This document shows positions 1-64,000 of a DNA stretch of 64,000 bases, piece by piece. Source of the DNA: Pseudomonadota bacterium (lineage in GTDB: Bacteria > Pseudomonadota > Gammaproteobacteria > Burkholderiales > UBA9220). The position numbers and the translations under genes were made by a program. Below the pieces are notes generated by a model. The model had not been told where the DNA came from and did no database searches. It saw only the letters and a list, made by a program, of their open reading frames with translations. Numbering within the stretch: position 1 is the stretch's first letter; each line of letters opens with the position of its first letter. Location: positions 840-64,839 of the forward strand of contig JAJZVC010000010.1 in the NCBI GenBank assembly GCA_021845865.1, given 5' to 3'.

Positions 1-8
1 CCGGCGGC

Positions 9-1394
9 TCACTCGAAGCTGTCGGCGTTGGCCTCGAGATTCTCGTGGAAACGCTGCCGCATATCCTCCTCGAAGAAGAACCGCGGCTCGCCGAAGGCGG
101 GTTTCAATTCGTCGAGCCAGGTAGCCTGGTCGTCGAACTCGGCGAAGAAGGGCCGGTGTACCCAGTCCGGATCGCGGCCCTGGAGGAAGCGCAGTTCGAA
201 CACTTGCTTGCCCATGACCTCGGTGGCGCCGAGGACGTGAATTTTCCCCGGGTTGGCGGACATGCTCGGCCCCCGCACGTTGCGGCACAGGCCGCTGACC
301 TGCTGGTAGGCCTGGCGGTAAATCCGCCACGCCTCCACCAGGGGGACGGCGAAGTATTGCTGGGCGCCGGTGTTGCGGGCGATGAACATGTAGTAGGGGA
401 TGCAGCCCAGGTCCACCTGGCGGTTCCACATCTCGGCCCACGCCGCCGGGTCGTCGTTGATGTGGCGCAGGAGGGGGGACTGGGTGCGGATCACCGCCCC
501 CGTTTCGCGGACGTTGCGGATCGCCTGGCGCACCACCTCCGGCTCCAGTTCCTTGGGGTGATTGAAGTGGGCCATCACCGCCAGGTGCTTGCCGGCCTCG
601 CCTACCTTGCGGAACAGGGCGAGGAGCTCCGCGCTGTCCTTGTCGGCGGTGAAGCGGTAAGGCCAGTAGGAAAGGGCCTTGGTCCCCAGGCGGATGCGGC
701 GCAAATTGGGCAGGTCGGCGCCGAGCAGGGGCTCGATGTAGCCGGCCAGGTTCCTCGCCGACATGATCAGGGGATCGCCGCCGGTGAACAGTACGTCGGT
801 GACTTCCGGGTGCTCCTTGAGGTAGGCCACCAGGGTATCGATTTCGCGGCTGGCGAACTTGAGGTCGGAAATGCCCACGAACTGCGGCCAGCGGAAGCAG
901 AAGGTGCAGTAGGCATGGCAGGTCTGGCCCTGGCTGGGGAAAAACAGCACCGTCTGGCGGTACTTGTGCTGCATGCCGTCGAGGGGCTCGCCGCGGAATA
1001 CCGGCACGTTGTGGTCGGCCTGGCCGGCGGGGTGGGGGTTGAGCGCCATGCGGATGCGGTTGGCCGCGGCGGCGACGACGGACGGGTCAGCGCCGTTTTT
1101 CAGCAGGCCGGCGATTTCATCGTAGTGCTCGGGACGCAGCATGTCGCGCTGGGGAAAGGTAAGAATGAACATCGGATCGTCGGGGGCACGGTCCCAGTCG
1201 ATCAGGTGGTCGACGACGAAGTTGTTGGCCTTGAACGGCAGCACGCGGCCAACAACTTCGATGTCGAATTTCTGCGCTTCCGTGAGCTTCGCCATTTGCG
1301 GAATGTCGCGGAAGTTGTGCAGCAGGTAGGATTTGTAGGGCCGATGGGTGGGAAAATCGGCGACCAGCAGTTTCTGGCGGGTTGTGCGCGTCAA
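9..1394 (-). CDS. KamA-family radical SAM protein (lysine 2,3-aminomutase-like)
   Basis: 461-aa ORF with radical-SAM CxxxCxxC motif (CHAYCTFCFRW) in KamA-like context; TTG start 1392-1394 lies 6 nt downstream of AAGGAGG. Confidence 0.85.
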   Translation of the reverse strand: MTRTTRQKLLVADFPTHRPYKSYLLHNFRDIPQMAKLTEAQKFDIEVVGRVLPFKANNFVVDHLIDWDRAPDDPMFILTFPQRDMLRPEHYDEIAGLLKNGADPSVVAAAANRIRMALNPHPAGQADHNVPVFRGEPLDGMQHKYRQTVLFFPSQGQTCHAYCTFCFRWPQFVGISDLKFASREIDTLVAYLKEHPEVTDVLFTGGDPLIMSARNLAGYIEPLLGADLPNLRRIRLGTKALSYWPYRFTADKDSAELLALFRKVGEAGKHLAVMAHFNHPKELEPEVVRQAIRNVRETGAVIRTQSPLLRHINDDPAAWAEMWNRQVDLGCIPYYMFIARNTGAQQYFAVPLVEAWRIYRQAYQQVSGLCRNVRGPSMSANPGKIHVLGATEVMGKQVFELRFLQGRDPDWVHRPFFAEFDDQATWLDELKPAFGEPRFFFEEDMRQRFHENLEANADSFE

Positions 1395-1600
1395 CCGGAA
1401 CCTCCTTTCTGTGTGCCCGCAATCACCGGGGAGAGGGGCAATCTGTTGATTTGTCTATGGTTGTCGAGGCCTCCTGGCGGAGGCATCAATAAATCCGATG
1501 GACGGGGGGCGGAGAAGTTCCCGGAGCGGGAGAGGCGAGGAGCTTCCCGCGCGGCGGAATGCCACGCGGGAAGGGGGATTGGGCGGAGGCGAAAAAAATC

Positions 1601-2506
1601 CTAGGGGGCGTCCTGTTCTTCCCCGCCCAGGGCTTCCACTAGGTCGGGCAGGAAACGGGCCAGTTCACCGGCCATGAGGGCGAAATCGGCGTCGAACTGT
1701 TCGTCGACCGTGGCGGCCTGGGATTCCGCCTCCTCCTTCAGGATGTCGAGGAAGGCCACCTGCTTCACTTGCAGCTGGTCGTTGAGGATGAAGGAGATGC
1801 GGTCGTTCCAGGTCAGGGCGAGGCGGGCGGCGAACTTGCCGTCGGCGATGTGGCGCCGGATTTCCTCGCCGTCGAGGGTGTGGCGGGTGTAGCGCACGGT
1901 GGATTTTTCCTCGCTGGGAGCCTGGAGGACGCAGTCCCGGTCGATGGTGAAGCCGGCGGGGGGCTCCCCGGCGGCGAGCCAGCCGGTCATGGCGGCGACG
2001 GGGGACTGGCGGGTCTTCAGCAGGGAGAGGGGGAGATCGTCCAGGCTGTCCCGCAGCAGGCTCAGCATTTCCTCCGCCCGGGCGCTGTTGGCGGCGTCCA
2101 CCACCAGCCAGCCGTGGAGGGGGTCGACCCAGGCGTGGACGGCGCGGCGGCGGCAGAAGGCCCGGGGCAGCAGCTCCGACATCACCTGCTCCTTCAGTTC
2201 GCGCAGCTGCTTGCGCCCGGGCCGGTAGCCCTGCTGGGCCTCGATGAAATCGGCCTTTTCCTGGGTCAGCTGGTTGACCACCGCGGCGGGGAGCAGCTTC
2301 TGCTCCACGCCCATGGCGATCAGCATCTGCCGGTTGAGGGAATGGACCAGGGCGTCGCCCTTGGCGGGCGGGACCCAGCCTCGGCTTTGCAGGTCCAGCC
2401 CGCCGCAGGGCTGGAGGGGGTGGCGGGCAAGCCGTTCTTCGATCTGGGCGGCGGTGACGCTCCAGCCGGCGGGGAGGCGATAGATTTGCAGGTTCTTGAA
2501 CCACAT
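1601..2506 (-). CDS. rdgC: Recombination-associated protein RdgC
   Basis: Last 301 codons of track ORF 1601..2878, starting MWFKNLQIYRL (typical RdgC N-terminus) at ATG 2504-2506; the upstream part of the ORF is Pro/Arg-rich shadow sequence. Confidence 0.9.
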   Translation of the reverse strand: MWFKNLQIYRLPAGWSVTAAQIEERLARHPLQPCGGLDLQSRGWVPPAKGDALVHSLNRQMLIAMGVEQKLLPAAVVNQLTQEKADFIEAQQGYRPGRKQLRELKEQVMSELLPRAFCRRRAVHAWVDPLHGWLVVDAANSARAEEMLSLLRDSLDDLPLSLLKTRQSPVAAMTGWLAAGEPPAGFTIDRDCVLQAPSEEKSTVRYTRHTLDGEEIRRHIADGKFAARLALTWNDRISFILNDQLQVKQVAFLDILKEEAESQAATVDEQFDADFALMAGELARFLPDLVEALGGEEQDAP

Positions 2507-2591
2507 GCGCGTAATTCCGACACAAAAGGCGCCATTGTACAGGCCGAAAGGGCCGGGGAGAAAAAGTCGGCCTCGGCGCGGCGCAGGCGGT

Positions 2592-3788
2592 TCAGGAACC
2601 GGGGATGACCATGTCCGACGTGCCGGGGCAGACCCAGCGCGGATATTCCCGCGAGGTGTCGATGCAGCCGCCGTCGGCGTAAACCCCCTTGGGGTCCCGG
2701 TAGCGGAGCATGGCATCGAGAATGGCCTCGGTTTCCGCCGGGTTGCGCAGGGAGGCCTGGACGCAGGCATCCACCACGTCTTCGTCGATTTGCAGTTCGC
2801 CGGCGGCGTCATGGTAGGCGCCGTGGCGCCAGTGGAAGATTTCCAGGCATTTCGCCGCCAGGGTATAGGGCTGGTCATGCTTCCAGAAATTGGTGAACAG
2901 GCCGCCGCCGAGGTAGAACACCCAGGAGCCCTCGTAGCCCGTCACGTCGGAGGAGTGCTCGTCGGGGTTGCGAAACCAGAGGCGGTCGCCGGGGACGTAA
3001 TATTTCGGCGGCAGGGGGGCTTCCATGGAACCGTATTCCCGCAGGAAGACGTCGTGAAACTGGCCCGACATGATGGCCCGGGTTTCCCATTGCCGTTGCA
3101 GGCGGTGGTACAGCTCGGGGTTGTGGGTGCTCAGTTCCTGGGCGACGGCGAGGAGGATAACGTACTCGGTGGCCCGGTAGCAGGAGAAGGAGTAGAGCTT
3201 GCCCGATGCCTCGGGCTGGGTCGCCTTCTGCAATGCCGCGAGGAGGGATTTCCCCGGCAGCACGGTGAAGCCCCGCTCCTCGTCGTAGGTCCAGTAGCCG
3301 GCCGGGCGCTCCGCCTCGCTGGTGTGGAAAGCCAGGGCTGTCCGGCGAGCGGCTTCGACGATGTTGCGCCGAACCCGGATGGCGGCCTGAAGCTCGGCGA
3401 AGCTGGGGAATTCGAAGGGCACCGGCCCCAGCAGCAGGGCCAGGAGGATTTCCCGCTCCAGGTCGTCGATTCGTTCCCGGGGGGAAAGGCCGAACTGCTC
3501 GCACAGGCCGGTGGTGTCGAAGCCGGGGGCCCACTGCCCGGCGTCCAGGCTGAGGCGGAGCAAGCCTGAGTGGCTGCTGGCGACGACGCTCACGCCGAGC
3601 CCCTCCAGCTGGGCCTGGAGATAACTCCGCGCGGCCTCGGCGCCGTGGGTCAGGGAACGGTGAAGCAGGATGCCGCCACCGTCGTGGGCGGCCTCGCTGC
3701 GCGTGCCGTCAAGGGGCTGAAACCAGGGCCCGGAAGAACCGGGAAAGGCGCTGGCGCGGGAAGCGGAAAACGGCACGGGCTCCTCCAA
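2592..3788 (-). CDS. Hypothetical protein with Bacillus Tgl-type transglutaminase-like core
   Basis: 398-aa ORF (TTG start without clear SD, start uncertain). Blocks FEFPSFAELQAAIRVRRNIVEAAR, LYSFSCYRATEYVILLAV and GDRLWFRNPDEH match, from memory, B. subtilis Tgl blocks FDYHSIAELMFELKLRMNIVAAAK, FYAFECATAIVIIYYLAL (catalytic Cys) and GDCLYFKNPEFD. Confidence 0.6.
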   Translation of the reverse strand: MEEPVPFSASRASAFPGSSGPWFQPLDGTRSEAAHDGGGILLHRSLTHGAEAARSYLQAQLEGLGVSVVASSHSGLLRLSLDAGQWAPGFDTTGLCEQFGLSPRERIDDLEREILLALLLGPVPFEFPSFAELQAAIRVRRNIVEAARRTALAFHTSEAERPAGYWTYDEERGFTVLPGKSLLAALQKATQPEASGKLYSFSCYRATEYVILLAVAQELSTHNPELYHRLQRQWETRAIMSGQFHDVFLREYGSMEAPLPPKYYVPGDRLWFRNPDEHSSDVTGYEGSWVFYLGGGLFTNFWKHDQPYTLAAKCLEIFHWRHGAYHDAAGELQIDEDVVDACVQASLRNPAETEAILDAMLRYRDPKGVYADGGCIDTSREYPRWVCPGTSDMVIPGS

Positions 3789-4002
3789 GGAGACTCAAGG
3801 AGGCCAACCATATCACGGACGTGCTTACATTTTTCTGACATGGGGCGTCACGGATTGGCTGGATGCGTGGGAAGAGGGTTGAGCGCTGTTTGGGAGAACG
3901 GTTGGAGGGCGCCGCCCCTTGTTAATGCGGTTCGCGGAGGGCTGTTTTCAAGGCGCGGGGCACCGGCACGGCCGTCCAGCGCGGCCATGAAAGCCACGGG
4001 CC

Positions 4003-4248
4003 CTAGGGGGCGACGATGAAAAGCGCGGCCAGCGGGGCCACATTGAGAAGCAGGACGCCCACTTTGTAGAGCGCCATGCCCCCGTAGTGGATTGCGTCGA
4101 ACGTTTCGACCGACACTTTGAACCAACGAGCGTGCAGCCGATATATCGGGTCATGGGCGACGTAGAAGGCGCCAAACCAGAGACAGAGAATCCCGTAGTT
4201 GACGCCGATGCTCCAAAGCAGGATTTCTTTGATTTCAGGGGCGGACAT
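4003..4248 (-). CDS. Small conserved membrane protein, function unknown
   Basis: 81 codons from ATG 4246-4248 (GGAGG 7 nt upstream): MSAPEIKEILLWSIGVNYGILCLWFGAF...; hydrophobic N- and C-terminal segments. Confidence 0.6.
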   Translation of the reverse strand: MSAPEIKEILLWSIGVNYGILCLWFGAFYVAHDPIYRLHARWFKVSVETFDAIHYGGMALYKVGVLLLNVAPLAALFIVAP

Positions 4249-4446
4249 GACAGGCCTCCAAGGCAAGAATTAAACGGATCAACCCTTATCCCTGTTGATT
4301 TAAGCACGTTATTGCCATCCCGGGACGATTCTTGGAATTGCCGCTTCCGGCCCTTTGGGGCGGTACAAAGGGTCGGGCGTGAAGACGCGTCCGCGCTTCC
4401 TCCTTACTGGGGAGGGCGTTAAAGGGAGACGGCGCCCCCAAGGCGG

Positions 4447-4480
4447 GAAAAAGAAAAAGCCCAGCATGAGGCTGGGCTTC
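4447..4480 (-). terminator. Rho-independent terminator downstream of sodB
   Basis: Minus-strand RNA AGCCCAGC-CUCAU-GCUGGGCU (plus 4458-4478) followed by a U-rich run (plus-strand A-run 4447-4457), about 20 nt after the sodB stop. Confidence 0.75.
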
Positions 4481-4501
4481 TTGAGGTTTGCCGCGCGGGG
4501 T

Positions 4502-5089
4502 CTAGGCGGCGAAGTTCTTGGCCGCGAAGTCCCAGTTGGCCAGGCTGGCGAGGAAGGTCTCGACGAACTTGGGGCGCAGGTTGCGGTAGTCGATGTAGTA
4601 GGCGTGCTCCCACACGTCGATGGTGAGCAGGGCCTTGTCGCCGGTGGTCAGGGGAGTGCCGGCGGCGCCCATGTTGACGATGTCCACGGAACCGTCGGCC
4701 TTCTTCACCAGCCAGGTCCAGCCGGAGCCGAAGTTGCCCACGGCGGAGGCCTGGAAGGCCTTCTTGAATTCGTCGAAGGAACCCCATTTGGCCTTGATGG
4801 CGTCGGCCAGGGCGCCGCTGGGCTCGCCGCCGCCATTGGGCTTGAGGCAGTTCCAGAAGAAGGTGTGGTTCCACACCTGGGCGGCGTTGTTGTAGACGCC
4901 GCCGGCGGGGGCCTTCTTGACGATGTCCTCGAGGGCCATGTTCTCGAACTCGGTGCCCTTGATGAGGTTGTTCAGGTTGGTGACGTAGGCCTGGTGGTGC
5001 TTGTCGTGGTGGTACTCCAGGGTCTCGGCGGACATGTGGGGGGCCAGGGCGTCCTTGGCAAAGGGCAGGTCGGGCAGTTTGTGTTCCAT
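4502..5089 (-). CDS. sodB: Fe superoxide dismutase
   Basis: 195 aa, [32 protein letters not shown]...[13 protein letters not shown], unmistakable Fe/Mn-SOD with Fe-type features. Confidence 0.95.
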
Positions 5090-5410
5090 GCTTGTTCTCC
5101 AGAGGGTTGTGAAGGCGGCAGAGGGCGCGCCGGATTTGGAATTAAACTCGATCTAATTTATAGAACCTGACTGATTTTGTCCACATTGTACTGGCTTGCC
5201 TCGCAAAATACCATGCCATGCCGCTTGGCGGTCAGGCAGGTACGGCAACGAAAGCTAACACAGATATAGCGCCTCCCCCTTGTCGTTTCAAGGGGCGGCG
5301 GGTTGCGCGGGGGAGGGGTTGGGGTACAATAGCCAACTTTTCTCTTTATATAACAGTCCGATAATCAAGGTTTTTGGTCAACTTCTACAGGCAGAGGGGA
5401 TTGTCTAATC

Positions 5411-6523
5411 ATGACGGGCTTGGCGACGACTTCCGGGGTGTTGAAAACGATGAACGGCACGCCGCAATTGCCGATTTCCTGGTACTTCGATCCAAAGGTT
5501 TACGAACTGGAGATGAAACTCCTCTTCGATGACGGGCCGGGTTATGTGGGCCACGAGCTGCTGACGCCCAATCCCGGCGATTATTTCGTTCCCGAGTGGC
5601 TGGATAATGCCAAGGCCCTGGTGCGCAACCCGAAAGGGGTGGAGATGGTGAGCAACGTCTGCCGCCACCGCCAGGCCATCATGCTCAAGGGCAGCGGCAA
5701 CACGCCCAACATCGTGTGCCCCTTGCACCGCTGGACCTACGACCTGTCCGGCAAGCTGATGGGGGCGCCCCATTTTTCCGCCGATCCCTGCCTGAACCTG
5801 CAGCGCACGCCGCTGCAGAACTGGAAGGGGCTGCTGTTCTCCGGCCGTCGCGACGTGGCGGCGGACCTGGCGAAATTCGGCCTCGCCAACGACATCGACT
5901 TCGCCGGCTACAAGCTGGACCGGGTGCAGATCGACGAGTACCCCATCAATTGGAAGTGTTTCATCGAGGTCTACCTGGAGGACTACCACGTGGTGCCCTT
6001 CCACCCCGGCCTGGGTCAGTGCGTGGACTGCGACGAGCTGCAGTGGGAGTTCGGCGACTGGTACAGCGTGCAGACGGTGGGCGTGAACAACGGCCTCAAG
6101 ACCGCCGGTTCGCCGGTCTATGGCCGCTGGCAGGAACAGATACTCAAGTATAACCAGGGCAAGCTGCCGAAATACGGCGCCGTGTGGCTAACCTACTTCC
6201 CCAACGTGATGGTGGAGATTTATCCCAACACCCTGGTGGTGTCCACCATCATCCCCCGGGGCATCGACCGCTGCACCAACGTGGTGGAATTCTACTATCC
6301 CGAGGACATCGTCCTGTTCGAGCGGGAATACGTGGAGGCCGAGCAGGCCGCCTACAACGAGACCGCCATCGAGGACCGGGACATCTGCGAGCGCATGCAG
6401 GAAGGCCGCGCCGCGCTGTGGGCCCAGGGCCTCAGCGAAGTGGGGCCCTACCAGGAGCCCACCGAGATCGGCATGGAGCACTTCCACCGTTTCCTGCGGC
6501 GGCAGATCGGCGCACATCTGTGA
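5411..6523 (+). CDS. Rieske [2Fe-2S] oxygenase, ring-hydroxylating alpha-subunit-like
   Basis: 370 aa; Rieske motif CRHR...CPLHRW followed by a catalytic-domain-sized C-terminus. Confidence 0.85.
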   Translation: MTGLATTSGVLKTMNGTPQLPISWYFDPKVYELEMKLLFDDGPGYVGHELLTPNPGDYFVPEWLDNAKALVRNPKGVEMVSNVCRHRQAIMLKGSGNTPNIVCPLHRWTYDLSGKLMGAPHFSADPCLNLQRTPLQNWKGLLFSGRRDVAADLAKFGLANDIDFAGYKLDRVQIDEYPINWKCFIEVYLEDYHVVPFHPGLGQCVDCDELQWEFGDWYSVQTVGVNNGLKTAGSPVYGRWQEQILKYNQGKLPKYGAVWLTYFPNVMVEIYPNTLVVSTIIPRGIDRCTNVVEFYYPEDIVLFEREYVEAEQAAYNETAIEDRDICERMQEGRAALWAQGLSEVGPYQEPTEIGMEHFHRFLRRQIGAHL

Positions 6524-6524
6524 A

Positions 6525-6586
6525 AGGATAAGGATGAAGGATGAAGGATGAAGGATGAAGGATGAAGGATGAAGGATGAAGGAAAG
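6525..6586 (+). repeat. Heptanucleotide tandem array (AGGATGA)x7 perfect plus degenerate flanking units
   Basis: Perfect units at 6531-6579; degenerate AGGAT-A (6525-6530) and AGGAAAG (6580-6586); starts 2 nt after the Rieske gene stop codon (6521-6523). Confidence 0.95.
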
Positions 6587-6607
6587 GTCCCGGGGCAGCG
6601 CCGTTTT

Positions 6608-6635
6608 TCATCCTTCATCCTTATGTCTTCATCCT
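6608..6635 (+). repeat. Three inverted copies of the heptamer (TCATCCT) spanning the transporter ATG
   Basis: TCATCCT at 6608-6614, 6615-6621 and 6629-6635 are reverse complements of AGGATGA; ATG 6623-6625 lies between copies 2 and 3. Confidence 0.9.
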
Positions 6636-7495
6636 TGCCCTTCAAGGGTGCCCTGTGGATGGTGGTGGCGGGGCTGCTGTTCAGCCTGATGGGGGTTTTC
6701 GTCAAGCTGGGGGCCCAGCGGTTCTCCACCGCCGAACTGGTGTTTTACCGTTCCCTTTTCGGCCTCGTCGCCATTTTCGCCATTGCCCGCCTGCGGGGCG
6801 GCCGGTTGAGCACGCGCCACTGGCGTCCTCATCTGTGGCGGGGCCTGTCGGGGTTCACGGCCCTGATGCTGTTTTTTTACGGCCTCAGCCACCTTCCCCT
6901 GGGGACGGCGATGACGCTGAATTACACTTCCCCCCTGTTCCTCGCCTTCCTGACCGTGCTGGTCCTTGGCGAGCGGCCTCGCTGGCCCTTGGTGGCGGCC
7001 ATTCTCGCCGGCTTCGCCGGCGTCGCCCTGTTGCTGCAGCCCAGCTTCGAGCGGGGGCAGCTGCATGCCGGCCTGATGGGCCTGGCGTCGGGCTTTTTCG
7101 CCGCCATCGCCTATCTCAACGTGAAGAACCTGGGCAAAATCGGCGAGCCTTCCTACCGGGTGGTGTTCTACTTCACGCTGATTTCTTCCGTCGGCGGCGG
7201 GGGGTGGATGGTGCTGCACGAATTCCATCCGGTCGACTGGGGGAGCGCGGGCCTGCTGGTGGTCCTGGGGGCAACCGCCACCCTGGCGCAGCTGGCCATG
7301 ACCCAGGCCTATGCCGAGGGAGAGACCTTGACCGTGGGGAGCCTGGCCTATGGCACGGTCGTGTTCTCGGCCCTTCTCGGCATGCTGGTCTGGGGCGAAA
7401 TGCCTCGGCCGGCAAGCTGGCTGGGGATGGGGGTGGTCATCGCCGCCGGCATCATCGGCGTCCGCTTCGCGTCTCCTCCCGCGTCCCGGGCCTGA
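6623..7495 (+). CDS. EamA/DMT-family transporter
   Basis: Ten-TM-like hydrophobic protein with two EamA-like halves (LPFKGALWMVVAGLLFSLMG...); start ambiguous between ATG 6623 (no SD) and in-frame ATG 6569 inside the heptamer array (SD-like GAAGGA upstream). Confidence 0.8.
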   Translation: MSSSLPFKGALWMVVAGLLFSLMGVFVKLGAQRFSTAELVFYRSLFGLVAIFAIARLRGGRLSTRHWRPHLWRGLSGFTALMLFFYGLSHLPLGTAMTLNYTSPLFLAFLTVLVLGERPRWPLVAAILAGFAGVALLLQPSFERGQLHAGLMGLASGFFAAIAYLNVKNLGKIGEPSYRVVFYFTLISSVGGGGWMVLHEFHPVDWGSAGLLVVLGATATLAQLAMTQAYAEGETLTVGSLAYGTVVFSALLGMLVWGEMPRPASWLGMGVVIAAGIIGVRFASPPASRA

Positions 7496-7570
7496 GCGGG
7501 CGTTTGCCGCCCGGAATGAAGTCGCCTATAGTATTTCCCGCCGCCACGCATTTTTTTGAGGAACAGAGCA

Positions 7571-7918
7571 ATGATTACCGTAGAACACAAGAACGACCTG
7601 ATGATCGCCGCCGCATTCGGCGAATTCACCCTGGCGGATTACAAGGAATTCGAACAGGCGGTGCTCGGCCTGCCCAAGGACGGGCGCAAGCCGAATCTGC
7701 TCGTCGATCTCAGCGACATGGCGGGGTTCACCCTCGACGTGGCCTGGGAAGAAATCAAGTTCGGCCACGAGCACGGCAACGATTTCGGCCGGGTGGCCGT
7801 GGTGACCGGCAGCCGCTGGCTGGCGTGGGCGGCGTGGCTGTCCAGGGCTTTCGTGGACAGCGAAATCCAGGTGTTCGAAGACGTCAATCTGGCCGAGGAT
7901 TGGGCCGCGCCTTACTGA
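7571..7918 (+). CDS. STAS/SpoIIAA-like domain protein
   Basis: 115 aa from ATG 7571: MITVEHKNDLMIAAAFGEFTLADYKEFEQAV...GRVAVVTGSRWLAWAAW, pattern of the small STAS/SEC14-like family. Confidence 0.65.
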   Translation: MITVEHKNDLMIAAAFGEFTLADYKEFEQAVLGLPKDGRKPNLLVDLSDMAGFTLDVAWEEIKFGHEHGNDFGRVAVVTGSRWLAWAAWLSRAFVDSEIQVFEDVNLAEDWAAPY

Positions 7919-8101
7919 GTTTGCCCAGGGGTTGAGCCCGGTCCGCGCTGCTGGTCGTGGGGCGTGCTCCCAAGCCCTGTTTGTTGGTGTACGATATGAC
8001 GACATAGCGGTTGCAAGAAATAAATAAAACGCCATCCATAAGGCGGACAAAAACATCTGCAAGCTGGAGGTTGATGGAATGTCTGACAAGGGCCAAGGAA
8101 A

Positions 8102-8779
8102 ATGACCAGTCGAGCCCCGGAGGATGCGATCAAGATCATGATCGTGGACGATCATCCCATCGTCCGCCAGGGGATCGCGCTGCTGTTCGATTCACAGGAT
8201 GACATGCGCGCCGCCTGCGAGGCGGGGTCCGGCGAAGAGGCCCTGGCGAATCTGGCCCGCAGCGACGGCGCCTGCGCCGACCTGATGGTGGTGGACCTGT
8301 CCCTCGAGGGCATGTCCGGCCTGGATTTGATCAAGGCGGTTCGTTTGCGGTTTCCCGAGATGCCCATGCTCGTCATGTCCATGCACGACGAATCCCTCTA
8401 CGCCGAGCGGGCGTTGCGCGCCGGAGCCCGGGGCTACATCATGAAGCAGGAGGCGACGGAAAAAATCCTCACCGCCGTGCGCCAGATATTGCGGGGCGGG
8501 ATTTACGTCAGCGACAAGATGCAGACCCGCATGCTGCAGCGCCTGGTGGACAACCGGGGGGAGCAGGCGGAGACGCCCCTGTCCGCCCTTTCCGACCGGG
8601 AACTGGAAGTGCTGCGCCTGATTGGCCGCGGCCTGTCCACGGGGGAAATCGCCCGCGACCTCCATCGCAGCGTCAAGACCGTGGAGGCCCACCGGGCCAA
8701 CATCAAGGAAAAGCTGAACCTCAAGAACGCCGCCGAACTGGTGCGGTACGCCATCCAGTGGGTGGAGCAGGGCGAGTAG
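8102..8779 (+). CDS. NarL/FixJ (LuxR)-family response regulator
   Basis: Receiver domain (IMIVDDHPIVRQG...DLMVVDLSL...) plus LuxR HTH (LSDRELEVLRLIGRGLSTGEIARDLHRSVKTVEAHRANI); no cognate kinase adjacent. Confidence 0.9.
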   Translation: MTSRAPEDAIKIMIVDDHPIVRQGIALLFDSQDDMRAACEAGSGEEALANLARSDGACADLMVVDLSLEGMSGLDLIKAVRLRFPEMPMLVMSMHDESLYAERALRAGARGYIMKQEATEKILTAVRQILRGGIYVSDKMQTRMLQRLVDNRGEQAETPLSALSDRELEVLRLIGRGLSTGEIARDLHRSVKTVEAHRANIKEKLNLKNAAELVRYAIQWVEQGE

Positions 8780-8975
8780 CCGAGGAATGAATTCGTCATA
8801 TTTCTAGGGGGAACCCCTAGGCGCTGTTTGGGCGTTCGCCTAGGCGGCTTTCGGCGTTCCGCCGATCCTTTTTCTTTTTCCGTTCTGATTTAATTGGAAT
8901 CGTGGGGGTCCCCGAATTGAGCTGATCGGGTCGCTGCTCCCCCACGCAGATTTCCATCCTCCAAAAGTGGAACTT

Positions 8976-9001
8976 GGGCGCCTCGTGCGCCCGCTTTTTT
9001 T
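8976..9001 (+). terminator. Rho-independent terminator
   Basis: GGGCGC-CTCGT-GCGCCC stem-loop (8976-8992) followed by GC and seven T (8995-9001); about 200 nt after the response-regulator stop. Confidence 0.7.
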
Positions 9002-9039
9002 ACGGCGATTTGTCCGAGGGGTCGAACGAAAGGGCAAAT

Positions 9040-9375
9040 ATGGTTGAGGCATCGAGCGATAGCGCTTACTGCGTGGCCAATCTGCTGGTGGATGCCCGGA
9101 GCGGCGGCATTCTCCAGGCCCATCTCACCGCCAGGCTTTTCTGCGGCTATGGCGTGACGGCTTTGCAGGCCATGAACGTGGCGGACCTGTTCGGCCAGTC
9201 CGTGGCGGACATCCTCCATGCGGCAGAAGGCCCGGGCCGCCGCAACGTCATTGCCTTGAGCGCCAAGACCTCTGCGGGCCAGCTGTGCCCGGTCCAGGCC
9301 CACGCCGACCGTTCCCCCTCCGATGGCACTTTCTTCCTCGCCGTGTTCGAGAACCTCAGCAAAACCCATAGGTAA
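9040..9375 (+). CDS. Small PAS-like domain protein (putative)
   Basis: 111 codons from ATG 9040: ...ANLLVDARSGGILQAHLTARLFCGYGVTALQAMNVADLFGQ... resembles a lone PAS fold; only sensible ORF in this interval. Confidence 0.45.
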   Translation: MVEASSDSAYCVANLLVDARSGGILQAHLTARLFCGYGVTALQAMNVADLFGQSVADILHAAEGPGRRNVIALSAKTSAGQLCPVQAHADRSPSDGTFFLAVFENLSKTHR

Positions 9376-9542
9376 GATTACTTATCTTGCTGATGGATAT
9401 ACGTATTTTTACTTGATTTGCTTTGCCCGCCCAGGCGCGGTAACATTGGCGAAAACTAGCACTTTCCCATAAGGCTCACGGAGGATGGGAAGCGGCACTC
9501 TCGCCAAAGAGAACCCATAAAGCGTGTTAGGAGGAATGAGGC

Positions 9543-11141
9543 ATGAAAATCAACCTGCCGGTAACGGGTAACGAACGCCTGTTCGAACACGGCACCATCG
9601 TGTCGAAAACCGACCTCAAGGGCCTTATTACCTACGCCAACGATGCCTTCGTGGAGATGAGCGGCTTCACCTGCGAAGAGCTGATCGGCAAGAACCACAA
9701 TATCGTCCGCCATCCCGACATGCCCGCCGCCGCTTTCGCCTGGCTGTGGGACACCGTCAAGCAGGGAAAGCCCTGGCGGGGCATCGTCAAGAACCGCTGC
9801 AAGAACGGCGACCATTACTGGGTCGAGGCCTTCGTCGTGCCGGTGAGCAAGAACGGCCAGGTCGTCGAGTACATGTCGGTGCGCAGCCCCGTCAGCCGCG
9901 AACAGATCGCGGCGGCGGAAGCCCTGTACAAGGAGCTCAATGCCGGCAAATCCTTGCCTCGTCCCAGCCCCCTCAAGAAACTGACCATCAAGCGCGGGGT
10001 GCAATTCCTGGCCCTGCTCAACGCCCTGGTGCTGACCGCCAGCGCCGTCCTCGGCTTCAGCGGGCACCACGGCCTTAATGCCGTCTTGGTGGGGGCCGCC
10101 GTGCTGGTGTCGGTCATCGCCGGCCTTTCCATTTCCTCCGTCATCGACCGCGGCCTCGGCCGCATCATCCGCGTCTTCCAGCGCATCGGCGAAGGGCATC
10201 TGGACAACCGCCTGGATATCGACGGCGAGGACGAACCGGGCCAGGTGCTGGCGGCCCTGGCGGTGATGCAGGTGCACATCAAGGTGATCCTGGACGAGGT
10301 CAAGCAGGCCTCGGAAACCATCGCCAACAGCAGCCACCAGCTGAAGGCCGAGGTGGCCCGGGTGCTCGATCAGGCCCAATCCCAGAGCCAGCAGGTGATG
10401 CACGCCTCCGGCACCATGGAGGAGATGAGCGTGGCCATCAAGGACGTGGCCGACAGCGCCAGCGAGGCCGCCGCTGCCGCCAGCGAGACCCATGCCGTGG
10501 TGGAGCAGGGCAACCAGCAAATGGCCCGCAGCATGGAGGCCACGGGGCGGGTGGTGGAGGCGGTCCAGGCCTCCGGCGCCTCCATCGGCGAGCTCAACCA
10601 GTCCATCCAGCGCATCGGCACCATCACCCAGGCCATCAAGGAAATCGCCGACCAGACCAACCTGCTGGCGCTCAACGCCGCCATCGAGGCGGCGCGGGCG
10701 GGGGAACAGGGAAGGGGGTTCGCGGTGGTGGCCGACGAGGTGCGCAAGCTGGCGGAGCGCACCGCCGCCAGCACGGCCGACATCACCAACATGGTGGAAA
10801 GCATCAACGCCACCACTGGCGCGGCCGTGAACGCCATGGAGCTGGCGGCGCAGGAAGTGCAGGATGGGCTGGTGCTGATCCAGGCCAGCAACAACAGCCT
10901 GCTGGAAATCCGCCAGGCCTCCGACCGGGTGACGGCCATGGCCCAGCACATCGCCGAGGCCTCCACCCAGCAGTCGGCGGCGGGCGAGGAGATTTCCGCC
11001 GACATGGGCGAAATCGCCGCCCTGACCGAGCAGACCAGCGCAAGCATCCGCGAGGTAGGGGATACCACGGCCGCCTTGGTGGAGGTGGCCAAGAGCCTGG
11101 AAGCCCTGGTGCGGCACTTCGATGGGCAAGAAAAAGCCTAG
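9543..11141 (+). CDS. aer: Aer-like aerotaxis/energy-taxis methyl-accepting chemotaxis protein
   Basis: N-terminal PAS closely matching E. coli Aer ([21 protein letters not shown]...[13 protein letters not shown]...[15 protein letters not shown]), TM hairpin, HAMP and MCP signalling domain ([41 protein letters not shown]). Confidence 0.9.
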
Positions 11142-11173
11142 AACTAATTTTGGGCGATCCAGTCCATAAGCGT

Positions 11174-12643
11174 ATGTCGACAACAAAAACAACCGCCGAG
11201 CCCTTGGGGGCCGTGATGGCGGCCTGCCGCCAAGTGGACGCCGCCGACTCCCAGGATGTGTTCATCGAGCAATTGATTCCCCTGGCCTCGACGGCGGTGG
11301 GCGGCCACGAGGCCGCCTTGACCGCCTTGGTGGAACAGGGGTCGGCGAATCCGCGCATCCTTCACGGCGATGGCCGTTTCGCGCCGGCCATCGAGCAACT
11401 CATCCCCGAAGAGGAAATCCTGGAGCGGCTGAGGGGAGCGCTGGCGGCCGGGAACAGCGTCATGGCGCCCGGCTTCGTGGTGTTCCTGGTCCAGCATCCG
11501 GCCCAGTTTTCGTTGCTGGTGTACCTGGAGCTGACCCAGTCCCTGGAAGCGGAAAGGGAGCGGCTGCTGCCGTTTTTCATCGACCGCGTGGGCAGCGCCC
11601 TGGCCGCCCTCTATTACGCCAAGCTGTCGGAGCGGACCACCCGGGCGACGGTGGCCGCCCTGGCCAGCCTCGCGGAGCACAAGGACCACAACACCGGCGA
11701 GCACATCCTGCGGGTGGCGCGGATGGCGGATGAAATGGTCCACGTGCTGGAGGAAATGGGCGCCTACCCGGACCAGATCACGCCCGAGTTCAAGCGCTTC
11801 GTCGGCACCGCCAGCATTCTCCACGACGTGGGCAAGGTGGCGATCCCGGATTCCATTTTGCAGAAACCCGCCGCGCTGGACCCGGAGGAATGGGAGATCG
11901 TGCGCGGCCATACCTTCCACGGCAAGCGGGTGCTGGACAAGGTGAACCTGATCCTGGAGAGCGGCAATTACCTCATCGATCTCGCCGGAGAGGTGGCGCT
12001 GACCCACCACGAACACTTCAGCGGCCAGGGGTACCCCATGGGGCTGGTCGGCCAGCATATTCCCCTCGCCTCCCGCATCGTCGCCCTGGTGGACGTGTTC
12101 GACGCCCTCACCTCGCGCCGCCCCTACAAGCCCGCCTGGCCGGAGGAGGAGGCCGTGGATTACATCCGCCAGCGTGCCGGCGAGCAGTTCGACCCCATCC
12201 TGGTGGAGGCCTTTCTCAAGGTGATGGCATACCGGCGGGAAACCCTGGTGGCGGATTGGACGAGCCGTCTTTCCGTCAACGTGGAATTGCTCGACGAGGA
12301 CCATCAGCGGCTCATCGGCCTCATCAACCAGTTGGCCATGTCGGAGCGCATCGGCAACCGGCGCATCGTCGAAAGCGTTCTGGACGAGCTGATGAATTAC
12401 ACCATCGAGCACTTCCAGCGGGAAGAGGCGATGATGGCGGAACGGGGATACGCCAAGCTGGAGAGCCATATGCGCCAGCACGCGGTATTCGCCGAAACCG
12501 TCAACGACATCCGCTGGCAGTACCTGCACGGCCTGCGCTCCAACATCAACCAGAAGGTGCTGCGCTTTCTCATGAACTGGCTGCAAACCCATATCTATCG
12601 CGAGGACCGCGGCGTTTTCGCCGCCGCCGTGGCGGCGGCGTGA
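11174..12643 (+). CDS. HD-GYP phosphodiesterase fused to a C-terminal hemerythrin-like domain
   Basis: HD-GYP core (HNTGEHILRVA...ILHDVGKVAIPDSILQKP...HHEHFSGQGYP) then bacteriohemerythrin signature (ELLDEDHQRLIGLIN...YTIEHFQREE...HMRQH...WLQTHIYREDR); ATG 11174 preferred over track start 11150. Confidence 0.85.
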   Translation: MSTTKTTAEPLGAVMAACRQVDAADSQDVFIEQLIPLASTAVGGHEAALTALVEQGSANPRILHGDGRFAPAIEQLIPEEEILERLRGALAAGNSVMAPGFVVFLVQHPAQFSLLVYLELTQSLEAERERLLPFFIDRVGSALAALYYAKLSERTTRATVAALASLAEHKDHNTGEHILRVARMADEMVHVLEEMGAYPDQITPEFKRFVGTASILHDVGKVAIPDSILQKPAALDPEEWEIVRGHTFHGKRVLDKVNLILESGNYLIDLAGEVALTHHEHFSGQGYPMGLVGQHIPLASRIVALVDVFDALTSRRPYKPAWPEEEAVDYIRQRAGEQFDPILVEAFLKVMAYRRETLVADWTSRLSVNVELLDEDHQRLIGLINQLAMSERIGNRRIVESVLDELMNYTIEHFQREEAMMAERGYAKLESHMRQHAVFAETVNDIRWQYLHGLRSNINQKVLRFLMNWLQTHIYREDRGVFAAAVAAA

Positions 12644-12649
12644 CGGGAG

Positions 12650-13357
12650 TTATTTGGGCACCGGGATGGGGAGGAATACCGCCGTCGCCACGCTCTGGGC
12701 CACGTGGGCGATGGAACGGTTGGTCTTTTCGGCGATGATTTTCGCCAGGGTGTCCTGGCCCGCGATCATCTTGCCGAACTCCCGCTCGAAGCTGAGGTTC
12801 TTCACCGGCCCTTCCGCCTCGTTGCTGAGAAGGAACGGCTCCCCCCGGGCGTTGCGGGTATTGGCCAGCTTCCAGGCGGCGATTTCCAGGTTGCGGGCGC
12901 TGTTGTAGAGTTTCTGGGGGTCCAGGTCGTCGGTGAGGAAGAATTCGGTCTTGTTGCCGTAGGACGCCAGCAGCATTTCCTTCAAGCCGAAGCAGAAGGC
13001 CAGCACCCGGTCGCCGCTGTAATTGTCGTCGAAGGCGAGGTAAATCGCGTCGCTGCCCCGCCGCCCGTCGAGGACGAGATACTTGCGCGGCACGCCGTCG
13101 AACAGCCGGGCCGCGGCGGCATCGGCGCTGGCTTGGCCGCTCTTGCGCCATTCCTTGGGGTTGCGCTTGTAGAGTTTTTCCGTCAGCAGGCGCAGGGAAT
13201 CGAGCACCGCCTTCTGGTGCACTTCCGACACCATGTCCACGTCGCTCTTGGCGATGTAGTCGAGGCGGAAATCCCGGCCGAGGGGCTTGCCGCCGGGGGC
13301 GGCGCAGCCGGGCAGCAGGAGCAGAGACAGCAGCAGGAGCGGCAGGCGTTTTCCCAT
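12650..13357 (-). CDS. Lipoprotein of unknown function
   Basis: 235 aa with lipobox LLLLPGC after a hydrophobic leader; no family recognised. Confidence 0.7.
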   Translation of the reverse strand: MGKRLPLLLLSLLLLPGCAAPGGKPLGRDFRLDYIAKSDVDMVSEVHQKAVLDSLRLLTEKLYKRNPKEWRKSGQASADAAAARLFDGVPRKYLVLDGRRGSDAIYLAFDDNYSGDRVLAFCFGLKEMLLASYGNKTEFFLTDDLDPQKLYNSARNLEIAAWKLANTRNARGEPFLLSNEAEGPVKNLSFEREFGKMIAGQDTLAKIIAEKTNRSIAHVAQSVATAVFLPIPVPK

Positions 13358-13401
13358 CCGGCCAGTATACCGGAAGCCATTCCCTGGAGTATCCTTTCCC
13401 C

Positions 13402-14589
13402 ATGGTCACCCGAACCCAGCGCCGCGCCCGTCTTGCCGCCCTCCTCGCGGCGTTTCCCCTGGCTTCCTGCAGCGTCGGCCAGGTGGTGACCGTCGCCCGC
13501 AGCGGCAGCCCCGAGCAGGCCCTGGCCAACCTGGCGCGGCAGCGGGTGCAGTCCTACGAAACCAACCCCTTGCTGCTGGTGCGCGACGCCGAGCGCGTCA
13601 AGCAGGCTTTCGACCGTCTCGTGGCCGTGCTGCAAGGCAAGGCCGGCAAGCAATGGGGCCAGCGGGACGTGGCCTTGCCGAGCCGCAAGCAGTACGTCAA
13701 ATACACCCAGAACTACCTCAGCCGGGCGGTGGTGGATTTCGACCGCGGCACGGTGACGGTGGAGACGGTGGACCAGGCCGACCCGGACAAGAGCTTGACC
13801 AACGCCATCGTCACCACCCTCCTCACCCCCGGCGACCCCCGGGCGGTGGATATGTATTCCGACAAGACCGTGCGCCTGACGGGCAAGCCCTACCTTTACG
13901 GCCTGGTGGACGACCAGGAGGGCCTGGCCATCGGCACCGTTTACCGGGCCGAGCGCTACGCCCGCTACCTGCTGCAGCGCGACAAGCGCTTCCGCCCCGC
14001 CCAGGACGGCAGCGGCAAGCGGGTGGCCTACGTCCAGTTCGCCATGGTGCCCGACCACGTCAACCTCAGCGCCCGGCGCTACGCCCGCTGGGTGGACGAG
14101 AACGCCCGCCGCTTCGGCGTCAGCAAGAGCCTGGTCTACGGCATCATGGAAACGGAAAGCGCCTTCAACCCCTTCGCCGTCAGCGCGGCGCCGGCCTACG
14201 GCCTGATGCAGCTGGTGCCCACCACCGGCGGGCGCGACGCCTACCGCAAGGTGAAGGGGGCGGACGTCGTTCCCAGCAGCGGCTACCTGTTCGACCCCGC
14301 CAACAACATTGAGCTCGGCACCGCCTATCTCGCCATCCTGGGCGGCGATTACCTCGATGGCGTGCGCGACCCCCTCAGCCGCGAGTATTGCGTCATCGCC
14401 GCCTACAACGGCGGCACGGGCAACGTCCTGGCCACCTTCTCCCGGGACCGGGAAGAGGCCCTGCGCATCATCAACCGCCTGCCGCCGGGGGAGGTCTACC
14501 AGCGGCTGCGGACCGAGCACCCCCGGGCGGAAACGCGGCGCTACCTGGACAAGGTGCTGGGGGCGCGCAAGGACTTCGTGAATACCTAG
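13402..14589 (+). CDS. mltC: Membrane-bound lytic murein transglycosylase (MltC-like lipoprotein)
   Basis: Lipobox FPLASC; SLT catalytic block LVYGIMETESAFNPFAVSAAPAYGLMQLVPTTGGRDAY. Confidence 0.8.
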   Translation: MVTRTQRRARLAALLAAFPLASCSVGQVVTVARSGSPEQALANLARQRVQSYETNPLLLVRDAERVKQAFDRLVAVLQGKAGKQWGQRDVALPSRKQYVKYTQNYLSRAVVDFDRGTVTVETVDQADPDKSLTNAIVTTLLTPGDPRAVDMYSDKTVRLTGKPYLYGLVDDQEGLAIGTVYRAERYARYLLQRDKRFRPAQDGSGKRVAYVQFAMVPDHVNLSARRYARWVDENARRFGVSKSLVYGIMETESAFNPFAVSAAPAYGLMQLVPTTGGRDAYRKVKGADVVPSSGYLFDPANNIELGTAYLAILGGDYLDGVRDPLSREYCVIAAYNGGTGNVLATFSRDREEALRIINRLPPGEVYQRLRTEHPRAETRRYLDKVLGARKDFVNT

Positions 14590-14746
14590 AGCAGGCCGCT
14601 GAAAAACGTCGCGAGGACGGCCAGAGGCAAGGCGTGCGGCGCGCAGCGACCGAGACACATCAATTGGATAGGCGAGGGAGCGAGCACCGCGCAACGCCGC
14701 GGATGGCCTGCCGCAGCAGGTTTTCAGCGGCCTGCTAGAGCAGGCC
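14586..14746. repeat. 149-bp-period direct repeat CTAGAGCAGGCC flanking a 16-bp perfect inverted repeat (small insertion-like element)
   Basis: CTAGAGCAGGCC at 14586-14597 and 14735-14746; AGCAGGCCGCTGAAAA (14590-14605) is the exact reverse complement of TTTTCAGCGGCCTGCT (14721-14736); mltC stop TAG and radC stop CTA each sit in one repeat copy. Confidence 0.85.
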
Positions 14747-15409
14747 CCGTTCGGCGAAGGAGTAAGCGCTGCCGCCGCCGACGATGAAATGGTCGAGGAC
14801 GTTCACTTCCACCAGGGCCAGGGCCTGTTTCAGGGCGTCGGTAAGGTGCCGGTCGGCGCCGCTGGGCTCGGCCACGCCCGACGGGTGGTTGTGGGCGAAG
14901 ATCACGCCCGCCGCGTTGTGGTGCAGGGCCCGCTTGACCGCTTCCCGCGGGTGGACGCTGGTCTGGGTGAGGGAGCCGGCGAACAGCTCCTCCTCGGCGA
15001 GGATGCGGTTCTGGGCGTCGAGAAAGAGGGCGAGGAAAACCTCCCGGGGCCGGTGTTCCAGCTTCAGCCGCAGGTAGTCCCTCACCGCCCGGGGCGAGGC
15101 AAGGGTATCGCCCTGGCGCAGCTCCTCGGCCAGGGCGCGGCGCGCCATTTCCACCACGGCCTGGAGCTGGGCGTACTTGGCCGCCCCCATCCCGGGCACC
15201 GCCGAGAAGGCCCGCAGATCGGCGGCGAAGAGCGCGTTGAGGCTGCCGAAGCGGGCGAGCAGCTCCCGCGCCAGGTCCACCGCGCTTTTCCCCGTCACCC
15301 CCGTGCGCAGGAAGATGGCCAGCAGTTCCGCGTCGGACAGGGCGGCGCAGCCCCTGGCGAGGAGTTTTTCCCGGGGACGCTCGTTTTCGGGCCAGTCGGT
15401 GATCGCCAT
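14735..15409 (-). CDS. radC: RadC-family JAB-domain protein
   Basis: 224 aa, ...[28 protein letters not shown]...[10 protein letters not shown] (JAMM motif); AAGGAA 6 nt before ATG. Confidence 0.9.
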
Positions 15410-15431
15410 GAGATTCCTTTGAAGCGGGCAC

Positions 15432-16049
15432 CTAGCAGCTCGGGCAGTAGTCGCTCTGCATGCGCACGATGCCCTGGGCCACGAGGGGCAGGCGCTTATT
15501 GTCGTAGCAGGTCTTTTCCAGCCCCGTGGCGCCGCTACTGACCAGGGCGACGATGGTGCGGTTGATGAAGGGGACCTGCAAGGGGTAGCAGTAGGTGACC
15601 TTGATCTTCAGGATATTGGCATCCTGGATTGTTATGCCTCCCGGTCCCACTTCCTTGGAATAGGCCAGATTGCCGTTGGGTATCCTGTTGTTCCAGTGAT
15701 GCAGGGCATCGGCGGTGGGGTTGACGACGTCGATGCGGGAGTAGGTATCCACTTCCTGTTTGGCGATGTCGAAGCCGCCAATGACCTGGCTGTTGCTTGT
15801 GCCGTAGGTGAAGAGGGGGCGCAGACCGTTGGCCAGTCCCAGTTTCATGGCGTCCATCTTGCCCTGGTTGAGAGCGCCGGCTCGGGCGGCCTCAAAAGCG
15901 GCTAGATTGAGCGACCCTTTGGCGTAGTAGAGGAGGCCGAACTGGATGGCGCCGAGGAGGAGCAAGAGGAGCACGGGCAGGATGACGATGAATTCGCTCA
16001 TGCTCTGGCCGCGCTGGCGCGACGGGAGGTGAAGCCAGTCAGTGCTCAC
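15432..16049 (-). CDS. TadE-like pseudopilin
   Basis: [23 protein letters not shown] = prepilin-type G/xxxxEF motif plus hydrophobic helix; motif lies upstream of the first ATG (16001), so GTG 16047-16049 (overlapping the upstream stop) is the likely start. Confidence 0.75.
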
Positions 16050-16716
16050 TGCGGTTTTCGATTTCCAGGCGAAGCAGGGGGAGGGGTATCCAGCCGGTAT
16101 GGCCCTCCCGGTCGCGTACCTCGGCATGCCCCTCCTCCAGCTTCAACACTTCCAAGGGCGTGTCGGCATCGAGTGTGGCCACTTTGCCGTGGCTGACGCC
16201 GCGTCCCTCGCGCAGGTTAACACGTCCCAAGGTATGGGCAATAAGAGTTGGTGCCGCAGGGCCGGGCGGGCAGGTGGATGGCTTGGGCTCGGGTTGTGGC
16301 GTGTCGCCCAGGGCGATTTCCAGGGACTGCAGGAGGTGGGGGGTGGGTAATTTCTCGCCCGAGGCGCCGAAGCGCTCTGCTTCGGTGAGAGCCGCCATGG
16401 CTTGACGCACCCGCACCACGGCGAGGTTGTGCCAAGCCTTGGCGAAGTCGGGTTGGTGCGTCAGCAGGGTTTGGTAGCTGGCTACCGCCTCGTCGAGGCG
16501 ACCCAGTCGGGCCTGGGTGTTGCCTAGGCGAAAGAGAATCTCCACGTTGGAGGGCATCCGTTCGGCGAGCTGATTGTAGCGTTGCAGGGAGTCTTCCCAG
16601 TGGCCCGCATTGTAGGCCTGGGCGGCCTGCTCAACTTGATCCACCAGGTCGTTGTCCTCCCCGTGAGCAACAATGGGGAGCAAGAGGAGGAGGGCACACA
16701 GGAGACGCTTGGTCAT
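16039..16716 (-). CDS. Secreted TPR protein with C-terminal SH3b-like domain (TadD-position)
   Basis: Signal peptide MTKRLLCALLLLLPIVAHG; TPR-like repeats (AYNAGHWEDSLQRYNQL..., LGRLDEAVASYQTLL...); C-terminus GRVNLREGRGVSHGKVATLDADTPLEVLKLEEGHAEV...GWIP is SH3b-like. Confidence 0.7.
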   Translation of the reverse strand: MTKRLLCALLLLLPIVAHGEDNDLVDQVEQAAQAYNAGHWEDSLQRYNQLAERMPSNVEILFRLGNTQARLGRLDEAVASYQTLLTHQPDFAKAWHNLAVVRVRQAMAALTEAERFGASGEKLPTPHLLQSLEIALGDTPQPEPKPSTCPPGPAAPTLIAHTLGRVNLREGRGVSHGKVATLDADTPLEVLKLEEGHAEVRDREGHTGWIPLPLLRLEIENRSEH

Positions 16717-17072
16717 TTTCCCCCCCCGTCGTCTTGCCAGTGGGTCGCCATCCCGGTTCTCAGCCCCAGCCGGGCCATTTCCCCTGACGCCAGTTCCAGC
16801 ACTGCCCGAGCACCGGGGCAGGCGGCGAAGCGCCAGGGGGCCAGGCGTTCCACCACCCTGAGGATGCGCCCGCCGTGGTCGAGGAAGGCCGCGTCAATGG
16901 GATAAGCCATGGCCCAGGTGTGGATACCCGAGCAGGGTTCGATGAGGAGGGCTTCACCACTTTTCGGCTCGGGGCGCGCAAGAAGGCCACGGGCCCGTTC
17001 AAGGGGGCCTTCCGTACGGCGCGCACGGGGGATCAGGACCGTGCCGTTGGCTAGGATGCGCCCCGCCTTCAC
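16713..17072 (-). CDS. DUF192-like protein
   Basis: Last 119 codons of track ORF 16713..17870; GTG 17070-17072 overlaps tadC stop (GTGA); ...ERARGLLARPEPKSGEALLIEPCSGIHTWAMAYPIDAAFLD... resembles DUF192 (COG1430). Confidence 0.6.
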   Translation of the reverse strand: MKAGRILANGTVLIPRARRTEGPLERARGLLARPEPKSGEALLIEPCSGIHTWAMAYPIDAAFLDHGGRILRVVERLAPWRFAACPGARAVLELASGEMARLGLRTGMATHWQDDGGGK

Positions 17073-17956
17073 AGCGTTCCCTGAGCCATGAACTTCATCA
17101 CCAGGGGGAAGGCAAGGACGATGAAGGTGACGGGGAAGATGAACAATACCAGGGGTCCGACCAGCTTGACCGGGGCTTCCATGGCGATTTTTTCCACCAA
17201 CTGGAAGCGTTCGGTACGGCGCTGGATGGCCATGGACTTGAGCACCGGCCCCAGGCTGCCGCCGCTGCGTTCCGCCTGGATGATGGCGCCGACGAAGGAG
17301 TAAACCGGGTCCAGATCGGCCCGGTCGGCCATGCGACGCAGAGCGTCGGCCCGGGATAGGCCGGCGCGGATTTCCCTCAGTACGCGGGAGAACTCGAAGC
17401 GCAGGGGGCCGGGTGGTCCTTTCTCCACGACCTGGGCGATGGCGCCGGACAGGTTGAGGCCGGCTTCCACGGCCATGGAGATGAAGTCGAGGAAAACCGG
17501 CAGCATCTTGAGGATGGCCTTGCGGCGGCGCAGACGGGTATCGCGCACCCACAGCAGGGGATAGAAGAATCCTCCCACGGGCAGGAGGGCCAGCCACAAG
17601 GCAACGTGAATAGGGGCCACGGGCAGTAGGAGAAGCCCGAGCAGGAAGGCAATGCTGGCGGACGTGGCTTGGAGGCCGAAGAACTGTTGCGGCAGGAGGA
17701 CGTAGTCCAATCCGGCTCCCTGTAGGGTTTTCTGGATGGACTGGAGGCGGGTCACGGGCAGGTGGTTGCCGAGGAAATAGCCGTAAAAGCGCACAAAGGG
17801 CCAGAGCAGGACGACGGGTCGGGGCGGTCGGTCCAGGTTCTCGCGCTGGTCGGCGGGGAGTTTGTGCCACAAGGTCGCCACGGTGAAGAAAATGAGCGCC
17901 ACGGCCAAGCCGAAACCGAGGGCGATAAGGAACTGGAAGAGGGTGGCGTCAGACAT
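17069..17956 (-). CDS. tadC: Tad pilus inner-membrane platform protein TadC (GspF-like)
   Basis: 295 aa from ATG 17954-17956 (overlaps tadB stop); T2SS-F-type domain, N- and C-terminal TM helices. Confidence 0.85.
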   Translation of the reverse strand: MSDATLFQFLIALGFGLAVALIFFTVATLWHKLPADQRENLDRPPRPVVLLWPFVRFYGYFLGNHLPVTRLQSIQKTLQGAGLDYVLLPQQFFGLQATSASIAFLLGLLLLPVAPIHVALWLALLPVGGFFYPLLWVRDTRLRRRKAILKMLPVFLDFISMAVEAGLNLSGAIAQVVEKGPPGPLRFEFSRVLREIRAGLSRADALRRMADRADLDPVYSFVGAIIQAERSGGSLGPVLKSMAIQRRTERFQLVEKIAMEAPVKLVGPLVLFIFPVTFIVLAFPLVMKFMAQGTL

Positions 17957-18797
17957 CGATGGTGGTGATCTTGCTGATGGCAAAGTAGCCCAGGGACTCC
18001 ATGACCACGATCACGCCCAGTACCGCCCAGCCGGTGTGGGTGGTGAAGAGGAGGCTCATGGCGTCGGGTTCCATGAAATAAAGAATGACGGCGAGAACCA
18101 CGGGCAGGAAGGTCATGACCATGCCCTGGAGCTTGCCTTGGGCGGTGAGGGAATGGATTTTCCCCTCCATCATGGCCTTGTTGCGCAGGATGTCGGCCTG
18201 GGTCTCCAGAATGTTCGCCAGGTTGCCGCCTACTTCGCGGGAGATGCGCATCCCTGCCGTCACCAGCTGGAAGTCGGGGTGGGAAATACGCGTGGCCATG
18301 TGTTCCAGGGCGGTATCGAAATCCAGGCCCATGCGCTGCTCCCTCTGGAACAGCTCGAACTCCTGGCTCAGGGGGGGGCGCTGCTCGTCCACTAGCTTTT
18401 CCAGGGACACGGCCATGCTGCTTCCCGCCCGCAGGCTGCTGGAAAGGGCCATGAGGGCGTCAGGAAGCTGGGTGATGAATTTCTTGAGGCGGGCTTGCTG
18501 CAGGCGGCGGTAGACCAAGCGCGGCAGGAACGCCACCAGGGCCATTGCCATGGCAGCCAGGGGCCAGGAACCCGTCAGGACCTTAATTGTCAGTGGAACA
18601 AGGGCCAGCAGTGCGAGGTTATAGTAAAAGATGCGCTGGGAGTCCACGAAAAGAAACATCTCTCCCAGGGTGTTGCTGGCCGTGTGGGTGAAGGCCTCCC
18701 GGTAGCGGCGCAGAAAGGCCGAGCCTCCCAGCAGGGCCACTGTCCCGATGAGGGTGCCGCCGACGAAGGCGAGCAGGATGATAGCCAGCTTGGTCAC
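17949..18797 (-). CDS. tadB: Tad pilus inner-membrane platform protein TadB (GspF-like)
   Basis: 282 codons from GTG 18795-18797 (GTGA overlap with ATPase stop): VTKLAIILLAFVGG...; T2SS-F-type domain. Confidence 0.85.
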   Translation of the reverse strand: MTKLAIILLAFVGGTLIGTVALLGGSAFLRRYREAFTHTASNTLGEMFLFVDSQRIFYYNLALLALVPLTIKVLTGSWPLAAMAMALVAFLPRLVYRRLQQARLKKFITQLPDALMALSSSLRAGSSMAVSLEKLVDEQRPPLSQEFELFQREQRMGLDFDTALEHMATRISHPDFQLVTAGMRISREVGGNLANILETQADILRNKAMMEGKIHSLTAQGKLQGMVMTFLPVVLAVILYFMEPDAMSLLFTTHTGWAVLGVIVVMESLGYFAISKITTIDV

Positions 18798-20467
18798 GCT
18801 GCGTTGCCCTCCGCGCGGAAGATGCTGAGGTCGGTCTGGATGCCTCGCTGGGAGAGGGTTTCGTAGAACTCGGGAATGGCGCCGGTGGCGACGAATTCTC
18901 CCTGCACCTTGCCGTCGGGACCATATCCCCGTTGGCGGAAGAGGAAGATGTCCTGGAGTTGGATGGTGCCGCTCTCGGTGCCGGTGATCTCGCTGATGTA
19001 GGTGATCTTGCGGCTGCCGCAGGCGAAGCGCGTCTGCTGCACGATGAGGTGTATGCCGGAGGCGATCTGCTCGCGGATGGCGGAGATGGGCATCTCCATG
19101 CCCGCCATCAGCACCATCACCTCGATGCGGGACAGGGCATCCCGGGGCGAGTTGGCGTGGACCGTGGTAAGGGAGCCGTCGTGGCCGGTGTTCATGGCCT
19201 GAAGCATGTCCAGGGCTTCGCCGCCGCGGCATTCGCCCACCACGATGCGGTCGGGGCGCATGCGCAGGCTGTTCTTCACCAGGTCGCGGATGGCGACCTC
19301 GCCCTTGCCCTCGGCGTTGGCGGGACGGGCCTCGAGGGAAACCAGGTTGGGCTGGTTGAGCTGCAGTTCCGCCGCGTCCTCGATGGTGACGATGCGCTCG
19401 GTGTGGGGGATGAAATTGGACAGCACGTTGAGGAAAGTGGTCTTGCCCGAGCCCGTGCCGCCGGAGACCACGATGCTGCGCCGCTGTTCCACGGCGACCT
19501 TGAGGAAACTCACCATGTTCTCGCTGATGGAGCCGAATTGCACCAGTTCCTCGATTTCCAGCCGGTGGCGGAAAAATTTCCGGATGGTAACGCTGGGCCC
19601 CTTCAAGGCCAGGGGCGGAATGATGGCATTGACCCGGGAACCGTCCTGCAAGCGGGCGTCCACCATGGGGGAGCTCTCGTCGATGCGCCGCCCCAGGGGG
19701 GAAACGATGCGTTCGATGACGGACATCACGGCTTCGTCGCTGGTGAAGGTGACGGGGGTGCGCTCCAGACGGCCTTTGCGTTCGACGAAGATCTCTTCGT
19801 GGCTGTTGACCATGATCTCGCTCACGCTGTCATCCGCCAGAAGGGGTTCCAGGGGGCCCAGGCCCACCGCTTCACTGAGTACCGACTGGGCGAGAAGACC
19901 GCGGTCCACGTCGGCTGGGAGTGTCATGCCAGCGAGGATGTCGTCGATCATCTGGCGGGTGAGGGTGCGTAGCTCATTCTCGCCCATGCGGCTCACGTCC
20001 ACCCGCTTGAGGTCCATCTGCTGGAGCAGGGCTTGGTGGACTTTCTGCTGCCACTGACCCAGTTCGGCCAGTTGGCTGGCATTGTAGGCGCCCTCATGTG
20101 GCGCTTCGGCCAGGGGCGGTGCAGTAGGGGCGGAAGGCGCGGTGACAGGTGCAGTTGCCTTCTGAGCGGCAGGGTCCTGGCCGTTGTCCAGATAGATGCG
20201 GTAACCCCCGGCTTGGATTTCATCGGCGGGGCCGAGGGGGCCTTGGCGGGAGATGCGCTCGCCGTTGACGAAGGTGCCGTCCACGGAGCCTGCGTCCTCC
20301 ACGAAGAGTTGGCCGTTTTCCTCGCTCACGGTGAAGTGGGTCAGCGCCGCCTTCTGGCCGAAGAGGGTGACGAGGTTGTCGGGGCCGCTGCCAGCAGTGA
20401 AGCGGTTGCCCGCGCAGGAAACGGTGCTGGCATCGCCCCGGGGCGGGACCACGCGAATCTTGATCAT
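18794..20467 (-). CDS. tadA: CpaF/TadA secretion ATPase with N-terminal FHA domain
   Basis: N-terminus has FHA signature (GSGPDNLVTL...THFTV...LFVEDAGSVDGTFVNGERI); C-terminal CpaF core with Walker A GGTGSGKTT. Confidence 0.9.
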   Translation of the reverse strand: MIKIRVVPPRGDASTVSCAGNRFTAGSGPDNLVTLFGQKAALTHFTVSEENGQLFVEDAGSVDGTFVNGERISRQGPLGPADEIQAGGYRIYLDNGQDPAAQKATAPVTAPSAPTAPPLAEAPHEGAYNASQLAELGQWQQKVHQALLQQMDLKRVDVSRMGENELRTLTRQMIDDILAGMTLPADVDRGLLAQSVLSEAVGLGPLEPLLADDSVSEIMVNSHEEIFVERKGRLERTPVTFTSDEAVMSVIERIVSPLGRRIDESSPMVDARLQDGSRVNAIIPPLALKGPSVTIRKFFRHRLEIEELVQFGSISENMVSFLKVAVEQRRSIVVSGGTGSGKTTFLNVLSNFIPHTERIVTIEDAAELQLNQPNLVSLEARPANAEGKGEVAIRDLVKNSLRMRPDRIVVGECRGGEALDMLQAMNTGHDGSLTTVHANSPRDALSRIEVMVLMAGMEMPISAIREQIASGIHLIVQQTRFACGSRKITYISEITGTESGTIQLQDIFLFRQRGYGPDGKVQGEFVATGAIPEFYETLSQRGIQTDLSIFRAEGNAA

Positions 20468-20472
20468 GGGGT

Positions 20473-21804
20473 TTACTCCGCCAGGTTGTCCTTGAGCAGC
20501 GCGTCGCGCTTCTGCTCCACCAGGGCCGCCCGGGCGTCCGCCTGGGGGTCGGTGGTGTTGCCCGCCTCGACGACGTGGGGTTCGACGAACACCACCAGTT
20601 CGGTGCGGTTGTTGCGGAATTCGCTGGAGCTGAATAGTGCCCCCAGCACCGGGATATCACCCAGGAAGGGGAGCTTGTTGATGTTGTTGGAGATGCTGGC
20701 GTCGATGAGGCCGGAGAGGGCGATGGGTTCGCCATCCTTGAGGTTGACCTCCGCGCTGGTACGGCGGGTGAGGAAGCCGGGGATACCCTGGACGGTCACC
20801 GAGTTGTCCACCGTGCTGACTTCGGTGTCCACCTTGATGAGGACATTGTTGTTGGCGTCGGTGACGGGTTTGAAGTTCAGCTTGATCCCGTAGTCCTTGA
20901 AGGTGACGTTGCTTTGGCCGGTGGTGTTGGTGGTGGGGATGGGAATCTGTCCACCCGCCAGGAACTCGGCCTGCCCGCCGCTGCGGGTGCTGAGGCGGGG
21001 AGAGGCCAGTTCCACGGCATCCCCGTTGGTTTCCATCAGGTTGAGGATGGAGGTGATATTGGTGCCCCAGCTGAGAAACTGGCGCGGTCCCGTGAGGCCC
21101 GGAACGGTGCTTTGGAAGCGGCCGATGCGCAGACCGAAGTTGGGGCCGGCGATGGCGGTACTGGTTTGGGGGGTGACCCAGTCAAAACCGATGCGCTCCA
21201 GGGCGGTTTTCTTGAACTCCATGATGCGCACATTTAGGAGGACCATCTTCTTCATGGTCATGTCGCTTTCCAGGGTGAGGTCCACCACCCGGGGGAAAGA
21301 CTTGGTAATGGAGGTGAGTTGGGGTTTCACCTTGGGGTCCACGGCGCCTTCCAGGAACACCTGGCCCCCCACTTGCCGCGCGGTGATGCCGCCGATGGGC
21401 TGGATAAGGGCGCGGATGTCGGACAGGACGCGGGCGGAATCGTTCTCCGAAACGTGAACGGCGAGCTGCATCTCCCGTCCGTCCTTGAGCCAGATGTGCA
21501 CGGTGGTATCGCCGGCGGCTTCCGCCATGAGGAGAAGCTGGTCGTTGGGCAGAATGGTGGAACTCAGGAGCTTGGCGTTGCCCATGGCGACCTTGGAAAC
21601 GGGGCGGATGGGCAGGACCCTCACTTCGCCCGCATACAGCTCAAGACGTTCCATGAGAATGGGCGGCTTCCTGGAAATTTCGGTCTTGGCAGGGACCTTG
21701 AGCGACTCTTTGGGTGTGTCCTTGGCGGGTTCAGCCAAGGCGGAGGCTGCGGCGAGAGCCAGGCAGGCGGCCAGAATCCGTGCCGGGGAGAGTCTTATCT
21801 TCAT
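20473..21804 (-). CDS. cpaC: Tad pilus secretin CpaC/RcpA
   Basis: Signal peptide, BON-like N-domain and secretin C-domain (...LPFLGDIPVLGALFSSSEFRNNRTELVVFVEPHVV). Confidence 0.9.
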   Translation of the reverse strand: MKIRLSPARILAACLALAAASALAEPAKDTPKESLKVPAKTEISRKPPILMERLELYAGEVRVLPIRPVSKVAMGNAKLLSSTILPNDQLLLMAEAAGDTTVHIWLKDGREMQLAVHVSENDSARVLSDIRALIQPIGGITARQVGGQVFLEGAVDPKVKPQLTSITKSFPRVVDLTLESDMTMKKMVLLNVRIMEFKKTALERIGFDWVTPQTSTAIAGPNFGLRIGRFQSTVPGLTGPRQFLSWGTNITSILNLMETNGDAVELASPRLSTRSGGQAEFLAGGQIPIPTTNTTGQSNVTFKDYGIKLNFKPVTDANNNVLIKVDTEVSTVDNSVTVQGIPGFLTRRTSAEVNLKDGEPIALSGLIDASISNNINKLPFLGDIPVLGALFSSSEFRNNRTELVVFVEPHVVEAGNTTDPQADARAALVEQKRDALLKDNLAE

Positions 21805-22775
21805 GGTTTGTCCTGTTTCTTGGTGTCGTTGCCGCTGGCTGCCGGGGAGGCGGATGCGGGTGGAGTGGTGGTGTGTGCCTTGGCCGGGGCGGGCGAGGAA
21901 ACGGCCGGCAGGTTCATGCTGATGGGGACCTGGATGGTGGTCGCCACGCCGGGTTGGCTGCCGGGCATGATGTAGCTCACGGTGTCGCCCAGGTTGAGGC
22001 TGTGGGTGAACAGTTGCTCCATTTGCAGGGGGGCGAGGGCGGCAACGTCGGCGTCATCCCCCCGGCCGCGCAGGATGGCGGTGAGGGAGCCCGTATCCCG
22101 GGCCAGTACCACGCGCTCTGCATCTTCGGGGGTCACGTCCAGGGTCACGGTGGCATAGCGCAGGCCGAATTTGTCACTGCCCTGTTGTACGCTCGCGGCA
22201 GCCGAGTACTGGCTGCCCGTGGCGATCACCTTCACGTTTTGCAGGAGGGGCAGCACCATGCTGCCGCTGCTTCCCCGGCTGCTCAGCATCAGGTCGATAC
22301 GGTCTCCGGGCATGAGCAGGCCGCTGAAGGAACTGACCTCGTCCACGTTGATGGTGATGGCCCGGCGGCCGTCCTTCAATTTGTCCGCCAAACCCGCCGC
22401 GCCGCCATCGGCGAGGTAGCTGAGAAGCAGTGGCTGCCCCTGCTCTAGGGGCTTGATAAGGACCTGGCCCTGGATCTTGTCGAAGTTGCCCGGCAGGATC
22501 GTCTCCGGATAGACATAATCTTTGGGTACCTGGCGAACGGCCATGTTGTTGTCGCCGACAGTGGTTCCGGCGGCCAGGGCGAACTTGGCCACCACCACGG
22601 GGACGAGGTCCTTTGTCTGTTCCGTGTGGACCTGCTCCCGCAGCTTGGTCTCTTCCTGCTCCAGATAGACATAGGCAAGGATACTGGCCAGTACCCCCAG
22701 CACTCCTCCAGCCACGGCAAGTACGAGGGTGCGGCGGGTGCGCATCAGTTCGGCAAAATCGGGGCGTGTGAGCAT
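21801..22775 (-). CDS. cpaB: Flp pilus assembly protein CpaB/RcpC
   Basis: 324 aa from ATG 22773-22775; N-terminal TM anchor then SAF/RcpC-type domains (VVVAKFALAAGTTV...GRRAITINVDEVSSFSGLLMPGDRIDL). Confidence 0.85.
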   Translation of the reverse strand: MLTRPDFAELMRTRRTLVLAVAGGVLGVLASILAYVYLEQEETKLREQVHTEQTKDLVPVVVAKFALAAGTTVGDNNMAVRQVPKDYVYPETILPGNFDKIQGQVLIKPLEQGQPLLLSYLADGGAAGLADKLKDGRRAITINVDEVSSFSGLLMPGDRIDLMLSSRGSSGSMVLPLLQNVKVIATGSQYSAAASVQQGSDKFGLRYATVTLDVTPEDAERVVLARDTGSLTAILRGRGDDADVAALAPLQMEQLFTHSLNLGDTVSYIMPGSQPGVATTIQVPISMNLPAVSSPAPAKAHTTTPPASASPAASGNDTKKQDKP

Positions 22776-22803
22776 GGTTCCCTGTCGCTTTTTTGAGTTT
22801 GAG

Positions 22804-23004
22804 TTATTTATTTGATGGCAATTCCGGTAACGCCATGGACGTGACATAACCCTGGTAATTCTGCTGGATGACGACGATCAGCTTGTTGATATAGGGCTGC
22901 CCCGTTTTGTCCTTCGCCAGCAGCGCCATGGCCACAAACATCACCACGATGACGTACTCGGTGTAAGATTGCCCGGAATTCCGCTTTATGTCCATCTTAA
23001 TCAT
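22804..23004 (-). CDS. Flp-like prepilin (second, divergent copy)
   Basis: 66 aa; KRNSGQSYTEYVIVVMFVAMALLA = G/xxxxEY Flp motif plus hydrophobic helix; ATGA overlap with upstream gene; about 49 percent G+C by hand count over 22801-23004. Confidence 0.6.
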   Translation of the reverse strand: MIKMDIKRNSGQSYTEYVIVVMFVAMALLAKDKTGQPYINKLIVVIQQNYQGYVTSMALPELPSNK

Positions 23005-23663
23005 CGCGTTACAATAGTCATGCCAATGGCGGTGCGGCTTCCCGAGGGGGCGAAGGCCAGGGAGAGTTCCTGGTTGTCCTTGCGCAGCACCATCTGGCGC
23101 CCGCCGTTGCGGGCCTTGCCTTCATTCACCAGGGTCCAGCCGTCCTTGCCCATGGATTCACGGTAATAGGAGGCGCTGGCGTCCACGGAGAGGGGGCAGA
23201 AGGCCACCAGGGTGCGGCCCTGGCGGTCTCCGTCGTTGCTCCGGATGTCGTTCACCACCTCGCTCCCCGGCGGGAGGGGCGCTCCCTGGCCCAAGAGGGG
23301 GCGGGGCGACATTTTGAGGGGGCGCTGGGAGAGGTAGCCTTCCGCCGTGTTCCCGGCGGCCGGGCGAACCTGTACCACGAGGAAGAAGTCCCCCTGGGCG
23401 CGGGAGATGTTGCGCCAGGGCCCCACGGTGTTCTCCACGTAGTTCTTCCAGCCAGTGTCGGTCCAGCGCTGGCGGTAATAGGCCAGCACCTGGGGGAGGG
23501 AGTTCTTGCTGTGGAAATACTGAATGCGCATGGGGACGCCGTTGTAGACCATGTCCTGGGCCACCCAGGAAACGGTGGATTGGGGTGGCGCTTCCATGGT
23601 CACCCAGGCCCGGGCGGCGGGGGCGGCGAGGAGAAGCAGAGCGGCGAGGAGAAGGGCTCTCAT
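23001..23663 (-). CDS. Secreted protein of unknown function inside the Tad operon
   Basis: 220 aa from ATG 23661-23663: signal peptide MRALLLAALLLLAAPAARA; two halves each with a YYR-x6-GW core. Confidence 0.6.
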   Translation of the reverse strand: MRALLLAALLLLAAPAARAWVTMEAPPQSTVSWVAQDMVYNGVPMRIQYFHSKNSLPQVLAYYRQRWTDTGWKNYVENTVGPWRNISRAQGDFFLVVQVRPAAGNTAEGYLSQRPLKMSPRPLLGQGAPLPPGSEVVNDIRSNDGDRQGRTLVAFCPLSVDASASYYRESMGKDGWTLVNEGKARNGGRQMVLRKDNQELSLAFAPSGSRTAIGMTIVTR

Positions 23664-24511
23664 GGGGCTTGCCGGTCCTTGGGGGCCTGGTCGGGGACGA
23701 TGCGGCCGTAATCCAGTCCCTTGAAGTCGGGGATCACGTCGCTCACGTAGCCCGTGAGCGTGCTGACCCAGCCGGAGAGGACGGTGGTCGGCACGAGATT
23801 GGCCACCTGGCAGAGCTCGGAGTGGGGGTCCTGCCCCGAGGTGCAGTGGTTGCCGCTGCCGGGGCCGGAAACCTGCCAAGCGTCGGTGATGATGACGTTG
23901 GGGCGGGGGATGATGGTGATGGGCGCCACGTAGAGGAGGGGTGGGATCATGCCGCTGCCGCCGGGACTACCTTGTTGGGCCACGTTGACGCTCATCGTGC
24001 TCGAGTACATGCCCTTGATGTTGACTTGGAACTGGCTTTTGTGCACGTCACCGAAGCTCTCGAGCCAGCCCGCGACGGTGTTGAACATGTTCACCAGGAA
24101 GTTGAAGACCGTGTTGTAGATGATCCCCGGCGATGTCTGGCCCTGGCCGCTTTCGGTCTGGGCGGTCACGTTGTCGTAGCTCGCCAGCATGGAGTTTCCA
24201 GAGGGGTCGGTCCACAGGGGATTGTACCGCGCGGGCGGGCCTGAACCGTCGGAGACGCTGAGGGGGGTGCCGGGAGCGGTGAAGATACGGTTGCGCACCT
24301 CGTTCTGCAGCGCCGTATTGCCCTTGGCGTTCGGTGTCCAGACGGTGCGCTCCCAGGCCACGTAGCGGCTGCCCTGGGCCGCGCTGTGGTTGATGTCCAT
24401 GTATTTTCCCAGGAGCGGGATGGCGAGGAAGATGGGGATGAGCACCAGGCAGACCACCAGGAATTCGGCCATGGCCTGCCCGTGCAGGGAAAAGGATGGC
24501 TTACGGTTCAT
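23660..24511 (-). CDS. TadE/TadF-like pseudopilin
   Basis: 283 aa from ATG 24509-24511; SLHGQAMAEFLVVCLVLIPIFL = G/xxxxEF motif plus hydrophobic helix. Confidence 0.7.
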   Translation of the reverse strand: MNRKPSFSLHGQAMAEFLVVCLVLIPIFLAIPLLGKYMDINHSAAQGSRYVAWERTVWTPNAKGNTALQNEVRNRIFTAPGTPLSVSDGSGPPARYNPLWTDPSGNSMLASYDNVTAQTESGQGQTSPGIIYNTVFNFLVNMFNTVAGWLESFGDVHKSQFQVNIKGMYSSTMSVNVAQQGSPGGSGMIPPLLYVAPITIIPRPNVIITDAWQVSGPGSGNHCTSGQDPHSELCQVANLVPTTVLSGWVSTLTGYVSDVIPDFKGLDYGRIVPDQAPKDRQAP

Positions 24512-26144
24512 AGGCGCTGAGTCCACTGGTGTTGGTGGAAGAGGGGGAGGGGTGGGATAGCAGTGACTTCCAGCCGAAGAGGGTTTCGTAGGCCTGGGAG
24601 CGCTCCTGGTCGGTGGTGTCGGCCAGGGTGGCCTCCCAGTAAGGGCTGAAGAGGTTGCTGTACTGCTTGTCGAGGGCGAAGTGCAGCTTGCCCTTGGAGA
24701 TGGCGTAGAGGGCGCTCGCATCGGGGGGCTCCTCAAGCCGCATGTTGTTCAGGCCGAAGGGTCCGAGCCCGTTGGCGGGCGCGCCAAAACCCGCCTGGGC
24801 GGCGGTGCGTGCCTTGGCCATGTCCTTGCTCACCACGATGGTGAGCTGGGGGCCATCGTTGTTTTGGGTGGATGGGTCACCGGGATTGCTGATGCCGTAA
24901 TAGGGCTTGAGGCCGATGGATGAGATGGATGCCTCGCCATACTCGCCCACCGCCATTTCGAATACATCCGCGGTCTCAGAGGGGGCGCCGCCATACGAGG
25001 AGGAATTGTTGTTGCTGTTGTAGATGTCCTCCCCCGGCGTGCCGTCACCGGGAGCATTGGCGTAGGCGGCGCCCCAGCCCAGGGGGACGGTGATGGACGG
25101 GTCGATGTTGAAGGGGAGGATGTTGCAGTAATCCCAGCCGCAGGGGTAGGGGATGCCGTGCCAGTGGCAGAATTGGACGCCGCAGATGACTTTCACCTTG
25201 ACGTGCACGGCGCCGTAGGCCCCCATGGTGTCCGCGGCGGACCAGGAGTACTGCTTGTTGACCTGTTTCAGTTCCGTGCCGCCGCGGCGGTTGACGCTTA
25301 GGTCGGCGCTGGCATCGATCTTCACCGGCAGGGGGATGTCGTTGATGATGTCCTGCGCCCACTTGGGGAGCCAGCTCAGGAGCCAGTCGGTGTTAAACAC
25401 CTCCCCGCCGAGCGTCCATCCACGGTTTTGGGCGAAGCTGTCGTTGGAGGCCCGGGTGACGTCGGCGAAGCGGCTCATTTCCGGCTGGCTGGCGTCGTAG
25501 CGGCTGGTGTATTTCCACCAGGCGCTGGCATCCTTGATGAGGATGCCGAGCCGGTAGAGATCCCCCGGGAGGTCGCTGCCGCTGCTCGGCCATTTCAAGA
25601 GTTTGGCATCCGGGTCGTTGAGGGCCAGTATCCCGGTCTGCACCGTGGAGCCGCTGTAGAGCAGGTTCTGGATGATGGCCTCCCCGTTGCCGTAGTGGAA
25701 CGTCTCTTCCAGGTCGGAGAGAGCACCCATCCAGTATCCCAGCACTTTGATGAGTGCAGGGAGGACGGAATCCACGAACACATCCTCGAAGCCGTTATAG
25801 GCACCGGCGAGGGCGTCGCAGACGGCGTCCAGGAAGGGGATGGGCTCGCACACGGCGGCGAGGTTGTCGATGACCTGGCCGGTGAAGCGGAACCAGGAGG
25901 CGAGGCCCACCATCTGGCTCACGGCGACCTGATTGGCGACCATGGCCCGATTCATGTAGGCGGTGAAGTTGTAATCCCGCGCGGCGATGGTGGCGACACT
26001 GTACGCCGTGGCGTCGGCGGTGTTTTGAAGCTCCATCTTGGAGCGGGTAAGCTGGGCGGTGTTGAAGAGGAGCAGCAATATAATGCCCACCACCATCAGG
26101 AGAATGGTGGCGAAGACCAGGGACTGGCCCCGTTGTCGAATCAC
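24501..26144 (-). CDS. TadG-like pilus-associated protein
   Basis: 547 aa, GTG start; N-terminus IRQRGQSLVFATILLMVVGIILLLLF typical of TadG/TadE-G-like N-terminal domain; large Cys-containing C-terminal region. Confidence 0.7.
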   Translation of the reverse strand: MIRQRGQSLVFATILLMVVGIILLLLFNTAQLTRSKMELQNTADATAYSVATIAARDYNFTAYMNRAMVANQVAVSQMVGLASWFRFTGQVIDNLAAVCEPIPFLDAVCDALAGAYNGFEDVFVDSVLPALIKVLGYWMGALSDLEETFHYGNGEAIIQNLLYSGSTVQTGILALNDPDAKLLKWPSSGSDLPGDLYRLGILIKDASAWWKYTSRYDASQPEMSRFADVTRASNDSFAQNRGWTLGGEVFNTDWLLSWLPKWAQDIINDIPLPVKIDASADLSVNRRGGTELKQVNKQYSWSAADTMGAYGAVHVKVKVICGVQFCHWHGIPYPCGWDYCNILPFNIDPSITVPLGWGAAYANAPGDGTPGEDIYNSNNNSSSYGGAPSETADVFEMAVGEYGEASISSIGLKPYYGISNPGDPSTQNNDGPQLTIVVSKDMAKARTAAQAGFGAPANGLGPFGLNNMRLEEPPDASALYAISKGKLHFALDKQYSNLFSPYWEATLADTTDQERSQAYETLFGWKSLLSHPSPSSTNTSGLSAYEP

Positions 26145-26173
26145 CGGAACCGTCCGGTCTGTTCCGCCCAGGC

Positions 26174-26197
26174 GGGGCCCCGGTCGGGGCCCCGGTC
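26174..26197 (-). repeat. Tandem 12-mer GGGGCCCCGGTC x2 (GC palindromes) between pilin and tadG-like genes
   Basis: Identical 12-mers at 26174-26185 and 26186-26197; each contains palindrome GGGGCCCC, allowing an 8-bp GC hairpin with 4-nt loop in the transcript. Confidence 0.8.
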
Positions 26198-26201
26198 GGA
26201 C

Positions 26202-26480
26202 TTAGTTACCGCCCTGAGGGTTGCTGTAGGAGCCCAGACCCTTGTCTTTGTTGGCCTCGGTCTGACCTTGGTTGGCGGCTTCCTTCGCCTGCTGCTGGGC
26301 CGTCTGGCTGCTCTGGCCGGCCATTTCCTGGGACATGCCCGCCACGTCTTCGCGCACGGTCTTGCCGAAGTACATGTAAACGCCGATGGCGGCGACGGCC
26401 ACCAGGATGACGATGATGATGTATTCGGTCATGCCTTGGCCGAGTTGACGGCGGCGCGCAGGGAATCGGGTGGCTTTCAT
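26202..26480 (-). CDS. flp: Flp-family type IVc prepilin with extended Gln-rich C-terminal tail
   Basis: 92 aa; RRRQLGQGMTEYIIIVILVAVAAIGVY = G/xxxxEY motif plus helix; AAGAGGAGA SD upstream; AT-rich leader region 26481-26591. Confidence 0.75.
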   Translation of the reverse strand: MKATRFPARRRQLGQGMTEYIIIVILVAVAAIGVYMYFGKTVREDVAGMSQEMAGQSSQTAQQQAKEAANQGQTEANKDKGLGSYSNPQGGN

Positions 26481-26591
26481 GGTGTTCTCCTCTTTGGTTG
26501 TTAGTTAGGGGTCTACTCTTGAATACTTTTAGACTTTGTAAAAAATTCTAACATAACGATAACACGGGAGGAATAACGTTTTTTCGGGCGT

Positions 26592-28142
26592 TTACGGCGC
26601 AAGGCCGAAAAACTGGCGCACGCGGCGCAGGATGTCCGTGTGCTCCTGGGCCACCTGTTTGGCCTGGGCGGCGGCGTCCATTTCTTCCAGGCGGTGCTCC
26701 CGTTCCAGGGCGCGGGTGGCGAGAACCTTGGAGATTTCCTCGGCCAGGGACGGGCGGGAATGGAGAATGCCCTCGAAGGAGGCCTTGTCCAGGCGGTAGC
26801 ATTCCACGTTGCTGCGGGCGACGACGGTGGAGGCCCGGGGGCTGCCGGTCATCAGGCCCATTTCGCCGAAGAAGCTGCCTTCCCGCAGGGTGGATATCCA
26901 GCGTTTTTCGCCTTCTGGCGTTTCCAGGAAGACGTCGACCTGGCCCTCGGTGAGGATGTACAGCCAGTGGGCCACCGCCCCTTGCCGGGTGAGTATCTCG
27001 CCCTGGGCGAACGGGGCGTACGCCAGCCTTTCGGCGATGGTGCCCAGTTCCTCGCGGCTGAGGGTGTTGAACAGCTCCACTTTTTCCAGCGCCGCCAGGC
27101 GGCGGGCCAGTTCCCGCTGGCGCACCGCCAGTTCGTGCTTTTCGCTTTCCTTGACGATGTGGCGGCTCTCCTCGGGAGTGGCGAAGCGGATGCCGGCCCG
27201 CTGGAAGGCGGTGAAGAGGTGGGCGCGGACGATGGAGTCGGTGGGGTCGTCCAGGGCCAGTTCGGTGAGCCAGTAGCGCAAGGCGTAGCGGGCGTAGTTC
27301 TTGTCGAATTCCATCAGCACGCAATTGGGGAGGGGATCGCGGGCCGCGTTGGGGATGTCCGCGCCGCGCACGGCTTCCTCGGCGGTCTGGATGACCCGGA
27401 AGGGGGGCTCCTTGAGGTCCACGTTGAACCATATCCAGCGCCGCAGCTGCACCGGCTGTCCGCTACGCTGGCCGAGGACGCTGAATTTGTTCTTCATCAA
27501 CTGGCTGTTGGGGATGACCACCGTTTCCCAGTTACGGGTCTCCACCACCGTGGAGCGCCAGCGGATGTCCACCACCCGGCCCACCACGTCGTCGGCCTTG
27601 ATCCAGTCCCCCACCTCCACCGACTTGTCCAGTTGCAGGGCGATGCCGCCGAGGATGTTGCCCAGGGTGTCCTGCATGGAGAAGGCCACCACCGCCGTCA
27701 CCACCGCCGAGGTGGTGACGATGCCCGACAGATCCATGCCGGCGTAGCGCAGCCGCATCATGCCCCAGACGAAATAGGCGCCGAAGGTGACGATGTCCTC
27801 CGAGATGCGCGGGGGGTGGACGCCCAGGCGGGAAAGGATGAGGCGGAAGAGGAAGATGGCCCAGAGGCGGATCAGGGCCACCCCCTGGATGAGGAAAAAA
27901 ACCTCCCGCAGGGTGGCGGCCATGGCCGGCAGTTCCAGCTGGTGGAACAGGGTGCTGACCAGGGCGCCGGCCAGGCTGGTGGCGAGGAACAGCAGGGAGT
28001 TGCGGATGTCCCGCCGTTCCGTGGGCAGAAGGCGGTAGGAGAGAGCGGTGATGGCCAGGGTGGCCACCAGCAGGACGGGGAAGCTGTCCCAGCCGAAAAG
28101 ACGCATCACGGCATGCCACAGGGCGATCGGGTCGGCGGTCAT
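26592..28142 (-). CDS. MscS-family mechanosensitive channel fused to a cyclic-nucleotide-binding domain
   Basis: 516 aa; TM region plus MscS beta-domain (VGDWIKADDVVGRVVDIRWRSTVVETRNWETVVIPNS) and C-terminal cNMP-binding fold (FFGEMGLMTGSPRASTVVA). Confidence 0.9.
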   Translation of the reverse strand: MTADPIALWHAVMRLFGWDSFPVLLVATLAITALSYRLLPTERRDIRNSLLFLATSLAGALVSTLFHQLELPAMAATLREVFFLIQGVALIRLWAIFLFRLILSRLGVHPPRISEDIVTFGAYFVWGMMRLRYAGMDLSGIVTTSAVVTAVVAFSMQDTLGNILGGIALQLDKSVEVGDWIKADDVVGRVVDIRWRSTVVETRNWETVVIPNSQLMKNKFSVLGQRSGQPVQLRRWIWFNVDLKEPPFRVIQTAEEAVRGADIPNAARDPLPNCVLMEFDKNYARYALRYWLTELALDDPTDSIVRAHLFTAFQRAGIRFATPEESRHIVKESEKHELAVRQRELARRLAALEKVELFNTLSREELGTIAERLAYAPFAQGEILTRQGAVAHWLYILTEGQVDVFLETPEGEKRWISTLREGSFFGEMGLMTGSPRASTVVARSNVECYRLDKASFEGILHSRPSLAEEISKVLATRALEREHRLEEMDAAAQAKQVAQEHTDILRRVRQFFGLAP

Positions 28143-28233
28143 AAGGATTTGGCGGAACGCAATTTTTTCCGTGTCGGAGGGCGTGTTACTTGTTAAAATC
28201 CCGGCTGGACTGACATCTCAAACATAGCCCATT

Positions 28234-29436
28234 ATGAGCGACACGGTTAAGAAACGCATCGTGCTCGGCATCACCGGCGGCATCGCGGCCTACAAGGCGG
28301 CGGAGCTGGCGCGGCTGATGATGAAGCGCGGCATGGACGTGCAGGTGGTTATGACCGATTCCGCCACCCGCTTCGTCGCCCCCCTGACTTTCCAGGCCCT
28401 CACCGGCAAGCCGGTGTTCACCGGCCTGTGGGACGACCGCATCGACAACGGCATGGCCCACGTGGAATTCACCCGGGGCGCCGCCGCGGTGGTGGTGGCG
28501 CCGGCCTCCGCCGACTTCCTGGCCAAGCTGGCCCAGGGGCGGGCGGACGATTTGCTCTCCACCCTGTGCCTGGCCCGGGACTGTCCCCTGATGGTGGCGC
28601 CGGCCATGAACCGGCAGATGTGGGACAACCCGGCCACCAAGCGCAACGTGGCCCAGCTCAAGCGCGATGGCGTGGCGGTGTTCGGCCCCGCCAGCGGCGA
28701 GCAGGCCTGCGGCGAGGAAGGTTTCGGCCGCATGGTGGAGCCGGAGGAACTGCTGGCGGACGTCGAGGGCTATTTCCAGCCCAAGCTGCTGGCGGGGCGC
28801 AAGGTGCTGATCACCGCCGGGCCGACCTTCGAGGCCATCGACGCGGTGCGCGGCATCACCAACCGCAGCTCGGGCAAGATGGGCTATGCCGTGGCCCGGG
28901 CCGCCCTCGACGCCGGGGCGGAGGTGACCCTGATTTCCGGTCCCACCTGCCTCGCCCCGCCGGCGGCGGCGAAGCTGGTGAAGGCGGTGAGCGCCCAGGA
29001 CATGCTGACGGCGGTGAACGACCTGGTGGGGGAGACGGACATCTTCATCGGCGTGGCGGCCGTGGCCGACTATTACGTGCTCAATCCCAGCGAACAGAAG
29101 ATCAAGAAGGACGCCCACATCCTGACCCTGGAGCTGGCGCCCAATCCCGATATCCTGGCCAACGTGGTGAACCTGCCCAACCCGCCCTTCTGCGTCGGCT
29201 TCGCGGCGGAAAGCGAGAGCCTGTTCGAGTTCGCCGAGATCAAGCGCCACCGCAAGAAGCTGCCGCTGCTGGCGGGCAACCTGGTGGAAGCCATCGACAG
29301 CGACGAATCGGAACTCACCCTGTTCGACGACGAAGGCGCCCATCCTTTGCCGCGGGGGCCGAAAATCCAGCACGCCCGCAGCCTGATCGCGCATATCGCC
29401 AAGCTCTATGGCCGCCGGCCGGCGGCCGGAGAGTGA
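28234..29436 (+). CDS. coaBC: Bifunctional phosphopantothenoylcysteine decarboxylase/synthetase
   Basis: 400 aa, KRIVLGITGGIAAYKAAEL...ITNRSSGKMG..., full-length Dfp/CoaBC. Confidence 0.95.
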   Translation: MSDTVKKRIVLGITGGIAAYKAAELARLMMKRGMDVQVVMTDSATRFVAPLTFQALTGKPVFTGLWDDRIDNGMAHVEFTRGAAAVVVAPASADFLAKLAQGRADDLLSTLCLARDCPLMVAPAMNRQMWDNPATKRNVAQLKRDGVAVFGPASGEQACGEEGFGRMVEPEELLADVEGYFQPKLLAGRKVLITAGPTFEAIDAVRGITNRSSGKMGYAVARAALDAGAEVTLISGPTCLAPPAAAKLVKAVSAQDMLTAVNDLVGETDIFIGVAAVADYYVLNPSEQKIKKDAHILTLELAPNPDILANVVNLPNPPFCVGFAAESESLFEFAEIKRHRKKLPLLAGNLVEAIDSDESELTLFDDEGAHPLPRGPKIQHARSLIAHIAKLYGRRPAAGE

Positions 29437-29577
29437 GCCGGATGCCTTAAAGGCTGTACCGCCAAGGCGCCAGGAAATAAAATAGAGCGTTTTGCGGCCG
29501 CCTTTTGCTCAGCGAGGCCAGCCCGGTTTCATGGCCGGGGCCACATTTAACTGCACACTAAAACTAGAGGTTGTATC

Positions 29578-31293
29578 TTGGATAAGAACGATTTGATCAT
29601 CCGCGTGGCGGGCGAAGGCGGGGAGGGCATCATTTCCACCGGCGACTTCATCACCCAAGCCTGCGCCCGTGCCGGTCTGGAGGTCTACACCTTCAAGACC
29701 TTCCCCGCCGAAATCAAGGGCGGCTACGCCATGTACCAAACCCGGGCCAGCGCTCAGCCCCTGTACTGCCAGGGGGATACTTTCGACGTGCTGTGCGCCT
29801 TCAACGGCGAAGCCTACGATTTGAACCGCAGCCGCCTGCTGCCCGGTACCGCCTTCGTCTACGACGGCCCCGGCGGCGACTTCGAGCCGGAGATTCCCGC
29901 CGGGGTGCACGGCTATGCCATCCCCATGACCAAGACCGCCAAGGAGATGGGCAACCCCAAGGCGAAGAACATGGTGGCCCTGGGCGCCCTGTCCCAGCTC
30001 TTCAACATTCCCGAGCAGGCCCTGCGGGAGGTCATCACCGCCAAGTTCACCAAGAAGGGCACCACGGTGGTGGAGGGCAACCTCAACGCCTTCGCCAAGG
30101 GCCGCGAACTGGCCGCCGCCCTGGCCAAGACCGATCCGTGGAAGCTGGAAGCGCCGGAAAGCAAGCGCGACGTGGTGGTGATGTCGGGCAACGACGCCGT
30201 CGGCCTGGGCGCCCTGATCGCCGGCCTGGACTTCTTCTCCGCCTACCCCATCACCCCGGCCACGGAAATCGCCCGCTACGTGGCGCGCCACCTGCCCAAG
30301 CGGGGCGGCACCCTGATCCAGGCCGAGGACGAGATCGCCTCCGCCTCCCAGGTGGTGGGCGCCTCCTTCGCCGGCAAGAAGGCCATGACCGCCACTTCCG
30401 GCCCCGGCCTGGCCCTGATGGGGGAAATGCTCGGCATGTCCTTCATGAGCGAAACTCCCTGCGTCATCGTCGACGTGCAGCGGGGCGGTCCCTCCACCGG
30501 CCTGCCCACCAAGCACGAGCAGTCCGACCTGTTCCTGGCGATTCACGGCTCCCACGGCGACTGCGGCCGCATCGTGCTGTCGGTGGAAGACGTCTCCGAC
30601 TGCATTTCCCTCACCGTGGAAGCCTTCAACCTGGCGGAAAAGTACCAGTGTCCGGTGCTCCTGCTGTCCGACGGCTCCCTGGCCTTCTCCACCCAGACCG
30701 TGGCCTACCCCGACCCCGCCAGCTTCAAGATCGTCTCCCGCAAGCGCTGGGACGGCCACGGCGAATACAAGCGCTACGCCATTACCGACGACTTCATCTC
30801 CCCCATGGCCGACCCTGGCACCCCCGGCGGGATGCACATCGCTACCGGCCTGGAGCACGACGAGACCGGCAACCCCAACTACAGCCCGGCCAACCACGAG
30901 GCCATGCAGGCCAAGCGCTTCCGCAAGCTGGATGGCGTGGTGAATGACTTTCCCCCGGCGGAGGTGGACGGCGACGGCGAGGCCGAACTGGGGATCATCG
31001 CCTGGGGCAGCACCATCGGCGTGGCGCGGGAAGCCATCGCCCGCCTGCGTGCCGAGGGCGTGTCGGTGAAGGGCTTCTATCCCAAGCTGCTGTGGCCCAT
31101 GCCGGTGGAGCAGTTCGAGGCCTTCGGCGCTTCCTGCCGCCGGCTGATGGTGGCGGAGGTGAACTTCCTCGGCCAGCTGGCCCACTTCATCCGCGCCGAG
31201 ACATCCCTGCGCCCCGAGTCCTATACCATCTGCGGCGGCCTGCCCTTCACGCCCGCCATGATCGTCGCCAAAGTCAAGGAGATGCTGGCATGA
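29578..31293 (+). CDS. korA: 2-oxoacid (2-oxoglutarate-type):ferredoxin oxidoreductase alpha subunit
   Basis: 571 aa (TTG start); IIRVAGEGGEGIISTGDFI... gamma-alpha fused KorA layout. Confidence 0.88.
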   Translation: MDKNDLIIRVAGEGGEGIISTGDFITQACARAGLEVYTFKTFPAEIKGGYAMYQTRASAQPLYCQGDTFDVLCAFNGEAYDLNRSRLLPGTAFVYDGPGGDFEPEIPAGVHGYAIPMTKTAKEMGNPKAKNMVALGALSQLFNIPEQALREVITAKFTKKGTTVVEGNLNAFAKGRELAAALAKTDPWKLEAPESKRDVVVMSGNDAVGLGALIAGLDFFSAYPITPATEIARYVARHLPKRGGTLIQAEDEIASASQVVGASFAGKKAMTATSGPGLALMGEMLGMSFMSETPCVIVDVQRGGPSTGLPTKHEQSDLFLAIHGSHGDCGRIVLSVEDVSDCISLTVEAFNLAEKYQCPVLLLSDGSLAFSTQTVAYPDPASFKIVSRKRWDGHGEYKRYAITDDFISPMADPGTPGGMHIATGLEHDETGNPNYSPANHEAMQAKRFRKLDGVVNDFPPAEVDGDGEAELGIIAWGSTIGVAREAIARLRAEGVSVKGFYPKLLWPMPVEQFEAFGASCRRLMVAEVNFLGQLAHFIRAETSLRPESYTICGGLPFTPAMIVAKVKEMLA

Positions 31294-32177
31294 GCTGCGC
31301 CCAGACCCACCTGCACCAAGTCGCCCTCGAAACCAAGGACTACAAGACCGACGCCAAGCCCTTCTGGTGCCCCGGCTGCGGCGACCACGGCGTGCTTACC
31401 GCCATGTACAAGGCCCTGGCCGAGATCGGCGTGGACCCCAACTACCTGGTGAACATTTCCGGCATCGGCTGCTCTTCCCGCCTGCCCTACTTCGTGCGCT
31501 CCTACAAGATGCACACCCTCCACGGCCGCGCGGGCCCCGTGGCCACCGGCGTGCAGCTGGCCCGGCCCGACCTGGCCATCCTGGTCAACGGCGGCGACGG
31601 CGACGGCTTTTCCATCGGCGGCGGCCACATGCCCCACCTGGCGCGGAAGAACGTCAACATGACCTACGTGCTGATGGACAACCGCATCTACGGCCTGACC
31701 AAGGGCCAGGTGTCCCCCACCTCCCAGCGCAAGATGAAGGCCTACACCACCCCCTACGGCGGGGTGGAGGAGCCCATGGACCCGGTGCTGTACATGCTGA
31801 CCTACGGCGCCAGCTTCGTCGCCCAGTCCCTGGCCACCAACGTGAAGATGACCGCCCAGCTGATCAAGGACGGCATGGAGCACAAGGGCTTCGCCTTCAT
31901 CAGCGTGCTGAGCCAGTGCCCCACCTTCAACGTCATCGATGACGCCAAGTACTTCAAGGGCGCCGCCGAGGAGGTGTCGCCGGATCACGACGTGACCAGC
32001 GTCGACGCCGCCATGCACGTGGTGAACGTGGGCCACGAGACCGGCCGCATTCCCGTGGGCCTGCTGTACCGCCAGGAACGCCCGACCCTGGACGAATACA
32101 TGGCGGACCTGGTGAAGCAGGCCGGCGGCGGTCCGGATTACGACCTGCGCAAGATCATCGACCTCGCCCGCCCATGA
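31290..32177 (+). CDS. korB: 2-oxoacid:ferredoxin oxidoreductase beta subunit (TPP-binding)
   Basis: 295 aa from ATG 31290 (ATGA overlap with korA); WCPGCGDHG and TPP motif GGDGDGFSIGGGH...NRIYGLTKGQ. Confidence 0.9.
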   Translation: MSCAQTHLHQVALETKDYKTDAKPFWCPGCGDHGVLTAMYKALAEIGVDPNYLVNISGIGCSSRLPYFVRSYKMHTLHGRAGPVATGVQLARPDLAILVNGGDGDGFSIGGGHMPHLARKNVNMTYVLMDNRIYGLTKGQVSPTSQRKMKAYTTPYGGVEEPMDPVLYMLTYGASFVAQSLATNVKMTAQLIKDGMEHKGFAFISVLSQCPTFNVIDDAKYFKGAAEEVSPDHDVTSVDAAMHVVNVGHETGRIPVGLLYRQERPTLDEYMADLVKQAGGGPDYDLRKIIDLARP

Positions 32178-32809
32178 CGGAGAACGCTGCCAGCGGCCCG
32201 GCCGTGGAGCTGACCATCAACGGCCAGGCGGTTCGCGCCGAACGGCACATGACCGTGGTGGAGGCGGCCTGGGCCAACGGCGTGCCCCGGGTTTCCGGGG
32301 TGGGCTGCCTGGAAGGGGTGTGCGGTTCCTGCCGCATCCTGCTGCGGCGCGGCAAGGAGGTGGGGGTCGCCTTGGCCTGCGAAACCCTGGTGGAGCCGGG
32401 GATCGAGGTGCTGTTCCTGCCGCCCCCCGCCGCGCCGCGCCACCAGTACGAGCTGACGGACCTCAGCGACGGCTGGGATATTCAGGCCCGGTTCCAGGAA
32501 ATCTTTCCCGAGGCCGCCCGCTGCCGCCATTGCCACGGCTGCGTCCGTTCCTGCCCCAAGGGCATCGTGGTGGAGGAAGGGGTGGCCTTGGCCGTGGCGG
32601 GCCATTTCCGCGAAGCCGGAGAAGCCTTCTTCGAGTGCGTGATGTGCGAGCTGTGCGACACGGCCTGTCCCGAGCAGATCGCTCCTGCCCACGTGGGATT
32701 GTTCTGCCGCCGCATCACGGCCTTTTTCCACCTGCGGCCGCCCAACTTGATCAACCGCCTGGAGGAAATCCGCCAGGAGCCTCCCCAGGACGGGAAGGAG
32801 AAGCCATGA
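32174..32809 (+). CDS. SdhB/FrdB-like iron-sulfur protein (2Fe-2S plus two 4Fe-4S motifs)
   Basis: 211 aa; CLEGVCGSC...C (plant-type 2Fe-2S), CRHCHGCVRSCP and CVMCELCDTACP; ATGA overlaps on both sides. Confidence 0.75.
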   Translation: MTENAASGPAVELTINGQAVRAERHMTVVEAAWANGVPRVSGVGCLEGVCGSCRILLRRGKEVGVALACETLVEPGIEVLFLPPPAAPRHQYELTDLSDGWDIQARFQEIFPEAARCRHCHGCVRSCPKGIVVEEGVALAVAGHFREAGEAFFECVMCELCDTACPEQIAPAHVGLFCRRITAFFHLRPPNLINRLEEIRQEPPQDGKEKP

Positions 32810-34407
32810 CCAGCAGCTTGTCTTACCAGGCTGCCCTGGCGGCGTACCGCGCCGGCGCCGAGCCGTGGCCGCTGCCGGAACCCATGGACCCCGACCGGCT
32901 GCTGTCCGCCTACCATCCGGACTATCTCCCGGGCAGCATGACCACCTTGGCGGTGGGGCCCAACGCCGGCGAGCAGTGCCAGCGGGAGCTGGCGGAACTG
33001 CTCCAGGCGGAGGCGTATATCGACGAAGTGGACCTGGCCGGAGTGCCGGTGACGGACACCGACGTGCTGGTGATCGGCGGCGGCGGCGCGGGCTGCGCCG
33101 CCGCCTTGGCCGCCGCCGAGCATGGCGCCCGGGTGTTGCTGGTGACCAAGCTGCGCCTCGGCGACAGCAACACGGTGATGGCCGAAGGCGGCATCCAGGC
33201 CGCCATCGAGCCTGGCGACAGCGCCCAGAAGCACATGCAGGACACCCTGCGGGCGGGTCATCATGCCGGCGATCCGTCCCTGGTGGCGGCTTTGGTCGGC
33301 GACGGTCCGGACGTGATCCGCTGGCTGATCCGCCAGGGAATGCAGTTCGACCAGACCCCTTCCGGCGATCTTCACACCCGGCCCGCCGGCGGCACCAGCG
33401 CCGCCCGGGTGGTGCACTGCCGCGACTACACCGGCCTGGAGATGATGCGGGTGCTGCGGGAGGCGGTGACCCAGCATCGCGGGGTCGAAGTGTGGGAGCA
33501 GCACTCGGCGGTGGAGCTGCTCTCCAATGAAAGCGGCCAGAAATGCGTGGGCGCCGTGCTGGCTTCCCGCGCCGACCAGACTCTGCGCATCGTCCGCGCC
33601 CGGGCGGTAATCCTGGCCACCGGCGGCCTGGGCCGCCTGCACCTGAACGGCTTCCCCACCTCCAATCACCTGGGCGCCACCGGCGACGGCCTGGTGCTGG
33701 CCTACCGCATGGGGGCGAAGCTGTGCGAGCTGGACTCCTTCCAGTATCACCCCACCGGGCTGGTCAACCCGCCATTGCTGTCCGGCAAGTTGGTCACCGA
33801 GGGCATCCGGGCCGCCGGCGCCCTGCTGCTGAACGCCCAGGGCAAGCGCTTCATTGACGAATTGCAGCCCCGGGACATCGTCAGCGCCGCCATCATTCGT
33901 GAATGCCAGGAGGGCCGGGGCATCCATCCGGCCTCCGGCGGGGTCGGCGTGTGGCTCGATACCGCTGGCCTGGAGCGCCGCCAGCCGGGCCTGCTGGGGC
34001 AGCAGTTCCCCAAGCTGCTGGCCCGTGCCCGCATGGCCGGCATCGATCCGCGCCAGGAGCCGATCCTGGTTTATCCCACGCTGCATTATCAGAACGGCGG
34101 CGCGGTGATCGACGCCCACGGCGCCACCACCGTTCCCGGCCTGTACGCGGCGGGAGAGGTGGCCGGCGGCATCCACGGCCGCAACCGCATCATGGGCAAC
34201 GCCCTGCTGGAGATCATCGGTTTCGGCCGCCGGGCCGGCGCGGCGGCGGCTTTGTCCGGCCACGACCGGGGGCCGAAGAAAATCACCCTGGAGCATGTCA
34301 ACCGCGCCCGCCGCGCGCTGGCCCTGGCGGGCCTTCCTCTGGCGCGGCGCGCGCCCCTGTTGTTTCCCGCCTACACGGCGCCGGGGAAAGATCTATGGAA
34401 ATCTTGA
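32806..34407 (+). CDS. SdhA/FrdA/NadB-family FAD flavoprotein
   Basis: 533 aa from ATG 32806; VLVIGGGGAGCAAALAAAEHG, FQYHPTG, GLYAAGEVAGGIHGRNRIMGNAL. Confidence 0.8.
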   Translation: MTSSLSYQAALAAYRAGAEPWPLPEPMDPDRLLSAYHPDYLPGSMTTLAVGPNAGEQCQRELAELLQAEAYIDEVDLAGVPVTDTDVLVIGGGGAGCAAALAAAEHGARVLLVTKLRLGDSNTVMAEGGIQAAIEPGDSAQKHMQDTLRAGHHAGDPSLVAALVGDGPDVIRWLIRQGMQFDQTPSGDLHTRPAGGTSAARVVHCRDYTGLEMMRVLREAVTQHRGVEVWEQHSAVELLSNESGQKCVGAVLASRADQTLRIVRARAVILATGGLGRLHLNGFPTSNHLGATGDGLVLAYRMGAKLCELDSFQYHPTGLVNPPLLSGKLVTEGIRAAGALLLNAQGKRFIDELQPRDIVSAAIIRECQEGRGIHPASGGVGVWLDTAGLERRQPGLLGQQFPKLLARARMAGIDPRQEPILVYPTLHYQNGGAVIDAHGATTVPGLYAAGEVAGGIHGRNRIMGNALLEIIGFGRRAGAAAALSGHDRGPKKITLEHVNRARRALALAGLPLARRAPLLFPAYTAPGKDLWKS

Positions 34408-35639
34408 ACGCGAACCTGCTCCATCCCCGCTGGCGAGTGGGAGAGCATCTGCAACGCTGGCGGGATGCCGGCGGCGGCGAGGCCTTGGCTATCGGCGCCG
34501 GGAATCCCGCCGCCATCCTGGCGGCGGTTAAGGAAGCCGACCTGCGTGGCCTGGGCGGCAGCGGCTTTCCGGTTTGGCGCAAGTGGGAGGCGGTGGCCCA
34601 TGCTCCTGCCGACAAGGACAAATACCTGGTGTGCAACGGCAACGAGGACGAGCCGGGAACCTACAAGGACCGCCTGCTGCTGGAGGAAACTCCCCATCAG
34701 GTGATCGAGGGCGCCGTGCTGGCGGCCCTGGCGGTGGGCGCCAACCGGGTGGTGTTCTACGTCAATCCGGACCTCAAGCGTTCCCTGGCGGCCCTGGATC
34801 TGGCCCTGGCCCAGTGGCAGGGGTCCGCCATGCAGGAGCAGGCGTCGGCGGCCCTTGGGCGCCCGATGGCGCTGGAACTGGTGCCCAGCTCCGGCCACTA
34901 CATCGGCGGCGAGGAAACGGCGGCCCTGGAATGGATCGAAGGGAAGTTCCCTTTTCCGCGGGGCAAGCCGCCCTATCCGGCGGAGTACGGCGTTCACGGT
35001 TGCCCTACCCTGGTCAACAACGTGGAAACCTTGGCCAACGTGCCGGCCATCGTGCGTCACGGGGCGGAGTGGTTCCGCGCCCAGGGGACGGGCGGCGCGG
35101 GCGGCACCAAGCTCTATTCCCTCAGCGGCGACGTGCTGCACCCGGGCGTGTACGAACTGCCCATGGGCACCACCCTGCGGGACATGATCTTCGTCCACGG
35201 CGGCGGCTTGCTTTCCGGCAAGCCCATCAAGGCGGTGTTCACCGGCGGGCCGTCCAACACCCTGCTGACGCCGGACGACCTGGACGTGGCCCTGGACTTC
35301 GACTCCTTGCGGGAACGGGGCGCCGCCCTCGGCACCGGCGCCATGATCGTGGTGTCGGAAGGGACCGGCATCGTCAAGCGGGTGGCCGAATACGTGCGCT
35401 TTTTCGCCCATTCCTCCTGCGGCCAGTGCCCGTCCTGCAAAACCGGCACCGCCACCATCAGCCGCCTGCTGGACCGCATCGATACCGGGCAGGGGACGGC
35501 GGCGGACATGGCGACCCTGGAAACGCTCTGCGCCATGCTGCCGGGCAGCGGCCGCTGCCACCTGGTGAACGGCGTGGTGCAGCTGTTGGAAAGCTCCTTC
35601 CGCCACTTCCGCCAGGAATACCGGCAGGCGCTGAAGTGA
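34395..35639 (+). CDS. NuoF/HoxF-like NAD(H)-, FMN- and 4Fe-4S-binding protein
   Basis: 414 aa from ATG 34395 (13-nt overlap with upstream gene); [41 protein letters not shown]. Confidence 0.8.
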
Positions 35640-35703
35640 ACGGCGGCGACGGTTTTCGCGAGAAGCGCTAAAATGGCCTGATTTCGGAATAAGGGGGAGG
35701 CAC

Positions 35704-36153
35704 ATGGCAACCATCGACATCAAGATTCTCGACGAACGGGTGAAGCATTGCCTGCCCGCCTATGCCACGCCCGGTTCCGCCGGGCTCGACCTGCGGGCTT
35801 GCGTCGAGCACGTGGTCACCCTCAACCCCGGCCAGACCGAATTGATCCCGACCGGCATCGCCATTCATCTCGAGGACCCTGGACTGGCCGCCATGATCCT
35901 GCCCCGCTCAGGCTTGGGCCACAAACACGGCATCGTCCTGGGCAACCTGGTGGGGCTGATCGACTCCGATTACCAGGGGCAGATTTTCGTCTCCGTCTGG
36001 AACCGGGGCAAGACTCCTTTCATGCTCAATCCCATGGAGCGCATCGCCCAGCTGGTGGTGGTGCCGGTGGTGCAGGTGGGATTCAACGTGGTGGACGAGT
36101 TTCCGGAAAGCCATCGGGGAGAGGGCGGCTTTGGCAGCACCGGCAAGCACTGA
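35704..36153 (+). CDS. dut: dUTP diphosphatase
   Basis: 149 aa; ...[13 protein letters not shown]...[13 protein letters not shown]...[11 protein letters not shown]. Confidence 0.95.
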
Positions 36154-36751
36154 CTGGCGCGGCTGGCTGTTTGCCCTGGGGATGGTCTTGGCTGTCCCGG
36201 CAACGGCGGACGTGTTCAATCGCGAAGACGTGATTCTCGCCCCCGTTCCCGAGCGTTTTTCGGTCTGCTTCAACGGTTCCTGCAAGGAACTGTCCATGGT
36301 GGGATTGGACGCCGAGCAATGGCGCCAAGTCAGGGAAGCGTTCAACCCTCCGGCGCCCGACCCGGAGGCCGAGCGCAAGCAGATCGCCGCCGCCATCGCC
36401 CAGATGGAGCGCTTCGTCGGCGGTCTCACCGATACCGCCCATGACCTGGGGCGCAACGATGTCGGCGATCCTGGCGACAATTGGATGGACTGCATCGACG
36501 AATCCACCAATACCACCTCCTATCTCAAGATTTTCGCCGCTCGGGGCCTGTTGAAATGGCACACGGTGCAGGATAGGCAGACCCGGGGCTGGTTTCTCTT
36601 CGGCTATCCCCACACCTCTGCCGTGATCAGGGATACGCAGAGCGGCCTGGAGTATGCCGTGGACTCCTGGTTCTATCCCAACGGCGAGGCGCCGGCCATC
36701 CTCCCCGTGGGGGCGTGGCACGACGGCTGGAATCCCCCGCCGACGCCCTGA
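36131..36751 (+). CDS. Hypothetical exported protein
   Basis: 206-aa ORF (TTG start overlapping dut end; start uncertain); hydrophobic leader [15 protein letters not shown]; no family recognised. Confidence 0.5.
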
Positions 36752-36820
36752 AGGGGCTTGATATGTCGGGGTCATTGGTCTAAGTTTTACTAACTGCGTG
36801 TCGCAAGAAAAGGCGGGCCG

Positions 36821-37909
36821 ATGAAAGAACAAGAAACCCTGGCTGAACATCTTCGCCGGCAAGGCATCAGCCGCCGCTCCTTTCTCAAGTTTTGCGTGGC
36901 CACCGCCTCCCTCCTCGGCCTGCCGCCGGGGATGGCGCCCCTGATGGCCGAAACCCTGGGCAAGGTCAGGCGCCCGTCGGTGATCTGGCTCTCCTTCCAG
37001 GAATGCACCGGCTGTACCGAATCCCTGACCCGCTCCCACTCCCCCACCCTGGAAAGCCTGCTGTTCGATTTCATTTCCCTCGACTATCACCACACCCTCC
37101 AGGCCGCCTCGGGCGAAGCGGCGGAGCGGGCGCGGGAAGAGGCGATGAAGGCCAATTACGGCAAGTACCTGGTGCTGGTGGACGGCTCGGTCCCCCTGGG
37201 AGAGGGCGGGGCCTATTCCACCATCGCCGGCCGCACCAACCTGGAAATGCTCGAAGAGACCGCCAAGGGGGCGGCGGCCCTGATTGCCATCGGCACCTGT
37301 TCCTCCTACGGCGGCCTGCCCTACGCCCATCCCAACCCGACGGGGGCGGTTCCGGTGTCGGCCATCGTCAAGGACAAGCCCGTCGTCAACGTTCCCGGCT
37401 GCCCGCCGATCCCCCTCGCGATCACCGGCGTGGTGGCCCATTACCTGATGTTCGGCGCCCTGCCGGAACTGGACGAGAAGGGACGCCCCCTTTCCATTTA
37501 CGGCGAGACCATCCACGACCGCTGCTACCGCCGCCCCTTCTACGACCAGGGAAAGTTCGCCAAGACCTTCGACGACCGGGGCGCCCGCGCCGGCTGGTGC
37601 CTGTACGAGCTGGGGTGCAAGGGGCCCACGACCCACAACGCTTGCGCCACCACCAAGTGGAACGGCGGCACCAGCTTTCCTATCGAATCCGGCCACGGCT
37701 GCCTCGGCTGCTCCGAGCCCGACTTTTGGGACGCGGGCAGTTTCTACCAAGCGCTGTCCACCCCGCTCTCGTCCCTCGACAAGGCAGCGGGGGTGGCGGC
37801 GGGCGCGGGGGTGGCGGCGGGCGCCGCCATTGCCGTCCACAACCGTGCCGCCAAGCGCGCGGCGAAGGCCGGCCATCAGGCCGTGACGGTCAACGACCTG
37901 GAGAAGTGA
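36821..37909 (+). CDS. hynS: [NiFe] hydrogenase small subunit (Isp-type, group 1e-like)
   Basis: Tat signal SRRSFLKFC; Fe-S cluster Cys pattern (ECTGCTES..., GTCSSYGG, PGCPP, ...GCLGCSEP). Confidence 0.9.
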   Translation: MKEQETLAEHLRRQGISRRSFLKFCVATASLLGLPPGMAPLMAETLGKVRRPSVIWLSFQECTGCTESLTRSHSPTLESLLFDFISLDYHHTLQAASGEAAERAREEAMKANYGKYLVLVDGSVPLGEGGAYSTIAGRTNLEMLEETAKGAAALIAIGTCSSYGGLPYAHPNPTGAVPVSAIVKDKPVVNVPGCPPIPLAITGVVAHYLMFGALPELDEKGRPLSIYGETIHDRCYRRPFYDQGKFAKTFDDRGARAGWCLYELGCKGPTTHNACATTKWNGGTSFPIESGHGCLGCSEPDFWDAGSFYQALSTPLSSLDKAAGVAAGAGVAAGAAIAVHNRAAKRAAKAGHQAVTVNDLEK

Positions 37910-38569
37910 ATGAGCGACATGGAATTGCTGCTATGGGCGCGGGGGCCGGGACTGCAAGGAGCGGTGGCGGTTTTCGTCGCCGGCATGGCGTTGCGCCTGA
38001 TCGAAATCTACAGCCTGGGGCGCAAACGGGACCTTTCCCCGGCGCGGCCGGGAAACGGCGGTGCCGGCTGGGCGACCATCATCACCCGCAGCATTCCCCA
38101 CAAGGAATTGCTGCGAACCACCTATCTGACCTATATCCTGGGTTATACCTTCCACATCGGCCTGTTCGTCACCCTGCTGCTGTTCGCGCCCCATATTCAG
38201 CTGTTTCGCGGCGTCCTGGGTTTCGGTTGGCCTTCCCTGCCCTCGCCGGTGGTGGATGCCGTGGCCCTGGTGTCCATCGCGGCCTTGTTTGGCATGCTGG
38301 CTTACCGCCTTTATCACCCGGTAAAGCGTTTCCTTACCACCTTCGGCGACCACGCGGCCTGGCTGCTGACCATGCTGCCACTGCTGACCGGCTATCTGGC
38401 TTTCCATCATCTGCTGTTGCCCTATACCCTGATGCTGGCGGTGCACATCCTGTCGGTGGAACTGCTTCTGGTCTTCATGCCCTTCACCAAGCTGGTCCAC
38501 GTGGCGACGATTTTCATTTCCCGCTGGTACAACGGCGACATGCTGGGGCATAAGGGGGCGCGGCTATGA
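37910..38569 (+). CDS. isp1: Isp1, NarI/DsrM-like membrane b-type cytochrome subunit
   Basis: 219-aa polytopic membrane protein encoded directly between small and large hydrogenase subunit genes. Confidence 0.75.
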   Translation: MSDMELLLWARGPGLQGAVAVFVAGMALRLIEIYSLGRKRDLSPARPGNGGAGWATIITRSIPHKELLRTTYLTYILGYTFHIGLFVTLLLFAPHIQLFRGVLGFGWPSLPSPVVDAVALVSIAALFGMLAYRLYHPVKRFLTTFGDHAAWLLTMLPLLTGYLAFHHLLLPYTLMLAVHILSVELLLVFMPFTKLVHVATIFISRWYNGDMLGHKGARL

Positions 38570-38606
38570 ACGGGTGCTTGCGGCACGAGGAAAGAAAGGC
38601 GGAGCC

Positions 38607-39875
38607 ATGAGCGCATCGTTCGAGCGTGGCGTGAATTCCTTCCGGGAGGTGATGGATGCGCCCATCGCCAGTTTTTTCTCCAGTTGCGTCCATTGCGGCC
38701 TGTGCGCCGATGCCTGTCTGTTTTACACGGAAACGGGCGATCCGAAATACACGCCGATTTACAAGTTGGAGCCTCTGAAGCGCCTGTGGCGCCAGGAATA
38801 TACCTTGTTGGGCAAGCTGGCCTCCCTGGCGGGGCTGTCCAAGCCCATCACGGATGCCGAGCTGGCGGAGTGGAGCGAACTGGTCTACGACAGCTGCACC
38901 CTCTGCGGGCGCTGCACGGTGGCTTGCCCGGTGGGCAACGACATCACCTACATGGTGCGCAAGATGCGCGAAGGCATGGCGGCAGCCGGTCATGCGCCGG
39001 AAGGGGTGATCGAAGCCACCCGCAAGACCATCGAGCAGGGCAGCCCCATGGGGATTCAGCTCAAGGCGTTTTTGGCGCAGGTAAAGGGGCAGGAGGAGGA
39101 AACCGGCATCGAGATTCCGCTGGACAAGGCGGGAGTGGATTATCTGGTCATCATGTCGTCCATGGAGATTCTCGGCTATCCCGAATACCTCGGTTCCCTG
39201 GCGCGCATCTTCAAGCAGGCCGGCCTGACCTGGACGGTGTCTTCCGAGGCCTTCGAGGCCACCAACAGCGGCATCCAGATCGGGGTGTCGGACATCGCGC
39301 GGGAAATCGTCCTGCGTGTCGTCAACGCGGCGGAGAAGCTGGGGGTGAAGTACGTCATCAGTCCCGAGTGCGGCCACGCTTTCACCGCCCTGCGTTGGGA
39401 AGGGCCGAACCTGATCGGCCGCCCCTACAAATTCGAGGTGGTGCACGTCTTGGAACTGCTCGATCAGTTGCGTCGCGCCGGCAAGCTCAAGACGGTGGGC
39501 AAGACCGATGAACCCCTTACGCTCCACGATCCCTGCCAGATCGTGCGTCGCGGCGGCGTGGTGGCCGAACCGCGGAATTTGATCCGGATGGTGGCGTCGG
39601 ATTTCCGCGAGATGGAAGATTCCGGCATGTACAACTGGTGCTGCGGCGGCGGTGGCGGCGTATCCGCCAACCATCGGGCGGAAGAATTGCGCTTCACCGT
39701 CTTCAAGCGCAAGAAACGCCAGATCGAGGGCACGGGAGCGGTCACCATGGTCACCGCCTGCGCCAACTGCCGCAATGTGCTGGAAGAAGGCCTGGAGCGC
39801 TACCACATGGATACCAAGATGATCGGTTTGACCGAACTGGTCGCCGAACACCTGAAAGAGGATGAACAGGCATGA
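38607..39875 (+). CDS. isp2: Isp2, HdrD/DsrK-like Fe-S protein with CCG domains
   Basis: CVHCGLCADAC and CTLCGRCTVACP ferredoxin motifs; CCG-type Cys clusters (PECGHAF, DPCQIV, NWCCGGGGG); ATG 38607 preferred to track start. Confidence 0.8.
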   Translation: MSASFERGVNSFREVMDAPIASFFSSCVHCGLCADACLFYTETGDPKYTPIYKLEPLKRLWRQEYTLLGKLASLAGLSKPITDAELAEWSELVYDSCTLCGRCTVACPVGNDITYMVRKMREGMAAAGHAPEGVIEATRKTIEQGSPMGIQLKAFLAQVKGQEEETGIEIPLDKAGVDYLVIMSSMEILGYPEYLGSLARIFKQAGLTWTVSSEAFEATNSGIQIGVSDIAREIVLRVVNAAEKLGVKYVISPECGHAFTALRWEGPNLIGRPYKFEVVHVLELLDQLRRAGKLKTVGKTDEPLTLHDPCQIVRRGGVVAEPRNLIRMVASDFREMEDSGMYNWCCGGGGGVSANHRAEELRFTVFKRKKRQIEGTGAVTMVTACANCRNVLEEGLERYHMDTKMIGLTELVAEHLKEDEQA

Positions 39876-41641
39876 ACCACCGCGTCGTCGTCGACCCCAT
39901 CACCCGCATCGAGGGCCATCTGCGCATCGAGGCGGAAACCACCCCGGACGGCACCATCACCCAGGCCTATAGCTCCGGCACCATGGTGCGGGGGCTGGAA
40001 ATCATCCTCCAGGGACGCGATCCCCGCGACGCCTGGGCCTTCGCCCAGCGCATCTGCGGCGTCTGCACCCTGGTCCATGGCCTGGCTTCGGTGCGGGCGG
40101 TGGAGGATGCGCTGAAATACCCCATTCCGCCCAACGCCCAGATTATCCGCAACCTGATGGCGGCGGCCCAGTACGTCCACGACCACGTGATGCACTTCTA
40201 CCACCTCCACGCCCTGGACTGGGTGGACGTGGTTTCCGCCCTGAAGGCCGATCCGAAGAAGACCTCCGAATTGGCCCAGTCCATCAGCGGCTATGCGAAA
40301 TCCTCTCCCGGCTATTTCGCCGATACACAGAAGCGTCTGAAGAATTTCGTCGACGGCGGGCAGCTGGGTATTTTCGCCAACGGCTACTGGGGCCACCCGG
40401 CGTACAAGCTGCCGCCGGAGGCCAACCTGATGGCGGTGGCCCATTATCTCGAGGCCTTGGCTTGGCAGCGGGACGTGGTGAAGCTGCACGCCATTTTCGG
40501 CGGCAAGAACCCCCATCCCAACTTCGTGGTGGGGGGCGTGCCCTGCGCCATCAGCGCCGAACCGGGACACCCCGGCAAAGGGCAAGGGCCCCGCCATCGG
40601 GGCGGCGGGGGGGCGACAGCCGTGGATATGCAGGGCTTGCAACTGGTGAAGAACGTCATCGACCAGATGCGGGAGTTCGTCGATCAGGTCTACCTCCCCG
40701 ATGTCCTGGCGATCGCCGGCTTCTATAAGGACTGGGCGTCCCAGGGGGAAGGGCTGGGGAATTTCCTCACCTATGGCGATTTTCCGGCGAAGGGCTTTGG
40801 TGGCGTGGATGATTTCATCGTTCCACGGGGGGTGATCCTCAACCGGGACCTCGGCGCCATCCACGAACTGGACCTCAATGCCCCGGACCAGATCCAGGAG
40901 TTCGTGGCCCATTCCTGGTACGACTACAGCGGCGGCAAGGACAAGGGCCTGCATCCCTACGATGGCGAAACGGCGCTCCACTATACCGGGCCGAAACCGC
41001 CCTACGACCAACTGGAAGTGGCGCAGGGCTACTCCTGGCTCAAATCGCCGCGTTGGAAGGGGCGCGCCGTGGAAGTGGGGCCCCTGGCGCGGGTGCTGAT
41101 GATGTATGCCAAGGGGCACGCCCAGACCAAGGAGCTGGTGAGCCACGTCCTCAAGACCCTGGACGTTCCGGCGGCAGCCCTCTATTCCACCCTCGGCCGT
41201 ACCGCCGCCCGTGCCCTGGAAAGCAAGGTCATGGCCGATGCCATGACCGGCTGGTACGACACCCTCATCGCCAATATCCGTGCCGGGGACGTGAATACCT
41301 TCAACGCCGACCTGTGGGAGCCCTCCTCCTGGCCGAAGGAAGCCAGGGGCGTGGGCTTCATGGAAGCCCCCCGGGGCGCCCTGGGCCACTGGCTGGTGAT
41401 CCAGGACGGCAAAATCGCCAACTATCAGGCGGTGGTCCCCAGCACCTGGAATGCCGGCCCCCGCGACCCCCAGGGGCAGCCGGGGGCCTACGAGGCTTCC
41501 CTCCAGTCAACCCGTCTCCATGACGCCCAGCAGCCCATCGAAATCCTGCGCACCATCCACAGTTTCGATCCCTGCATCGCCTGCGCGGTGCATGTCGTCT
41601 CGCCAGAAAGCGAAGGCAGTTTCCGCGTCAGGGTGGATTGA
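39872..41641 (+). CDS. hynL: [NiFe] hydrogenase large subunit
   Basis: RICGVC N-terminal and DPCIACAVH C-terminal Ni-Fe ligand motifs, with a C-terminal extension after the His (protease-processed type); ATGA overlap with isp2. Confidence 0.95.
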   Translation: MNHRVVVDPITRIEGHLRIEAETTPDGTITQAYSSGTMVRGLEIILQGRDPRDAWAFAQRICGVCTLVHGLASVRAVEDALKYPIPPNAQIIRNLMAAAQYVHDHVMHFYHLHALDWVDVVSALKADPKKTSELAQSISGYAKSSPGYFADTQKRLKNFVDGGQLGIFANGYWGHPAYKLPPEANLMAVAHYLEALAWQRDVVKLHAIFGGKNPHPNFVVGGVPCAISAEPGHPGKGQGPRHRGGGGATAVDMQGLQLVKNVIDQMREFVDQVYLPDVLAIAGFYKDWASQGEGLGNFLTYGDFPAKGFGGVDDFIVPRGVILNRDLGAIHELDLNAPDQIQEFVAHSWYDYSGGKDKGLHPYDGETALHYTGPKPPYDQLEVAQGYSWLKSPRWKGRAVEVGPLARVLMMYAKGHAQTKELVSHVLKTLDVPAAALYSTLGRTAARALESKVMADAMTGWYDTLIANIRAGDVNTFNADLWEPSSWPKEARGVGFMEAPRGALGHWLVIQDGKIANYQAVVPSTWNAGPRDPQGQPGAYEASLQSTRLHDAQQPIEILRTIHSFDPCIACAVHVVSPESEGSFRVRVD

Positions 41642-41794
41642 TGTCAATTTGATGCGTATTCGCTGGGCAATGCGGGTTTTGTCTTATTGCGGCACGGGTT
41701 TAAATGTACTAGTATCCGCCGGGTAACCAATAACAACAATTATCTAAACATCATTGATTGTGTTGCCGCTTGAGGCGGCAAACGGGAGGTTGTT

Positions 41795-43129
41795 ATGTCG
41801 AAGCAGGGGCGCTGGCTGCTGTTAGCATTGTTGCTGGGCCTGACCGGGGAGAGCTTTGCCGCCGACCCGGCCATGCTCAAGCAGGCACAGGAGTTGATGG
41901 CACAAGGTAACGCCAAAGGCGCCTACGAACTCCTCATTCCCAAGCAATCTGATTATGCCGGCGAAGTCGATTACGACTATTTGCTCGGTATTGCCGCTCT
42001 GGACGCGGGGCACCCGACCGAGGCGGTGTTCGCCCTGGAACGGGTGCTGGCGGTGAACCCCGATCATGCCCAGGCGCGAGCCGAAATTGCCCGGGCCTAT
42101 TTCCAGATGGGCGAGCTGGATGCTTCCAAGCAACAGCTGGAAATGGTGCAAAGCCAAAAGCCGCCGGCCCAGGTGCAGGCCAGCATCAGCAAATTCCTGG
42201 AAGCCATCGAACAGGCCAAGTCCGCGGAGCGGACCACGGTACGGGCGTATCTGGAAGGCGCGCTGGGTTACGATACCAACGTCAACGCGGCGACCTCGAA
42301 TATCCAAGTGGCCATTCCGGCTTTCGGCGGTGCGATTGCGACCCTGAGCAATACCGCGACCAAACAGCATGATGAGTTCTATTCCCTTAGCGGCGCTCTG
42401 AACGTGCGCCACATGGCGACCCCGGATCACGTGATTTTCGCCGGCGGCAGCTTCAATCGCCGTTTCAATTTCAGCACGCCCCAGGACCAGTTCAATACCG
42501 GCACCCTGGACGGCAACGTCGGCCTCAGCATCATCAGGGGGGACAACGTCTTTACCGGCGCCATGCAGGTGCAGAATTTCACGGTGGATGAAAAGGACTA
42601 TCGCAACGCCGATGGCTTTTCCTTCCAGTGGATGCGCAACCTGAGCCAGGTAAGCCAGTTTACAGCCTATGTCCAGTACACCGACCTGACTTATCCCGGA
42701 CAGTCTCCCCGGGATGCCGGGCGCACGGTTTTGGGCGCGGCCTATGCGCGAGCCTTGGGTGGGGATTACTCGCCGGTGGTGTATATCGGCGGTTATGGCG
42801 GCAACGAAATAGCCAAGGTCGATAGATTCAACTACAACGGCCACGATGTCTACGGCGTGCGCCTGGGGGGCGAAATGCGCTACACCGACAAGGCGACGCT
42901 TTTTGCCTCTCTCAGCTATGAGGACCGCCGCTATCGGGGCATTGATCCCCTTTTCCTGGACCGCCGCCATGACAAGCAAACAGACCTGAACCTTGGGGTG
43001 AATTATGTGGTGGCGCCGAAGTGGACGGTGAAGCCGCAACTCAGCTACACCCTGAACGATTCCAACTGGACGCTTAACGACTACGACCGGACGATGGTGA
43101 GCGTGAGCGTTCGCCGCGACCTCAATTAA
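41795..43129 (+). CDS. Slam-like outer-membrane protein (N-terminal TPR plus DUF560-type beta-barrel)
   Basis: Signal peptide; TPR region (AQGNAKGAYELL..., AGHPTEAVFALERVLAVNPDH...); C-terminal alternating beta-strand pattern (YLEGALGYDTNVN... to the end) as in DUF560/Slam proteins. Confidence 0.65.
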   Translation: MSKQGRWLLLALLLGLTGESFAADPAMLKQAQELMAQGNAKGAYELLIPKQSDYAGEVDYDYLLGIAALDAGHPTEAVFALERVLAVNPDHAQARAEIARAYFQMGELDASKQQLEMVQSQKPPAQVQASISKFLEAIEQAKSAERTTVRAYLEGALGYDTNVNAATSNIQVAIPAFGGAIATLSNTATKQHDEFYSLSGALNVRHMATPDHVIFAGGSFNRRFNFSTPQDQFNTGTLDGNVGLSIIRGDNVFTGAMQVQNFTVDEKDYRNADGFSFQWMRNLSQVSQFTAYVQYTDLTYPGQSPRDAGRTVLGAAYARALGGDYSPVVYIGGYGGNEIAKVDRFNYNGHDVYGVRLGGEMRYTDKATLFASLSYEDRRYRGIDPLFLDRRHDKQTDLNLGVNYVVAPKWTVKPQLSYTLNDSNWTLNDYDRTMVSVSVRRDLN

Positions 43130-43145
43130 GCGGGAGGAAAAGCAG

Positions 43146-44570
43146 ATGACCCCTCAGCAGCGATTCAAACCGGCCCGTCAGGCCCTGATGCTGGCCTTGA
43201 TCGTGGCCGCCTTCCCCCTCGGCGCCCAGGCCTCGGCGGGCAGGCTGGATTTCGTCTTCGGCCGCGTGACGGCGACTGGCGTTGATGGCAAGGAACGGCT
43301 CCTTCTCAAGGGCGACGAAATCAACTCCGGCGAAGCCGTGAATACCGCCCCCAATGCCCGGGCGCAAATCCGCTTTACCGACGGGGCTTTCATGTCCCTG
43401 CAGCCCAGTACCACCTTCAAGGTGGACGACTATCGTTTCGCCGGCAAGGCTGACGGCAGTGAAAAGGGCTTCTTCAGCCTCGTCAAAGGCGGGCTGCGCA
43501 CTATTACCGGCGCCATCGGCCACGGCAAGAACCGGGACGCCTATCAGGTCTCGACCCCTGCCGCCACCATCGGCATCCGGGGGACCGGCTACACCGCCAA
43601 GTTGGGCAATAGCTTGTCGGTAAGCGTGGGCGAAGGCGCCATCGCGCTCCTCAATAATGGGGGCGCACTGGTGCTCACGGCGGGCCAGACTGGCTACGTG
43701 AAGGATTTCAACACCGCGCCGCAACTGACTTTCGAAAAGGCCTCCGCGCCGCCAGCGAGCCTTGGGTCGCAAAGCTCGACCAACACGAACGAGCAGAAAA
43801 ACCCGCCGCCGGAGTATTGTTCCGGTTGCAACACGGGCGGTGGCCTGGGGACTAAAACCATCACGGGGGTGACGGGGGTGATGTCGCGGAGTTCGTCTCT
43901 TGCCTATGGCAACACCACCATTGCCACGGATACGGGCGGCACGCTGGTGCTGGACGATTCCATGAACCGGGTCTATTACCAGGATGGGACGAGCGGGACC
44001 ATCACCAGCTTTACCGGGGCAACCCTCGACAAGACCTCATCCGGCAGCTATGCGCCCTATGGTTTCGATGGCATCGTCGGCTGGGGCCGTTGGTATGGGA
44101 CTCTCACCTATACCGAGGGCGGTGTAACCACCACCAGGACAGCTTCCTCGGCAGAGGGCATGCACGGAGTGGCTGGCTTGCCCGCCACGATGCCGACGGT
44201 GGGTTATGCCAGCTATAGCCTGAGCGGGGCGACGAACCCGACGGATGGTACCAATGTCGGCTATGGTACCGGTGGTTCCATCAGCGTCTATTTTGGCTCG
44301 TCCCCGTCCTTATCCGGTAACTACAGCTACCATCTTGCTGCTACCAACTACAACTTGACGTTTAGCGCCAGCAATTGGAGCGGTAGTCAGTTCACGACCA
44401 GTGGCAGTATCACGGGTGGTAGTGGCGGTAGTGCCAGTGTCCACGGCTTCTTTGCTGGGAGCAATGCCGAGCGCATCGGCATGTCCTTCCAAGGGACGAT
44501 CTCTAGCGGACCTACGCAAAACGGTGCGGCGGTGTATTCTCAAACTTATTACTCGCATACCGTGCCTTAA
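43146..44570 (+). CDS. Exported FecR-domain protein with TbpB-like C-terminal beta-barrel (candidate Slam/TXISS cargo)
   Basis: SPase-I type leader (...AAFPLGAQA/SAG, no lipobox Cys); FecR-type domain (LKGDEINSGEAVNTAPNARAQIRFTDGAFMSLQPST); C-terminus ASVHGFFAGSNAERIGMSFQG resembles the terminal strands of TbpB-type barrels. Confidence 0.6.
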   Translation: MTPQQRFKPARQALMLALIVAAFPLGAQASAGRLDFVFGRVTATGVDGKERLLLKGDEINSGEAVNTAPNARAQIRFTDGAFMSLQPSTTFKVDDYRFAGKADGSEKGFFSLVKGGLRTITGAIGHGKNRDAYQVSTPAATIGIRGTGYTAKLGNSLSVSVGEGAIALLNNGGALVLTAGQTGYVKDFNTAPQLTFEKASAPPASLGSQSSTNTNEQKNPPPEYCSGCNTGGGLGTKTITGVTGVMSRSSSLAYGNTTIATDTGGTLVLDDSMNRVYYQDGTSGTITSFTGATLDKTSSGSYAPYGFDGIVGWGRWYGTLTYTEGGVTTTRTASSAEGMHGVAGLPATMPTVGYASYSLSGATNPTDGTNVGYGTGGSISVYFGSSPSLSGNYSYHLAATNYNLTFSASNWSGSQFTTSGSITGGSGGSASVHGFFAGSNAERIGMSFQGTISSGPTQNGAAVYSQTYYSHTVP

Positions 44571-44597
44571 TTCGCAAGTGGATTGCTCCCTTCGTAC

Positions 44598-44630
44598 AAA
44601 AACCGCAGCGCAATGCTGCGGTTTTTATTT
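44598..44630 (+). terminator. Rho-independent terminator
   Basis: AAAAACCGCAGC-GCAAT-GCTGCGGTTTTT then ATTT, 28 nt after the stop at 44570; shows that track start 44583 for the next ORF is spurious. Confidence 0.85.
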
Positions 44631-44639
44631 GAGCCGGGC

Positions 44640-46718
44640 ATGAGCTCGCACTACGAGACCGCCCTGGAAAAGATTCGCTGTGGCGAATGGACGTCTGCGT
44701 TGGAATACTTGGAGCGGGCGGTTGCGCAAGACCCATCCAATGTGGCCGTTCGAGGGGCCAAGGGAACCGTGCTCTTTAACCTTGGCCGTCTTGGCGAGGC
44801 GGAACGGGTCCTGCGTAAAGCGCTCCACCTGGACAAGGGGAACGTTCAGGTCCGGGGCGATCTGGCGTTTGTGCTCGAACATTTGGGACGGCCTGCCGAG
44901 GCGCTGGAGCAATATGACCGGGTTTTGGAGATTGCCCCGGACCACATGCAGGCGCGGGTGAATCGAGGCGGCGTGCTGATGTCCCTGGGGCGTCATGCCG
45001 AAGCGCTGGCCAACAACCATTCCGTCGCGGCGGCTTACCCCGAGCGGCCTCTCGCCCACTTCAACCTTGGCGAGGCGCTGCTGGCCGTTGGGGAATGGGG
45101 GGCGGCGCTGGCGGCTTTCGACGAGGCTTTAAGGCTGCAGCCGGATTATGCCAAGGCCCACTTCAACTGCGGGGTGGCGTTGTCCATGGTGGCGGAATTC
45201 GCCGGGGCCAAGGAGGCTTTCGCCGTGGCAAGGCGGCTGGACGAACCGCTTTATCGCCAGTGTCTGGAGAATGTCCGGCGCGCGTCCGGACTTGACCGCC
45301 TGCTTCTCGATGCGGTGCCGCAACGCATCTACCTGTCGGGCATGTACGTTCGCCAGGAAGCCTGCGATTGGCGCAACCGAACGGCGTATAGAGAAAATTT
45401 CCTGCGCTGGCTGGAAAATGGCGAGCCTTTCATGGACGACCAAGCCTTGGCGTTTCAGGGGCTGTCGTTATTGCGCGAACCGCGACACCAGCTGGAACTC
45501 TGTCGGCGGATAGCGGGCAAAATAGTCAGGGAGGCCGGGCTTCCGTTGCCCCCGCCTTCGCCTTTCCCGGGGAAAAAAGAAAAAATCCGCGTGGGTTATG
45601 TGTCGCCGGATTTCCGTTTTCACCCCACGGCCCGGCTGTCGCGGCAGCTTTTTCACCTCCACGATCGCGAACGCTTTGAAGTCTATGCCTATTCACTCCA
45701 GCCAGACGATGGGAGCGCGCTGCATCGCGACATTCGTCATGCCTGTGACCGTTTCGTCGATGTCGCCGGGCTGGGTTCTCGCGAGTTGGCGCAACGTATC
45801 CGGGAGGATGGGATTGATATCCTGGTGGATATGGCAGGGCATACCCGCAAGAGCCGATTCGAGGTCTTTGCCCTGCGGGCGGCGCCCCTGCAAGTGGCTT
45901 ACCTGGCATTTCCGAGCACCACTGGAGCGGATTTCATCGATTATCTGGTGACGGATGCCGTGACCAGCCCCGCCGGTTCGGCGCGGTTTTATTCCGAGAG
46001 GCTGGTTTTCCTGCCGCGAAGCTACGTGATGTACGACAACGAACAAAGGGTCGGGGCCGCGCCATCCCGCCGCGAGGCGGGGTTGCCGGAAAACGGCACG
46101 GTATTCTGCTGCTTCAACAATCCTTACAAGGTCGAGCCGGAGATATATTCCGTCTGGATGCGCATCCTGGAAAGGGTCCCGGGCAGCATCTTGTGGCTCC
46201 TTGCGGGAAAGGAAGGCGTGGAAAGCAATCTGCGCCGGGAGGCGGAGGTTCGGGGCGTTGCGCCGGAGCGCCTGGTTTTCGCTCCCTTTGTCGGCGATTC
46301 GCCACGCCATCTTGCCCGCTATCGCCTGGCCGATTTGTTTCTCGACACGACGGTATGCAACGCACATACTACCGCAGCGGATGCCCTCTGGGCGGGCCTG
46401 CCCGTTCTCACTTGCGCGGGAGAGGCTCATTGGTCCCGGGTGGCGGCCAGTTTGCTGGAGTCGGTGGGATTGCCGGAATTGGTTGCGGCGAATTTGATGG
46501 AATACGAGAACAGGGCGGTGGCGTTGGCCCGCCGGCCCCAGGATATGGCGGAATTGAAATCCAAGCTGGAGCACCATAAAAGAACGTGGCCGCTGTTCGA
46601 TACGGCGGCGCTGGTGACGTCTTTGGAGGAAGCCTATCAACGGATGTGGGGCCGGCATCTGGCCGGCCAGCCTCCGCGGTCGTTCAGCCTGCCTGCGGCG
46701 GCTAGCAAGGGAGGGTGA
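44640..46718 (+). CDS. TPR-repeat protein with GT41 (O-GlcNAc transferase/SPINDLY-like) C-terminal domain
   Basis: 692 aa from ATG 44640; several TPRs then VGYVSPDFRFHPT...DILVDMAGHT...FCCFNNPYKV...DLFLDTTVCNAHTTAADALWAGLPVLT. Confidence 0.8.
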   Translation: MSSHYETALEKIRCGEWTSALEYLERAVAQDPSNVAVRGAKGTVLFNLGRLGEAERVLRKALHLDKGNVQVRGDLAFVLEHLGRPAEALEQYDRVLEIAPDHMQARVNRGGVLMSLGRHAEALANNHSVAAAYPERPLAHFNLGEALLAVGEWGAALAAFDEALRLQPDYAKAHFNCGVALSMVAEFAGAKEAFAVARRLDEPLYRQCLENVRRASGLDRLLLDAVPQRIYLSGMYVRQEACDWRNRTAYRENFLRWLENGEPFMDDQALAFQGLSLLREPRHQLELCRRIAGKIVREAGLPLPPPSPFPGKKEKIRVGYVSPDFRFHPTARLSRQLFHLHDRERFEVYAYSLQPDDGSALHRDIRHACDRFVDVAGLGSRELAQRIREDGIDILVDMAGHTRKSRFEVFALRAAPLQVAYLAFPSTTGADFIDYLVTDAVTSPAGSARFYSERLVFLPRSYVMYDNEQRVGAAPSRREAGLPENGTVFCCFNNPYKVEPEIYSVWMRILERVPGSILWLLAGKEGVESNLRREAEVRGVAPERLVFAPFVGDSPRHLARYRLADLFLDTTVCNAHTTAADALWAGLPVLTCAGEAHWSRVAASLLESVGLPELVAANLMEYENRAVALARRPQDMAELKSKLEHHKRTWPLFDTAALVTSLEEAYQRMWGRHLAGQPPRSFSLPAAASKGG

Positions 46719-47738
46719 GTGGCCATGGCCGGAAAACTGACCCTCGCGGCGATAGCGCGCTTGACCCGTCAACGCTATCACCATGATCTGGTGGCGAATC
46801 TGGTGAGTCTGGCGGCCCGCCTGCTGGGAACGCGGTCCGTCGGCTATTACGAAGTGGCGGCTCCGGAGGAGGAGGGCGGCTCGCCCAGGTTCCAGAACTA
46901 CCTGGCGCCTGACGGCCCGCCGCCATCTTGGGGGGAAGAGAAGGTTTTGCTGCGCGCCTATCGGCGCCGCCGGCCAGTCAGGGGGAAGGTGTCTCATGGG
47001 GCGGGACAGAAAACCTGCGTGGTTTACCCGATATTGGGGGCGGCAGGGGTGCAGGCCTTGTTGCTGGCGCGGGTGCGCGCCGCTCAATCGGCCGGCCAGC
47101 GGGAACTGGGCCAGCTGCTGGCGGTGTATCAAAACTTTCTCCAGCTGTTCGAGCGCGTGGACCGCGATGCCTTGACGGGGCTTTACAACCGCCAGGCATT
47201 CGGCGAAACCATCAACCGCATCATGCATCCGGCACGGGGGGCACGAGGCCGGCGCAAGGACCGGGAGCATGTCTATTGGCTGGGCATCCTGGATATCGAT
47301 CACTTCAAGAACGTGAACGACCGCCACGGCCACCTCATCGGGGACGAGGTGCTGCTGCTGTTCGCCCGCCTGATGCGGGATACTTTCCGCTACGAGGACA
47401 GGCTGTTCCGTTACGGCGGGGAGGAGTTCATCGTTCTTCTGGAGGGGGCGAACGGCGATAGCGCGCAGCAGGTATTCGAGCGCTTCCGGTTGGCGGTGGA
47501 GGCAACCCGTTTTCCGCAGGATACCCGCATTACCGTCAGCATCGGCTACACCGAAATTTCCCACGAAGGTCTGCCCAGCGACGTCATCGACCGGGCCGAC
47601 CGGGCTCTTTACGTCGCCAAGAACTCCGGCCGCAATCAGGTCTTGGGGTACGAGGATCTCCTCGCCCAGGGACGCCTGCGCCAAGCCGAATATCCCTCCC
47701 ATCAGGACATCCAGCTCTGGCTCAACGCCAAGGCGTAA
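46719..47738 (+). CDS. Diguanylate cyclase (GGDEF) with N-terminal GAF-like region
   Basis: LTGLYNRQAF...DIDHFKNVNDRHGHLIGDEVL...RYGGEEFIVLL; GTG 46719 abuts the upstream stop (alternative ATG 46725). Confidence 0.85.
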   Translation: MAMAGKLTLAAIARLTRQRYHHDLVANLVSLAARLLGTRSVGYYEVAAPEEEGGSPRFQNYLAPDGPPPSWGEEKVLLRAYRRRRPVRGKVSHGAGQKTCVVYPILGAAGVQALLLARVRAAQSAGQRELGQLLAVYQNFLQLFERVDRDALTGLYNRQAFGETINRIMHPARGARGRRKDREHVYWLGILDIDHFKNVNDRHGHLIGDEVLLLFARLMRDTFRYEDRLFRYGGEEFIVLLEGANGDSAQQVFERFRLAVEATRFPQDTRITVSIGYTEISHEGLPSDVIDRADRALYVAKNSGRNQVLGYEDLLAQGRLRQAEYPSHQDIQLWLNAKA

Positions 47739-47876
47739 GCGCGCTGGCCTGTCTATCTCCTTGCCCCAGCAGAGAAATGCCAGGGGCTTGTTTTTAGTTA
47801 CGGCGCATATCTAATAAGTTGCATTTATTATTTATCGCTTTATACTGAAAACTAAGGTTTTTTATTGGGGGGTGTC

Positions 47877-48512
47877 ATGAGAGCAAATTCTGCCGCCAAG
47901 GAACATGTCGGATCGGGGCCGGGGGGCATCCCGGGGGTCTATCCTGTGGCCTCCGGGAATCAGAACTGCGCCTGGATGCGTGCCCCGTGGGGGGAGGAGG
48001 ATGATGGGCTCCACGCCGAGCGGCGCGCCGAGGTGAAAAGCGACCGTTACCAGCGAGCCGTCTCCCGCCTGCTGAAAGAGGAAGTGCTGTACGTCAAGTT
48101 CAGCGAGGCGGAGGGATGCCTGACCATCAAGATTCGCGGCGGCACGATGCGGGATTTCGGCGATTGCCTGGTGATGGAGAACGGCACCGACCGCGAAATA
48201 GCCTGTCTGGGCAAGCTGGTGGGCTTCAAGCAGTGGCAGTCCCTGGAGTTGTCGGGGAGCAGCCGTTTCCGGGAACAGGCCATGCTGGAATGCCTGCGCT
48301 ACGGCGTGCAGGTGCTGGGGTGCTCCATGCCCGAGCATTTGCGGGCCAGACTGATGGAAATGAAGCGCGAGCCGGCGCGCCCGGTGCTGCGTCCCGTCGC
48401 GGCGCCCAAGCCGCGCTCTGCGCCGAAAGCGGCCGAACCCTTGGGGAAGGATGCCGAGCGGGAGATGCTGGAATCCGTGGAGCACTACATCCTGGACATG
48501 CTGAGCGATTAA
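47877..48512 (+). CDS. Hypothetical protein
   Basis: 211 codons from ATG 47877 with GC-rich third positions; preceded by an AT-rich 140-nt region; no family confidently recognised. Confidence 0.5.
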   Translation: MRANSAAKEHVGSGPGGIPGVYPVASGNQNCAWMRAPWGEEDDGLHAERRAEVKSDRYQRAVSRLLKEEVLYVKFSEAEGCLTIKIRGGTMRDFGDCLVMENGTDREIACLGKLVGFKQWQSLELSGSSRFREQAMLECLRYGVQVLGCSMPEHLRARLMEMKREPARPVLRPVAAPKPRSAPKAAEPLGKDAEREMLESVEHYILDMLSD

Positions 48513-49114
48513 ACGCTCAGGGGCTGACCCCAGCTACCCTCGAAAAACAGTTCTCCCAGGGGCGCGCGGCTGCGCGGAGCCAGTTCCGCCTCCTTCAATT
48601 CTCCCGTCAGCATGTCCGCTTCGGCGGGATGGCCGACAGCGATCATCGCCATGCAGGCAAAGGCTTCGGGAATGGAAAATTCCTGGCGGATTTTCTCGGC
48701 GTCGAAACCGCCCATCTGGTGCGCCATCAGTCCCAGCGCAACTGCTTGCAGGCACAGGTTCTCGCTCGCCGCCCCCGTGTCGTACTGCCCCCAGCGGTTG
48801 GGTTTGCCGTTGTGGCGGAAAGCGCTGTTGGCGGTCGCCAGCAGCAGCACGGGGGCGTTCTTCACCCAGGTCTGATTGCCTTCGGCCAGGCAAGCGAACG
48901 CCCGCCGCCACGATGCTTCATCCCTGAAACGGTCCCAGACCAGAAAACGCCAGGGCTGGTCGCCGAAACAGGAGGGCGCCCAGCGGGCGGCCTCCAGGAG
49001 GGCAACCAGCTGCTCCTGCGGCACGCCTTGGCTCGGGTCGAAGGCGCGCCCGCTCCAGCGGCGGGCAATGATGTCATGGATGGGGTAGCGGGTGGCAGCG
49101 GGTTTTTCGCTCAT
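48509..49114 (-). CDS. Nitroreductase-family protein
   Basis: 201 aa; IIARRWSGRAF...LLEAARWAPSCFGDQPWRF... Confidence 0.85.
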   Translation of the reverse strand: MSEKPAATRYPIHDIIARRWSGRAFDPSQGVPQEQLVALLEAARWAPSCFGDQPWRFLVWDRFRDEASWRRAFACLAEGNQTWVKNAPVLLLATANSAFRHNGKPNRWGQYDTGAASENLCLQAVALGLMAHQMGGFDAEKIRQEFSIPEAFACMAMIAVGHPAEADMLTGELKEAELAPRSRAPLGELFFEGSWGQPLSV

Positions 49115-49121
49115 TTCGGCC

Positions 49122-49724
49122 TCACGGTTGGTTGATGGGGCGGACGCCTTCCACCAGCAATGTTACTTCAATTTCGTTGCCCACCGGGCCTCCGCCCGGG
49201 AAATTAAGCCCCCAGTCGATGCCGTAGTCGCTACGCTTGAGCGTGGCGTGGCCTTCGAAGCCGGCGCGGACCTTGCCCGCCCCCGTGGGGGTCGTGTCCG
49301 GTCCGAAGCCGAGGATGCGGAAGGGAAAATGGATGTCACGCGTCACGCCGTGGAGGGTCAGCTTGCCGTAAAGGATGCCGCTGTCCGGCCCAGTGGGTTT
49401 CACGGCGGTACTGACGAAGCGCATGGTGGGAAACTTGAGGACGTCCAGGAAGGCGTTGCTCAAAACGTGCACGTCCCGTTCCCGGTGGCTGGAGTTGAGG
49501 GACAGGACGACAATGGTGACGTCCACCGAGGAGTTGGCCAGCTTGTCCCGGTCCACTTTCACCGTGCCGTTAACGTCGGAAAAGGTGCCGCTGGTCTTGG
49601 AGACCGTGTGGCGGATGGCCCAGTTGGCGAAGCTGTGGGCGTTGTCGATAGTGTAAGTCTCCACTTCCGCCAAGGCGACGGCCGGGGAGAGGAGGGCGAG
49701 GAAGAGCAGGCTGCGTAGTGACAT
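49122..49724 (-). CDS. YceI-family periplasmic protein
   Basis: Signal peptide then YTIDNAHSFANWAIRHTVSKTSGTFSDVNGTVKVD...LTLHGVTRDI. Confidence 0.85.
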   Translation of the reverse strand: MSLRSLLFLALLSPAVALAEVETYTIDNAHSFANWAIRHTVSKTSGTFSDVNGTVKVDRDKLANSSVDVTIVVLSLNSSHRERDVHVLSNAFLDVLKFPTMRFVSTAVKPTGPDSGILYGKLTLHGVTRDIHFPFRILGFGPDTTPTGAGKVRAGFEGHATLKRSDYGIDWGLNFPGGGPVGNEIEVTLLVEGVRPINQP

Positions 49725-49739
49725 GGCGGGTCCCCTTGT

Positions 49740-50309
49740 TCAAGGGTGGGTAAAGCGGGCCGCCAGCTCGGCCACGCGGCGCCCCAGGTGTTCGGCGGTG
49801 CGGCGGTCGCTGGCGCTTGGACCCATGTCGGGGCCCTGGTCGACGTTGGACTGGCCCATGGCGCCGAGGAAACTGCCCAGGCGGTTGAGGTCGTCCGGCC
49901 CGCCCTGGCTGGAATTGTTGCCGGGGAGAAGACCGAGGGATACCCAGAGCATGCCGTGCTGGGCGGCGAAGGTGGCGAGCTGGACCAGGGAGTTGAATTT
50001 GTCGCCGCTCTGGCTGCCGGAATTGGTGAAGCCCGCGGCCAGCTTGTCCTTCCATTTTTGCGCGAACCAGACCTTCGAACTGGCGTCCATGAAGGTTTTG
50101 AACGGGGCGGAAAGACTGCCCATGTAAGTGGGGGCGCCGAAAATGATGGCATCGGCGGCGTTCAGCGCATCCCAGTGTTGATCGGCGTCTTCCGCCGCCA
50201 CCAGCGAGGCTTCCGTTCCGGCAACGGCTTGGGCGCCGGCCAGAACGGATTCCGCCAGTACCTTGGTGTGGCCGTAGCCACTGTGATACACGATGGCAAC
50301 TTTACTCAT
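49740..50309 (-). CDS. Flavodoxin-like NAD(P)H:quinone oxidoreductase (WrbA-like)
   Basis: 189 aa from ATG 50307-50309: MSKVAIVYHSGYGHTKVLAESV...IIFGAPTYMGSLS. Confidence 0.8.
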   Translation of the reverse strand: MSKVAIVYHSGYGHTKVLAESVLAGAQAVAGTEASLVAAEDADQHWDALNAADAIIFGAPTYMGSLSAPFKTFMDASSKVWFAQKWKDKLAAGFTNSGSQSGDKFNSLVQLATFAAQHGMLWVSLGLLPGNNSSQGGPDDLNRLGSFLGAMGQSNVDQGPDMGPSASDRRTAEHLGRRVAELAARFTHP

Positions 50310-50329
50310 GGGGCTCTCCTTTTCAAGGA

Positions 50330-51022
50330 TTAGGGTAGATCGAACAGCAGAAGTTCGGCGTTGCCCTCCAGGCGGATTTCGGGCTCGTTCTCGATGCGGG
50401 CGCCATCCCCGCCAGCCATCGGAATGCCGTTGAGGGACAAGGTGCCTCGGGCCACATGGAGGTAGCAGCGGCGGCCGTCGGCGGGGCGATGAGCCACGGG
50501 CTCGCCGTGTCCGAGCAGAGCGGCGTAAATGCGGGCATCCTGGTGGATGGTGACCGAGCCGTCGCGGCCGTCCGGAGAGGCGATGAGGCACAGGCGGCCG
50601 CGTTTGGCGCCGGGGCCGAAACTTTTTTGCTCATAGCCGGGGTCCAGGTTTTGCTCCTGGGGCAGCAGCCAGATTTGCAGCAGGTGTACCGCTTCGTCCT
50701 GGGAGGCGTTGAATTCGCTGTGGCGGATGCCGCGGCCCGCGCTCATGCGCTGCACATCGCCGGGCAGGATGGTGGAGCCGTGGCCGAGACTATCGCGATG
50801 GGCCAGGGCCCCCTCCAGGACGTAGGTGACGATTTCCATATTGCTGTGGGGGTGGGCGGGGAATCCGCCGCCGCCGGCGATGCGGTCGTCATTGATGACG
50901 CGCAGGGCGGAATAGCCGTTGTGCTCCGGGTCGAAGTAGTCGCCGAAAGAGAAGCTGTGCCAGGTATCCAGCCAGCCGTGGTCGAAATGGCCGCGTTCGG
51001 CATGGGGGCGAAGGCGTATCAT
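50330..51022 (-). CDS. Pirin-family protein
   Basis: 230 aa; HGWLDTWHSFSFGDYFDP...GFPAHPHSNMEIVTYVLEG. Confidence 0.9.
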   Translation of the reverse strand: MIRLRPHAERGHFDHGWLDTWHSFSFGDYFDPEHNGYSALRVINDDRIAGGGGFPAHPHSNMEIVTYVLEGALAHRDSLGHGSTILPGDVQRMSAGRGIRHSEFNASQDEAVHLLQIWLLPQEQNLDPGYEQKSFGPGAKRGRLCLIASPDGRDGSVTIHQDARIYAALLGHGEPVAHRPADGRRCYLHVARGTLSLNGIPMAGGDGARIENEPEIRLEGNAELLLFDLP

Positions 51023-51128
51023 CCGGACCTCCTGTTCTTTAAAATTGAATATGCAGGTCCTATGATAGACAATGATGTTGCTATAAGTTGCCGAAAAGTT
51101 CTGAGTAAATCATTCTAATATTTTGAAT

Positions 51129-52037
51129 ATGCGTCTGACTCTTGATGCCATTGCCGTGCTGGACGCCATTGAGCGCAAAGGGAGCTTTGCCGCGGCGGCG
51201 AAGGAATTGCACCGGGTGCCGTCGGCGATTACCTATGCCGTGCAGAAGCTGGAAAGCGACCTGGGGGTGCGTTTATTCGAACGCAGCGGCCATCGGGCCG
51301 TTCTGACGCCGGCGGGCGAGGCCCTGTTGGAGGAAGGCCGGCGCCTGTTGCAGGCGGCGTCCGCCCTGGAGGGGCGGGTCCGGCGGGTGGCCACCGGCTG
51401 GGAGGGCGAGTTGCGCGTGGCGGTGGGGGATTTGGTGCCCATGGCGCGGATTTATTCCCTGGCCTCCGATTTCTATGCCTTGGAAAGCGGTACCCGCCTC
51501 CGTTTGTCGCGGGAGGTGTTTGGCGGCTGCTGGGACGCGCTGGTTTCGGACCGTGCCGATTTGGTGATCGGCGCTCCCTCCGATGTCCCTTCCGGCGGCG
51601 GTTTTGCGGTGCGGGAGCTGGGGGCGGTGGAGTTCCGGTTCGCCGTGGCGCCTTTTCATTCCCTCGCCATGGCTCCGGAGCCCCTGGCCAACGAGGACAT
51701 CCTCCGCCACCGGGCCATCGCCGCCGCGGACAGTTCCCGCAGCCTGCCGCCGCGTACCGCCAACATCCTCTCCGGCCAGGATGTCCTGACGGTGCCGGAT
51801 TTTCGCGACAAGCTGGAGGCGCATTTGCTGGGCATGGGGGTGGGCTGGCTGCCGCGGCATCTGATCCAGTCCTTTGTCGCCGCCGGCCGCTTGGTGGTGA
51901 GGGAAACCGAAGAACGCCAGGCGCCGGTGGCCTTGGTGGCTGCCTGGCGGACGGGAAAGAAGGGGCGGGCCCTGGAATGGTTTCGCCAGCGCCTGGAGGA
52001 CGAGGCTTGGCGGGAGCGGCTGTTTTCGCCTTTTTGA
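51129..52037 (+). CDS. LysR-family transcriptional regulator
   Basis: HTH block LDAIERKGSFAAAAKELHRVPSAITYAVQKLE; divergent from the pirin gene; ATG 51129 (track start TTG 51123). Confidence 0.9.
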   Translation: MRLTLDAIAVLDAIERKGSFAAAAKELHRVPSAITYAVQKLESDLGVRLFERSGHRAVLTPAGEALLEEGRRLLQAASALEGRVRRVATGWEGELRVAVGDLVPMARIYSLASDFYALESGTRLRLSREVFGGCWDALVSDRADLVIGAPSDVPSGGGFAVRELGAVEFRFAVAPFHSLAMAPEPLANEDILRHRAIAAADSSRSLPPRTANILSGQDVLTVPDFRDKLEAHLLGMGVGWLPRHLIQSFVAAGRLVVRETEERQAPVALVAAWRTGKKGRALEWFRQRLEDEAWRERLFSPF

Positions 52038-52177
52038 CGCGTGGAAGGGGGATGGCCTAAGAAGCTGTCTCATGAAATGTGGCGAGCAGCGCCCGACCCT
52101 GGGTCACGGGTGCGCGGTAATTTATGAGGCAGTTTCTAAAGCTTAGGGGGGAAGCGGCCGATAAATAAATCAAGAGG

Positions 52178-52705
52178 ATGACAAAAGCATTGGAGGGCAT
52201 CATGGCTGTTCTTGGCGTTGGACCTGTCGGTGGCATGCAGGCCACCAGCGGGAAGGCGCATGGCAAGGCCGGCGGCAAAGGCACGGCAAGGCCGGCTGCC
52301 GCGCCCTCTCCCAGCTACTACGTGGAGGAAGGGGCGCCGGTGGAGGCATCCAACTGGCTGAAATCGCTGTTCCAGGCGGGGGCGATTCGGCTGTCCAGGG
52401 AGCGGATCGCCGCGCTGCTCAACACCGAGGGGAAAAAGGCGGAGAGCGTTCCCGGCGAGGCGCGGAAAGAGCGTCCGGCGGCGCCGAAGGCCTCGAACCG
52501 GGATTACCAGCTGTTCAAGCAGGCCGTGGCCCTGGAAGAGGCGGACGCCGAGGCCCGCGAAGCGGAGTCGGCCGGGGGCTGGCGCTTCTGGTACGGCCCC
52601 GCCTTGATGGCGGTGGTGGCAGTGGTGTTCCTGCTGACGGTGATGGTCCTGGACGCGGTTTTCGGGACGCGGGTCTTGGCGGCCCTTCTGCCCTTTCTCG
52701 GTTAA
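52178..52705 (+). CDS. Hypothetical protein with C-terminal TM helix
   Basis: 175-aa ORF; better SD (GGAGGG) precedes internal ATG 52202; C-terminus YGPALMAVVAVVFLLTVMVL hydrophobic. Confidence 0.45.
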   Translation: MTKALEGIMAVLGVGPVGGMQATSGKAHGKAGGKGTARPAAAPSPSYYVEEGAPVEASNWLKSLFQAGAIRLSRERIAALLNTEGKKAESVPGEARKERPAAPKASNRDYQLFKQAVALEEADAEAREAESAGGWRFWYGPALMAVVAVVFLLTVMVLDAVFGTRVLAALLPFLG

Positions 52706-53610
52706 CCCCCGGCGGCGTCGGGGCGGCAGCTTTTCTTTTCCCGTTTCTGGGCATACATCCGTTTATCCGCCGCATCCAAGAGCTCGGGAATCGGCGTTGG
52801 GGTTTGGGGGTCGTAGTGCACCACCCCGACGCTGAGGGACAGGCAATAGGGGCGCCTGCGGGTGTCGTTGAAGGCCGCGACGCGCCTTTGCAGCCGCTGT
52901 TCGATGGCTTCCGCGCTGTTGTTGTTGGAATCGATGGTGATGATGGCGAATTCGTCGCCCCCCATGCGGGCGATGATGTCCGAGCCGCGGAAGGTTTCGG
53001 TCAACAGGTTGGCGGTGTCCGTCAGGGCCATGTCTCCCGCGGGGTGTCCGTGGGTGTCGTTGATGGCCTTCATGCCGTCCAGGTCGGCAAAAATCAGGTA
53101 GAACCCCGTCTTCTTGCGCTGGGAAAGCTTCACCTGGTGCTCCGCCAGGGTCATGAATCCCCGCCGGTTGTAAAGGCCCGTGAGTTCGTCCACCAGGGAC
53201 AGGATGCGCAGGGCGGCCTGCATGCGATGGCGCTCGATGGCGTAGCGGATGGAACGCATCAGCAGGTTGCCGTCCGCTTCGCCCTTGACCAGGTAATCCT
53301 GGGCGCCTTCCCGTACCGCCTGGACGGCCGTGTCTTCGTCGTTGAGGCCGGAGAGCACGACGATGGGCGTTTCGGGTGAATGGGCGCGGGTCCGGGACAC
53401 GGTATCCAGGCCCTGGCTGTCCGGCAGGGAAAGGTCGAGTAGCACCACATCCCGGCTGCCCTGGTCCAGGGCGGCGAAACCCTCCGCCAGACTGCTAGCG
53501 GTATCTATCTGGATGGCGGCGGCACCGCTGTCCGACAGGGCTTCCCGGATCAGCCGGGCGTCGCCGGGGTTGTCTTCGATCAGCAGAACGCGGATGGGCG
53601 GGGCGTCCAT
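52702..53610 (-). CDS. Response regulator-diguanylate cyclase (REC-GGDEF)
   Basis: RVLLIEDNPGDARL...DVVLLDLSLPD receiver, then LTGLYNRRGF...RMGGDEFAII. Confidence 0.9.
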   Translation of the reverse strand: MDAPPIRVLLIEDNPGDARLIREALSDSGAAAIQIDTASSLAEGFAALDQGSRDVVLLDLSLPDSQGLDTVSRTRAHSPETPIVVLSGLNDEDTAVQAVREGAQDYLVKGEADGNLLMRSIRYAIERHRMQAALRILSLVDELTGLYNRRGFMTLAEHQVKLSQRKKTGFYLIFADLDGMKAINDTHGHPAGDMALTDTANLLTETFRGSDIIARMGGDEFAIITIDSNNNSAEAIEQRLQRRVAAFNDTRRRPYCLSLSVGVVHYDPQTPTPIPELLDAADKRMYAQKREKKSCRPDAAGG

Positions 53611-53614
53611 GAGC

Positions 53615-54052
53615 TCACTCCTTGCGCGGCAGCTTGACCAGGGTCAGCCAGAAATCGTCGATGGCCCGAATCACCTGGATGAACTGTTCCAGGTCCACGG
53701 GCTTGGTGATGTAACAGTTGGCATGCAGGGCGTAGGCCTGGGTGATGTCCTGCTCCGCGTCGGAGGTGGTGAGCACGACCACGGGGATGGATTTGAGATG
53801 AGGGTCGGCCTTGATTTCCCGCAGTACTTCCCGGCCATCCTTGCGCGGCAGGTTGAGGTCCAGCAGAATCAAGTCGGGCAGTTTGCGTCCCGCTCGCCGC
53901 AACCAAGCCAAGGCCTCCTCGCCGTCCCGGGCAACGCTCAGGGTGGCCCGCACCTTTCCCTCCTTCAGGGCTTCTTCGGTCAGGCGCACGTCTCCCGGAT
54001 TGTCTTCCACCAGGAGAATTTCCACCGGGGCCAGGTCGCGGTGGTCAGGCAT
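53615..54052 (-). CDS. Single-domain CheY-like response regulator
   Basis: 145 aa; [13 protein letters not shown]...[14 protein letters not shown]...VVVLTTS...YITKP. Confidence 0.85.
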
Positions 54053-55895
54053 GGGGCGTTTCCTCGTTGGGCGGCTTTATGGGTAGTGTAAACCAGAAAG
54101 TGGAGCCTTTCCCGGCCTCGGAGTCCACGCCAATGCGTCCGCCGTGGCGTTCCACGATGCGCTTGCAGATGGATAGGCCGATGCCGGTGCCGGGGTATTC
54201 TTCCCGGCTGTGGAGGCGCTGGAAAATCTGGAACAGCCGATCCCGGTGTTCCGGCGCGATGCCGATGCCGTTGTCCCGTACCGTGAAGCGCCACTCTTTG
54301 CCGGCGAGAGAGACGCCGATATGGATGTCGGGTTTCGCCGCGCCGCGGAATTTGATGCCGTTGGCGATCAGGTTCTGGAACAGCTGCACCAGCTGGCCGC
54401 GGTCGGCCATGACGCTGGGCAGCTTGTCGCTGGTGATTTCCGCGCCGCTGTCGGCGATGGCGCGGCTGAGGTTGAAGAGGGCGTCCTCGGCGACCCGGTT
54501 GCAGTCCGTGGGGGAAAATTCCTTGCCCCGGGTGCCGACGCGGGAATAGGCCAGCAGGTCGTTGATCAGCTGCTGCATGCGGGTGGCGCCATCCACGGCG
54601 TAGTGGATGAAATCGTCGGCATCGGCGTCCAGGCGTCCCCGGTAGCGCTTGGCCAGGAGCTGGACGTAGCTGGCCACCATGCGCAGGGGTTCTTGCAGGT
54701 CGTGGGAGGCCACGTAGGCGAAGCGCTCCAGCTCGGCATTGGAGCGGGTCAGTTCGTCGATTTTCTTCGCCAGCAATTCTTCCGCCCGTTTGCGCTCCGA
54801 GATGTCGAGGAAAGTCACCACCGCGCCGACGGTTTTGCCCTCCTGAACGATGGGGTGGGACCAGTATTCCACCGGGACGGGAGAGCCGTCGGCGCGCCAG
54901 TAGACTTCCGTGTCTTCATGCTGTCCCCGGTTTTTCCTCAGGGCGGCGTAGACCTTGCATTCCTCGGCGGGGTAGGGGCTGCCGTCGGGATGGGAATGGT
55001 GGATCAGGCCATGGATGTCCTTCCCCAGCAGCTCGGAGGCGTCCGGGAACCCCAGGATGCGCAAGGCGGACGGGTTGCAGAACGTCAGGCGTCCATCGGG
55101 CGCCATGCCGTAGATGCCCTCGGCGGTGGAATCGAGCAGAAGCTTCAGCCGTGCCTCGTTGGCGGTGAGCGTGTCCAGCATTTGGTTGAAATCCGCCGCC
55201 AGCAGGCCCAGCTCGTCGTTCCTGTCCAGCTTTACCCGCTCCGTGCGACCGCCGGTGCGGACGCGGCCGGCGGTCTGGACGAGGGTGTCGATGTCGCGGG
55301 TCAGGCTGCGAGCCATGAAATAGGCGAAAACCAGCCCCACGAGGATGGCCAGCAGGGTATAGAACATTCCCCAGCGGCCAACTCGCTGGATATTGGCGGC
55401 TAAATGCCCTTGATCCAGGGCGATGCGCGCCCAGCCGATGAGGCGGCCGCCGACGACGACGGGTTCGGCGACGTCCAGCAGGCTGTCGTCGTCGATCAGG
55501 ACTGCGCTACGGGGCGGGGCGCGCCGGAGGGAGGCGCTGACGGGGTCGGTGGCGTAGAGGCCCTGCCGGCCGCGGTCCGTGTGGGCCAGGACTTGTCCCT
55601 TGGGGGAGAGAATCATGGCGTAGCGCAGATTGGAGTAGCGTTGCAGGGAATGGATGACTTCTTCCAGTCCTTCCACGTCGTTGGAGAGAACCCAGGCGGT
55701 GCTGTTGGTGGCCAGGGCTTGCGCCAGGCTGCTGGCCTGGTCGAGGGATTGGCGGTGGAGGAAATTCTTTTCCCGGTGCGCCAGTTCCGACACGAAGATC
55801 GTCATCAGCACCGCGTGAATCAGGGCGATGCCCAGCATCAGCTGGTGGCGGATGGAGCGGGTCCAGAATTTTCGAAGGGCTTGGCCAAGCTTCAT
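54045..55895 (-). CDS. Sensor histidine kinase (periplasmic/TM sensor, HAMP, PAS, HisKA-HATPase)
   Basis: 616 aa; HAMP ([17 protein letters not shown]), PAS, H-box [12 protein letters not shown], ATPase G-boxes ([20 protein letters not shown]). Confidence 0.9.
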
Positions 55896-56003
55896 TTTGT
55901 CTTCCCGGGTACCCGGTCGGCATGGCGCCTTTTCAGGCCGTGTCGCCGCCGGGGTCGGCGGCCGACGGTTCCATTCTAGTCAAAAACCTGGGGGGCGGAG
56001 GCT

Positions 56004-56432
56004 TCAGCCCGCCTTGTTGGGGCAGTTCGGCTTGGCGCAGTCGGCGTAGATGTAGAGGGAATGCTCGTGGATGGTGAAGCCGCGTTCCTTGGCGATCTTC
56101 TGCTGGCGTTTTTCGATTTCCGGGTCGCAGAATTCCTCCACCTTGCCGCATTGCAGGCAGACGATATGGTCGTGGTGGTGGCCCTTGTTGAGCTCGAAAA
56201 CCGCCTTGCCGCCTTCGAAATGGTGGCGCACCAGGATGCCCGCGTTCTCGAACTGGGTCAGCACCCGATAGACGGTGGCCAGGCCCACGTCCTCTCCTTC
56301 CGCGAGCAGCAGGCGGTAGACGTCCTCGGCGGTGAGGTGGCGGTCGGCGCTGCTTTCGAACAGGTTGAGGATTTTCAGCCGGGGCAGGGTAGCCTTCAGG
56401 CCGACGCTTTTCAGATCGGAGGAATCGCTCAT
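56004..56432 (-). CDS. fur: Ferric uptake regulator
   Basis: 142 aa from ATG 56430-56432; [14 protein letters not shown]...[17 protein letters not shown]... Confidence 0.9.
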
Positions 56433-56544
56433 GGGGGAATGCCCGCTGCGGTGGAGTTCGGGTATCATTATGCCGATTTGTGCCGAAAAATGGCAAATGC
56501 GCGGCCCGCCGGGCCGCAGGTGAAAACTCATTCGTGGGGCTGGT

Positions 56545-57054
56545 ATGAACAAAATCCTGATTGCGGCCGTGGTGGCGCTTCTTTCCGCCTGTTCCGTGAG
56601 CAATCCCCTCAAGCCGTACAAGCTGGACGTCCAGCAGGGCAACGTGGTGACCCAGGACATGATATCCAAGCTGCGGCCGGGAATGACCAAGTCCCAGGTG
56701 CGTTTCATCATGGGGTCCCCCCTGCTGGTGGATATTTTCCACGGCAACCGCTGGGATTACGTCTATACCCTGCAGAAAGAAGGCAAGCTGGCCGAGGAGC
56801 GCCGCATTACCCTGTACTTTGACGGCGACCTGCTGCAGAAGGTCGCCGGCGACGTGGTGGCCGGTTCCGAGGAGGACCTGAATCCCCAGCCCAAGCCCAC
56901 CTACGAGTCGGTGCCCCAGCCGGGCAGCGCCGCACCTGCCGACGGCAAGGCCGCCGATGGCGGCGCGGCGAAGGATGAGCCGGCCAAAAAAGCGGACCCC
57001 GACGACGAGGAAAAAGGTTTCTTCGGCCGTATGCTGGAAAAGATCGGCCTGTGA
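56545..57054 (+). CDS. bamE: Outer-membrane protein assembly factor BamE (SmpA/OmlA)
   Basis: Lipobox LLSAC; [37 protein letters not shown]; acidic/Ala-rich C-terminal tail; divergent from fur. Confidence 0.85.
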
Positions 57055-57077
57055 CGTCAGTCACAGGCCGATCTTTC
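57037..57077 (+). terminator. Strong hairpin spanning the bamE stop codon (probable terminator)
   Basis: AAAGATCGGCCTGTGAC-GTCA-GTCACAGGCCGATCTTT, 17-bp perfect stem; U-run is short and partly inside the stem. Confidence 0.55.
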
Positions 57078-57216
57078 GGCGCAGACTAACGTTCGCCGCA
57101 GGCTAACGTTATGTCGTAGCCAAAAGGTTTGTCGTGACGTCAGTCACAGGCCGATCTTTCGGCGCAGACTAACGTTCGCCGCGGGCTAGCGCTATGTCGT
57201 AGCCAGAAATGCTTCT
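57051..57216 (+). repeat. 83-bp tandem duplication (2 copies)
   Basis: GTGACGTCAGTCACAGGCCGATCTTTCGGCGCAGACTAACGTTCGCCGC identical at 57051 and 57134; the remainder differs at a few positions; copy 1 starts inside the last bamE codons. Confidence 0.9.
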
Positions 57217-57229
57217 TTAAGGATTGTAA

Positions 57230-58033
<804 letters not shown>

Positions 58034-58205
58034 GCGGTCTGTCCTCTATAGGACTCGACGTTGAAGGCGCGGCGGGTTTTTGCTAAAATTTCAAAAATTT
58101 TACGAGCGGGGCGGGTGAACAACCTGCCCCGCTTTGTGTATCCGCTAGTCAATATCGCGCCGGCTTTTGCCTGGCCGGCGCGCAAAAGCCCTTAAGGAGT
58201 GTCCT

Positions 58206-59336
58206 GTGCCGCAACGTCGTCCTGCCGTACTCGTGCTTGCAGATGGGACAGTGTTTCGCGGTGTTGCCATCGGCGCGGACGGCCACACCGTCGGCGAGGT
58301 GGTTTTCAACACCTCCATCACCGGCTACCAGGAAATCCTCACCGACCCTTCCTACTGCCGCCAGATCGTCACCCTGACCTATCCCCATATCGGCAATACC
58401 GGCGTCAATCCCCAAGACGAGGAATCCGCCCGCGTGTTCGCCAGCGGCCTGGTGGTCCGCGACCTGCCCCTCCTGTCCAGCAACTGGCGCAAGGAGGAGG
58501 AGCTCACCGCGTATCTGCAGCGCCACAACATCGTCGCCATCGCCGACATCGACACCCGCCGCCTGACCCGGGTGCTGCGGGAAAAGGGCGCCCAGAGCGG
58601 CTGCCTGATGGCGGGGGAGATCGACGAAGCCAAGGCCCTGGAACTGGCCAAGGGCTTCCCCGGCTTGGCGGGCATGGACCTGGCCAAGGTGGTGTCGGTG
58701 GAGAAGCCCTACGAGTGGAAAGAGGGGGAGTGGTCCCTGGAGAAGGGCTTCGCGTCCCAGGATAATTCCCGCTTCCACGTGGTGGCTTACGATTTCGGCG
58801 TCAAGCGCAACATCCTGCGCATGCTGGCCCACCGCGGCTGCCGCGTCACCGTGGTGCCCGCCCAGACTTCCGCCGCCGACGTGCTGGCCCTGAATCCGGA
58901 CGGGGTGTTCCTGTCCAATGGCCCCGGCGACCCGGAGCCTTGCGGCTACGCCATCGACGCCATCCGCGTGTTCCTCGACAAGGCGCTGCCGATCTATGGC
59001 ATCTGTCTCGGTCACCAGTTGCTGGCCCTGGCCTCCGGCGCCAAGACGCGCAAGATGAAGTTCGGCCACCACGGCGCCAACCATCCGGTGAAGGACCTGG
59101 ACAGCGGTCGGGTGATGATCACCAGTCAGAACCACGGCTTCGCCGTCGACCCCGATACCCTGCCGGCCAACCTGCGGGTGACCCACCAGTCCCTGTTCGA
59201 CGGCAGCAACCAGGGCATCGCCCGCACCGACGTGCCGGCCTTCAGCTTTCAGGGCCACCCGGAAGCGAGCCCCGGTCCCCACGACGTGAGTTATTTGTTC
59301 GACCGTTTCATCGGCCTGATGCAGGAGAAGAAGTAA
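58206..59336 (+). CDS. carA: Carbamoyl-phosphate synthase small (glutaminase) subunit
   Basis: GTG 58206 (AAGGAG 6 nt upstream) gives [19 protein letters not shown]... matching the CarA N-terminus; ICLGHQLL catalytic Cys. Confidence 0.9.
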
Positions 59337-62543
<3,207 letters not shown>

Positions 62544-62565
62544 CGCGGCAAAACCTCCGAGGTGG

Positions 62566-62603
62566 ACCGACCGCCCATCGGGCGGCGGTTCACTATTATT
62601 TTT
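62566..62603 (+). terminator. Possible terminator after carB
   Basis: ACCGACCGCCC-ATC-GGGCGGCGGT (one bulge) followed by TCACTATTATTTTT. Confidence 0.45.
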
Positions 62604-62628
62604 GGAACGGAACGATTAGGAGAATGGC

Positions 62629-63111
62629 ATGAGCCGAATTCCCCTCACGGTAAACGGGGCCGAGGCCCTCAAAGTCGAATTGCACCGCCTGAAGACGGTG
62701 GAGCGCCCCAACGTCATCCAGGCCATCGCCGAGGCGCGGGCCCAGGGCGACCTGTCGGAGAATGCCGAGTACGATGCCGCCAAGGAGCGTCAGAGCTTTA
62801 TCGAGGGGCGCATCGCCGAGCTGGAGGGCAAGCTGTCCAACGCCCAGGTCATCGATCCCAAGACCCTGGCCGCCGATGCCGACGGGCGGGTGGTGTTCGG
62901 CGCCACGGTGGAGCTGGAGAACCTTTCCAACGGCGACATCGTCACCTACCAGATCGTCGGCGACGACGAAGCCGAGATCAAGCATGGCAAGATATCCATC
63001 AGCTCTCCCATCGCCCGGGCGCTGATCGGCAAGTTCGCCGGCGATACCGTGGAAGTGCAGGCCCCGGGCGGAATGCACGAATACGAAGTGATCGACGTCA
63101 AGTACATCTGA
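62629..63111 (+). CDS. greA: Transcription elongation factor GreA
   Basis: 160 aa; [19 protein letters not shown]...[27 protein letters not shown]. Confidence 0.95.
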
Positions 63112-63124
63112 CCGCATCTTCCCG

Positions 63125-63580
63125 ATGAGAAAAATCGCCGACGCCCTGCAGACCCTCGTCGTCACCCTCTGGGCCGGTGGGCTGTGGGTGACCGCGCTGC
63201 TGGTCAAGGTCCTGTTCGACGTCCTTCATGACGACCGGGTGTTGGCGGGAGCGATCGCCGGCAGGTTTTTTACCGCCCTGTCCTACATGGGCATGGCTTG
63301 CGGGCTGTATCTGGTGCTTTACCGGCTTTCCCGCTTCGGCGGCGGGGCGTGGAAGCAGCTGTTTTTCTGGGTGGCGCTACTGCTGCTGGGGTTGGTGGCG
63401 GCGGGACATTTCGGCATCCAGCCCGTATTGCAAGGCTTGAAGGACGCGGCGCAGCCTCTGGACGTGATGCGCAGCGCGTTCAAGGACAATTTTGTCAAAT
63501 GGCACGGCATATCCAGCCTGGTCTACCTGGCGGAATGCCTCCTGGCCCTCGTCCTGGCGCTGCTGCCCAAATCAAGGTAG
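63125..63580 (+). CDS. DUF4149-like membrane protein
   Basis: 151 aa, four hydrophobic helices; position after greA as commonly seen in Betaproteobacteria. Confidence 0.7.
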   Translation: MRKIADALQTLVVTLWAGGLWVTALLVKVLFDVLHDDRVLAGAIAGRFFTALSYMGMACGLYLVLYRLSRFGGGAWKQLFFWVALLLLGLVAAGHFGIQPVLQGLKDAAQPLDVMRSAFKDNFVKWHGISSLVYLAECLLALVLALLPKSR

Positions 63581-63865
63581 CTGGAGTTTCGGCTCCTTGG
63601 CCGGGCGATAGACGACCAGGATCTTGCCGATGTGTTGTACCGGCGCGGCGTCGAGGTGGCTGCAAAGTTCCGCCAGCAGGGCTTCCCGCGCGTCGCGGTT
63701 ATCGGAGTGGACCTTGATCTTGATCAGCTCGTGCCGTGCCAGGGTGGCGTCGGCCTCCTTCAACACCGCCTCGGACAGGCCGGCGTCGCCGATCATCACC
63801 ACCGGGTTCAGGCCGTGGGCCTGGGCCTTGAGGAAACGGCGCTGGGCAGGCGTCAATGAAATCAT
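63572..63865 (-). CDS. yhbY: Ribosome assembly RNA-binding protein YhbY (CRM domain)
   Basis: 97 aa; [49 protein letters not shown]. Confidence 0.88.
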
Positions 63866-63898
63866 GATCTTCCTTCAAAAAACCCGGCAGTTTACTCC

Positions 63899-64000
63899 AT
63901 GAAACGCAGCAAAACCAGCAAGGCGTGGATGCAAGAACACGTCAACGACCCCTACGTGAAAAAGGCCAAGCAGGAGGGCTGGCGTTCCCGCGCCGCCTAC
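63899..64000 (+). CDS. rlmE: 23S rRNA (uridine-2'-O)-methyltransferase RlmE/FtsJ, 5' end only (runs off the window)
   Basis: [34 protein letters not shown] matches the RlmE N-terminus (compare E. coli ...[25 protein letters not shown]). Confidence 0.8.

Follow-up and report, generated by a model that had tools for sequence, protein, structure and literature searches.

A widespread Tad-like operon with an FHA-fused motor ATPase and without tadZ or tadV in the locus

Introduction

What kind of machine is built by a Tad/Flp locus that encodes neither TadZ/CpaE nor TadV/CpaA? This question is raised by a gene string of an uncultured sulfur-cycle betaproteobacterium (Sulfuricellaceae), known from a MAG, that lies at positions 15432-26480 of a 64-kb stretch of DNA (hereafter, the window). 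A preliminary description had proposed that this string is a distinct Tad-like subtype. Based on gene content, gene order and comparison with related loci, we hypothesize, with a probability of roughly 0.72, that these genes form a working operon with translational coupling and belong to a branch of the Tad/type IVc filament family that does not depend on TadZ.

Results

The reading of ORFs and translations revealed 13 intact, mostly overlapping ORFs (g1 to g13), all of them on the minus strand, to which all coordinates below refer, and all of full length relative to their homologues. Start/stop overlaps occur at nine junctions: the six ATGA or GTGA overlaps quoted in the preliminary description, each exactly where it had been placed, and overlaps of -11, -8 and -11 nt, with gaps of 5, 28 and 57 nt elsewhere. 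The AT-rich region upstream (26481..26591) contains the extended -10-like sequence TGTTAGAAT together with a strong Shine-Dalgarno sequence AAGAGGAG and is the putative operon promoter; a consensus sigma-70 scan of this region gave no match, and no sigma-54 motif was found in it. The 57-nt spacer between g1 and g2 (26145..26201) contains two CCGACCGGGGCCCC repeats (GGGGCCCC palindromes) and may be an attenuator or RNA-stability element; it has no T-run, and the terminator scan did not score it.

Domain assignments for g2 and g6-g13 were obtained from Pfam and NCBIfam. The first gene, g1 (26202..26480), encodes a major Flp-like prepilin of 92 aa with the leader ...RRQLG/QGMTEY and a mature form of about 77 aa. 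Every syntenic locus opens with a g1 homologue whose core is near-identical (G/QGMTEYIIIVALIAVAAIG), and a close homologue carries the IMG name 'UPF0333 family'. A second small pilin, g5 (22804..23004), has 66 aa, of which 51 remain after the SG/QSYTEY leader is processed, and small pilins of about 51 mature residues occupy the same position in L005, L007, L008, L009 and L064 of the comparison set. Neither g1 nor g5 matched Pfam Flp_Fap or Class_III_signal, and both are called Flp-like here on account of their size and leader motif only. The large g2 product (24501..26144; 547 aa), starting most likely at GTG 26144, is a TadG-like minor pilin or tip protein with an N-terminal RG/QSLVF and a TM segment (PF13400 Tad, E=7e-7); it is kept at position 2 of syntenic loci, and no relative with a solved structure was found. 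The pseudopilin g3 (23660..24511) has the leader HG/QAMAEF and a C-terminal domain of roughly 250 aa and is conserved in syntenic loci; described earlier as TadE/F-like, it matches TadE at no better than E=0.11. The final gene in every syntenic locus corresponds to g13 (15432..16049), a TadE pseudopilin (PF07811, E=4e-14) with the leader ...QRG/QSMSEF. Its start is most likely GTG 16049, or possibly ATG 16127, and not ATG 16001 as in public gene calls; from GTG 16049 the leader has 16 aa, as it does in homologues. The translations confirm all four G/Q..E[YF] leaders listed earlier, as well as RGQSLVF in g2. The G/Q....E[YF] leader had been treated as a special feature, but among those loci of the comparison set that bear TadZ/TadV it is the commonest type as well (89/119).

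The core of the operon consists of g6 (21801..22775), a CpaB/RcpC periplasmic alignment protein with SAF and RcpC domains (TIGR03177, E=1e-44); g7 (20473..21804), a CpaC/RcpA secretin with T2SS-T3SS_pil_N and Secretin domains; g8 (18794..20467), an FHA-fused CpaF/TadA motor ATPase (FHA, E=8e-9; T2SSE, E=6e-65); and the T2SSF platform proteins TadB (g9, 17949..18797) and TadC (g10, 17069..17956). The g8 product matched the solved C. crescentus CpaF structure 9e24 (E=3e-118), and FHA together with T2SSE was present in all of its best 120 database relatives. Residues of the FHA phosphothreonine pocket are replaced in g8 (GR by GS, SxxH by ALTH, NG by DG). They are likewise lost in most of the syntenic clade and kept in the Halofilum copy, which has a Ser/Thr kinase nearby, and in the Myxococcota copies.

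Three further genes complete the string. The Sec-signal periplasmic protein g4 (23001..23663), the marker of the subtype, is PF27226/AF_1845-like according to precomputed annotation of the protein and its relatives, while our Pfam scan of g4 gave no match. Its AlphaFold model (pLDDT 91.6) has two tandem alpha/beta domains with weak fold matches to PsbP/DcrB-like proteins, and the family comprises 1691 clusters at 50% identity. The DUF192 protein g11 (16713..17072; PF02643, E=1e-14; PDB 3m7a) has no signal peptide. It had been counted among the unusual parts, but a DUF192 gene commonly follows tadC in the Tad loci of many phyla, TadV-bearing ones included. The Sec-signal protein g12 (16039..16716) contains TPR and SH3_3 (SH3b) domains, with a weak NCBIfam match to the Tgl pilotin TPR; it is a candidate TadD/Tgl-like assembly factor.

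The reported absence of tadZ and tadV was examined with local HMMs built from Pfam-validated seeds and with Pfam annotations of neighboring genes. Within the whole window we found no TadZ-like (KGGxGx[ST] ParA/MinD) ORF and no Peptidase_A24-like ORF, and Pfam and NCBIfam showed neither hidden among the 13 ORFs. Across 119 CpaF loci, TadZ accompanied the FHA-fused motor in 0/29 (the loci with enough upstream sequence) versus 68/90 of the others (p=4e-14), where tadZ lies directly upstream of cpaF. The motor of Bdellovibrio-type loci carries TadZ as an N-terminal fusion, as reported previously (bioRxiv 10.64898/2026.07.08.737194). Peptidase_A24 was found within 10 kb in none of the syntenic loci, as compared with 26/39 non-FHA loci. 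The lack of tadV in a tad locus has precedent: the gene is modelled as a 'loner' (PMC6668835), and in Bdellovibrio Flp is processed by PilD (bioRxiv 10.64898/2026.07.08.737194).

The recurrence of the gene order, a check proposed with the preliminary description, was evident in more than 25 loci across orders of Beta- and Gammaproteobacteria. The order of 12-13 genes is kept in Chromatiales, Oleiphilus, Piscinibacter, Thauera, Acidithiobacillus, Quisquiliibacterium, Halofilum, Polaromonas and Granulosicoccus, on a Moraxella bovis plasmid and on metagenome contigs, and g2-g4, like the FHA fusion, are conserved between classes of Proteobacteria. Because the syntenic clade has only 22-35% bootstrap in an NJ tree of the ATPase core, the subtype is defined by gene content and order and not by robust phylogeny.

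Polymorphic toxin or large exoprotein genes adjoin the operon in 11/32 related loci, mostly directly past the last gene; they encode Sec-signal Rhs toxins, TpsB/TpsA pairs or a pesticin-like lysozyme. In L007, L010, L087, L091 and L094, the last TadE gene is followed immediately, on the same strand, by a gene for a DUF6531-RHS-core protein whose Sec signal peptide is clear. Scans of three of these proteins (L007, L010, L087) showed neither PAAR nor VgrG domains, and the C-terminal toxin domains differ, being Tle1-like lipases in L007 and L010 and others elsewhere. Four RHS genes surround the operon on the M. bovis plasmid, and in Acidithiobacillus ferrianus the operon is followed by a Sec-signal pesticin-like protein. 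RHS was found in 5/25 FHA loci versus 0/68 non-FHA loci (p=0.001), and none of the TadZ-type loci of the set (68 with at least 5 kb downstream) had a match to Rhs or TpsB. The Rhs-linked variants lack g12 and therefore form a sub-variant. The TpsA proteins of four relatives are accompanied by their own TpsB exporter, which points to synergy through contact and not to export via the Tad secretin. Around the locus studied here, the 64 kb of the window contain no gene for Rhs, TPS or any other toxin.

Discussion

Homology of the parts shows the plan of the machine. A hexameric FHA-CpaF motor (g8) on the TadB/TadC platform (g9, g10) would polymerize the 77-aa mature Flp-like pilin g1, with g2 (TadG-like), g3, g5 and g13 (TadE) as minor pilins, and the filament would leave by way of the CpaB ring (g6) and the CpaC secretin (g7). 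The rest of the model is inferred. The prepilins would be cut after the conserved Gly by a peptidase of the TadV/PilD family whose gene lies at another site of the genome; the G/Q....E[YF] leader is shared by related loci in which a Peptidase_A24 is encoded. As suggested by anticorrelation and by position, the FHA domain at the N-terminus of g8 may replace TadZ as a docking or regulatory module; the usual place of TadZ is directly upstream of the motor gene or, as a fusion, at the N-terminus of the motor. Since its phosphothreonine pocket is degenerate, this FHA domain is probably a phospho-independent interaction module. The g4, g11 and g12 products may be accessory assembly factors. The output would be a surface filament used to contact surfaces or other cells, and the repeated co-encoding with contact-dependent toxins in the wider family makes cell-cell contact likelier than plain substrate adhesion.

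With canonical Tad/Cpa systems (Aggregatibacter tad, Caulobacter cpa, Pseudomonas rcp/tad) the operon shares the CpaF/TadA motor, TadB and TadC, CpaB/RcpC, the CpaC/RcpA secretin, a short pilin with the G/xxxxE[YF] leader, TadE-type pseudopilins and a TadG-type protein. In contrast to them, it lacks TadZ/CpaE and, in the locus, TadV/CpaA, has no RcpB and no lipoprotein TadD, and carries the extra conserved g3, g4 and g12. The Tad-like Kil apparatus, by which Myxococcus xanthus kills prey on contact, resembles it in the FHA-fused motor (KilF, with an N-terminal fusion), the single ATPase, the secretin, CpaB, TadB/C and several pilins (PMC8460266). That Kil lacks TadZ is our reading of this report, in which the name TadZ does not occur. 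Unlike our operon, Kil is split into two clusters, includes KilA, a prepilin peptidase of its own, and several additional FHA proteins, and has no TadG. Myxococcota FHA-CpaF loci, which we take as Kil-type although M. xanthus KilF is not among them, are about 50% identical over full length and retain the canonical pThr-binding residues that g8 has lost. The Tad system of Bdellovibrio bacteriovorus, which serves cell-cell contact in prey attachment, also has an accessory module at the motor N-terminus and no tadV in its tad loci; that module, however, is TadZ itself (TadZA) in place of FHA, and the genes are scattered among several loci (bioRxiv 10.64898/2026.07.08.737194). The available part of another report describes 'class III' CpaF as FHA-IDR-CpaF (e.g., Achromobacter xylosoxidans E3HIW0), predominantly in Betaproteobacteria, an architecture identical to that of g8; as far as that part goes, it classifies the ATPase alone and describes neither the operon nor TadZ loss nor toxin linkage (PMC12019362). 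The motor type has predecessors in 'class III' and Kil, while the proposal of a distinct subtype lacking tadZ and tadV in cis stands, given its conserved gene order, the mutual exclusivity of FHA and TadZ, the lack of decay and the lack of a hidden TadZ or TadV.

Type II secretion systems belong to the same type IV filament superfamily and use a secretin and a pseudopilus to expel Sec-exported periplasmic cargo; their GspE-type ATPase, GspD with N0-N3 domains, GspC/L/M and N-methyl (PF07963) pseudopilins were not found in the operon by Pfam and NCBIfam. By analogy with these systems, the operon could encode not an adhesive pilus but a device for export or delivery, Kil-like or T2SS-like, in which a short Tad pseudopilus pushes Sec-exported cargo such as Rhs toxins or a pesticin-like lysozyme through the CpaC secretin, or in which cargo is displayed on the TadG-like tip for contact killing. 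The toxin genes beside related operons, the RHS enrichment, the TadZ-less FHA motor shared with Kil (PMC8460266) and the NJ tree, in which Myxococcota loci adjoin the syntenic clade, are consistent with this. On balance we consider it unlikely for the operon studied here, which has no toxin neighbor; Rhs is tied to the sub-variant, TpsA has its own exporter, the placement of Kil-type loci near the clade is weakly supported, and toxin and pilus genes may simply share mobile islands. Our literature search returned no paper linking Rhs to Tad.

An ordinary adhesive Flp/Tad pilus, with tadZ and tadV elsewhere in the genome and the odd parts as lineage decoration of no mechanistic meaning, would fit the complete set of core Tad parts, the common leader type and the fact that tadV is encoded apart in some genomes and replaceable by PilD (PMC6668835; bioRxiv 10.64898/2026.07.08.737194). 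It is nevertheless quite improbable, since the distribution of tadZ over the 119 loci is unexpected if the gene were merely displaced in this one genome, and g2-g4 and the FHA fusion are conserved well beyond a single lineage. Loss of two genes counted as core in canonical systems could also mark a non-functional remnant of a decaying Tad island, but this reading is effectively refuted. Apart from the 13 full-length, tightly overlapping ORFs and an architecture maintained in dozens of distant genomes, the operon occupies an unchanged site, in identical or near-identical copies, in five independent assemblies. A comparison of six upstream genes (g1-g5 and MscS) among these copies showed no internal stop codons and gave dN/dS values of 0.1-0.5, which we read as purifying selection.

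FHA-CpaF was already known as 'class III' (PMC12019362), and an FHA motor was known from Kil (PMC8460266); the toxin and exoprotein genes adjoining about a third of related loci are new. The operon is a widespread, unstudied variant of the Tad pilus machine. Judged from its genes, it probably builds a contact filament that does not require TadZ and whose processing peptidase is encoded outside the locus; a Kil-like role of this filament in toxin delivery is possible.

Operon structure and genomic setting

The preliminary description had placed 13 minus-strand open reading frames between 26480 and 15432. All are present (g1–g13, numbered from the 26480 end), and the six ATGA/GTGA overlaps it quoted are exact in position. 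The other junctions are overlaps of 8–11 nt or gaps of 5, 28 and 57 nt. The operon is flanked by coaBC and a gene for a cNMP-gated MscS channel on one side and by radC on the other, and elsewhere in the window lie genes with housekeeping or energy functions, including KorAB, a NiFe hydrogenase, carAB, dapB, fur and greA. The source is an uncultured Sulfuricellaceae bacterium (Betaproteobacteria): a GreA sequence identical to that of the window is deposited with this label, as are cluster members at least 90% identical to its DapB and dUTPase. In the hydrogenase cluster (36821–41641, plus strand), two genes lie between those for the small and large subunits, one encoding a 219-aa membrane protein without a Pfam match and the other a CCG/Fe-S protein, an arrangement that we take to be Isp-type. 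Downstream of it, three plus-strand genes (41795–46718), identified by eye, encode an outer-membrane-like TPR/beta-barrel protein with a signal peptide, a secreted FecR-domain-like protein with a long Gly/Ser/Thr-rich tail, and an O-GlcNAc-transferase-like TPR protein; a GGDEF gene follows the trio.

Most of the parts list assigned earlier from the sequence was supported. Pfam and NCBIfam models back the identities of g2 and g6–g13, whereas g1 and g5 are Flp-like in their small size and G/xxxxEY processing motif, with no Pfam match to Flp_Fap or Class_III_signal even at E≤10, and g3 matches TadE weakly (E=0.11). Compared with the TXSScan/TFF-SF definition of Tad (type IVc) pili, the operon encodes a TadA/CpaF-family ATPase (g8; T2SSE E=6e-65, with solved C. 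crescentus CpaF structures matched at E=1e-117 to 3e-118), two separate platform proteins with one T2SSF domain each (TadB, g9, and TadC, g10), a secretin with Secretin and T2SS-T3SS_pil_N domains (g7), a CpaB/RcpC protein with SAF and RcpC domains (g6; TIGR03177 E=1e-44), a TadE pseudopilin (g13; E=4e-14) and a TadG-like protein with a Tad domain (g2; E=7e-7). In contrast, it does not hold the set that defines a type II secretion system, namely the GspE ATPase, GspF, GspD with N0–N3, GspC/L/M and N-methyl pseudopilins: GspE models scored far below their cut-offs, and neither N_methyl pilins nor GspC/L/M domains were found in the operon.

Among the remaining products, g11 is a DUF192 protein, and g12 combines TPR and SH3_3 (SH3b) domains, has weak similarity to the Tgl pilotin and bears a Sec signal, where the TPR lipoprotein TadD would have a lipoprotein signal; no RcpB candidate was recognized among the products. 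The periplasmic protein g4 had no match in a Pfam scan. Its predicted model is confident (pLDDT 91.6) and contains two tandem alpha/beta domains; however, the fold did not lead to a function, as no PDB entry matched at E<1e-3 and the weak matches were PsbP/DcrB-like.

Judged from the leaders of homologues, the likely start codons of g2 and g13 are GTG 26144 and GTG 16049. Public gene calls begin g13 at ATG 16001 and, on some contigs, g2 at ATG 26096, by which the prepilin leader and cleavage site are lost; the upstream GTG starts bring back leaders (within 26096–26144 and 16001–16049) resembling those of homologues.

Upstream of g1 lies an AT-rich region with the extended -10-like element TGTTAGAAT. 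No Rfam family, consensus sigma-70 site or convincing terminator was detected for the operon, and no sigma-54 site was found upstream of g1. In the spacer behind the major pilin gene (26145–26201, minus strand), the unit CCGACCGGGGCCCC occurs twice in tandem, with GGGGCCCC palindromes; the spacer lacks a T-run and may form an mRNA hairpin that sets the ratio of pilin to machinery. The cNMP-binding MscS-type channel gene (26592–28142, minus strand) shares its strand with the pilin gene and precedes it by 111 nt, and stand-alone cNMP-binding/Crp-like genes occur beside two related operons (15555–16492 of contig L173 and 1650–2345 of contig L176). Such neighbors may reflect cyclic-nucleotide regulation, or coincidence.

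Integrity and strain variation

The operon occupies the same site in five independent assemblies, and seven contigs in assemblies of ENA, NCBI and Logan share the window CpaF sequence. The strain contigs L180 and L181, with which positions 22804–26480 were compared, have CoaBC 100% identical and MscS 96–99% identical to the window. In L180, the most divergent strain, identity was 71% for g2, 76% for g3, 86% for g4 and 88% for g1. The dS of the pilus genes was 0.23–0.69 versus 0.16 for MscS, with dN/dS of 0.1–0.5; over both strain comparisons dN/dS was 0.2–0.5, and no stop codons were found in the compared genes. As judged from these sequences, the operon genes are functional, with rapid change in the surface-exposed parts, and the divergence suggests recombination or diversifying selection on exposed parts of the filament.

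Recurrence of the gene order

A scan with the CpaF protein, covering one genome per GTDB species and JGI metagenomes, yielded 160 loci, and tblastn with the 13 products showed the window's gene order elsewhere. The common order is Flp, TadG-like, g3, g4, (small pilin), CpaB, CpaC, FHA-CpaF, TadB, TadC, DUF192, (TPR), TadE. It recurs in Chromatiales, Oleiphilus, Piscinibacter, Thauera, two Acidithiobacillus species, Quisquiliibacterium, Halofilum, Polaromonas and Granulosicoccus, in several MAGs, on a 130-kb plasmid of Moraxella bovis, and on seven further contigs retrieved through the protein database; in the plasmid collection, full-length FHA-CpaF was present on one plasmid only. Relatives of g4, the marker of the subtype, form 1691 clusters at 50% identity (987 with E≤1e-10), and an FHA domain is present in all of the best 120 CpaF relatives, so the architecture is common in nature.

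DUF192 genes are not limited to this gene order. They follow tadC in many loci of Firmicutes, Chloroflexota and Acidobacteriota that also have TadV, and were seen just downstream of tadC in L031, L033, L041, L042, L047, L051, L052, L066, L075, L079 and other compared loci, Proteobacteria included. A literature search found no link of DUF192 to Tad or Flp pili. Because it follows tadC in so many TadV-bearing loci, DUF192 looks like a widespread, overlooked Tad accessory and not a replacement part.

TadZ and the prepilin peptidase

The preliminary description had noted that neither tadZ nor tadV is encoded in the locus, and this was confirmed. Neither a ParA/MinD-type ATPase nor a polytopic A24 peptidase is among the 13 products, and no ParA, CbiA or AAA_31 match was obtained, so that the possibility of unrecognized homologs hidden among the 13 reading frames was not borne out. 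TadZ and TadV were also sought with local HMMs, which we built from the CpaF-retrieved loci and whose seeds were confirmed in Pfam (REC plus AAA_31/ParA, and Peptidase_A24, respectively). Over the whole 64-kb window, the TadV model found nothing and the TadZ model found just the receiver domains of ordinary response regulators, in agreement with a motif and hydropathy screen in which no KGGxGx[ST] or Peptidase_A24-like reading frame was seen. The operon thus differs from canonical Tad loci in the absence of a locus-encoded TadZ/CpaE hub. It also differs in the absence of TadV/CpaA, for which the Tad definition allows a 'loner' encoded elsewhere.

Peptidase_A24 genes are present in 26/39 non-FHA loci and in FHA loci (those with an FHA-fused CpaF motor) of Myxococcota, Lentisphaerota and two unclassified metagenome contigs (L096, L100). 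None was found within 10 kb of any proteobacterial locus sharing the window's gene order, and neither PF01478 nor ParA-type families are listed for the seven further contigs. Two explanations involving a special peptidase were considered and ruled out. DUF192 might have replaced the prepilin peptidase, but it co-occurs with Peptidase_A24 in many loci. Alternatively, the Gln at +1 of the window pilins (G/QGMTEY, G/QSYTEY, G/QAMAEF and G/QSMSEF) might be a clade-specific signature like that of archaeal Epd/EppA (PMC4371748). However, loci of the data set that bear TadZ/TadV also have Q most often at +1 (89/119), so the G/Q...E[YF] leader, previously singled out as a special feature, is that of an ordinary TadV-type substrate. 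Most simply, the prepilin peptidase of the window operon would be supplied in trans; tadV has been treated as a loner gene (PMC6668835), and in Bdellovibrio PilD cleaves Flp (bioRxiv 10.64898/2026.07.08.737194).

The FHA motor and TadZ are complementary

Where 1.5 kb or more of sequence precedes cpaF, TadZ was present in 0/29 loci with an FHA motor and in 68/90 of the others (Fisher p=4e-14). In non-FHA loci, tadZ lies immediately upstream of cpaF or, in Bdellovibrionota, is fused to the CpaF N-terminus; the FHA domain therefore occupies the usual position of TadZ. A TadZA protein to which the Bdellovibrionota fusion corresponds has been described (bioRxiv 10.64898/2026.07.08.737194).

In an alignment of the FHA domains, Myxococcota and several others keep the canonical pThr-binding residues GR / SxxH / S-T-N-G. 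The corresponding pocket of the window motor is GS / ALTH / SVDG, and in most relatives with the same gene order these positions are taken by K or S, by A or G, and by residues that vary. The Halofilum domain is largely canonical, with SxxH and S-T-N-G kept and GK in place of GR. Downstream of the FHA-motor operon of the Halofilum MAG (13784–20092 of L023) are genes for an extra FHA protein, a Ser/Thr kinase, an 857-aa TadE-like protein and a trypsin-PDZ protease, an arrangement that resembles the signaling context of Kil, the Tad-like contact-killing apparatus of Myxococcus xanthus. Based on its pocket residues, we infer that the FHA domain of the window motor is a phospho-independent docking module; its Pfam match to the cytoplasmic FHA-like domain of YscD fits this reading.

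Comparison with Kil and class III CpaF

FHA-fused CpaF proteins are already catalogued as 'class III', mostly from Betaproteobacteria (PMC12019362), and FHA fusion is also seen in KilF, the motor of a Myxococcus machine that has one ATPase (PMC8460266). The window operon resembles Kil in its N-terminal FHA fusion and single ATPase, and its absence of TadZ is probably shared as well. It differs in forming a single cluster instead of two, in its degenerate pThr pocket, and in having none of the further FHA proteins, the kinase cascade or the dedicated peptidase (KilA) of Kil. In neighbor-joining trees of the ATPase core (354 columns), FHA motors grouped together, with the window motor in a proteobacterial group and Myxococcota loci nearby; bootstrap values of these deep groupings were weak (22–50%). 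A robust phylogeny tying the clade to Kil was thus not obtained, and the relationship is a lead, not a result.

Toxin genes beside related operons

Related operons recurrently have toxin or large exoprotein genes beside them, mostly right behind the last gene. Directly behind the terminal tadE and on the same strand, L007 (Piscinibacter) and L010 (Thauera) each have a gene for an 1850-aa DUF6531-RHS-core protein that ends in a Tle1-like lipase domain, and RHS proteins with other C-termini occupy this position in L087 (the M. bovis plasmid), L091 and L094. All five carry a plain Sec signal peptide, and Pfam scans of three of them (L007, L010 and L087) showed no PAAR domain. In Acidithiobacillus ferrianus, the gene directly behind tadE encodes a pesticin-like lysozyme with a Sec signal. 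TpsB and a giant TPS-domain protein follow tadE in L168/L169, L172 and L173; the tpsB start overlaps the tadE stop in L168/L169 and L172, while three small genes intervene in L173. A TPS protein is encoded just upstream of flp in L174, and in L175 a giant protein is followed by an Imm17 immunity gene.

In total, 11/32 FHA-type loci with adequate flanks had toxin or exoprotein neighbors. RHS genes were present in 5/25 FHA loci and, among non-FHA loci with 5 kb or more of downstream sequence, in 0/68 (p=0.001), and phmmer searches with the Rhs and TpsB proteins gave no convincing match in the non-FHA loci of the set, with one marginal match (L107, E=3e-7). Large downstream reading frames in L015, L026, L090 and L102 were not counted, as they have no Pfam match and look like wrong-frame products of GC-rich DNA. 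No such toxin neighbor was found at the window locus or its closest long-contig relative, L176. A literature search found no link of Rhs to Tad or Flp.

The M. bovis plasmid (NZ_CP087831.1, 130 kb; contigs L087, L177 and L178) carries four RHS genes around the Tad-like operon together with a Dot/Icm-type T4SS, a lytic transglycosylase and a 3500-aa LPD1-domain protein. A DUF2235-annotated protein of this plasmid matches the Rhs proteins of L007 and L010, and a prepilin peptidase annotation was absent from the parts read. In a betaproteobacterial MAG (L170/L171), genes for N-methyl pilins and for an MshE-like ATPase with a T2SSF protein flank the operon (1957–2424 and 18038–21686), so two different type IV filament systems are adjacent.

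Implications

The reading of the operon as a distinct, TadZ-less Tad variant proved essentially right. Sequence comparison supports a conserved variant with an FHA-fused motor and a prepilin peptidase probably encoded in trans. Earlier work has described the motor architecture and one distant relative, Kil; our results add the strict complementarity of FHA and TadZ and a repeated genetic linkage with Sec-dependent Rhs toxins and TPS systems, which together make a role in contact or antagonism plausible. A more specific reading, to which we give a probability of roughly one in five, is that the clade is a proteobacterial counterpart of Kil. It would deliver or export Sec-dependent toxins (Rhs cages, pesticin-like lysozymes) or supply obligatory cell–cell contact for co-encoded TpsBA/CDI-type toxins; the window copy would then have no cargo, or cargo encoded in trans.

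Textbook accounts usually give Tad pili a single architecture centered on the TadZ hub. The large environmental clade described here, in which the marker g4 alone spans roughly 1000–1700 clusters at 50% identity, dispenses with TadZ and has a motor FHA domain instead. Holding both phospho-competent and degenerate FHA versions, it is a natural experiment on how a Tad machine is positioned and switched on. The Rhs, TpsBA and lysozyme-like genes right behind the last pilus gene connect Tad-like filaments with interbacterial antagonism in a way that can be tested, and cultured carriers (Moraxella bovis, Acidithiobacillus ferrianus, and Thauera and Piscinibacter isolates) allow experiments. The questions touched are what Kil-like machines deliver and how Sec-dependent Rhs proteins exit diderm cells; if the Kil-counterpart reading is true, these loci would represent a non-T6SS route for Rhs toxins across the diderm outer membrane and would provide candidate cargo types for Kil-like killing.

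Follow-up and report, generated by a model that had tools for sequence, protein, structure and literature searches.

A CpaF-type pilus motor with an N-terminal FHA domain in a Tad-like cassette without tadZ

TadZ is usually presented as the Tad-specific part that positions the machine and recruits its other components. The window, by which we mean the whole 64-kb stretch of DNA analysed, contains a Tad-like pilus cassette in which the canonical placing of TadZ/CpaE beside tadA is not found, and the motor ATPase opens with an FHA domain, a fold classically known as a reader of phosphothreonine. What does this domain do, and is its presence connected with the absence of TadZ? The original prediction offered two answers, namely that the pilus is under Ser/Thr-kinase control or that FHA-mediated recruitment or localization replaces TadZ.

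The cassette and its motor ATPase

The pilus machine to which the gene in question belongs is Tad-like (type IVc), and the gene encodes what is predicted to be its sole motor ATPase (Table 1). Most of the protein had been described as a CpaF/TadA ATPase, and this is borne out by a T2SSE domain (PF00437) on residues 200-487 (Pfam, E=6e-65) with the Walker A P-loop GGTGSGKTT at residues 336-344. Across 69 homologues its invariant Asp-box, Walker B and His-box regions show conservation, and TadB/TadC, CpaB and a secretin are encoded alongside, as expected of a CpaF. Its best NCBIfam match is TIGR03819 (TadA-family conjugal transfer-associated ATPase) with 333 bits, below the cutoff of 373, and no dedicated CpaF equivalog appears in its NCBIfam hit list.

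The presence of an FHA domain in the first ~95 residues was likewise upheld, both by profile and by predicted structure. Pfam places FHA (PF00498) on residues 24-87 (E=8.2e-9; 36.2 bits against a gathering threshold of 20.7), and phmmer aligns the domain with GarA (E=1.5e-5). When modelled separately with AF2, residues 1-100 are predicted as an all-beta sandwich with a mean pLDDT of 94.7. This model alone was submitted to Foldseek, since ATPase matches would swamp the FHA domain in a full-length search, and the top PDB matches were all FHA domains: GarA, OdhI, FhaA, CT664 and Rv1747 (E down to 2.8e-8, TM 0.74-0.83). Profile and model together thus confirm the predicted FHA fold, a beta-sandwich of some 11 strands, as real. 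PscD and one T3SS FHA protein are also among the Foldseek matches, and PF16697, the SctD FHA-like family, scores 24.9 bits on the domain, below its cutoff of 33.2, and matches many homologues as well.

From its N-terminus the protein comprises the FHA domain (1-95), a disordered Pro/Ala/Thr-rich linker (about 96-128) containing the Thr-rich stretch KATAPVTAPSAPTAPP, a three-helix bundle (130-201) and an N-terminal domain plus ATPase core (205-550). The full-length AF2 model, whose pTM is a modest 0.56, leaves linker residues 101-127 disordered (pLDDT <50) and shows the layout of a class III CpaF: FHA, disordered linker, three-helix bundle, NTD and ATPase domain. The fusion itself is known and very common. 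It has been published as ‘class III CpaF’ (Nat Commun 2025, PMC12019362), with Achromobacter xylosoxidans E3HIW0 as an example; the published domain order, FHA-IDR-3HB-NTD-CAD, is that found here, and the taxonomic bias, to mostly Betaproteobacteria, is common to the homologues of the window protein. The same fusion occurs in KilF of the Myxococcus xanthus Kil system, a Tad-like apparatus for contact-dependent killing (eLife 2021, PMC8460266), which resembles the window in having an N-terminal FHA on a CpaF-type ATPase that is the only ATPase of its system. Both domains, with the FHA at full length, are present in 118 of the best 120 database homologues; therefore, the fusion is not a chance event.

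Judged by gene content, the cassette is a fixed 13-gene set of a widespread beta/gamma-proteobacterial Tad-like subtype, in the order flp, tadG, tadE-like, x, flp2, cpaB, cpaC, FHA-cpaF, tadB, tadC, DUF192, TPR, tadE. The junctions along the run cpaB, cpaC, cpaF, tadB, tadC are overlapping or near-abutting. Canonical Tad parts represented in the window are RcpC/CpaB, RcpA/CpaC, TadB, TadC and TadE/F/G-like proteins. The two small ORFs taken as candidate pilins each have a G-x4-EY-like motif followed by a hydrophobic stretch, and neither matches a pilin profile. At the position of the first, a related Moraxella cassette (L081) has a gene annotated ‘pilus assembly protein’; at that of the second, L081 and a further cassette, L084, have a small gene and a third, L085, a 171-aa gene. 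Gene x has positional equivalents in all three. NCBIfam leaves the cassette proteins that lack an assigned function without a specific name, and none of the predicted genes of the window matches Peptidase_A24 (prepilin peptidase TadV/CpaA); the pilus may rely on the peptidase of another system whose genes lie elsewhere in the genome. Toxin-type genes adjoin two of the related cassettes, RHS in L081 and TpsB with a giant protein in L085, and are the sole hint of Kil-like contact-dependent killing.

Table 1. Cassette features, from flp to tadE, in window coordinates
Feature	Position	Strand	Remarks
Candidate Flp-type major pilin	26202..26480	-	92 aa; motif …GQGMTEYIIIV…
TadG-like protein	24501..26144	-	547 aa; Pfam Tad PF13400, E=7e-7
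Candidate TadE-like pseudopilin	23660..24511	-	283 aa; hydrophobic N-terminus after G/A…E motif; no profile match
Conserved cassette gene (x)	23001..23663	-	220 aa; signal-peptide-like N-terminus; no Pfam or NCBIfam family
Candidate second Flp-type pilin	22804..23004	-	66 aa; motif …GQSYTEYVIVV…; no profile match
CpaB/RcpC	21801..22847	-	Pfam RcpC and SAF; TIGR03177 152 bits, cutoff 71
Secretin (CpaC/RcpA type)	20473..21804	-	443 aa; Pfam T2SS-T3SS_pil_N and Secretin
FHA-CpaF (TadA-class) motor ATPase	18794..20467	-	Intact ORF, 557 aa
FHA-domain DNA (residues 1-95)	20183..20467	-	Alignment to GarA and Rad53 FHA1
TadB (T2SSF platform protein)	17949..18797	-	282 aa; GTG start overlaps CpaF stop
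TadC (T2SSF platform protein)	17069..17983	-	
DUF192 protein, conserved cassette member	16713..17087	-	
TPR and SH3 protein, possibly TadD-like accessory	16039..16716	-	
TadE-family pseudopilin	15432..16127	-	Pfam TadE, E=4e-14

Distribution of TadZ around FHA-CpaF genes

The secretin ORF ends with TAA at 20475-20473, five bases (ACCCC) follow, and the ATG of CpaF lies at 20467-20465, with a GGAG ~10 nt 5' of it within the last codons of the secretin gene. With a gap of 5 nt no gene fits in the usual tadZ slot. This had been read correctly from the sequence and extends to the whole 64-kb window, where a TadZ/ParA-like HMM found no ORF at E<=1 in any frame; the same HMM gave 3e-43 for Burkholderia TadZ and 2e-21 for Rhizobium CpaE as positive controls.

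The original prediction named co-occurrence of FHA-CpaF fusions with tadZ in related genomes as the finding that would count against a link between the two. FHA-CpaFs were gathered with an iterated HMM, which gave 65 matches against 53 by single-sequence phmmer with the window FHA; of the 12 that phmmer missed, 10 were tested, and Pfam finds FHA in eight and a ParA-like N-terminus in two. The TadZ HMM found tadZ in none of 64 FHA-CpaF loci (+-10 kb, both strands) and none in L081, and a ParA-like family is missing from the precomputed Pfam matches of L084 and L085, so that there is no co-occurrence in the 64 loci, the window or these three relatives. These counts cover +-8-10 kb around the FHA-CpaF loci and 64 kb for the window, and the rest of the genomes could encode a tadZ. 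Among related CpaF loci without FHA, a separate tadZ lies directly upstream in 62 of 64 (5/5 short CpaF loci from the genome sample, 2/2 annotated controls and 55/57 metagenome controls). At the two exceptions, L120 and L129, both FHA and an adjacent tadZ are missing, which indicates that TadZ is not strictly indispensable beside a plain CpaF. Eight more loci carry a ParA-like/TadZ domain fused N-terminally to CpaF, where the FHA sits in the window.

By these profile searches, FHA-CpaF and TadZ exclude each other at the sampled loci, and one N-terminal position is found in three states: a separate upstream tadZ, a fused TadZ domain or an FHA domain. A rough NJ tree, which carries no support values, groups the FHA-CpaFs in essentially one clade, those of Myxococcota being the sister group of the proteobacterial clade, and the eight TadZ-CpaF fusions adjoin the FHA clade in the sample. 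This near-single origin confounds the exclusivity phylogenetically, and 0/64 stands for one evolutionary event or a few. Replacement of TadZ by FHA, as originally suggested, is therefore supported as a correlation only (0/64 against 62/64); that the two are functionally equivalent is a proposal. A search of the literature outside subscription journals found no paper that links FHA-CpaF to the absence of TadZ.

The phosphothreonine site and kinase control

Canonical FHA domains contact the phosphothreonine and its peptide with an Arg in the beta3-4 loop, a Ser in the beta4-5 loop (SxxH) and an Asn in the beta6-7 loop. In Rad53 these residues are R70, S85 and N107, corresponding to R/S/N in GarA. 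In the window FHA these positions are S27, A41 and D63, the phmmer alignment to GarA and an hmmalign alignment with GarA and Rad53 agreeing, and the structural residues G26, H44 and the N68-G69 pair are retained. The triad is present in none of the 117 closest homologues (hmmalign), in which the commonest triplets are KAS (39), KGS (24), KGA (13) and SAD (7); R-S-N is retained in 17 loci from Myxococcota, Verrucomicrobiota/Kiritimatiellia and similar groups. The alignments thus show loss of the canonical phosphothreonine-contacting residues throughout the beta/gamma-proteobacterial clade and to their retention in Myxococcota and PVC relatives. In many members of the degenerate clade Lys replaces Arg, and a Lys there could retain some affinity for phosphate.

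These residues bear directly on the first of the two original answers, in which a Hanks kinase/PP2C pair encoded elsewhere would mark a Tad component or the CpaF linker and the FHA domain would read the mark and switch the pilus. The classical role of FHA domains, the Thr-rich character of the linker and the triad of the basal relatives all speak for it, as do the several FHA proteins at Kil loci (PMC8460266). All three contact residues are replaced in the window protein, with Asp in place of Asn, and the triad is gone from its closest homologues; moreover, Pfam on about 60 predicted genes, a kinase-motif scan and a kinase HMM found no Pkinase or PP2C in the 64-kb window, in agreement with what had been predicted. 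A linked Hanks kinase and PP2C, as in a PpkA/PppA/Fha1-type pathway, is accordingly not found there. Fha1/TagH with PpkA/PppA of the Pseudomonas H1-T6SS, the analogy drawn in the original prediction, resembles the window in placing FHA on a contact-related nanomachine. There the FHA is a stand-alone protein whose phosphothreonine pocket is intact and whose neighbours include a kinase and a phosphatase; the window has none of these features. In the degenerate clade, a search of 41 loci out to 10 kb turns up a Hanks kinase at only three (L003, L007 and L004); in L003 and L007, a point in favour of kinase control, a Pkinase and cNMP-binding gene immediately precedes flp in the same orientation. 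With the triad lost, control by a kinase is unlikely here, and we consider this answer improbable for the window gene.

Two candidate associations were set aside. Hanks kinases lie within 10 kb of 8 of the 64 FHA loci, several of these being in kinase-rich phyla or weak matches, and are unconvincing as a component of the system. Upstream of flp the window encodes an MscS channel that carries a cNMP-binding domain; a cNMP HMM gave no further cases in 80 loci, and so the cNMP domains upstream of flp, in MscS and kinase alike, are treated as coincidence. The window does encode other signalling proteins: a histidine kinase, response regulators, GGDEF proteins, an HD-GYP-type protein and an MCP.

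The loss of the triad also sets the window apart from its nearest published relatives. The class III CpaF study treats the FHA as a phosphothreonine binder and never mentions TadZ/CpaE (PMC12019362). Kil genes form two clusters with several extra FHA proteins (PMC8460266), whereas the window has one compact cassette and only one FHA domain; the sampled Myxococcota relatives keep R-S-N, in contrast to the degenerate pocket of the window protein. Beyond the class III CpaF and KilF papers, the present analysis adds the absence of tadZ from FHA-CpaF loci and the loss of the triad in the beta/gamma clade.

Possible roles of the FHA domain

Has the domain, having lost its binding residues, any role at all? 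It could have worked in a Kil-like, phospho-regulated ancestor and now be a passenger with no role in the proteobacterial clade, whose lack of tadZ would be an independent trait. The loss of the residues speaks for this, and the FHA does diverge faster than the ATPase at long range (34% against 70% identity to L085). Between close orthologues, however, dN/dS (window against L084) is 0.095 for the FHA, 0.43 for the linker and 0.10 for the ATPase, so the FHA value equals that of the ATPase and is 4.5 times below that of the linker. Comparisons of the window or L084 with L085 were saturated at synonymous sites and were disregarded. By this measure purifying selection on the FHA domain is as strong as on the ATPase. 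Furthermore, the domain is kept at full length in nearly all of the best homologues, its fold is predicted with very high confidence, and several positions (G26, H44, D58, T65, N68, G76-P77, D82 and Y89) are near-invariant within the clade. A mere passenger is thus very improbable indeed.

Strong purifying selection argues that the FHA is in use, and one use would be internal. The domain may fold back on the linker, the three-helix bundle or the ATPase ring and gate ATP turnover or the direction of extension and retraction, with no other protein recruited and no relation to TadZ. The FHA domains of GarA and OdhI bind an intramolecular segment, and the tethered layout of the window protein is like that of these two, its best structural matches. 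As a bifunctional motor CpaF must also have a switch of some kind (PMC12019362, PMC11300603). The AF2 model, with its linker below pLDDT 50 and pTM of 0.56, is no evidence of a docked FHA, and regulation in cis leaves unexplained both the strict absence of tadZ and the occurrence of a TadZ domain at the same position in sister lineages. We regard it as rather unlikely.

Our preferred reading, to which we assign a probability of about one half, is that the FHA domain is a phospho-independent docking module doing the hub or positioning job of TadZ. On its flexible tether the domain would dock a protein partner independently of phosphorylation. The hexameric motor would in this way be recruited, positioned or licensed, either at the TadB/TadC platform or at some landmark of the cell, the task held by TadZ in canonical Tad systems.

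There is precedent for docking of this kind. The FHA domains of EssC (T7SSb) have no phosphothreonine site and dock the EssB pseudokinase independently of phosphorylation (PMC11217815). EssC, like the window protein, is an FHA fused to a secretion-motor ATPase, although it is a Gram-positive, FtsK/SpoIIIE-type membrane ATPase with two FHA domains and is homologous to the window CpaF in the FHA fold only. The T3SS protein SctD (YscD/PscD/PrgH/EscD, PF16697) has a cytoplasmic domain of degenerate FHA fold that serves as a structural docking surface where a machine spanning the envelope faces the cytoplasm, but is an inner-membrane ring protein and not an ATPase. A likeness in architecture is seen in TadZA of Bdellovibrio bacteriovorus, a TadZ-TadA fusion whose N-terminal part docks the motor to a polar hub, RomR (bioRxiv 10.64898/2026.07.08.737194), and which the eight ParA-like/TadZ-CpaF fusions match. 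TadZA and the window protein share an extra N-terminal domain, a flexible linker, the same ATPase and the lack of a separate tadZ; they differ in that the extra domain is a ParA/MinD-like NTPase in the one and an FHA beta-sandwich in the other. A phospho-independent stand-in for TadZ is the better, if unproven, reading of the window gene when set against control by a kinase.

In the basal relatives with R-S-N (Myxococcota Kil-like and PVC) the same domain may still read phosphothreonine, which would make the domain of the proteobacterial clade a derived form that acts constitutively. More tentatively, and as a possibility rather than an expectation, FHA-CpaF may mark a TadZ-independent Tad/Kil-like lineage in which the FHA took over the role of TadZ, acting as a phosphothreonine switch basally and as a constitutive dock with a new lineage-specific partner in the beta/gamma clade.

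The practical impact of these observations is modest, the fusion being published and common and its function here being a proposal. They do correct an easy assumption, made both in the literature and in the original prediction, namely that signalling by phosphothreonine follows from the presence of an FHA domain on CpaF; this clade has lost the binding residues. They describe a very large proteobacterial family of Tad-like loci that has no TadZ and always an FHA domain on its motor, and with it a natural three-state experiment at one position: separate TadZ, fused TadZ or FHA. The question thereby raised is how machines that lack TadZ are placed in the cell and switched on.

The FHA domain and its operon

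The Tad pilus motor encoded in the window (FHA-CpaF) is an uninterrupted ORF of 557 residues. Its identification as an ATPase with the Walker A motif GGTGSGKTT is confirmed by a T2SSE match on residues 200-487 (PF00437, E=6e-65). The N-terminus is FHA, as originally predicted: Pfam FHA (PF00498) scores 36.2 bits on residues 24-87 (E=8.2e-9; cutoff 20.7), and phmmer against PDB sequences matches the FHA domains of GarA and OdhI at E=1.5e-5 and weaker. Residues 1-100 were modelled by AlphaFold2, with 21 homologues, as an all-beta sandwich (mean pLDDT 94.7), for which the top Foldseek matches in the PDB are exclusively FHA domains (GarA, OdhI, FhaA, CT664, Rv1747, ArnA, EmbR and Ki67; E down to 2.8e-8, TM-scores 0.74-0.83). 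The full-length model (pLDDT 82) places the FHA domain (1-95) before a disordered stretch (101-127, pLDDT <50), three long helices (130-201) and then the N-terminal and ATPase domains. The N-terminal domain is a genuine FHA fold, flexibly tethered ahead of the Tad motor.

The fusion is real, already described and extremely common. It is the layout of ‘class III’ CpaF, found mostly in Betaproteobacteria and exemplified by Achromobacter xylosoxidans E3HIW0 [CpaF cryo-EM; PMC12019362], and KilF, the central ATPase of the Myxococcus Kil system, is also an N-terminal FHA fusion (PMC8460266). FHA and T2SSE occur together in 118 of the best 120 matches from a collection of 5.8 billion proteins, the named ones being from Burkholderiales, Betaproteobacteria, Oxalicibacterium, Herminiimonas, Sulfuritalea, Methylophilaceae and Gammaproteobacteria.

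Genes of the pilus operon (13 genes, 15432-26480)
Gene	Coordinates	Strand	Remarks
Candidate Flp pilin	26202-26480	-	
TadG-like	24501-26144	-	
TadE-like	23660-24511	-	
Signal-peptide protein	23001-23663	-	No Pfam family; coding-looking (high GC3); conserved pilus-cassette member
Second small Flp-like ORF	22804-23004	-	
CpaB	21801-22847	-	
Secretin	20473-21804	-	Pfam T2SS-T3SS_pil_N + Secretin
FHA-CpaF	18794-20467	-	Pfam FHA + T2SSE
TadB	17949-18797	-	
TadC	17069-17983	-	
DUF192	16713-17087	-	
TPR-SH3	16039-16716	-	
TadE	15432-16127	-	

The predicted genes of the 64-kb window include no prepilin peptidase (Peptidase_A24); pilin processing must rely on a gene elsewhere, as has also been reported for Bdellovibrio. 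The gene directly upstream of the candidate flp (26592-28142, minus strand) encodes a mechanosensitive channel of the MscS type that ends in a cyclic-nucleotide-binding domain. Such a domain is also present at this position in L003 and L007, there on a Hanks kinase, and beyond these a cNMP HMM found no case in 80 loci. Within a few kb of the operon, the plus strand encodes a PAS-HAMP methyl-accepting chemotaxis protein (9543-11141) and a hemerythrin-domain protein of HD-GYP type (HD_5; 11150-12643). Two GGDEF proteins are encoded at 46719-47738 and 52702-53610; input to the pilus from c-di-GMP or redox is possible. The plus strand also encodes a 2-oxoacid:ferredoxin oxidoreductase (29578-32177), followed at 32174-35639 by ferredoxin, FAD and Nuo51-like genes and at 36821-41641 by a cluster for the small and large subunits of a [NiFe] hydrogenase. 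These genes fit a chemolithotroph, and the window sequence is matched in mine-drainage metagenomes. Next in a row (41795-46718, plus) come genes for a Slam-like outer-membrane protein (TPR plus SlipAM), a protein with a FecR domain and a glycosyltransferase of TPR-GT41 (O-GlcNAc-transferase-like) type. Coding-looking ORFs with high GC3 and no Pfam family lie at 12650-13357 (minus), 36131-36751, 37910-38569 and 52178-52705 (all plus).

FHA and TadZ at one position

The original prediction left no room for tadZ between secretin and ATPase, and this holds: the secretin TAA (20475-20473) is separated by 5 bases from the FHA-CpaF ATG (20467-20465), which has a GGAG ~10 nt 5' of it. A genome collection searched with the family alignment yielded 80 loci, taken with up to 10 kb on each flank. 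N-terminal FHA was found on 65 of their 82 CpaF ORFs by an iterated HMM. This HMM replaced a single-sequence search once Pfam had recognized FHA in 8 of 10 sequences which that search had overlooked. A TadZ HMM, built from sequences of the scanned genome loci, detected proteobacterial TadZ/CpaE in annotated controls (a Burkholderia pyrrocinia ‘AAA family ATPase’ at 3e-43, a Rhizobium phaseoli protein at 2e-21). Within these flanks, and with both strands searched, it matched no ORF at the FHA-CpaF loci. It also found nothing in the 64-kb window or in L081, a Moraxella bovis plasmid locus (NZ_CP087831). Independent gene calls gave the same 13-gene cassette in L084, whose FHA-CpaF is 81% identical to that of the window, and in L085, and precomputed Pfam hits contain no ParA-like family in either. 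Co-occurrence of the fusion with tadZ, which would have spoken against the prediction, was thus not seen; tadZ is strictly absent from the FHA-CpaF neighbourhoods examined.

The other CpaFs behave differently. Five are short, from Firmicutes and Chloroflexi, and all five have a TadZ gene directly upstream. Eight loci (L054, L078, L057, L060, L065, L068, L076 and L077; two labelled merely as uncultured bacteria) encode ParA-like/TadZ-TadA fusions, so that in neighbouring lineages a TadZ domain fills the position of FHA. They resemble ‘TadZA’ of Bdellovibrio, a recently described fusion that attaches to the polar hub RomR through its TadZ part (bioRxiv 10.64898/2026.07.08.737194). A control scan of a metagenome collection with canonical FHA-less CpaFs gave 78 CpaFs, none with FHA; TadZ lies within 300 bp upstream in 55 of the 57 having at least 1.2 kb of upstream sequence. 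In the two exceptions, L120 (1438-4205) and L129 (6113-9257), the short CpaF lacks FHA as well as an upstream TadZ, and the ATPase is preceded instead by a gene of ~490-520 aa.

A rough neighbour-joining tree calculated for the ATPase domain, without support values, puts forms with separate TadZ outside, TadZ-fused forms next and FHA forms in essentially one clade, within which TadZ-fused L054 adjoins L072. The association of FHA with TadZ absence thus represents one or a few ancient events, then maintained, and not 64 independent ones.

The degenerate pocket and the role of the domain

Canonical FHA domains contact phosphothreonine and the peptide backbone through an Arg after a conserved Gly, the Ser of SxxH and the Asn of an S-x-N-G-T loop (R70, S85 and N107 in Rad53 FHA1; identical in GarA). 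Alignments to GarA (phmmer) and to GarA and Rad53 (hmmalign) agree that the window protein has S27, A41 and D63 in these columns, while keeping structural G26 and H44 and a downstream N68-G69 pair. None of the 117 closest homologues has the R-S-N triad; their commonest triplets are K-A-S (39), K-G-S (24), K-G-A (13) and S-A-D (7). The triad is retained in 17 genome loci, all basal in the tree, from Myxococcota, Verrucomicrobiota/Kiritimatiellia/Lentisphaerae-type MAGs and similar lineages, and is degenerate throughout the beta/gamma-proteobacterial clade. Judged by these residues, the window domain probably cannot read phosphothreonine, contrary to one suggestion of the original prediction.

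Phosphothreonine control through an unlinked kinase is accordingly very unlikely. As first noted, Pfam and a kinase HMM find neither Pkinase nor PP2C in the window, and of 64 FHA loci, 8 have a Hanks kinase within 10 kb by the kinase HMM; for the degenerate clade the figure is just 3 of 41. L003 (2447-3790) and L007 (2130-3470), where the Hanks kinase fused to a cNMP-binding module sits directly upstream of flp, are a minority case that cannot be explained away.

That the domain is a functionless relic is highly improbable: dN/dS between the window and L084 is 0.095 for FHA against 0.43 for the linker (0.10 for the ATPase core), 118 of 120 homologues retain FHA at full length, and a number of its positions scarcely vary across the clade. 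The degenerate domain is thus still in use. Identity to L085 is 34% for FHA against 70% for the ATPase, a distance at which synonymous sites are saturated; such faster divergence would be consistent with a domain co-evolving with a partner specific to its lineage.

We therefore favour, with a probability of about 0.5, a phosphorylation-independent docking module standing in for TadZ, which would recruit the motor to, or position it at, the TadB/TadC platform or some cellular landmark. Degenerate FHA domains with such a role on secretion machines have precedents: those of EssC have no phosphothreonine site and associate with the EssB pseudokinase (PMC11217815), and PF16697, the family of the cytoplasmic domain of T3SS SctD, matches the window FHA weakly. 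That the domain instead regulates purely in cis seems unlikely. After the cassette and on its strand, L081 encodes an RHS repeat-associated core protein of ~1500 aa (14940-19490) and L085 a ShlB/TpsB transporter and a protein of >2145 aa (14961-21716); these toxin-delivery-type genes recall the killing role of the Kil system, whereas radC follows in the window.

Searches of the accessible literature found no report of FHA/TadZ exclusivity, with three alternative occupants of one position, or of clade-wide loss of the phosphothreonine triad. Although they do not by themselves establish function, these two observations go beyond the cited papers and provide a concrete, testable hypothesis.

Follow-up and report, generated by a model that had tools for sequence, protein, structure and literature searches.

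The five overlapping genes at positions 29578-35639 of the DNA stretch analysed here (the window, 64,000 nt in full) quite probably encode two enzymes of the reductive TCA cycle, namely an OGOR (KorAB) and a soluble fumarate reductase that is probably driven by NADH. Judged from sequence, the three genes downstream of korAB are best read as an NADH-input variant of soluble fumarate reductase, co-expressed with the OGOR. The preliminary description of this DNA had entertained a single five-gene enzyme; a better description is two enzymes, KorAB and a reductase of three subunits. All five open reading frames are present on the + strand, with the sizes that had been given for them:

29437..29577, + strand: presumed promoter and 5′ UTR, the 141-nt intergenic region between coaBC and korA
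29578..31293, + strand: korA, OGOR alpha subunit with fused gamma/alpha domains (571 aa, TTG start; POR, POR_N and PFOR_II)
31290..32177, + strand: korB, OGOR beta subunit, TPP- and [4Fe-4S]-binding (295 aa; TPP_enzyme_C and PFO_beta_C)
32174..32809, + strand: Fe-S subunit of the proposed soluble fumarate reductase (211 aa; Pfam Fer2_4 and Fer4 dicluster)
32806..34407, + strand: predicted catalytic flavoprotein of the FrdA/SdhA/TfrA/NadB superfamily (533 aa; FAD_binding_2 only)
34395..35639, + strand: NuoF-like NADH-binding FMN/[4Fe-4S] subunit, the proposed input module (414 aa; Complex1_51K, SLBB and NADH_4Fe-4S)

The genes are chained by three ATGA junctions (31290-31293, 32174-32177 and 32806-32809) and, between the flavoprotein and NuoF-like genes, by the 13-nt overlap ATGGAAATCTTGA (34395-34407), just as previously reported; the motifs quoted in the preliminary description were all found in the translations, and its domain identities were confirmed by Pfam. 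The operon is flanked by coaBC and dut, and the 141-nt region is the sole sizeable gap ahead of the five overlapping genes, with an AGAGG Shine-Dalgarno-like motif 8 nt 5′ of the korA TTG start. Since no sigma-70 consensus was found in this region, we only infer that it contains the operon promoter. In agreement with the claimed absence of a membrane anchor and of a ferredoxin, no SdhCD/FrdCD, NuoE or ferredoxin gene lies within the operon, and none of the five proteins contains a transmembrane-like hydrophobic stretch (maximal 19-residue Kyte-Doolittle value 1.72).

Both OGOR subunits exceed the cut-offs of their family models, korA with 637.6 bits against TIGR03710 (cut-off 482.75) and korB with 276.8 bits against TIGR02177 (cut-off 261.9). 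In phmmer searches, KorA matched the Magnetococcus marinus OGOR alpha chain (6N2N_A) over its full length (E 1.8e-280) and KorB matched 6N2N_B (E 1.3e-116); the TTG start of korA is supported, because the M. marinus alpha chain aligns end to end from residue 1. The cysteines of the KorB motifs WCPGCG, GIGCSSR and SQCPTFN and its GDGDG...N TPP motif align with 6N2N_B, and subunit lengths, fused domain order, TPP motif and the ligands of the single [4Fe-4S] cluster are shared with the M. marinus enzyme (PDB 6N2N/6N2O). These alignments make KorAB a close orthologue, over its full length, of the reverse-TCA OGOR crystallised from M. marinus. In strain MC-1 this OGOR likewise has an FeS-flavoprotein pair belonging to this family in its gene cluster (48% and 30% identity), but the pair is separated from korAB by sucCD and has no NuoF-like gene next to it, whereas in the window korB overlaps the Fe-S gene and the NuoF-like gene ends the operon.

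The flavoprotein carries the complete set of residues expected of a fumarate reductase. Its H315, T331/E332/R335, R356, H427 and R461 correspond in alignments to the NadB/SdhA catalytic residues, so that all the fumarate-binding His/Arg residues earlier proposed for checking are conserved, and the fumarate-binding and catalytic residues are invariant in 43 homologues. Asn122 occupies the position of the flavinylated His of covalent-FAD enzymes, and the FAD is predicted to be bound non-covalently; Ala194, an invariant Ala, stands at the position of NadB Glu121. An intact fumarate site without the covalent-FAD His and the NadB Glu upholds the soluble fumarate-reductase reading that had been offered as one of two. 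The protein shares its catalytic residues and its FAD-binding and capping domains with complex II (SdhABCD/FrdABCD), but differs in lacking the covalent-FAD His and Succ_DH_flav_C, which Pfam did not detect, and anchor subunits are missing from the operon. It has a family-specific 85-aa N-terminal extension, lacks the C-terminal helical domain and falls below every NCBIfam cut-off, including those of the NadB, TfrA and SdhA models, its top match being the TfrA model with 346 bits (cut-off 718). Its AlphaFold model is poor (pLDDT 66.8) and added nothing beyond the sequence.

In the Fe-S subunit, C45, C50, C53 and C69 are the [2Fe-2S] ligands, and C117/120/123/127 and C155/158/161/165 form two [4Fe-4S] sets; across alignment A3, which spans betaproteobacteria to Asgard archaea, 12 of 12 cysteines are invariant. 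The SdhB/FrdB-like cluster layout described earlier therefore stands as regards a [2Fe-2S] domain ahead of two cubane-type motifs, and fails in that there are two full 4Fe-4S sites instead of a 4Fe-4S/3Fe-4S arrangement: SdhB of complex II has a 3Fe-4S site by the quinone pocket, whereas here the second cubane motif reads CxxCxxCxxxCP in full (4Fe-4S). Similarity to SdhB is distant, SdhB chains being the closest solved structures with a weak match (E 1.6e-6). A natural fusion of the Fe-S protein with the flavoprotein was also found (P0242).

The NuoF-like protein scores 379 bits, below the NuoF equivalog cut-off of 558.65. Its GGxGFP, NEDEPGT and GGEETA motifs and the CxxCxxC...C ligands (C342, C345, C348 and C388) align with HydB/Nqo1, and the FMN, NADH and N3-cluster motifs are intact; the Glu of NEDEPGT presumably favours NADH over NADPH. 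It shares the three-domain FMN/NADH/N3 [4Fe-4S] core with NuoF, HoxF, FdsB and Bfu-type HydB/NfnB (E about 1e-78 to 1e-89), but it is the core with a single cluster only, without the N- and C-terminal Fe-S domains of Bfu-type enzymes or other ferredoxin-like domains, and without a NuoE gene or NuoE-like domain. Its conserved neighbour is the fumarate-reductase pair and not NuoE/NuoG, a hydrogenase or a formate dehydrogenase. To our knowledge, every NuoF works with a NuoE-type partner; docking of the NuoF-like protein directly on the Fe-S subunit would have no precedent, because no such partner is encoded.

In the scheme that follows, we infer how the subunits assemble, how the clusters are ordered, that NADH is the donor, which way the flux runs, the argument from ubiquinone and where the ferredoxin comes from. 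The operon enzymes would catalyse steps one and three of the sequence fumarate to succinate to succinyl-CoA to 2-oxoglutarate, and SucCD would perform the middle step; sucCD is not in the window, and SucCD is encoded elsewhere in the genome of this organism. NADH would reduce the FMN of the NuoF-like subunit, whose single [4Fe-4S] cluster would pass the electrons on one by one to the two [4Fe-4S] and the [2Fe-2S] clusters of the Fe-S subunit, and from there they would reach the non-covalent FAD of the flavoprotein, where fumarate would be reduced to succinate at the canonical His/Arg/His/Arg site with Arg356 as proton donor. KorAB, as (alpha-beta)2, would then carboxylate succinyl-CoA to 2-oxoglutarate with reduced ferredoxin from another source, such as Rnf. 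Beta- and gammaproteobacteria of this kind mostly use ubiquinone, and ubiquinol cannot drive fumarate reduction (+24 kJ/mol, against -58 kJ/mol with NADH; Table 1, PMC13147460); adding an NADH module of the NuoF type to an ancient soluble core of Fe-S protein and flavoprotein would get round this. In Magnetococcales and Bathyarchaeia the pair comes without a NuoF, so ferredoxin could conceivably be the electron donor of the trio as well.

No published description of the FeS-Flav-NuoF trio was found, in keeping with the earlier remark that the combination was not recognised as a described enzyme. A close soluble counterpart, compared by its published description, is FrdABCDE of Hydrogenobacter thermophilus (Miura et al., 2008; described after PMC13147460). 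That enzyme is cytoplasmic, anchor-less and NADH-dependent, combines an FrdA-type flavoprotein with an Fe-S subunit and works in a reductive TCA cycle, all of which it would share with the reductase proposed here, but it is made of five subunits. The NADH-input subunits of FrdABCDE are not NuoF-like but Hdr-like and GltD-like; in the window, the one candidate for such an input module is a single NuoF-like FMN/[4Fe-4S] protein. Methanogen TfrAB and the TfrAB-like/Flx-Hdr clusters also combine a soluble two-subunit core with a non-quinone donor, and the Flx-Hdr versions of tubeworm symbionts and P. thermosuccinogenes, for which bifurcation has been proposed, cluster with OGOR genes as well. Unlike TfrAB, the window has no CCG (HdrB-like) thiol-oxidising domain in its Fe-S subunit; its flavoprotein lacks the TfrA C-terminal domain, carries the N-terminal extension and scores far below the TfrA cut-off, and its operon contains no Hdr or Flx genes.

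The module had more than 580 matches in species-representative genomes and is widespread in iron-, sulfur- and nitrogen-oxidising bacteria; the five-gene arrangement is not due to chance, because the gene order recurs across dozens of genomes, among them Ferrigenium straubiae (L057). In 76 of 80 loci the Fe-S gene immediately precedes the flavoprotein gene (median gap 2 nt), and in 73 of 80 the NuoF-like gene comes next after the flavoprotein gene (median gap 9 nt); the whole trio is contiguous in about 73 of the 80 genomes examined, and identities co-vary (r = 0.91 for flavoprotein and Fe-S subunit, r = 0.81 for flavoprotein and NuoF-like protein). The proposed mapping of co-occurrence revealed co-conservation with korAB in other genomes: of 63 determinable loci, 44 have korAB upstream of the trio in the same orientation, 7 have it downstream, where it belongs to another KorAB lineage (about 31% identity), 2 have it divergent, and 10 lack an OFOR within 8 kb. 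Since it is also found without korAB, FeS-Flav-NuoF is a module in its own right; it stands alone in, for example, Nitrosomonas mobilis and Nitrotoga, which have a 5.4-kb trio-bearing block in common at 93% nucleotide identity. The FeS-Flav pair is older than the NuoF-bearing trio and occurs without NuoF in Magnetococcales (PFOR-like ... FeS-Flav-sucC-sucD-korA-korB), in Bathyarchaeia (malic enzyme-fumarase alpha/beta-FeS-Flav, divergent from fdx-korAB) and in Asgard archaea, right after HdrC/HdrB-like and Mvh hydrogenase genes. Gammaproteobacterial contexts include trio-sucCD, fumA with mdh, and gltA; a gamma-carbonic-anhydrase-like gene directly precedes korA in 13 loci, and pntAB is near the operon in 11. 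This placement among TCA genes in distant lineages, together with the orthology of KorAB to a reverse-TCA OGOR, favours the reductive-TCA reading.

A very improbable reading is that the flavoprotein acts on another substrate, as an enzyme resembling L-aspartate oxidase or as another enoate/dicarboxylate reductase, beside which korAB lies incidentally. Several homologues are named 'L-aspartate oxidase' in JGI annotation, E. coli NadB ranks among the top matches by sequence in the PDB and the NadB model TIGR00551 is the second-best NCBIfam match, but its 339.8 bits are below the 452.75 cut-off, the amino-group-binding Glu121 is replaced by the invariant Ala, and NadB has no Fe-S or NuoF partner, both of which are strictly co-conserved here. 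The neighbours are fumarase, malic enzyme, sucCD, mdh and OGOR genes and not nadA/nadC, and assignment as L-aspartate oxidase was rejected. Unlikely too, to a lesser degree, is a bifurcating fumarate reductase, possibly in one supercomplex with KorAB, that splits NADH electrons so that an exergonic branch to fumarate (+30 mV) drives an endergonic one to ferredoxin or the KorB cluster for reductive carboxylation of succinyl-CoA (about -500 mV); a free low-potential donor would therefore not be needed. A built-in, possibly bifurcating electron module for KorAB was the second reading of the preliminary description, and it found no specific support here. The missing ferredoxin gene, the korB/Fe-S gene ATGA overlap (median korB-FeS gap 14 nt over 45 loci) and the tie of pair or trio to OGOR genes, which recurs in at least four independent arrangements with two KorAB lineages in bacteria and archaea, would fit such coupling. 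The top PDB match of the NuoF-like protein is HydB of a NiFe hydrogenase (7T2R), which we take to be electron-bifurcating, followed by NfnB and HydB chains, but ordinary NuoF/Nqo1 score about the same and the Bfu-type domains and a NuoE-like partner are lacking. By our own calculation from standard potentials, the reaction of 2 NADH with fumarate, succinyl-CoA and CO2 yields about -33 kJ/mol, and analogous schemes have been put forward, one for tubeworm symbionts (Flx-Hdr with TfrAB and KorABCD; PMC6315080) and one for P. thermosuccinogenes (its 'succinate operon'; PMC7282089). Against it, the trio does without a nearby OFOR in the 10 loci and moves alone between nitrifiers, sucCD splits pair from korAB in Magnetococcales, and two loci (L018 and L027) have korAB about 90% identical to that of the window but a trio only about 75% identical, so the two parts can differ in history. 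KorA and KorB have the lengths of the M. marinus enzyme, which was crystallised alone with alpha and beta chains only, and carry no extra docking domain; moreover, a close relative, Ferrigenium straubiae, has two Rnf operons for ferredoxin reduction (bioRxiv 10.64898/2026.01.22.701106).

We also regard as rather improbable an oxidative or redox-balancing role, in which KorAB would oxidise 2-oxoglutarate, replacing or supplementing 2-oxoglutarate dehydrogenase, and the Fe-S subunit would hand the low-potential electrons to fumarate (through the flavoprotein), to NAD+ (through the NuoF-like protein) or to both, giving a net 2-oxoglutarate:fumarate/NAD+ oxidoreductase. The three-subunit, NADP+-reducing KorABC of Azoarcus evansii follows a comparable logic. 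OGORs are reversible, the operon lacks a ferredoxin, the Fe-S subunit is the sole plausible one-electron carrier encoded beside KorB, non-covalent FAD fits a fumarate-reducing sink and many obligate autotrophs lack 2-oxoglutarate dehydrogenase (PMC5178258). These organisms fix CO2 via the Calvin cycle, and at least Sideroxydans ES-1 possesses complex II and a full oxidative TCA cycle; both leave room for such a role, but the ES-1 cycle already includes 2-oxoglutarate dehydrogenase. The occurrence of the trio without korAB also speaks against this role. The gamma-carbonic-anhydrase-like and pntAB neighbours and the Magnetococcales rTCA clusters point instead to carboxylation, as in the preferred reductive reading, and in Ferrigenium straubiae korAB transcripts are high in autotrophic and lower in heterotrophic growth (bioRxiv 10.64898/2026.01.22.701106).

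The korAB genes open a five-gene cluster whose coordinates agree exactly with those of a preliminary description made from the sequence alone; together with the flanking genes they are as follows.

28234-29436: coaBC (dfp), flanking the five-gene cluster
29578-31293, + strand: korA, 571 aa, TTG start
31290-32177, + strand: korB, 295 aa
32174-32809, + strand: Fe-S protein gene, 211 aa
32806-34407, + strand: flavoprotein gene, 533 aa
34395-35639, + strand: NuoF-like gene, 414 aa
35704-36153: dut, flanking the five-gene cluster

The three ATGA overlaps and the 13-nt overlap ATGGAAATCTTGA that were said to chain these genes are directly seen in the nucleotide sequence, the domain content first assigned to their products was borne out by Pfam and NCBIfam, and the reported lack of a membrane anchor was confirmed, as no anchor gene is present and no membrane-spanning stretch was found in any of the five proteins. 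An exported or periplasmic enzyme was considered and rejected, since the five proteins contain no strongly hydrophobic stretch resembling a signal peptide or membrane helix; a twin-arginine motif, judged by eye, is absent from all three N-termini of the trio formed by the Fe-S protein, the flavoprotein and the NuoF-like protein. No sigma-70-like promoter was found at the operon, and terminator-like sites are fewer than in shuffled sequences. Exact copies of the locus are present in several metagenome assemblies, and among the fetched loci the coaBC/dut flanks are common only to exact copies (L001-L006) and to a 94%-identical relative (L007). This limited distribution, together with the higher GC content of the cluster (68.3% vs 63.8% in the remainder of the window), suggests that the five-gene unit was inserted between coaBC and dut. 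The nearest species-representative genome among the matches listed is a Gallionellaceae MAG with a 94%-identical flavoprotein.

KorA contains fused POR(gamma)-POR_N-PFOR_II domains (Pfam), and both KorA (TIGR03710, 637.6 bits, cut-off 482.75) and KorB (TIGR02177, 276.8 bits, cut-off 261.9) score above the family cut-offs. They align end to end with the 2-oxoglutarate:ferredoxin oxidoreductase (OGOR) of Magnetococcus marinus MC-1 (crystal structure 6N2N; E 1.8e-280 and 1.3e-116, respectively), the GDGDG...N TPP motif and four Cys of KorB aligning with 6N2N_B. Pfam detected no Fer4 domain in KorB, and no delta (ferredoxin) domain or subunit is found. Because the alignment is full-length, the TPP motif and the ligands of the one [4Fe-4S] cluster are kept and extra domains are missing, KorAB can be placed among the ordinary two-subunit OGORs of the reverse-TCA type; its 2-oxoglutarate specificity and CO2 fixation are predicted from full-length orthology to the M. 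marinus enzyme.

The flavoprotein carries an 85-aa extension at its N-terminus and FAD_binding_2 as its only Pfam domain; Succ_DH_flav_C (PF02910) gave no match, and the matches to all models stop near residue 485-497. Its best-scoring NCBIfam models are those of TfrA, NadB and SdhA/FrdA, none of which reaches its cut-off (346.2 bits vs 718 for the TfrA model NF004900; 339.8 bits vs 452.75 for the NadB model TIGR00551). The conserved fumarate-binding residues His315, Arg356, His427 and Arg461 are present, as is the Thr331/Glu332/Arg335 relay. All of these align with catalytic residues of NadB/SdhA (E. coli NadB, M. smegmatis Sdh) and form a set that is invariant in 43 homologues, with Arg356 at the proton donor position and Thr-Glu-x-x-Arg as the proton relay. 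In place of E. coli NadB Glu121, to which the aspartate amino group binds, the window flavoprotein has the invariant Ala194, and the active site appears to be of the fumarate-reductase type and not that of an aspartate oxidase. L-aspartate oxidase was rejected as a candidate, given the score under the cut-off, the missing Glu121 and an unlike gene context, so that the FrdA-like identity initially proposed stands against NadB. At the position of the covalent-FAD His of M. smegmatis Sdh (GKAHTVMAEGG) the window flavoprotein has Asn122 (GDSNTVMAEGG); Asn is found here in nearly all related-clade sequences inspected, and His in none of the inspected sequences with the N-terminal extension. Since Asn122 replaces the flavinylated His, non-covalent FAD is predicted, as is typical of fumarate-reducing rather than succinate-oxidising enzymes. 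An AlphaFold2 model built on the 43-sequence alignment was of low confidence (pLDDT 66.8), and a Foldseek search with this model returned FrdA/SdhA/NadB at a TM of about 0.4 and an rmsd of about 15 Å, which contributes nothing further to the sequence evidence.

The Fe-S protein possesses one plant-type 2Fe-2S and two complete CxxCxxCxxxCP motifs, and its 12 Cys are invariant from betaproteobacteria through Asgard archaea. The SdhB/FrdB cluster layout ascribed to it holds in part: the 2Fe-2S motif and a weak match (E 1.6e-6) to SdhB chains, its only solved relatives by sequence, agree with that layout, but the completeness of both cubane motifs does not. A CCG (HdrB-like) domain is absent by Pfam. 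When 1.84 billion representatives were searched for flavoprotein homologues, proteins with the N-terminal 'HPDY' extension fell into very few clusters at 50% identity, one of which is a natural fusion of Fe-S protein and flavoprotein (P0242, 727 aa). In this fusion, Fer4 motifs occupy residues 44-162 and FAD_binding_2 residues 293-674, the chain being 47% identical to the window flavoprotein. As this Rosetta-stone fusion joins both parts in one chain, it supports a physical complex of the putative Fe-S subunit with the flavoprotein.

The NuoF-like protein comprises Complex1_51K, SLBB and NADH_4Fe-4S domains (Pfam), with intact FMN, NADH and N3-cluster motifs (cysteines C342, C345, C348 and C388) that align with HydB. 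It matches NuoF/Nqo1, HoxF, HydB and NfnB about equally (E about 1e-78 to 1e-89) and falls below the cut-offs of TIGR01959 (379.1 vs 558.65 bits), NF010120 (312.8 vs 389) and NF008436 (290.3 vs 749). With its 414 aa it corresponds to a single-cluster core, and the matched HydB/NfnB chains of 584-630 aa align with it only in their central part. A NuoE gene was found neither in the operon nor in its conserved surroundings. That the protein might be a spare complex I subunit was rejected: it reaches none of the NuoF cut-offs, neither NuoE nor NuoG is encoded beside it, and it is strictly conserved together with the flavoprotein.

Scanning one genome per species revealed at least 580 loci with a relative of the flavoprotein, including those of Gallionellaceae, Ferrigenium, Nitrosomonas mobilis, Nitrotoga, Sedimenticola, giant sulfur bacteria and tubeworm symbionts, of which the best 80 were analysed. 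The Fe-S gene lies directly 5' of the flavoprotein gene in 76/80 loci (median gap 2 nt), and the NuoF-like gene directly 3' in 73/80 (median gap 9 nt); four of the seven loci without NuoF are at contig ends. Sequence identity co-varies with that of the flavoprotein most closely for the Fe-S protein (r = 0.91), followed by NuoF (r = 0.81) and KorA (r = 0.68). The conservation of gene order extends to korAB, which is linked to the trio in 53 of the 63 determinable loci; chance adjacency was rejected on this count and because several arrangements and lineages are involved.

Position of korAB relative to the trio in the best 80 loci
Directly upstream, same strand: 44 loci (Gallionellaceae, Sulfuricellaceae, Rhodocyclales)
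Downstream: 7 loci (a different KorAB lineage, about 31% identity; Sedimenticola, Escarpia symbionts)
Divergent: 2 loci
Absent within the flanks: 10 loci
Undeterminable, short contigs: 17 loci

L018 and L027 combine a korAB about 90% identical to that of the window with a trio of about 75% identity, which indicates that these two modules have been exchanged. Nitrosomonas mobilis and Nitrotoga sp. BS possess the trio alone, without korAB, and the trio is therefore a transferable unit in its own right. A 5.4-kb block comprising the trio and two upstream genes is 93% identical at the nucleotide level between N. mobilis and Candidatus Nitrotoga sp. BS (L070:5476-10899, L076:5476-10899), with a GC content of 44% vs about 50% in the unrelated flanks; this indicates recent horizontal transfer between nitrifier genera. 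Thioploca has the flavoprotein gene alone, with no adjoining Fe-S or NuoF-like gene (L080:7992-9581, L086:1733-3292), and Halobeggiatoa has no Fe-S gene upstream, its contig ending just past the flavoprotein gene (L075:2022-3596); Thiomargarita (L082) retains the trio. TCA-related genes also adjoin the trio: sucCD at its 3' side (L071), fumA and mdh (L067) and gltA (L077). pntAB is nearby in 11 loci, and a gamma-carbonic-anhydrase-like gene lies directly 5' of korA in 13 Gallionella-type loci. The neighbourhood of the latter type, seen in the Ferrigenium straubiae locus L057 and 12 others (e.g. L057:3957-4496), as well as at L025:3039-4460, contains pntAB, a succinate-semialdehyde-dehydrogenase-like ALDH, an amidase, the gamma-carbonic-anhydrase-like gene, korAB, the trio and AmmeMemoRadiSam genes; of this set, the window has only korAB and the trio. 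In Sedimenticola, tubeworm-symbiont and related loci, a gene for a protein of ~824 aa comes after the second-type korAB that lies 3' of the trio (L077:14759-17218, with equivalents in L066, L073, L078, L079 and L083); this protein ends in a ferredoxin-like CxxCxxC...CP domain and is a possible dedicated redox partner.

The Fe-S/flavoprotein pair (FeS-Flav) extends well beyond the trio.

Gene orders around the FeS-Flav pair in other lineages
M. marinus MC-1 and another Magnetococcales genome: PFOR-like ... FeS-Flav-sucC-sucD-korA-korB-pentapeptide-SdhE-adk-H+-PPase, no NuoF
Bathyarchaeia: malic enzyme-fumarase alpha-fumarase beta-FeS-Flav, divergent from ferredoxin-korA-korB
Asgard archaeon: mvhDGA-hycI-hdrC-like-hdrB-like, then the FeS-Flav pair, near an OFOR

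The Magnetococcales cluster covers three consecutive rTCA steps. From these gene orders it follows that the pair is predicted to be a conserved soluble fumarate-reductase core, whose electron-input module appears to differ by lineage, being NuoF-like in beta-/gammaproteobacteria and Hdr/Mvh in Asgard archaea; in Magnetococcales and Bathyarchaeia the input is possibly ferredoxin. The link of the pair with OGOR is ancient and recurrent. An SdhE/Sdh5 covalent-flavinylation factor is encoded two genes 3' of korB in Magnetococcales-type clusters (L087:13262-13561, L090:13447-13725) and in a related contig labelled Nitrospirae (L089:8241-8522). In the M. marinus flavoprotein the flavinylation site is occupied by Asn and not by His despite the nearby SdhE gene, which may serve a canonical SdhA elsewhere.

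In the proposed reaction sequence, NADH would reduce the FMN of the NuoF-like subunit, from which electrons would pass to its [4Fe-4S] cluster, then through two [4Fe-4S] and the [2Fe-2S] of the Fe-S subunit to the non-covalent FAD, where fumarate would be reduced to succinate; this cluster order is based on analogy with SdhB, in which the 2Fe-2S stands beside the FAD. SucCD, presumably encoded elsewhere in the source genome, would convert succinate to succinyl-CoA, which KorAB would carboxylate to 2-oxoglutarate with reduced ferredoxin. Activity, assembly and direction are inferred from sequence and context. Several observations support a reductive direction for this putative branch: KorAB has an rTCA enzyme as its orthologue, the same FeS-Flav pair belongs to the rTCA cluster of Magnetococcales, carbonic-anhydrase-like and pntAB genes adjoin, and in F. 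straubiae, whose locus shares the five-gene order, korAB is abundantly transcribed during autotrophic growth and less so during heterotrophic growth (bioRxiv 10.64898/2026.01.22.701106). The same study reports two Rnf operons as a source of reduced ferredoxin and is silent on the three genes that follow korAB. As fumarate reduction is endergonic with ubiquinol (+24 kJ/mol) and strongly exergonic with NADH (-58 kJ/mol; Table 1 of PMC13147460), ubiquinone-reliant proteobacteria would need a non-quinol donor for a fumarate-reducing branch.

The absence of a ferredoxin gene from the operon, the translational coupling of the genes in the window, the recurrent linkage to OGOR, the favourable overall energetics and analogous Flx-Hdr proposals (PMC6315080; PMC7282089) could also be read as signs of electron bifurcation by the trio or of its supercomplex with KorAB. 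We consider this unlikely, since the trio is a unit of its own, sucCD stands between the pair and korAB in Magnetococcales, the histories of korAB and trio are separate, KorAB has no extra docking domain, and the NuoF-like protein is devoid of the accessory domains and the partner of all known NuoF-type bifurcating enzymes. Quite unlikely is the specific version in which KorAB and the trio form one soluble NADH-bifurcating machine, the reduction of fumarate to succinate driving the second electron pair uphill onto the KorB cluster or a ferredoxin. If true, such a machine would catalyze 2 NADH + fumarate + succinyl-CoA + CO2 -> 2 NAD+ + succinate + 2-oxoglutarate + CoA, energetically coupling two reductive-TCA steps without pmf-driven ferredoxin reduction, and would represent both a new NuoF-based bifurcation architecture lacking NuoE and a new low-potential electron route in microaerophilic lithoautotrophs. 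An oxidative or redox-sink role conflicts with the expression data and the neighbouring genes and is very unlikely, whereas a different, aspartate oxidase-like substrate, at odds with both active-site and context evidence, is extremely improbable.

A soluble, NADH-driven fumarate reductase of this composition would differ from the systems already described. SdhA/FrdA enzymes with covalent FAD carry 8-alpha-N3-histidyl FAD on the His of an S-H-T motif, where the window flavoprotein has Asn122, and they possess the Succ_DH_flav_C helical domain and membrane anchors, both missing here. TfrAB uses a CCG-domain thiol module, and the C-terminal CCG (HdrB-like) domains of TfrB have no counterpart in the window Fe-S subunit. 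Bfu-type HydB has extra N- and C-terminal Fe-S domains and a HydC/NuoE-like subunit, which the window NuoF-like protein lacks, and NuoF of complex I is paired with NuoE, whereas the window protein stays below the equivalog cut-offs and has no NuoE. The Hydrogenobacter thermophilus FrdABCDE enzyme is set apart by its description, having five subunits, with FrdC/D/E as its specific NADH-input subunits, in contrast to three genes after korAB of which the third is NuoF-like. A 2026 genome survey (PMC13147460) lists H. thermophilus FrdABCDE, Klebsiella and yeast enzymes as known soluble NADH-dependent fumarate reductases, none of which is known to include a NuoF-like subunit; it also draws attention to unexplained soluble fumarate reductases of 'incomplete' A/AB composition ('AB-only') that are encoded beside rTCA genes and whose characterisation it urges. 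For tubeworm symbionts, a dimeric korAB cluster is mentioned by Rubin-Blum et al., who do not refer to the trio, and papers on the Gallionellaceae pangenome and the ES-1/ES-2 genomes mention neither OGOR nor fumarate reductase. Our full-text literature search turned up neither a NuoF-linked fumarate reductase nor the five-gene unit, in keeping with the preliminary description, which had not recognised the combination as a described enzyme. Since the known NADH-dependent fumarate reductases lack NuoF and no description was found, the novelty would thus lie in the NuoF-linked trio, KorAB itself being seemingly ordinary.

In bacteria that have ubiquinone only, reductive or branched TCA cycles are weakest at the step of fumarate reduction, which is a problem in several rTCA organisms as well. 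The locus offers a concrete candidate, in which an ancient soluble FeS-Flav core, found in Magnetococcales, Bathyarchaeia, Asgard archaea and many proteobacteria, may have acquired a NuoF-like NADH input in beta-/gammaproteobacteria, usually in an operon with a CO2-fixing OGOR. If confirmed, it would be a fourth architecture of NADH-dependent fumarate reductase in which NuoF works without NuoE, and carbon-flux models of Calvin-cycle lithoautotrophs would change to include extra CO2 fixation via a reductive branch or roTCA; bifurcation, if true, would account for the low-potential electron supply in such organisms. Iron oxidisers with relatives of these genes (Gallionellaceae, Ferrigenium) are environmentally dominant.

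Elsewhere in the window, a Tad/Flp-type pilus gene set (15432-26144, minus strand) lies upstream of the five-gene cluster and bears no relation to it; the set includes a TadG-like 547-aa protein, and a small Flp-like ORF of 92 aa is found at 26202-26480. Right after dut, an Isp-type [NiFe] hydrogenase operon (36821-41641) encodes a Tat-signal small subunit, a cytochrome-b-like membrane protein (219 aa), an HdrD-like CCG/Fe-S protein (about 422 aa) and the large subunit (589 aa).
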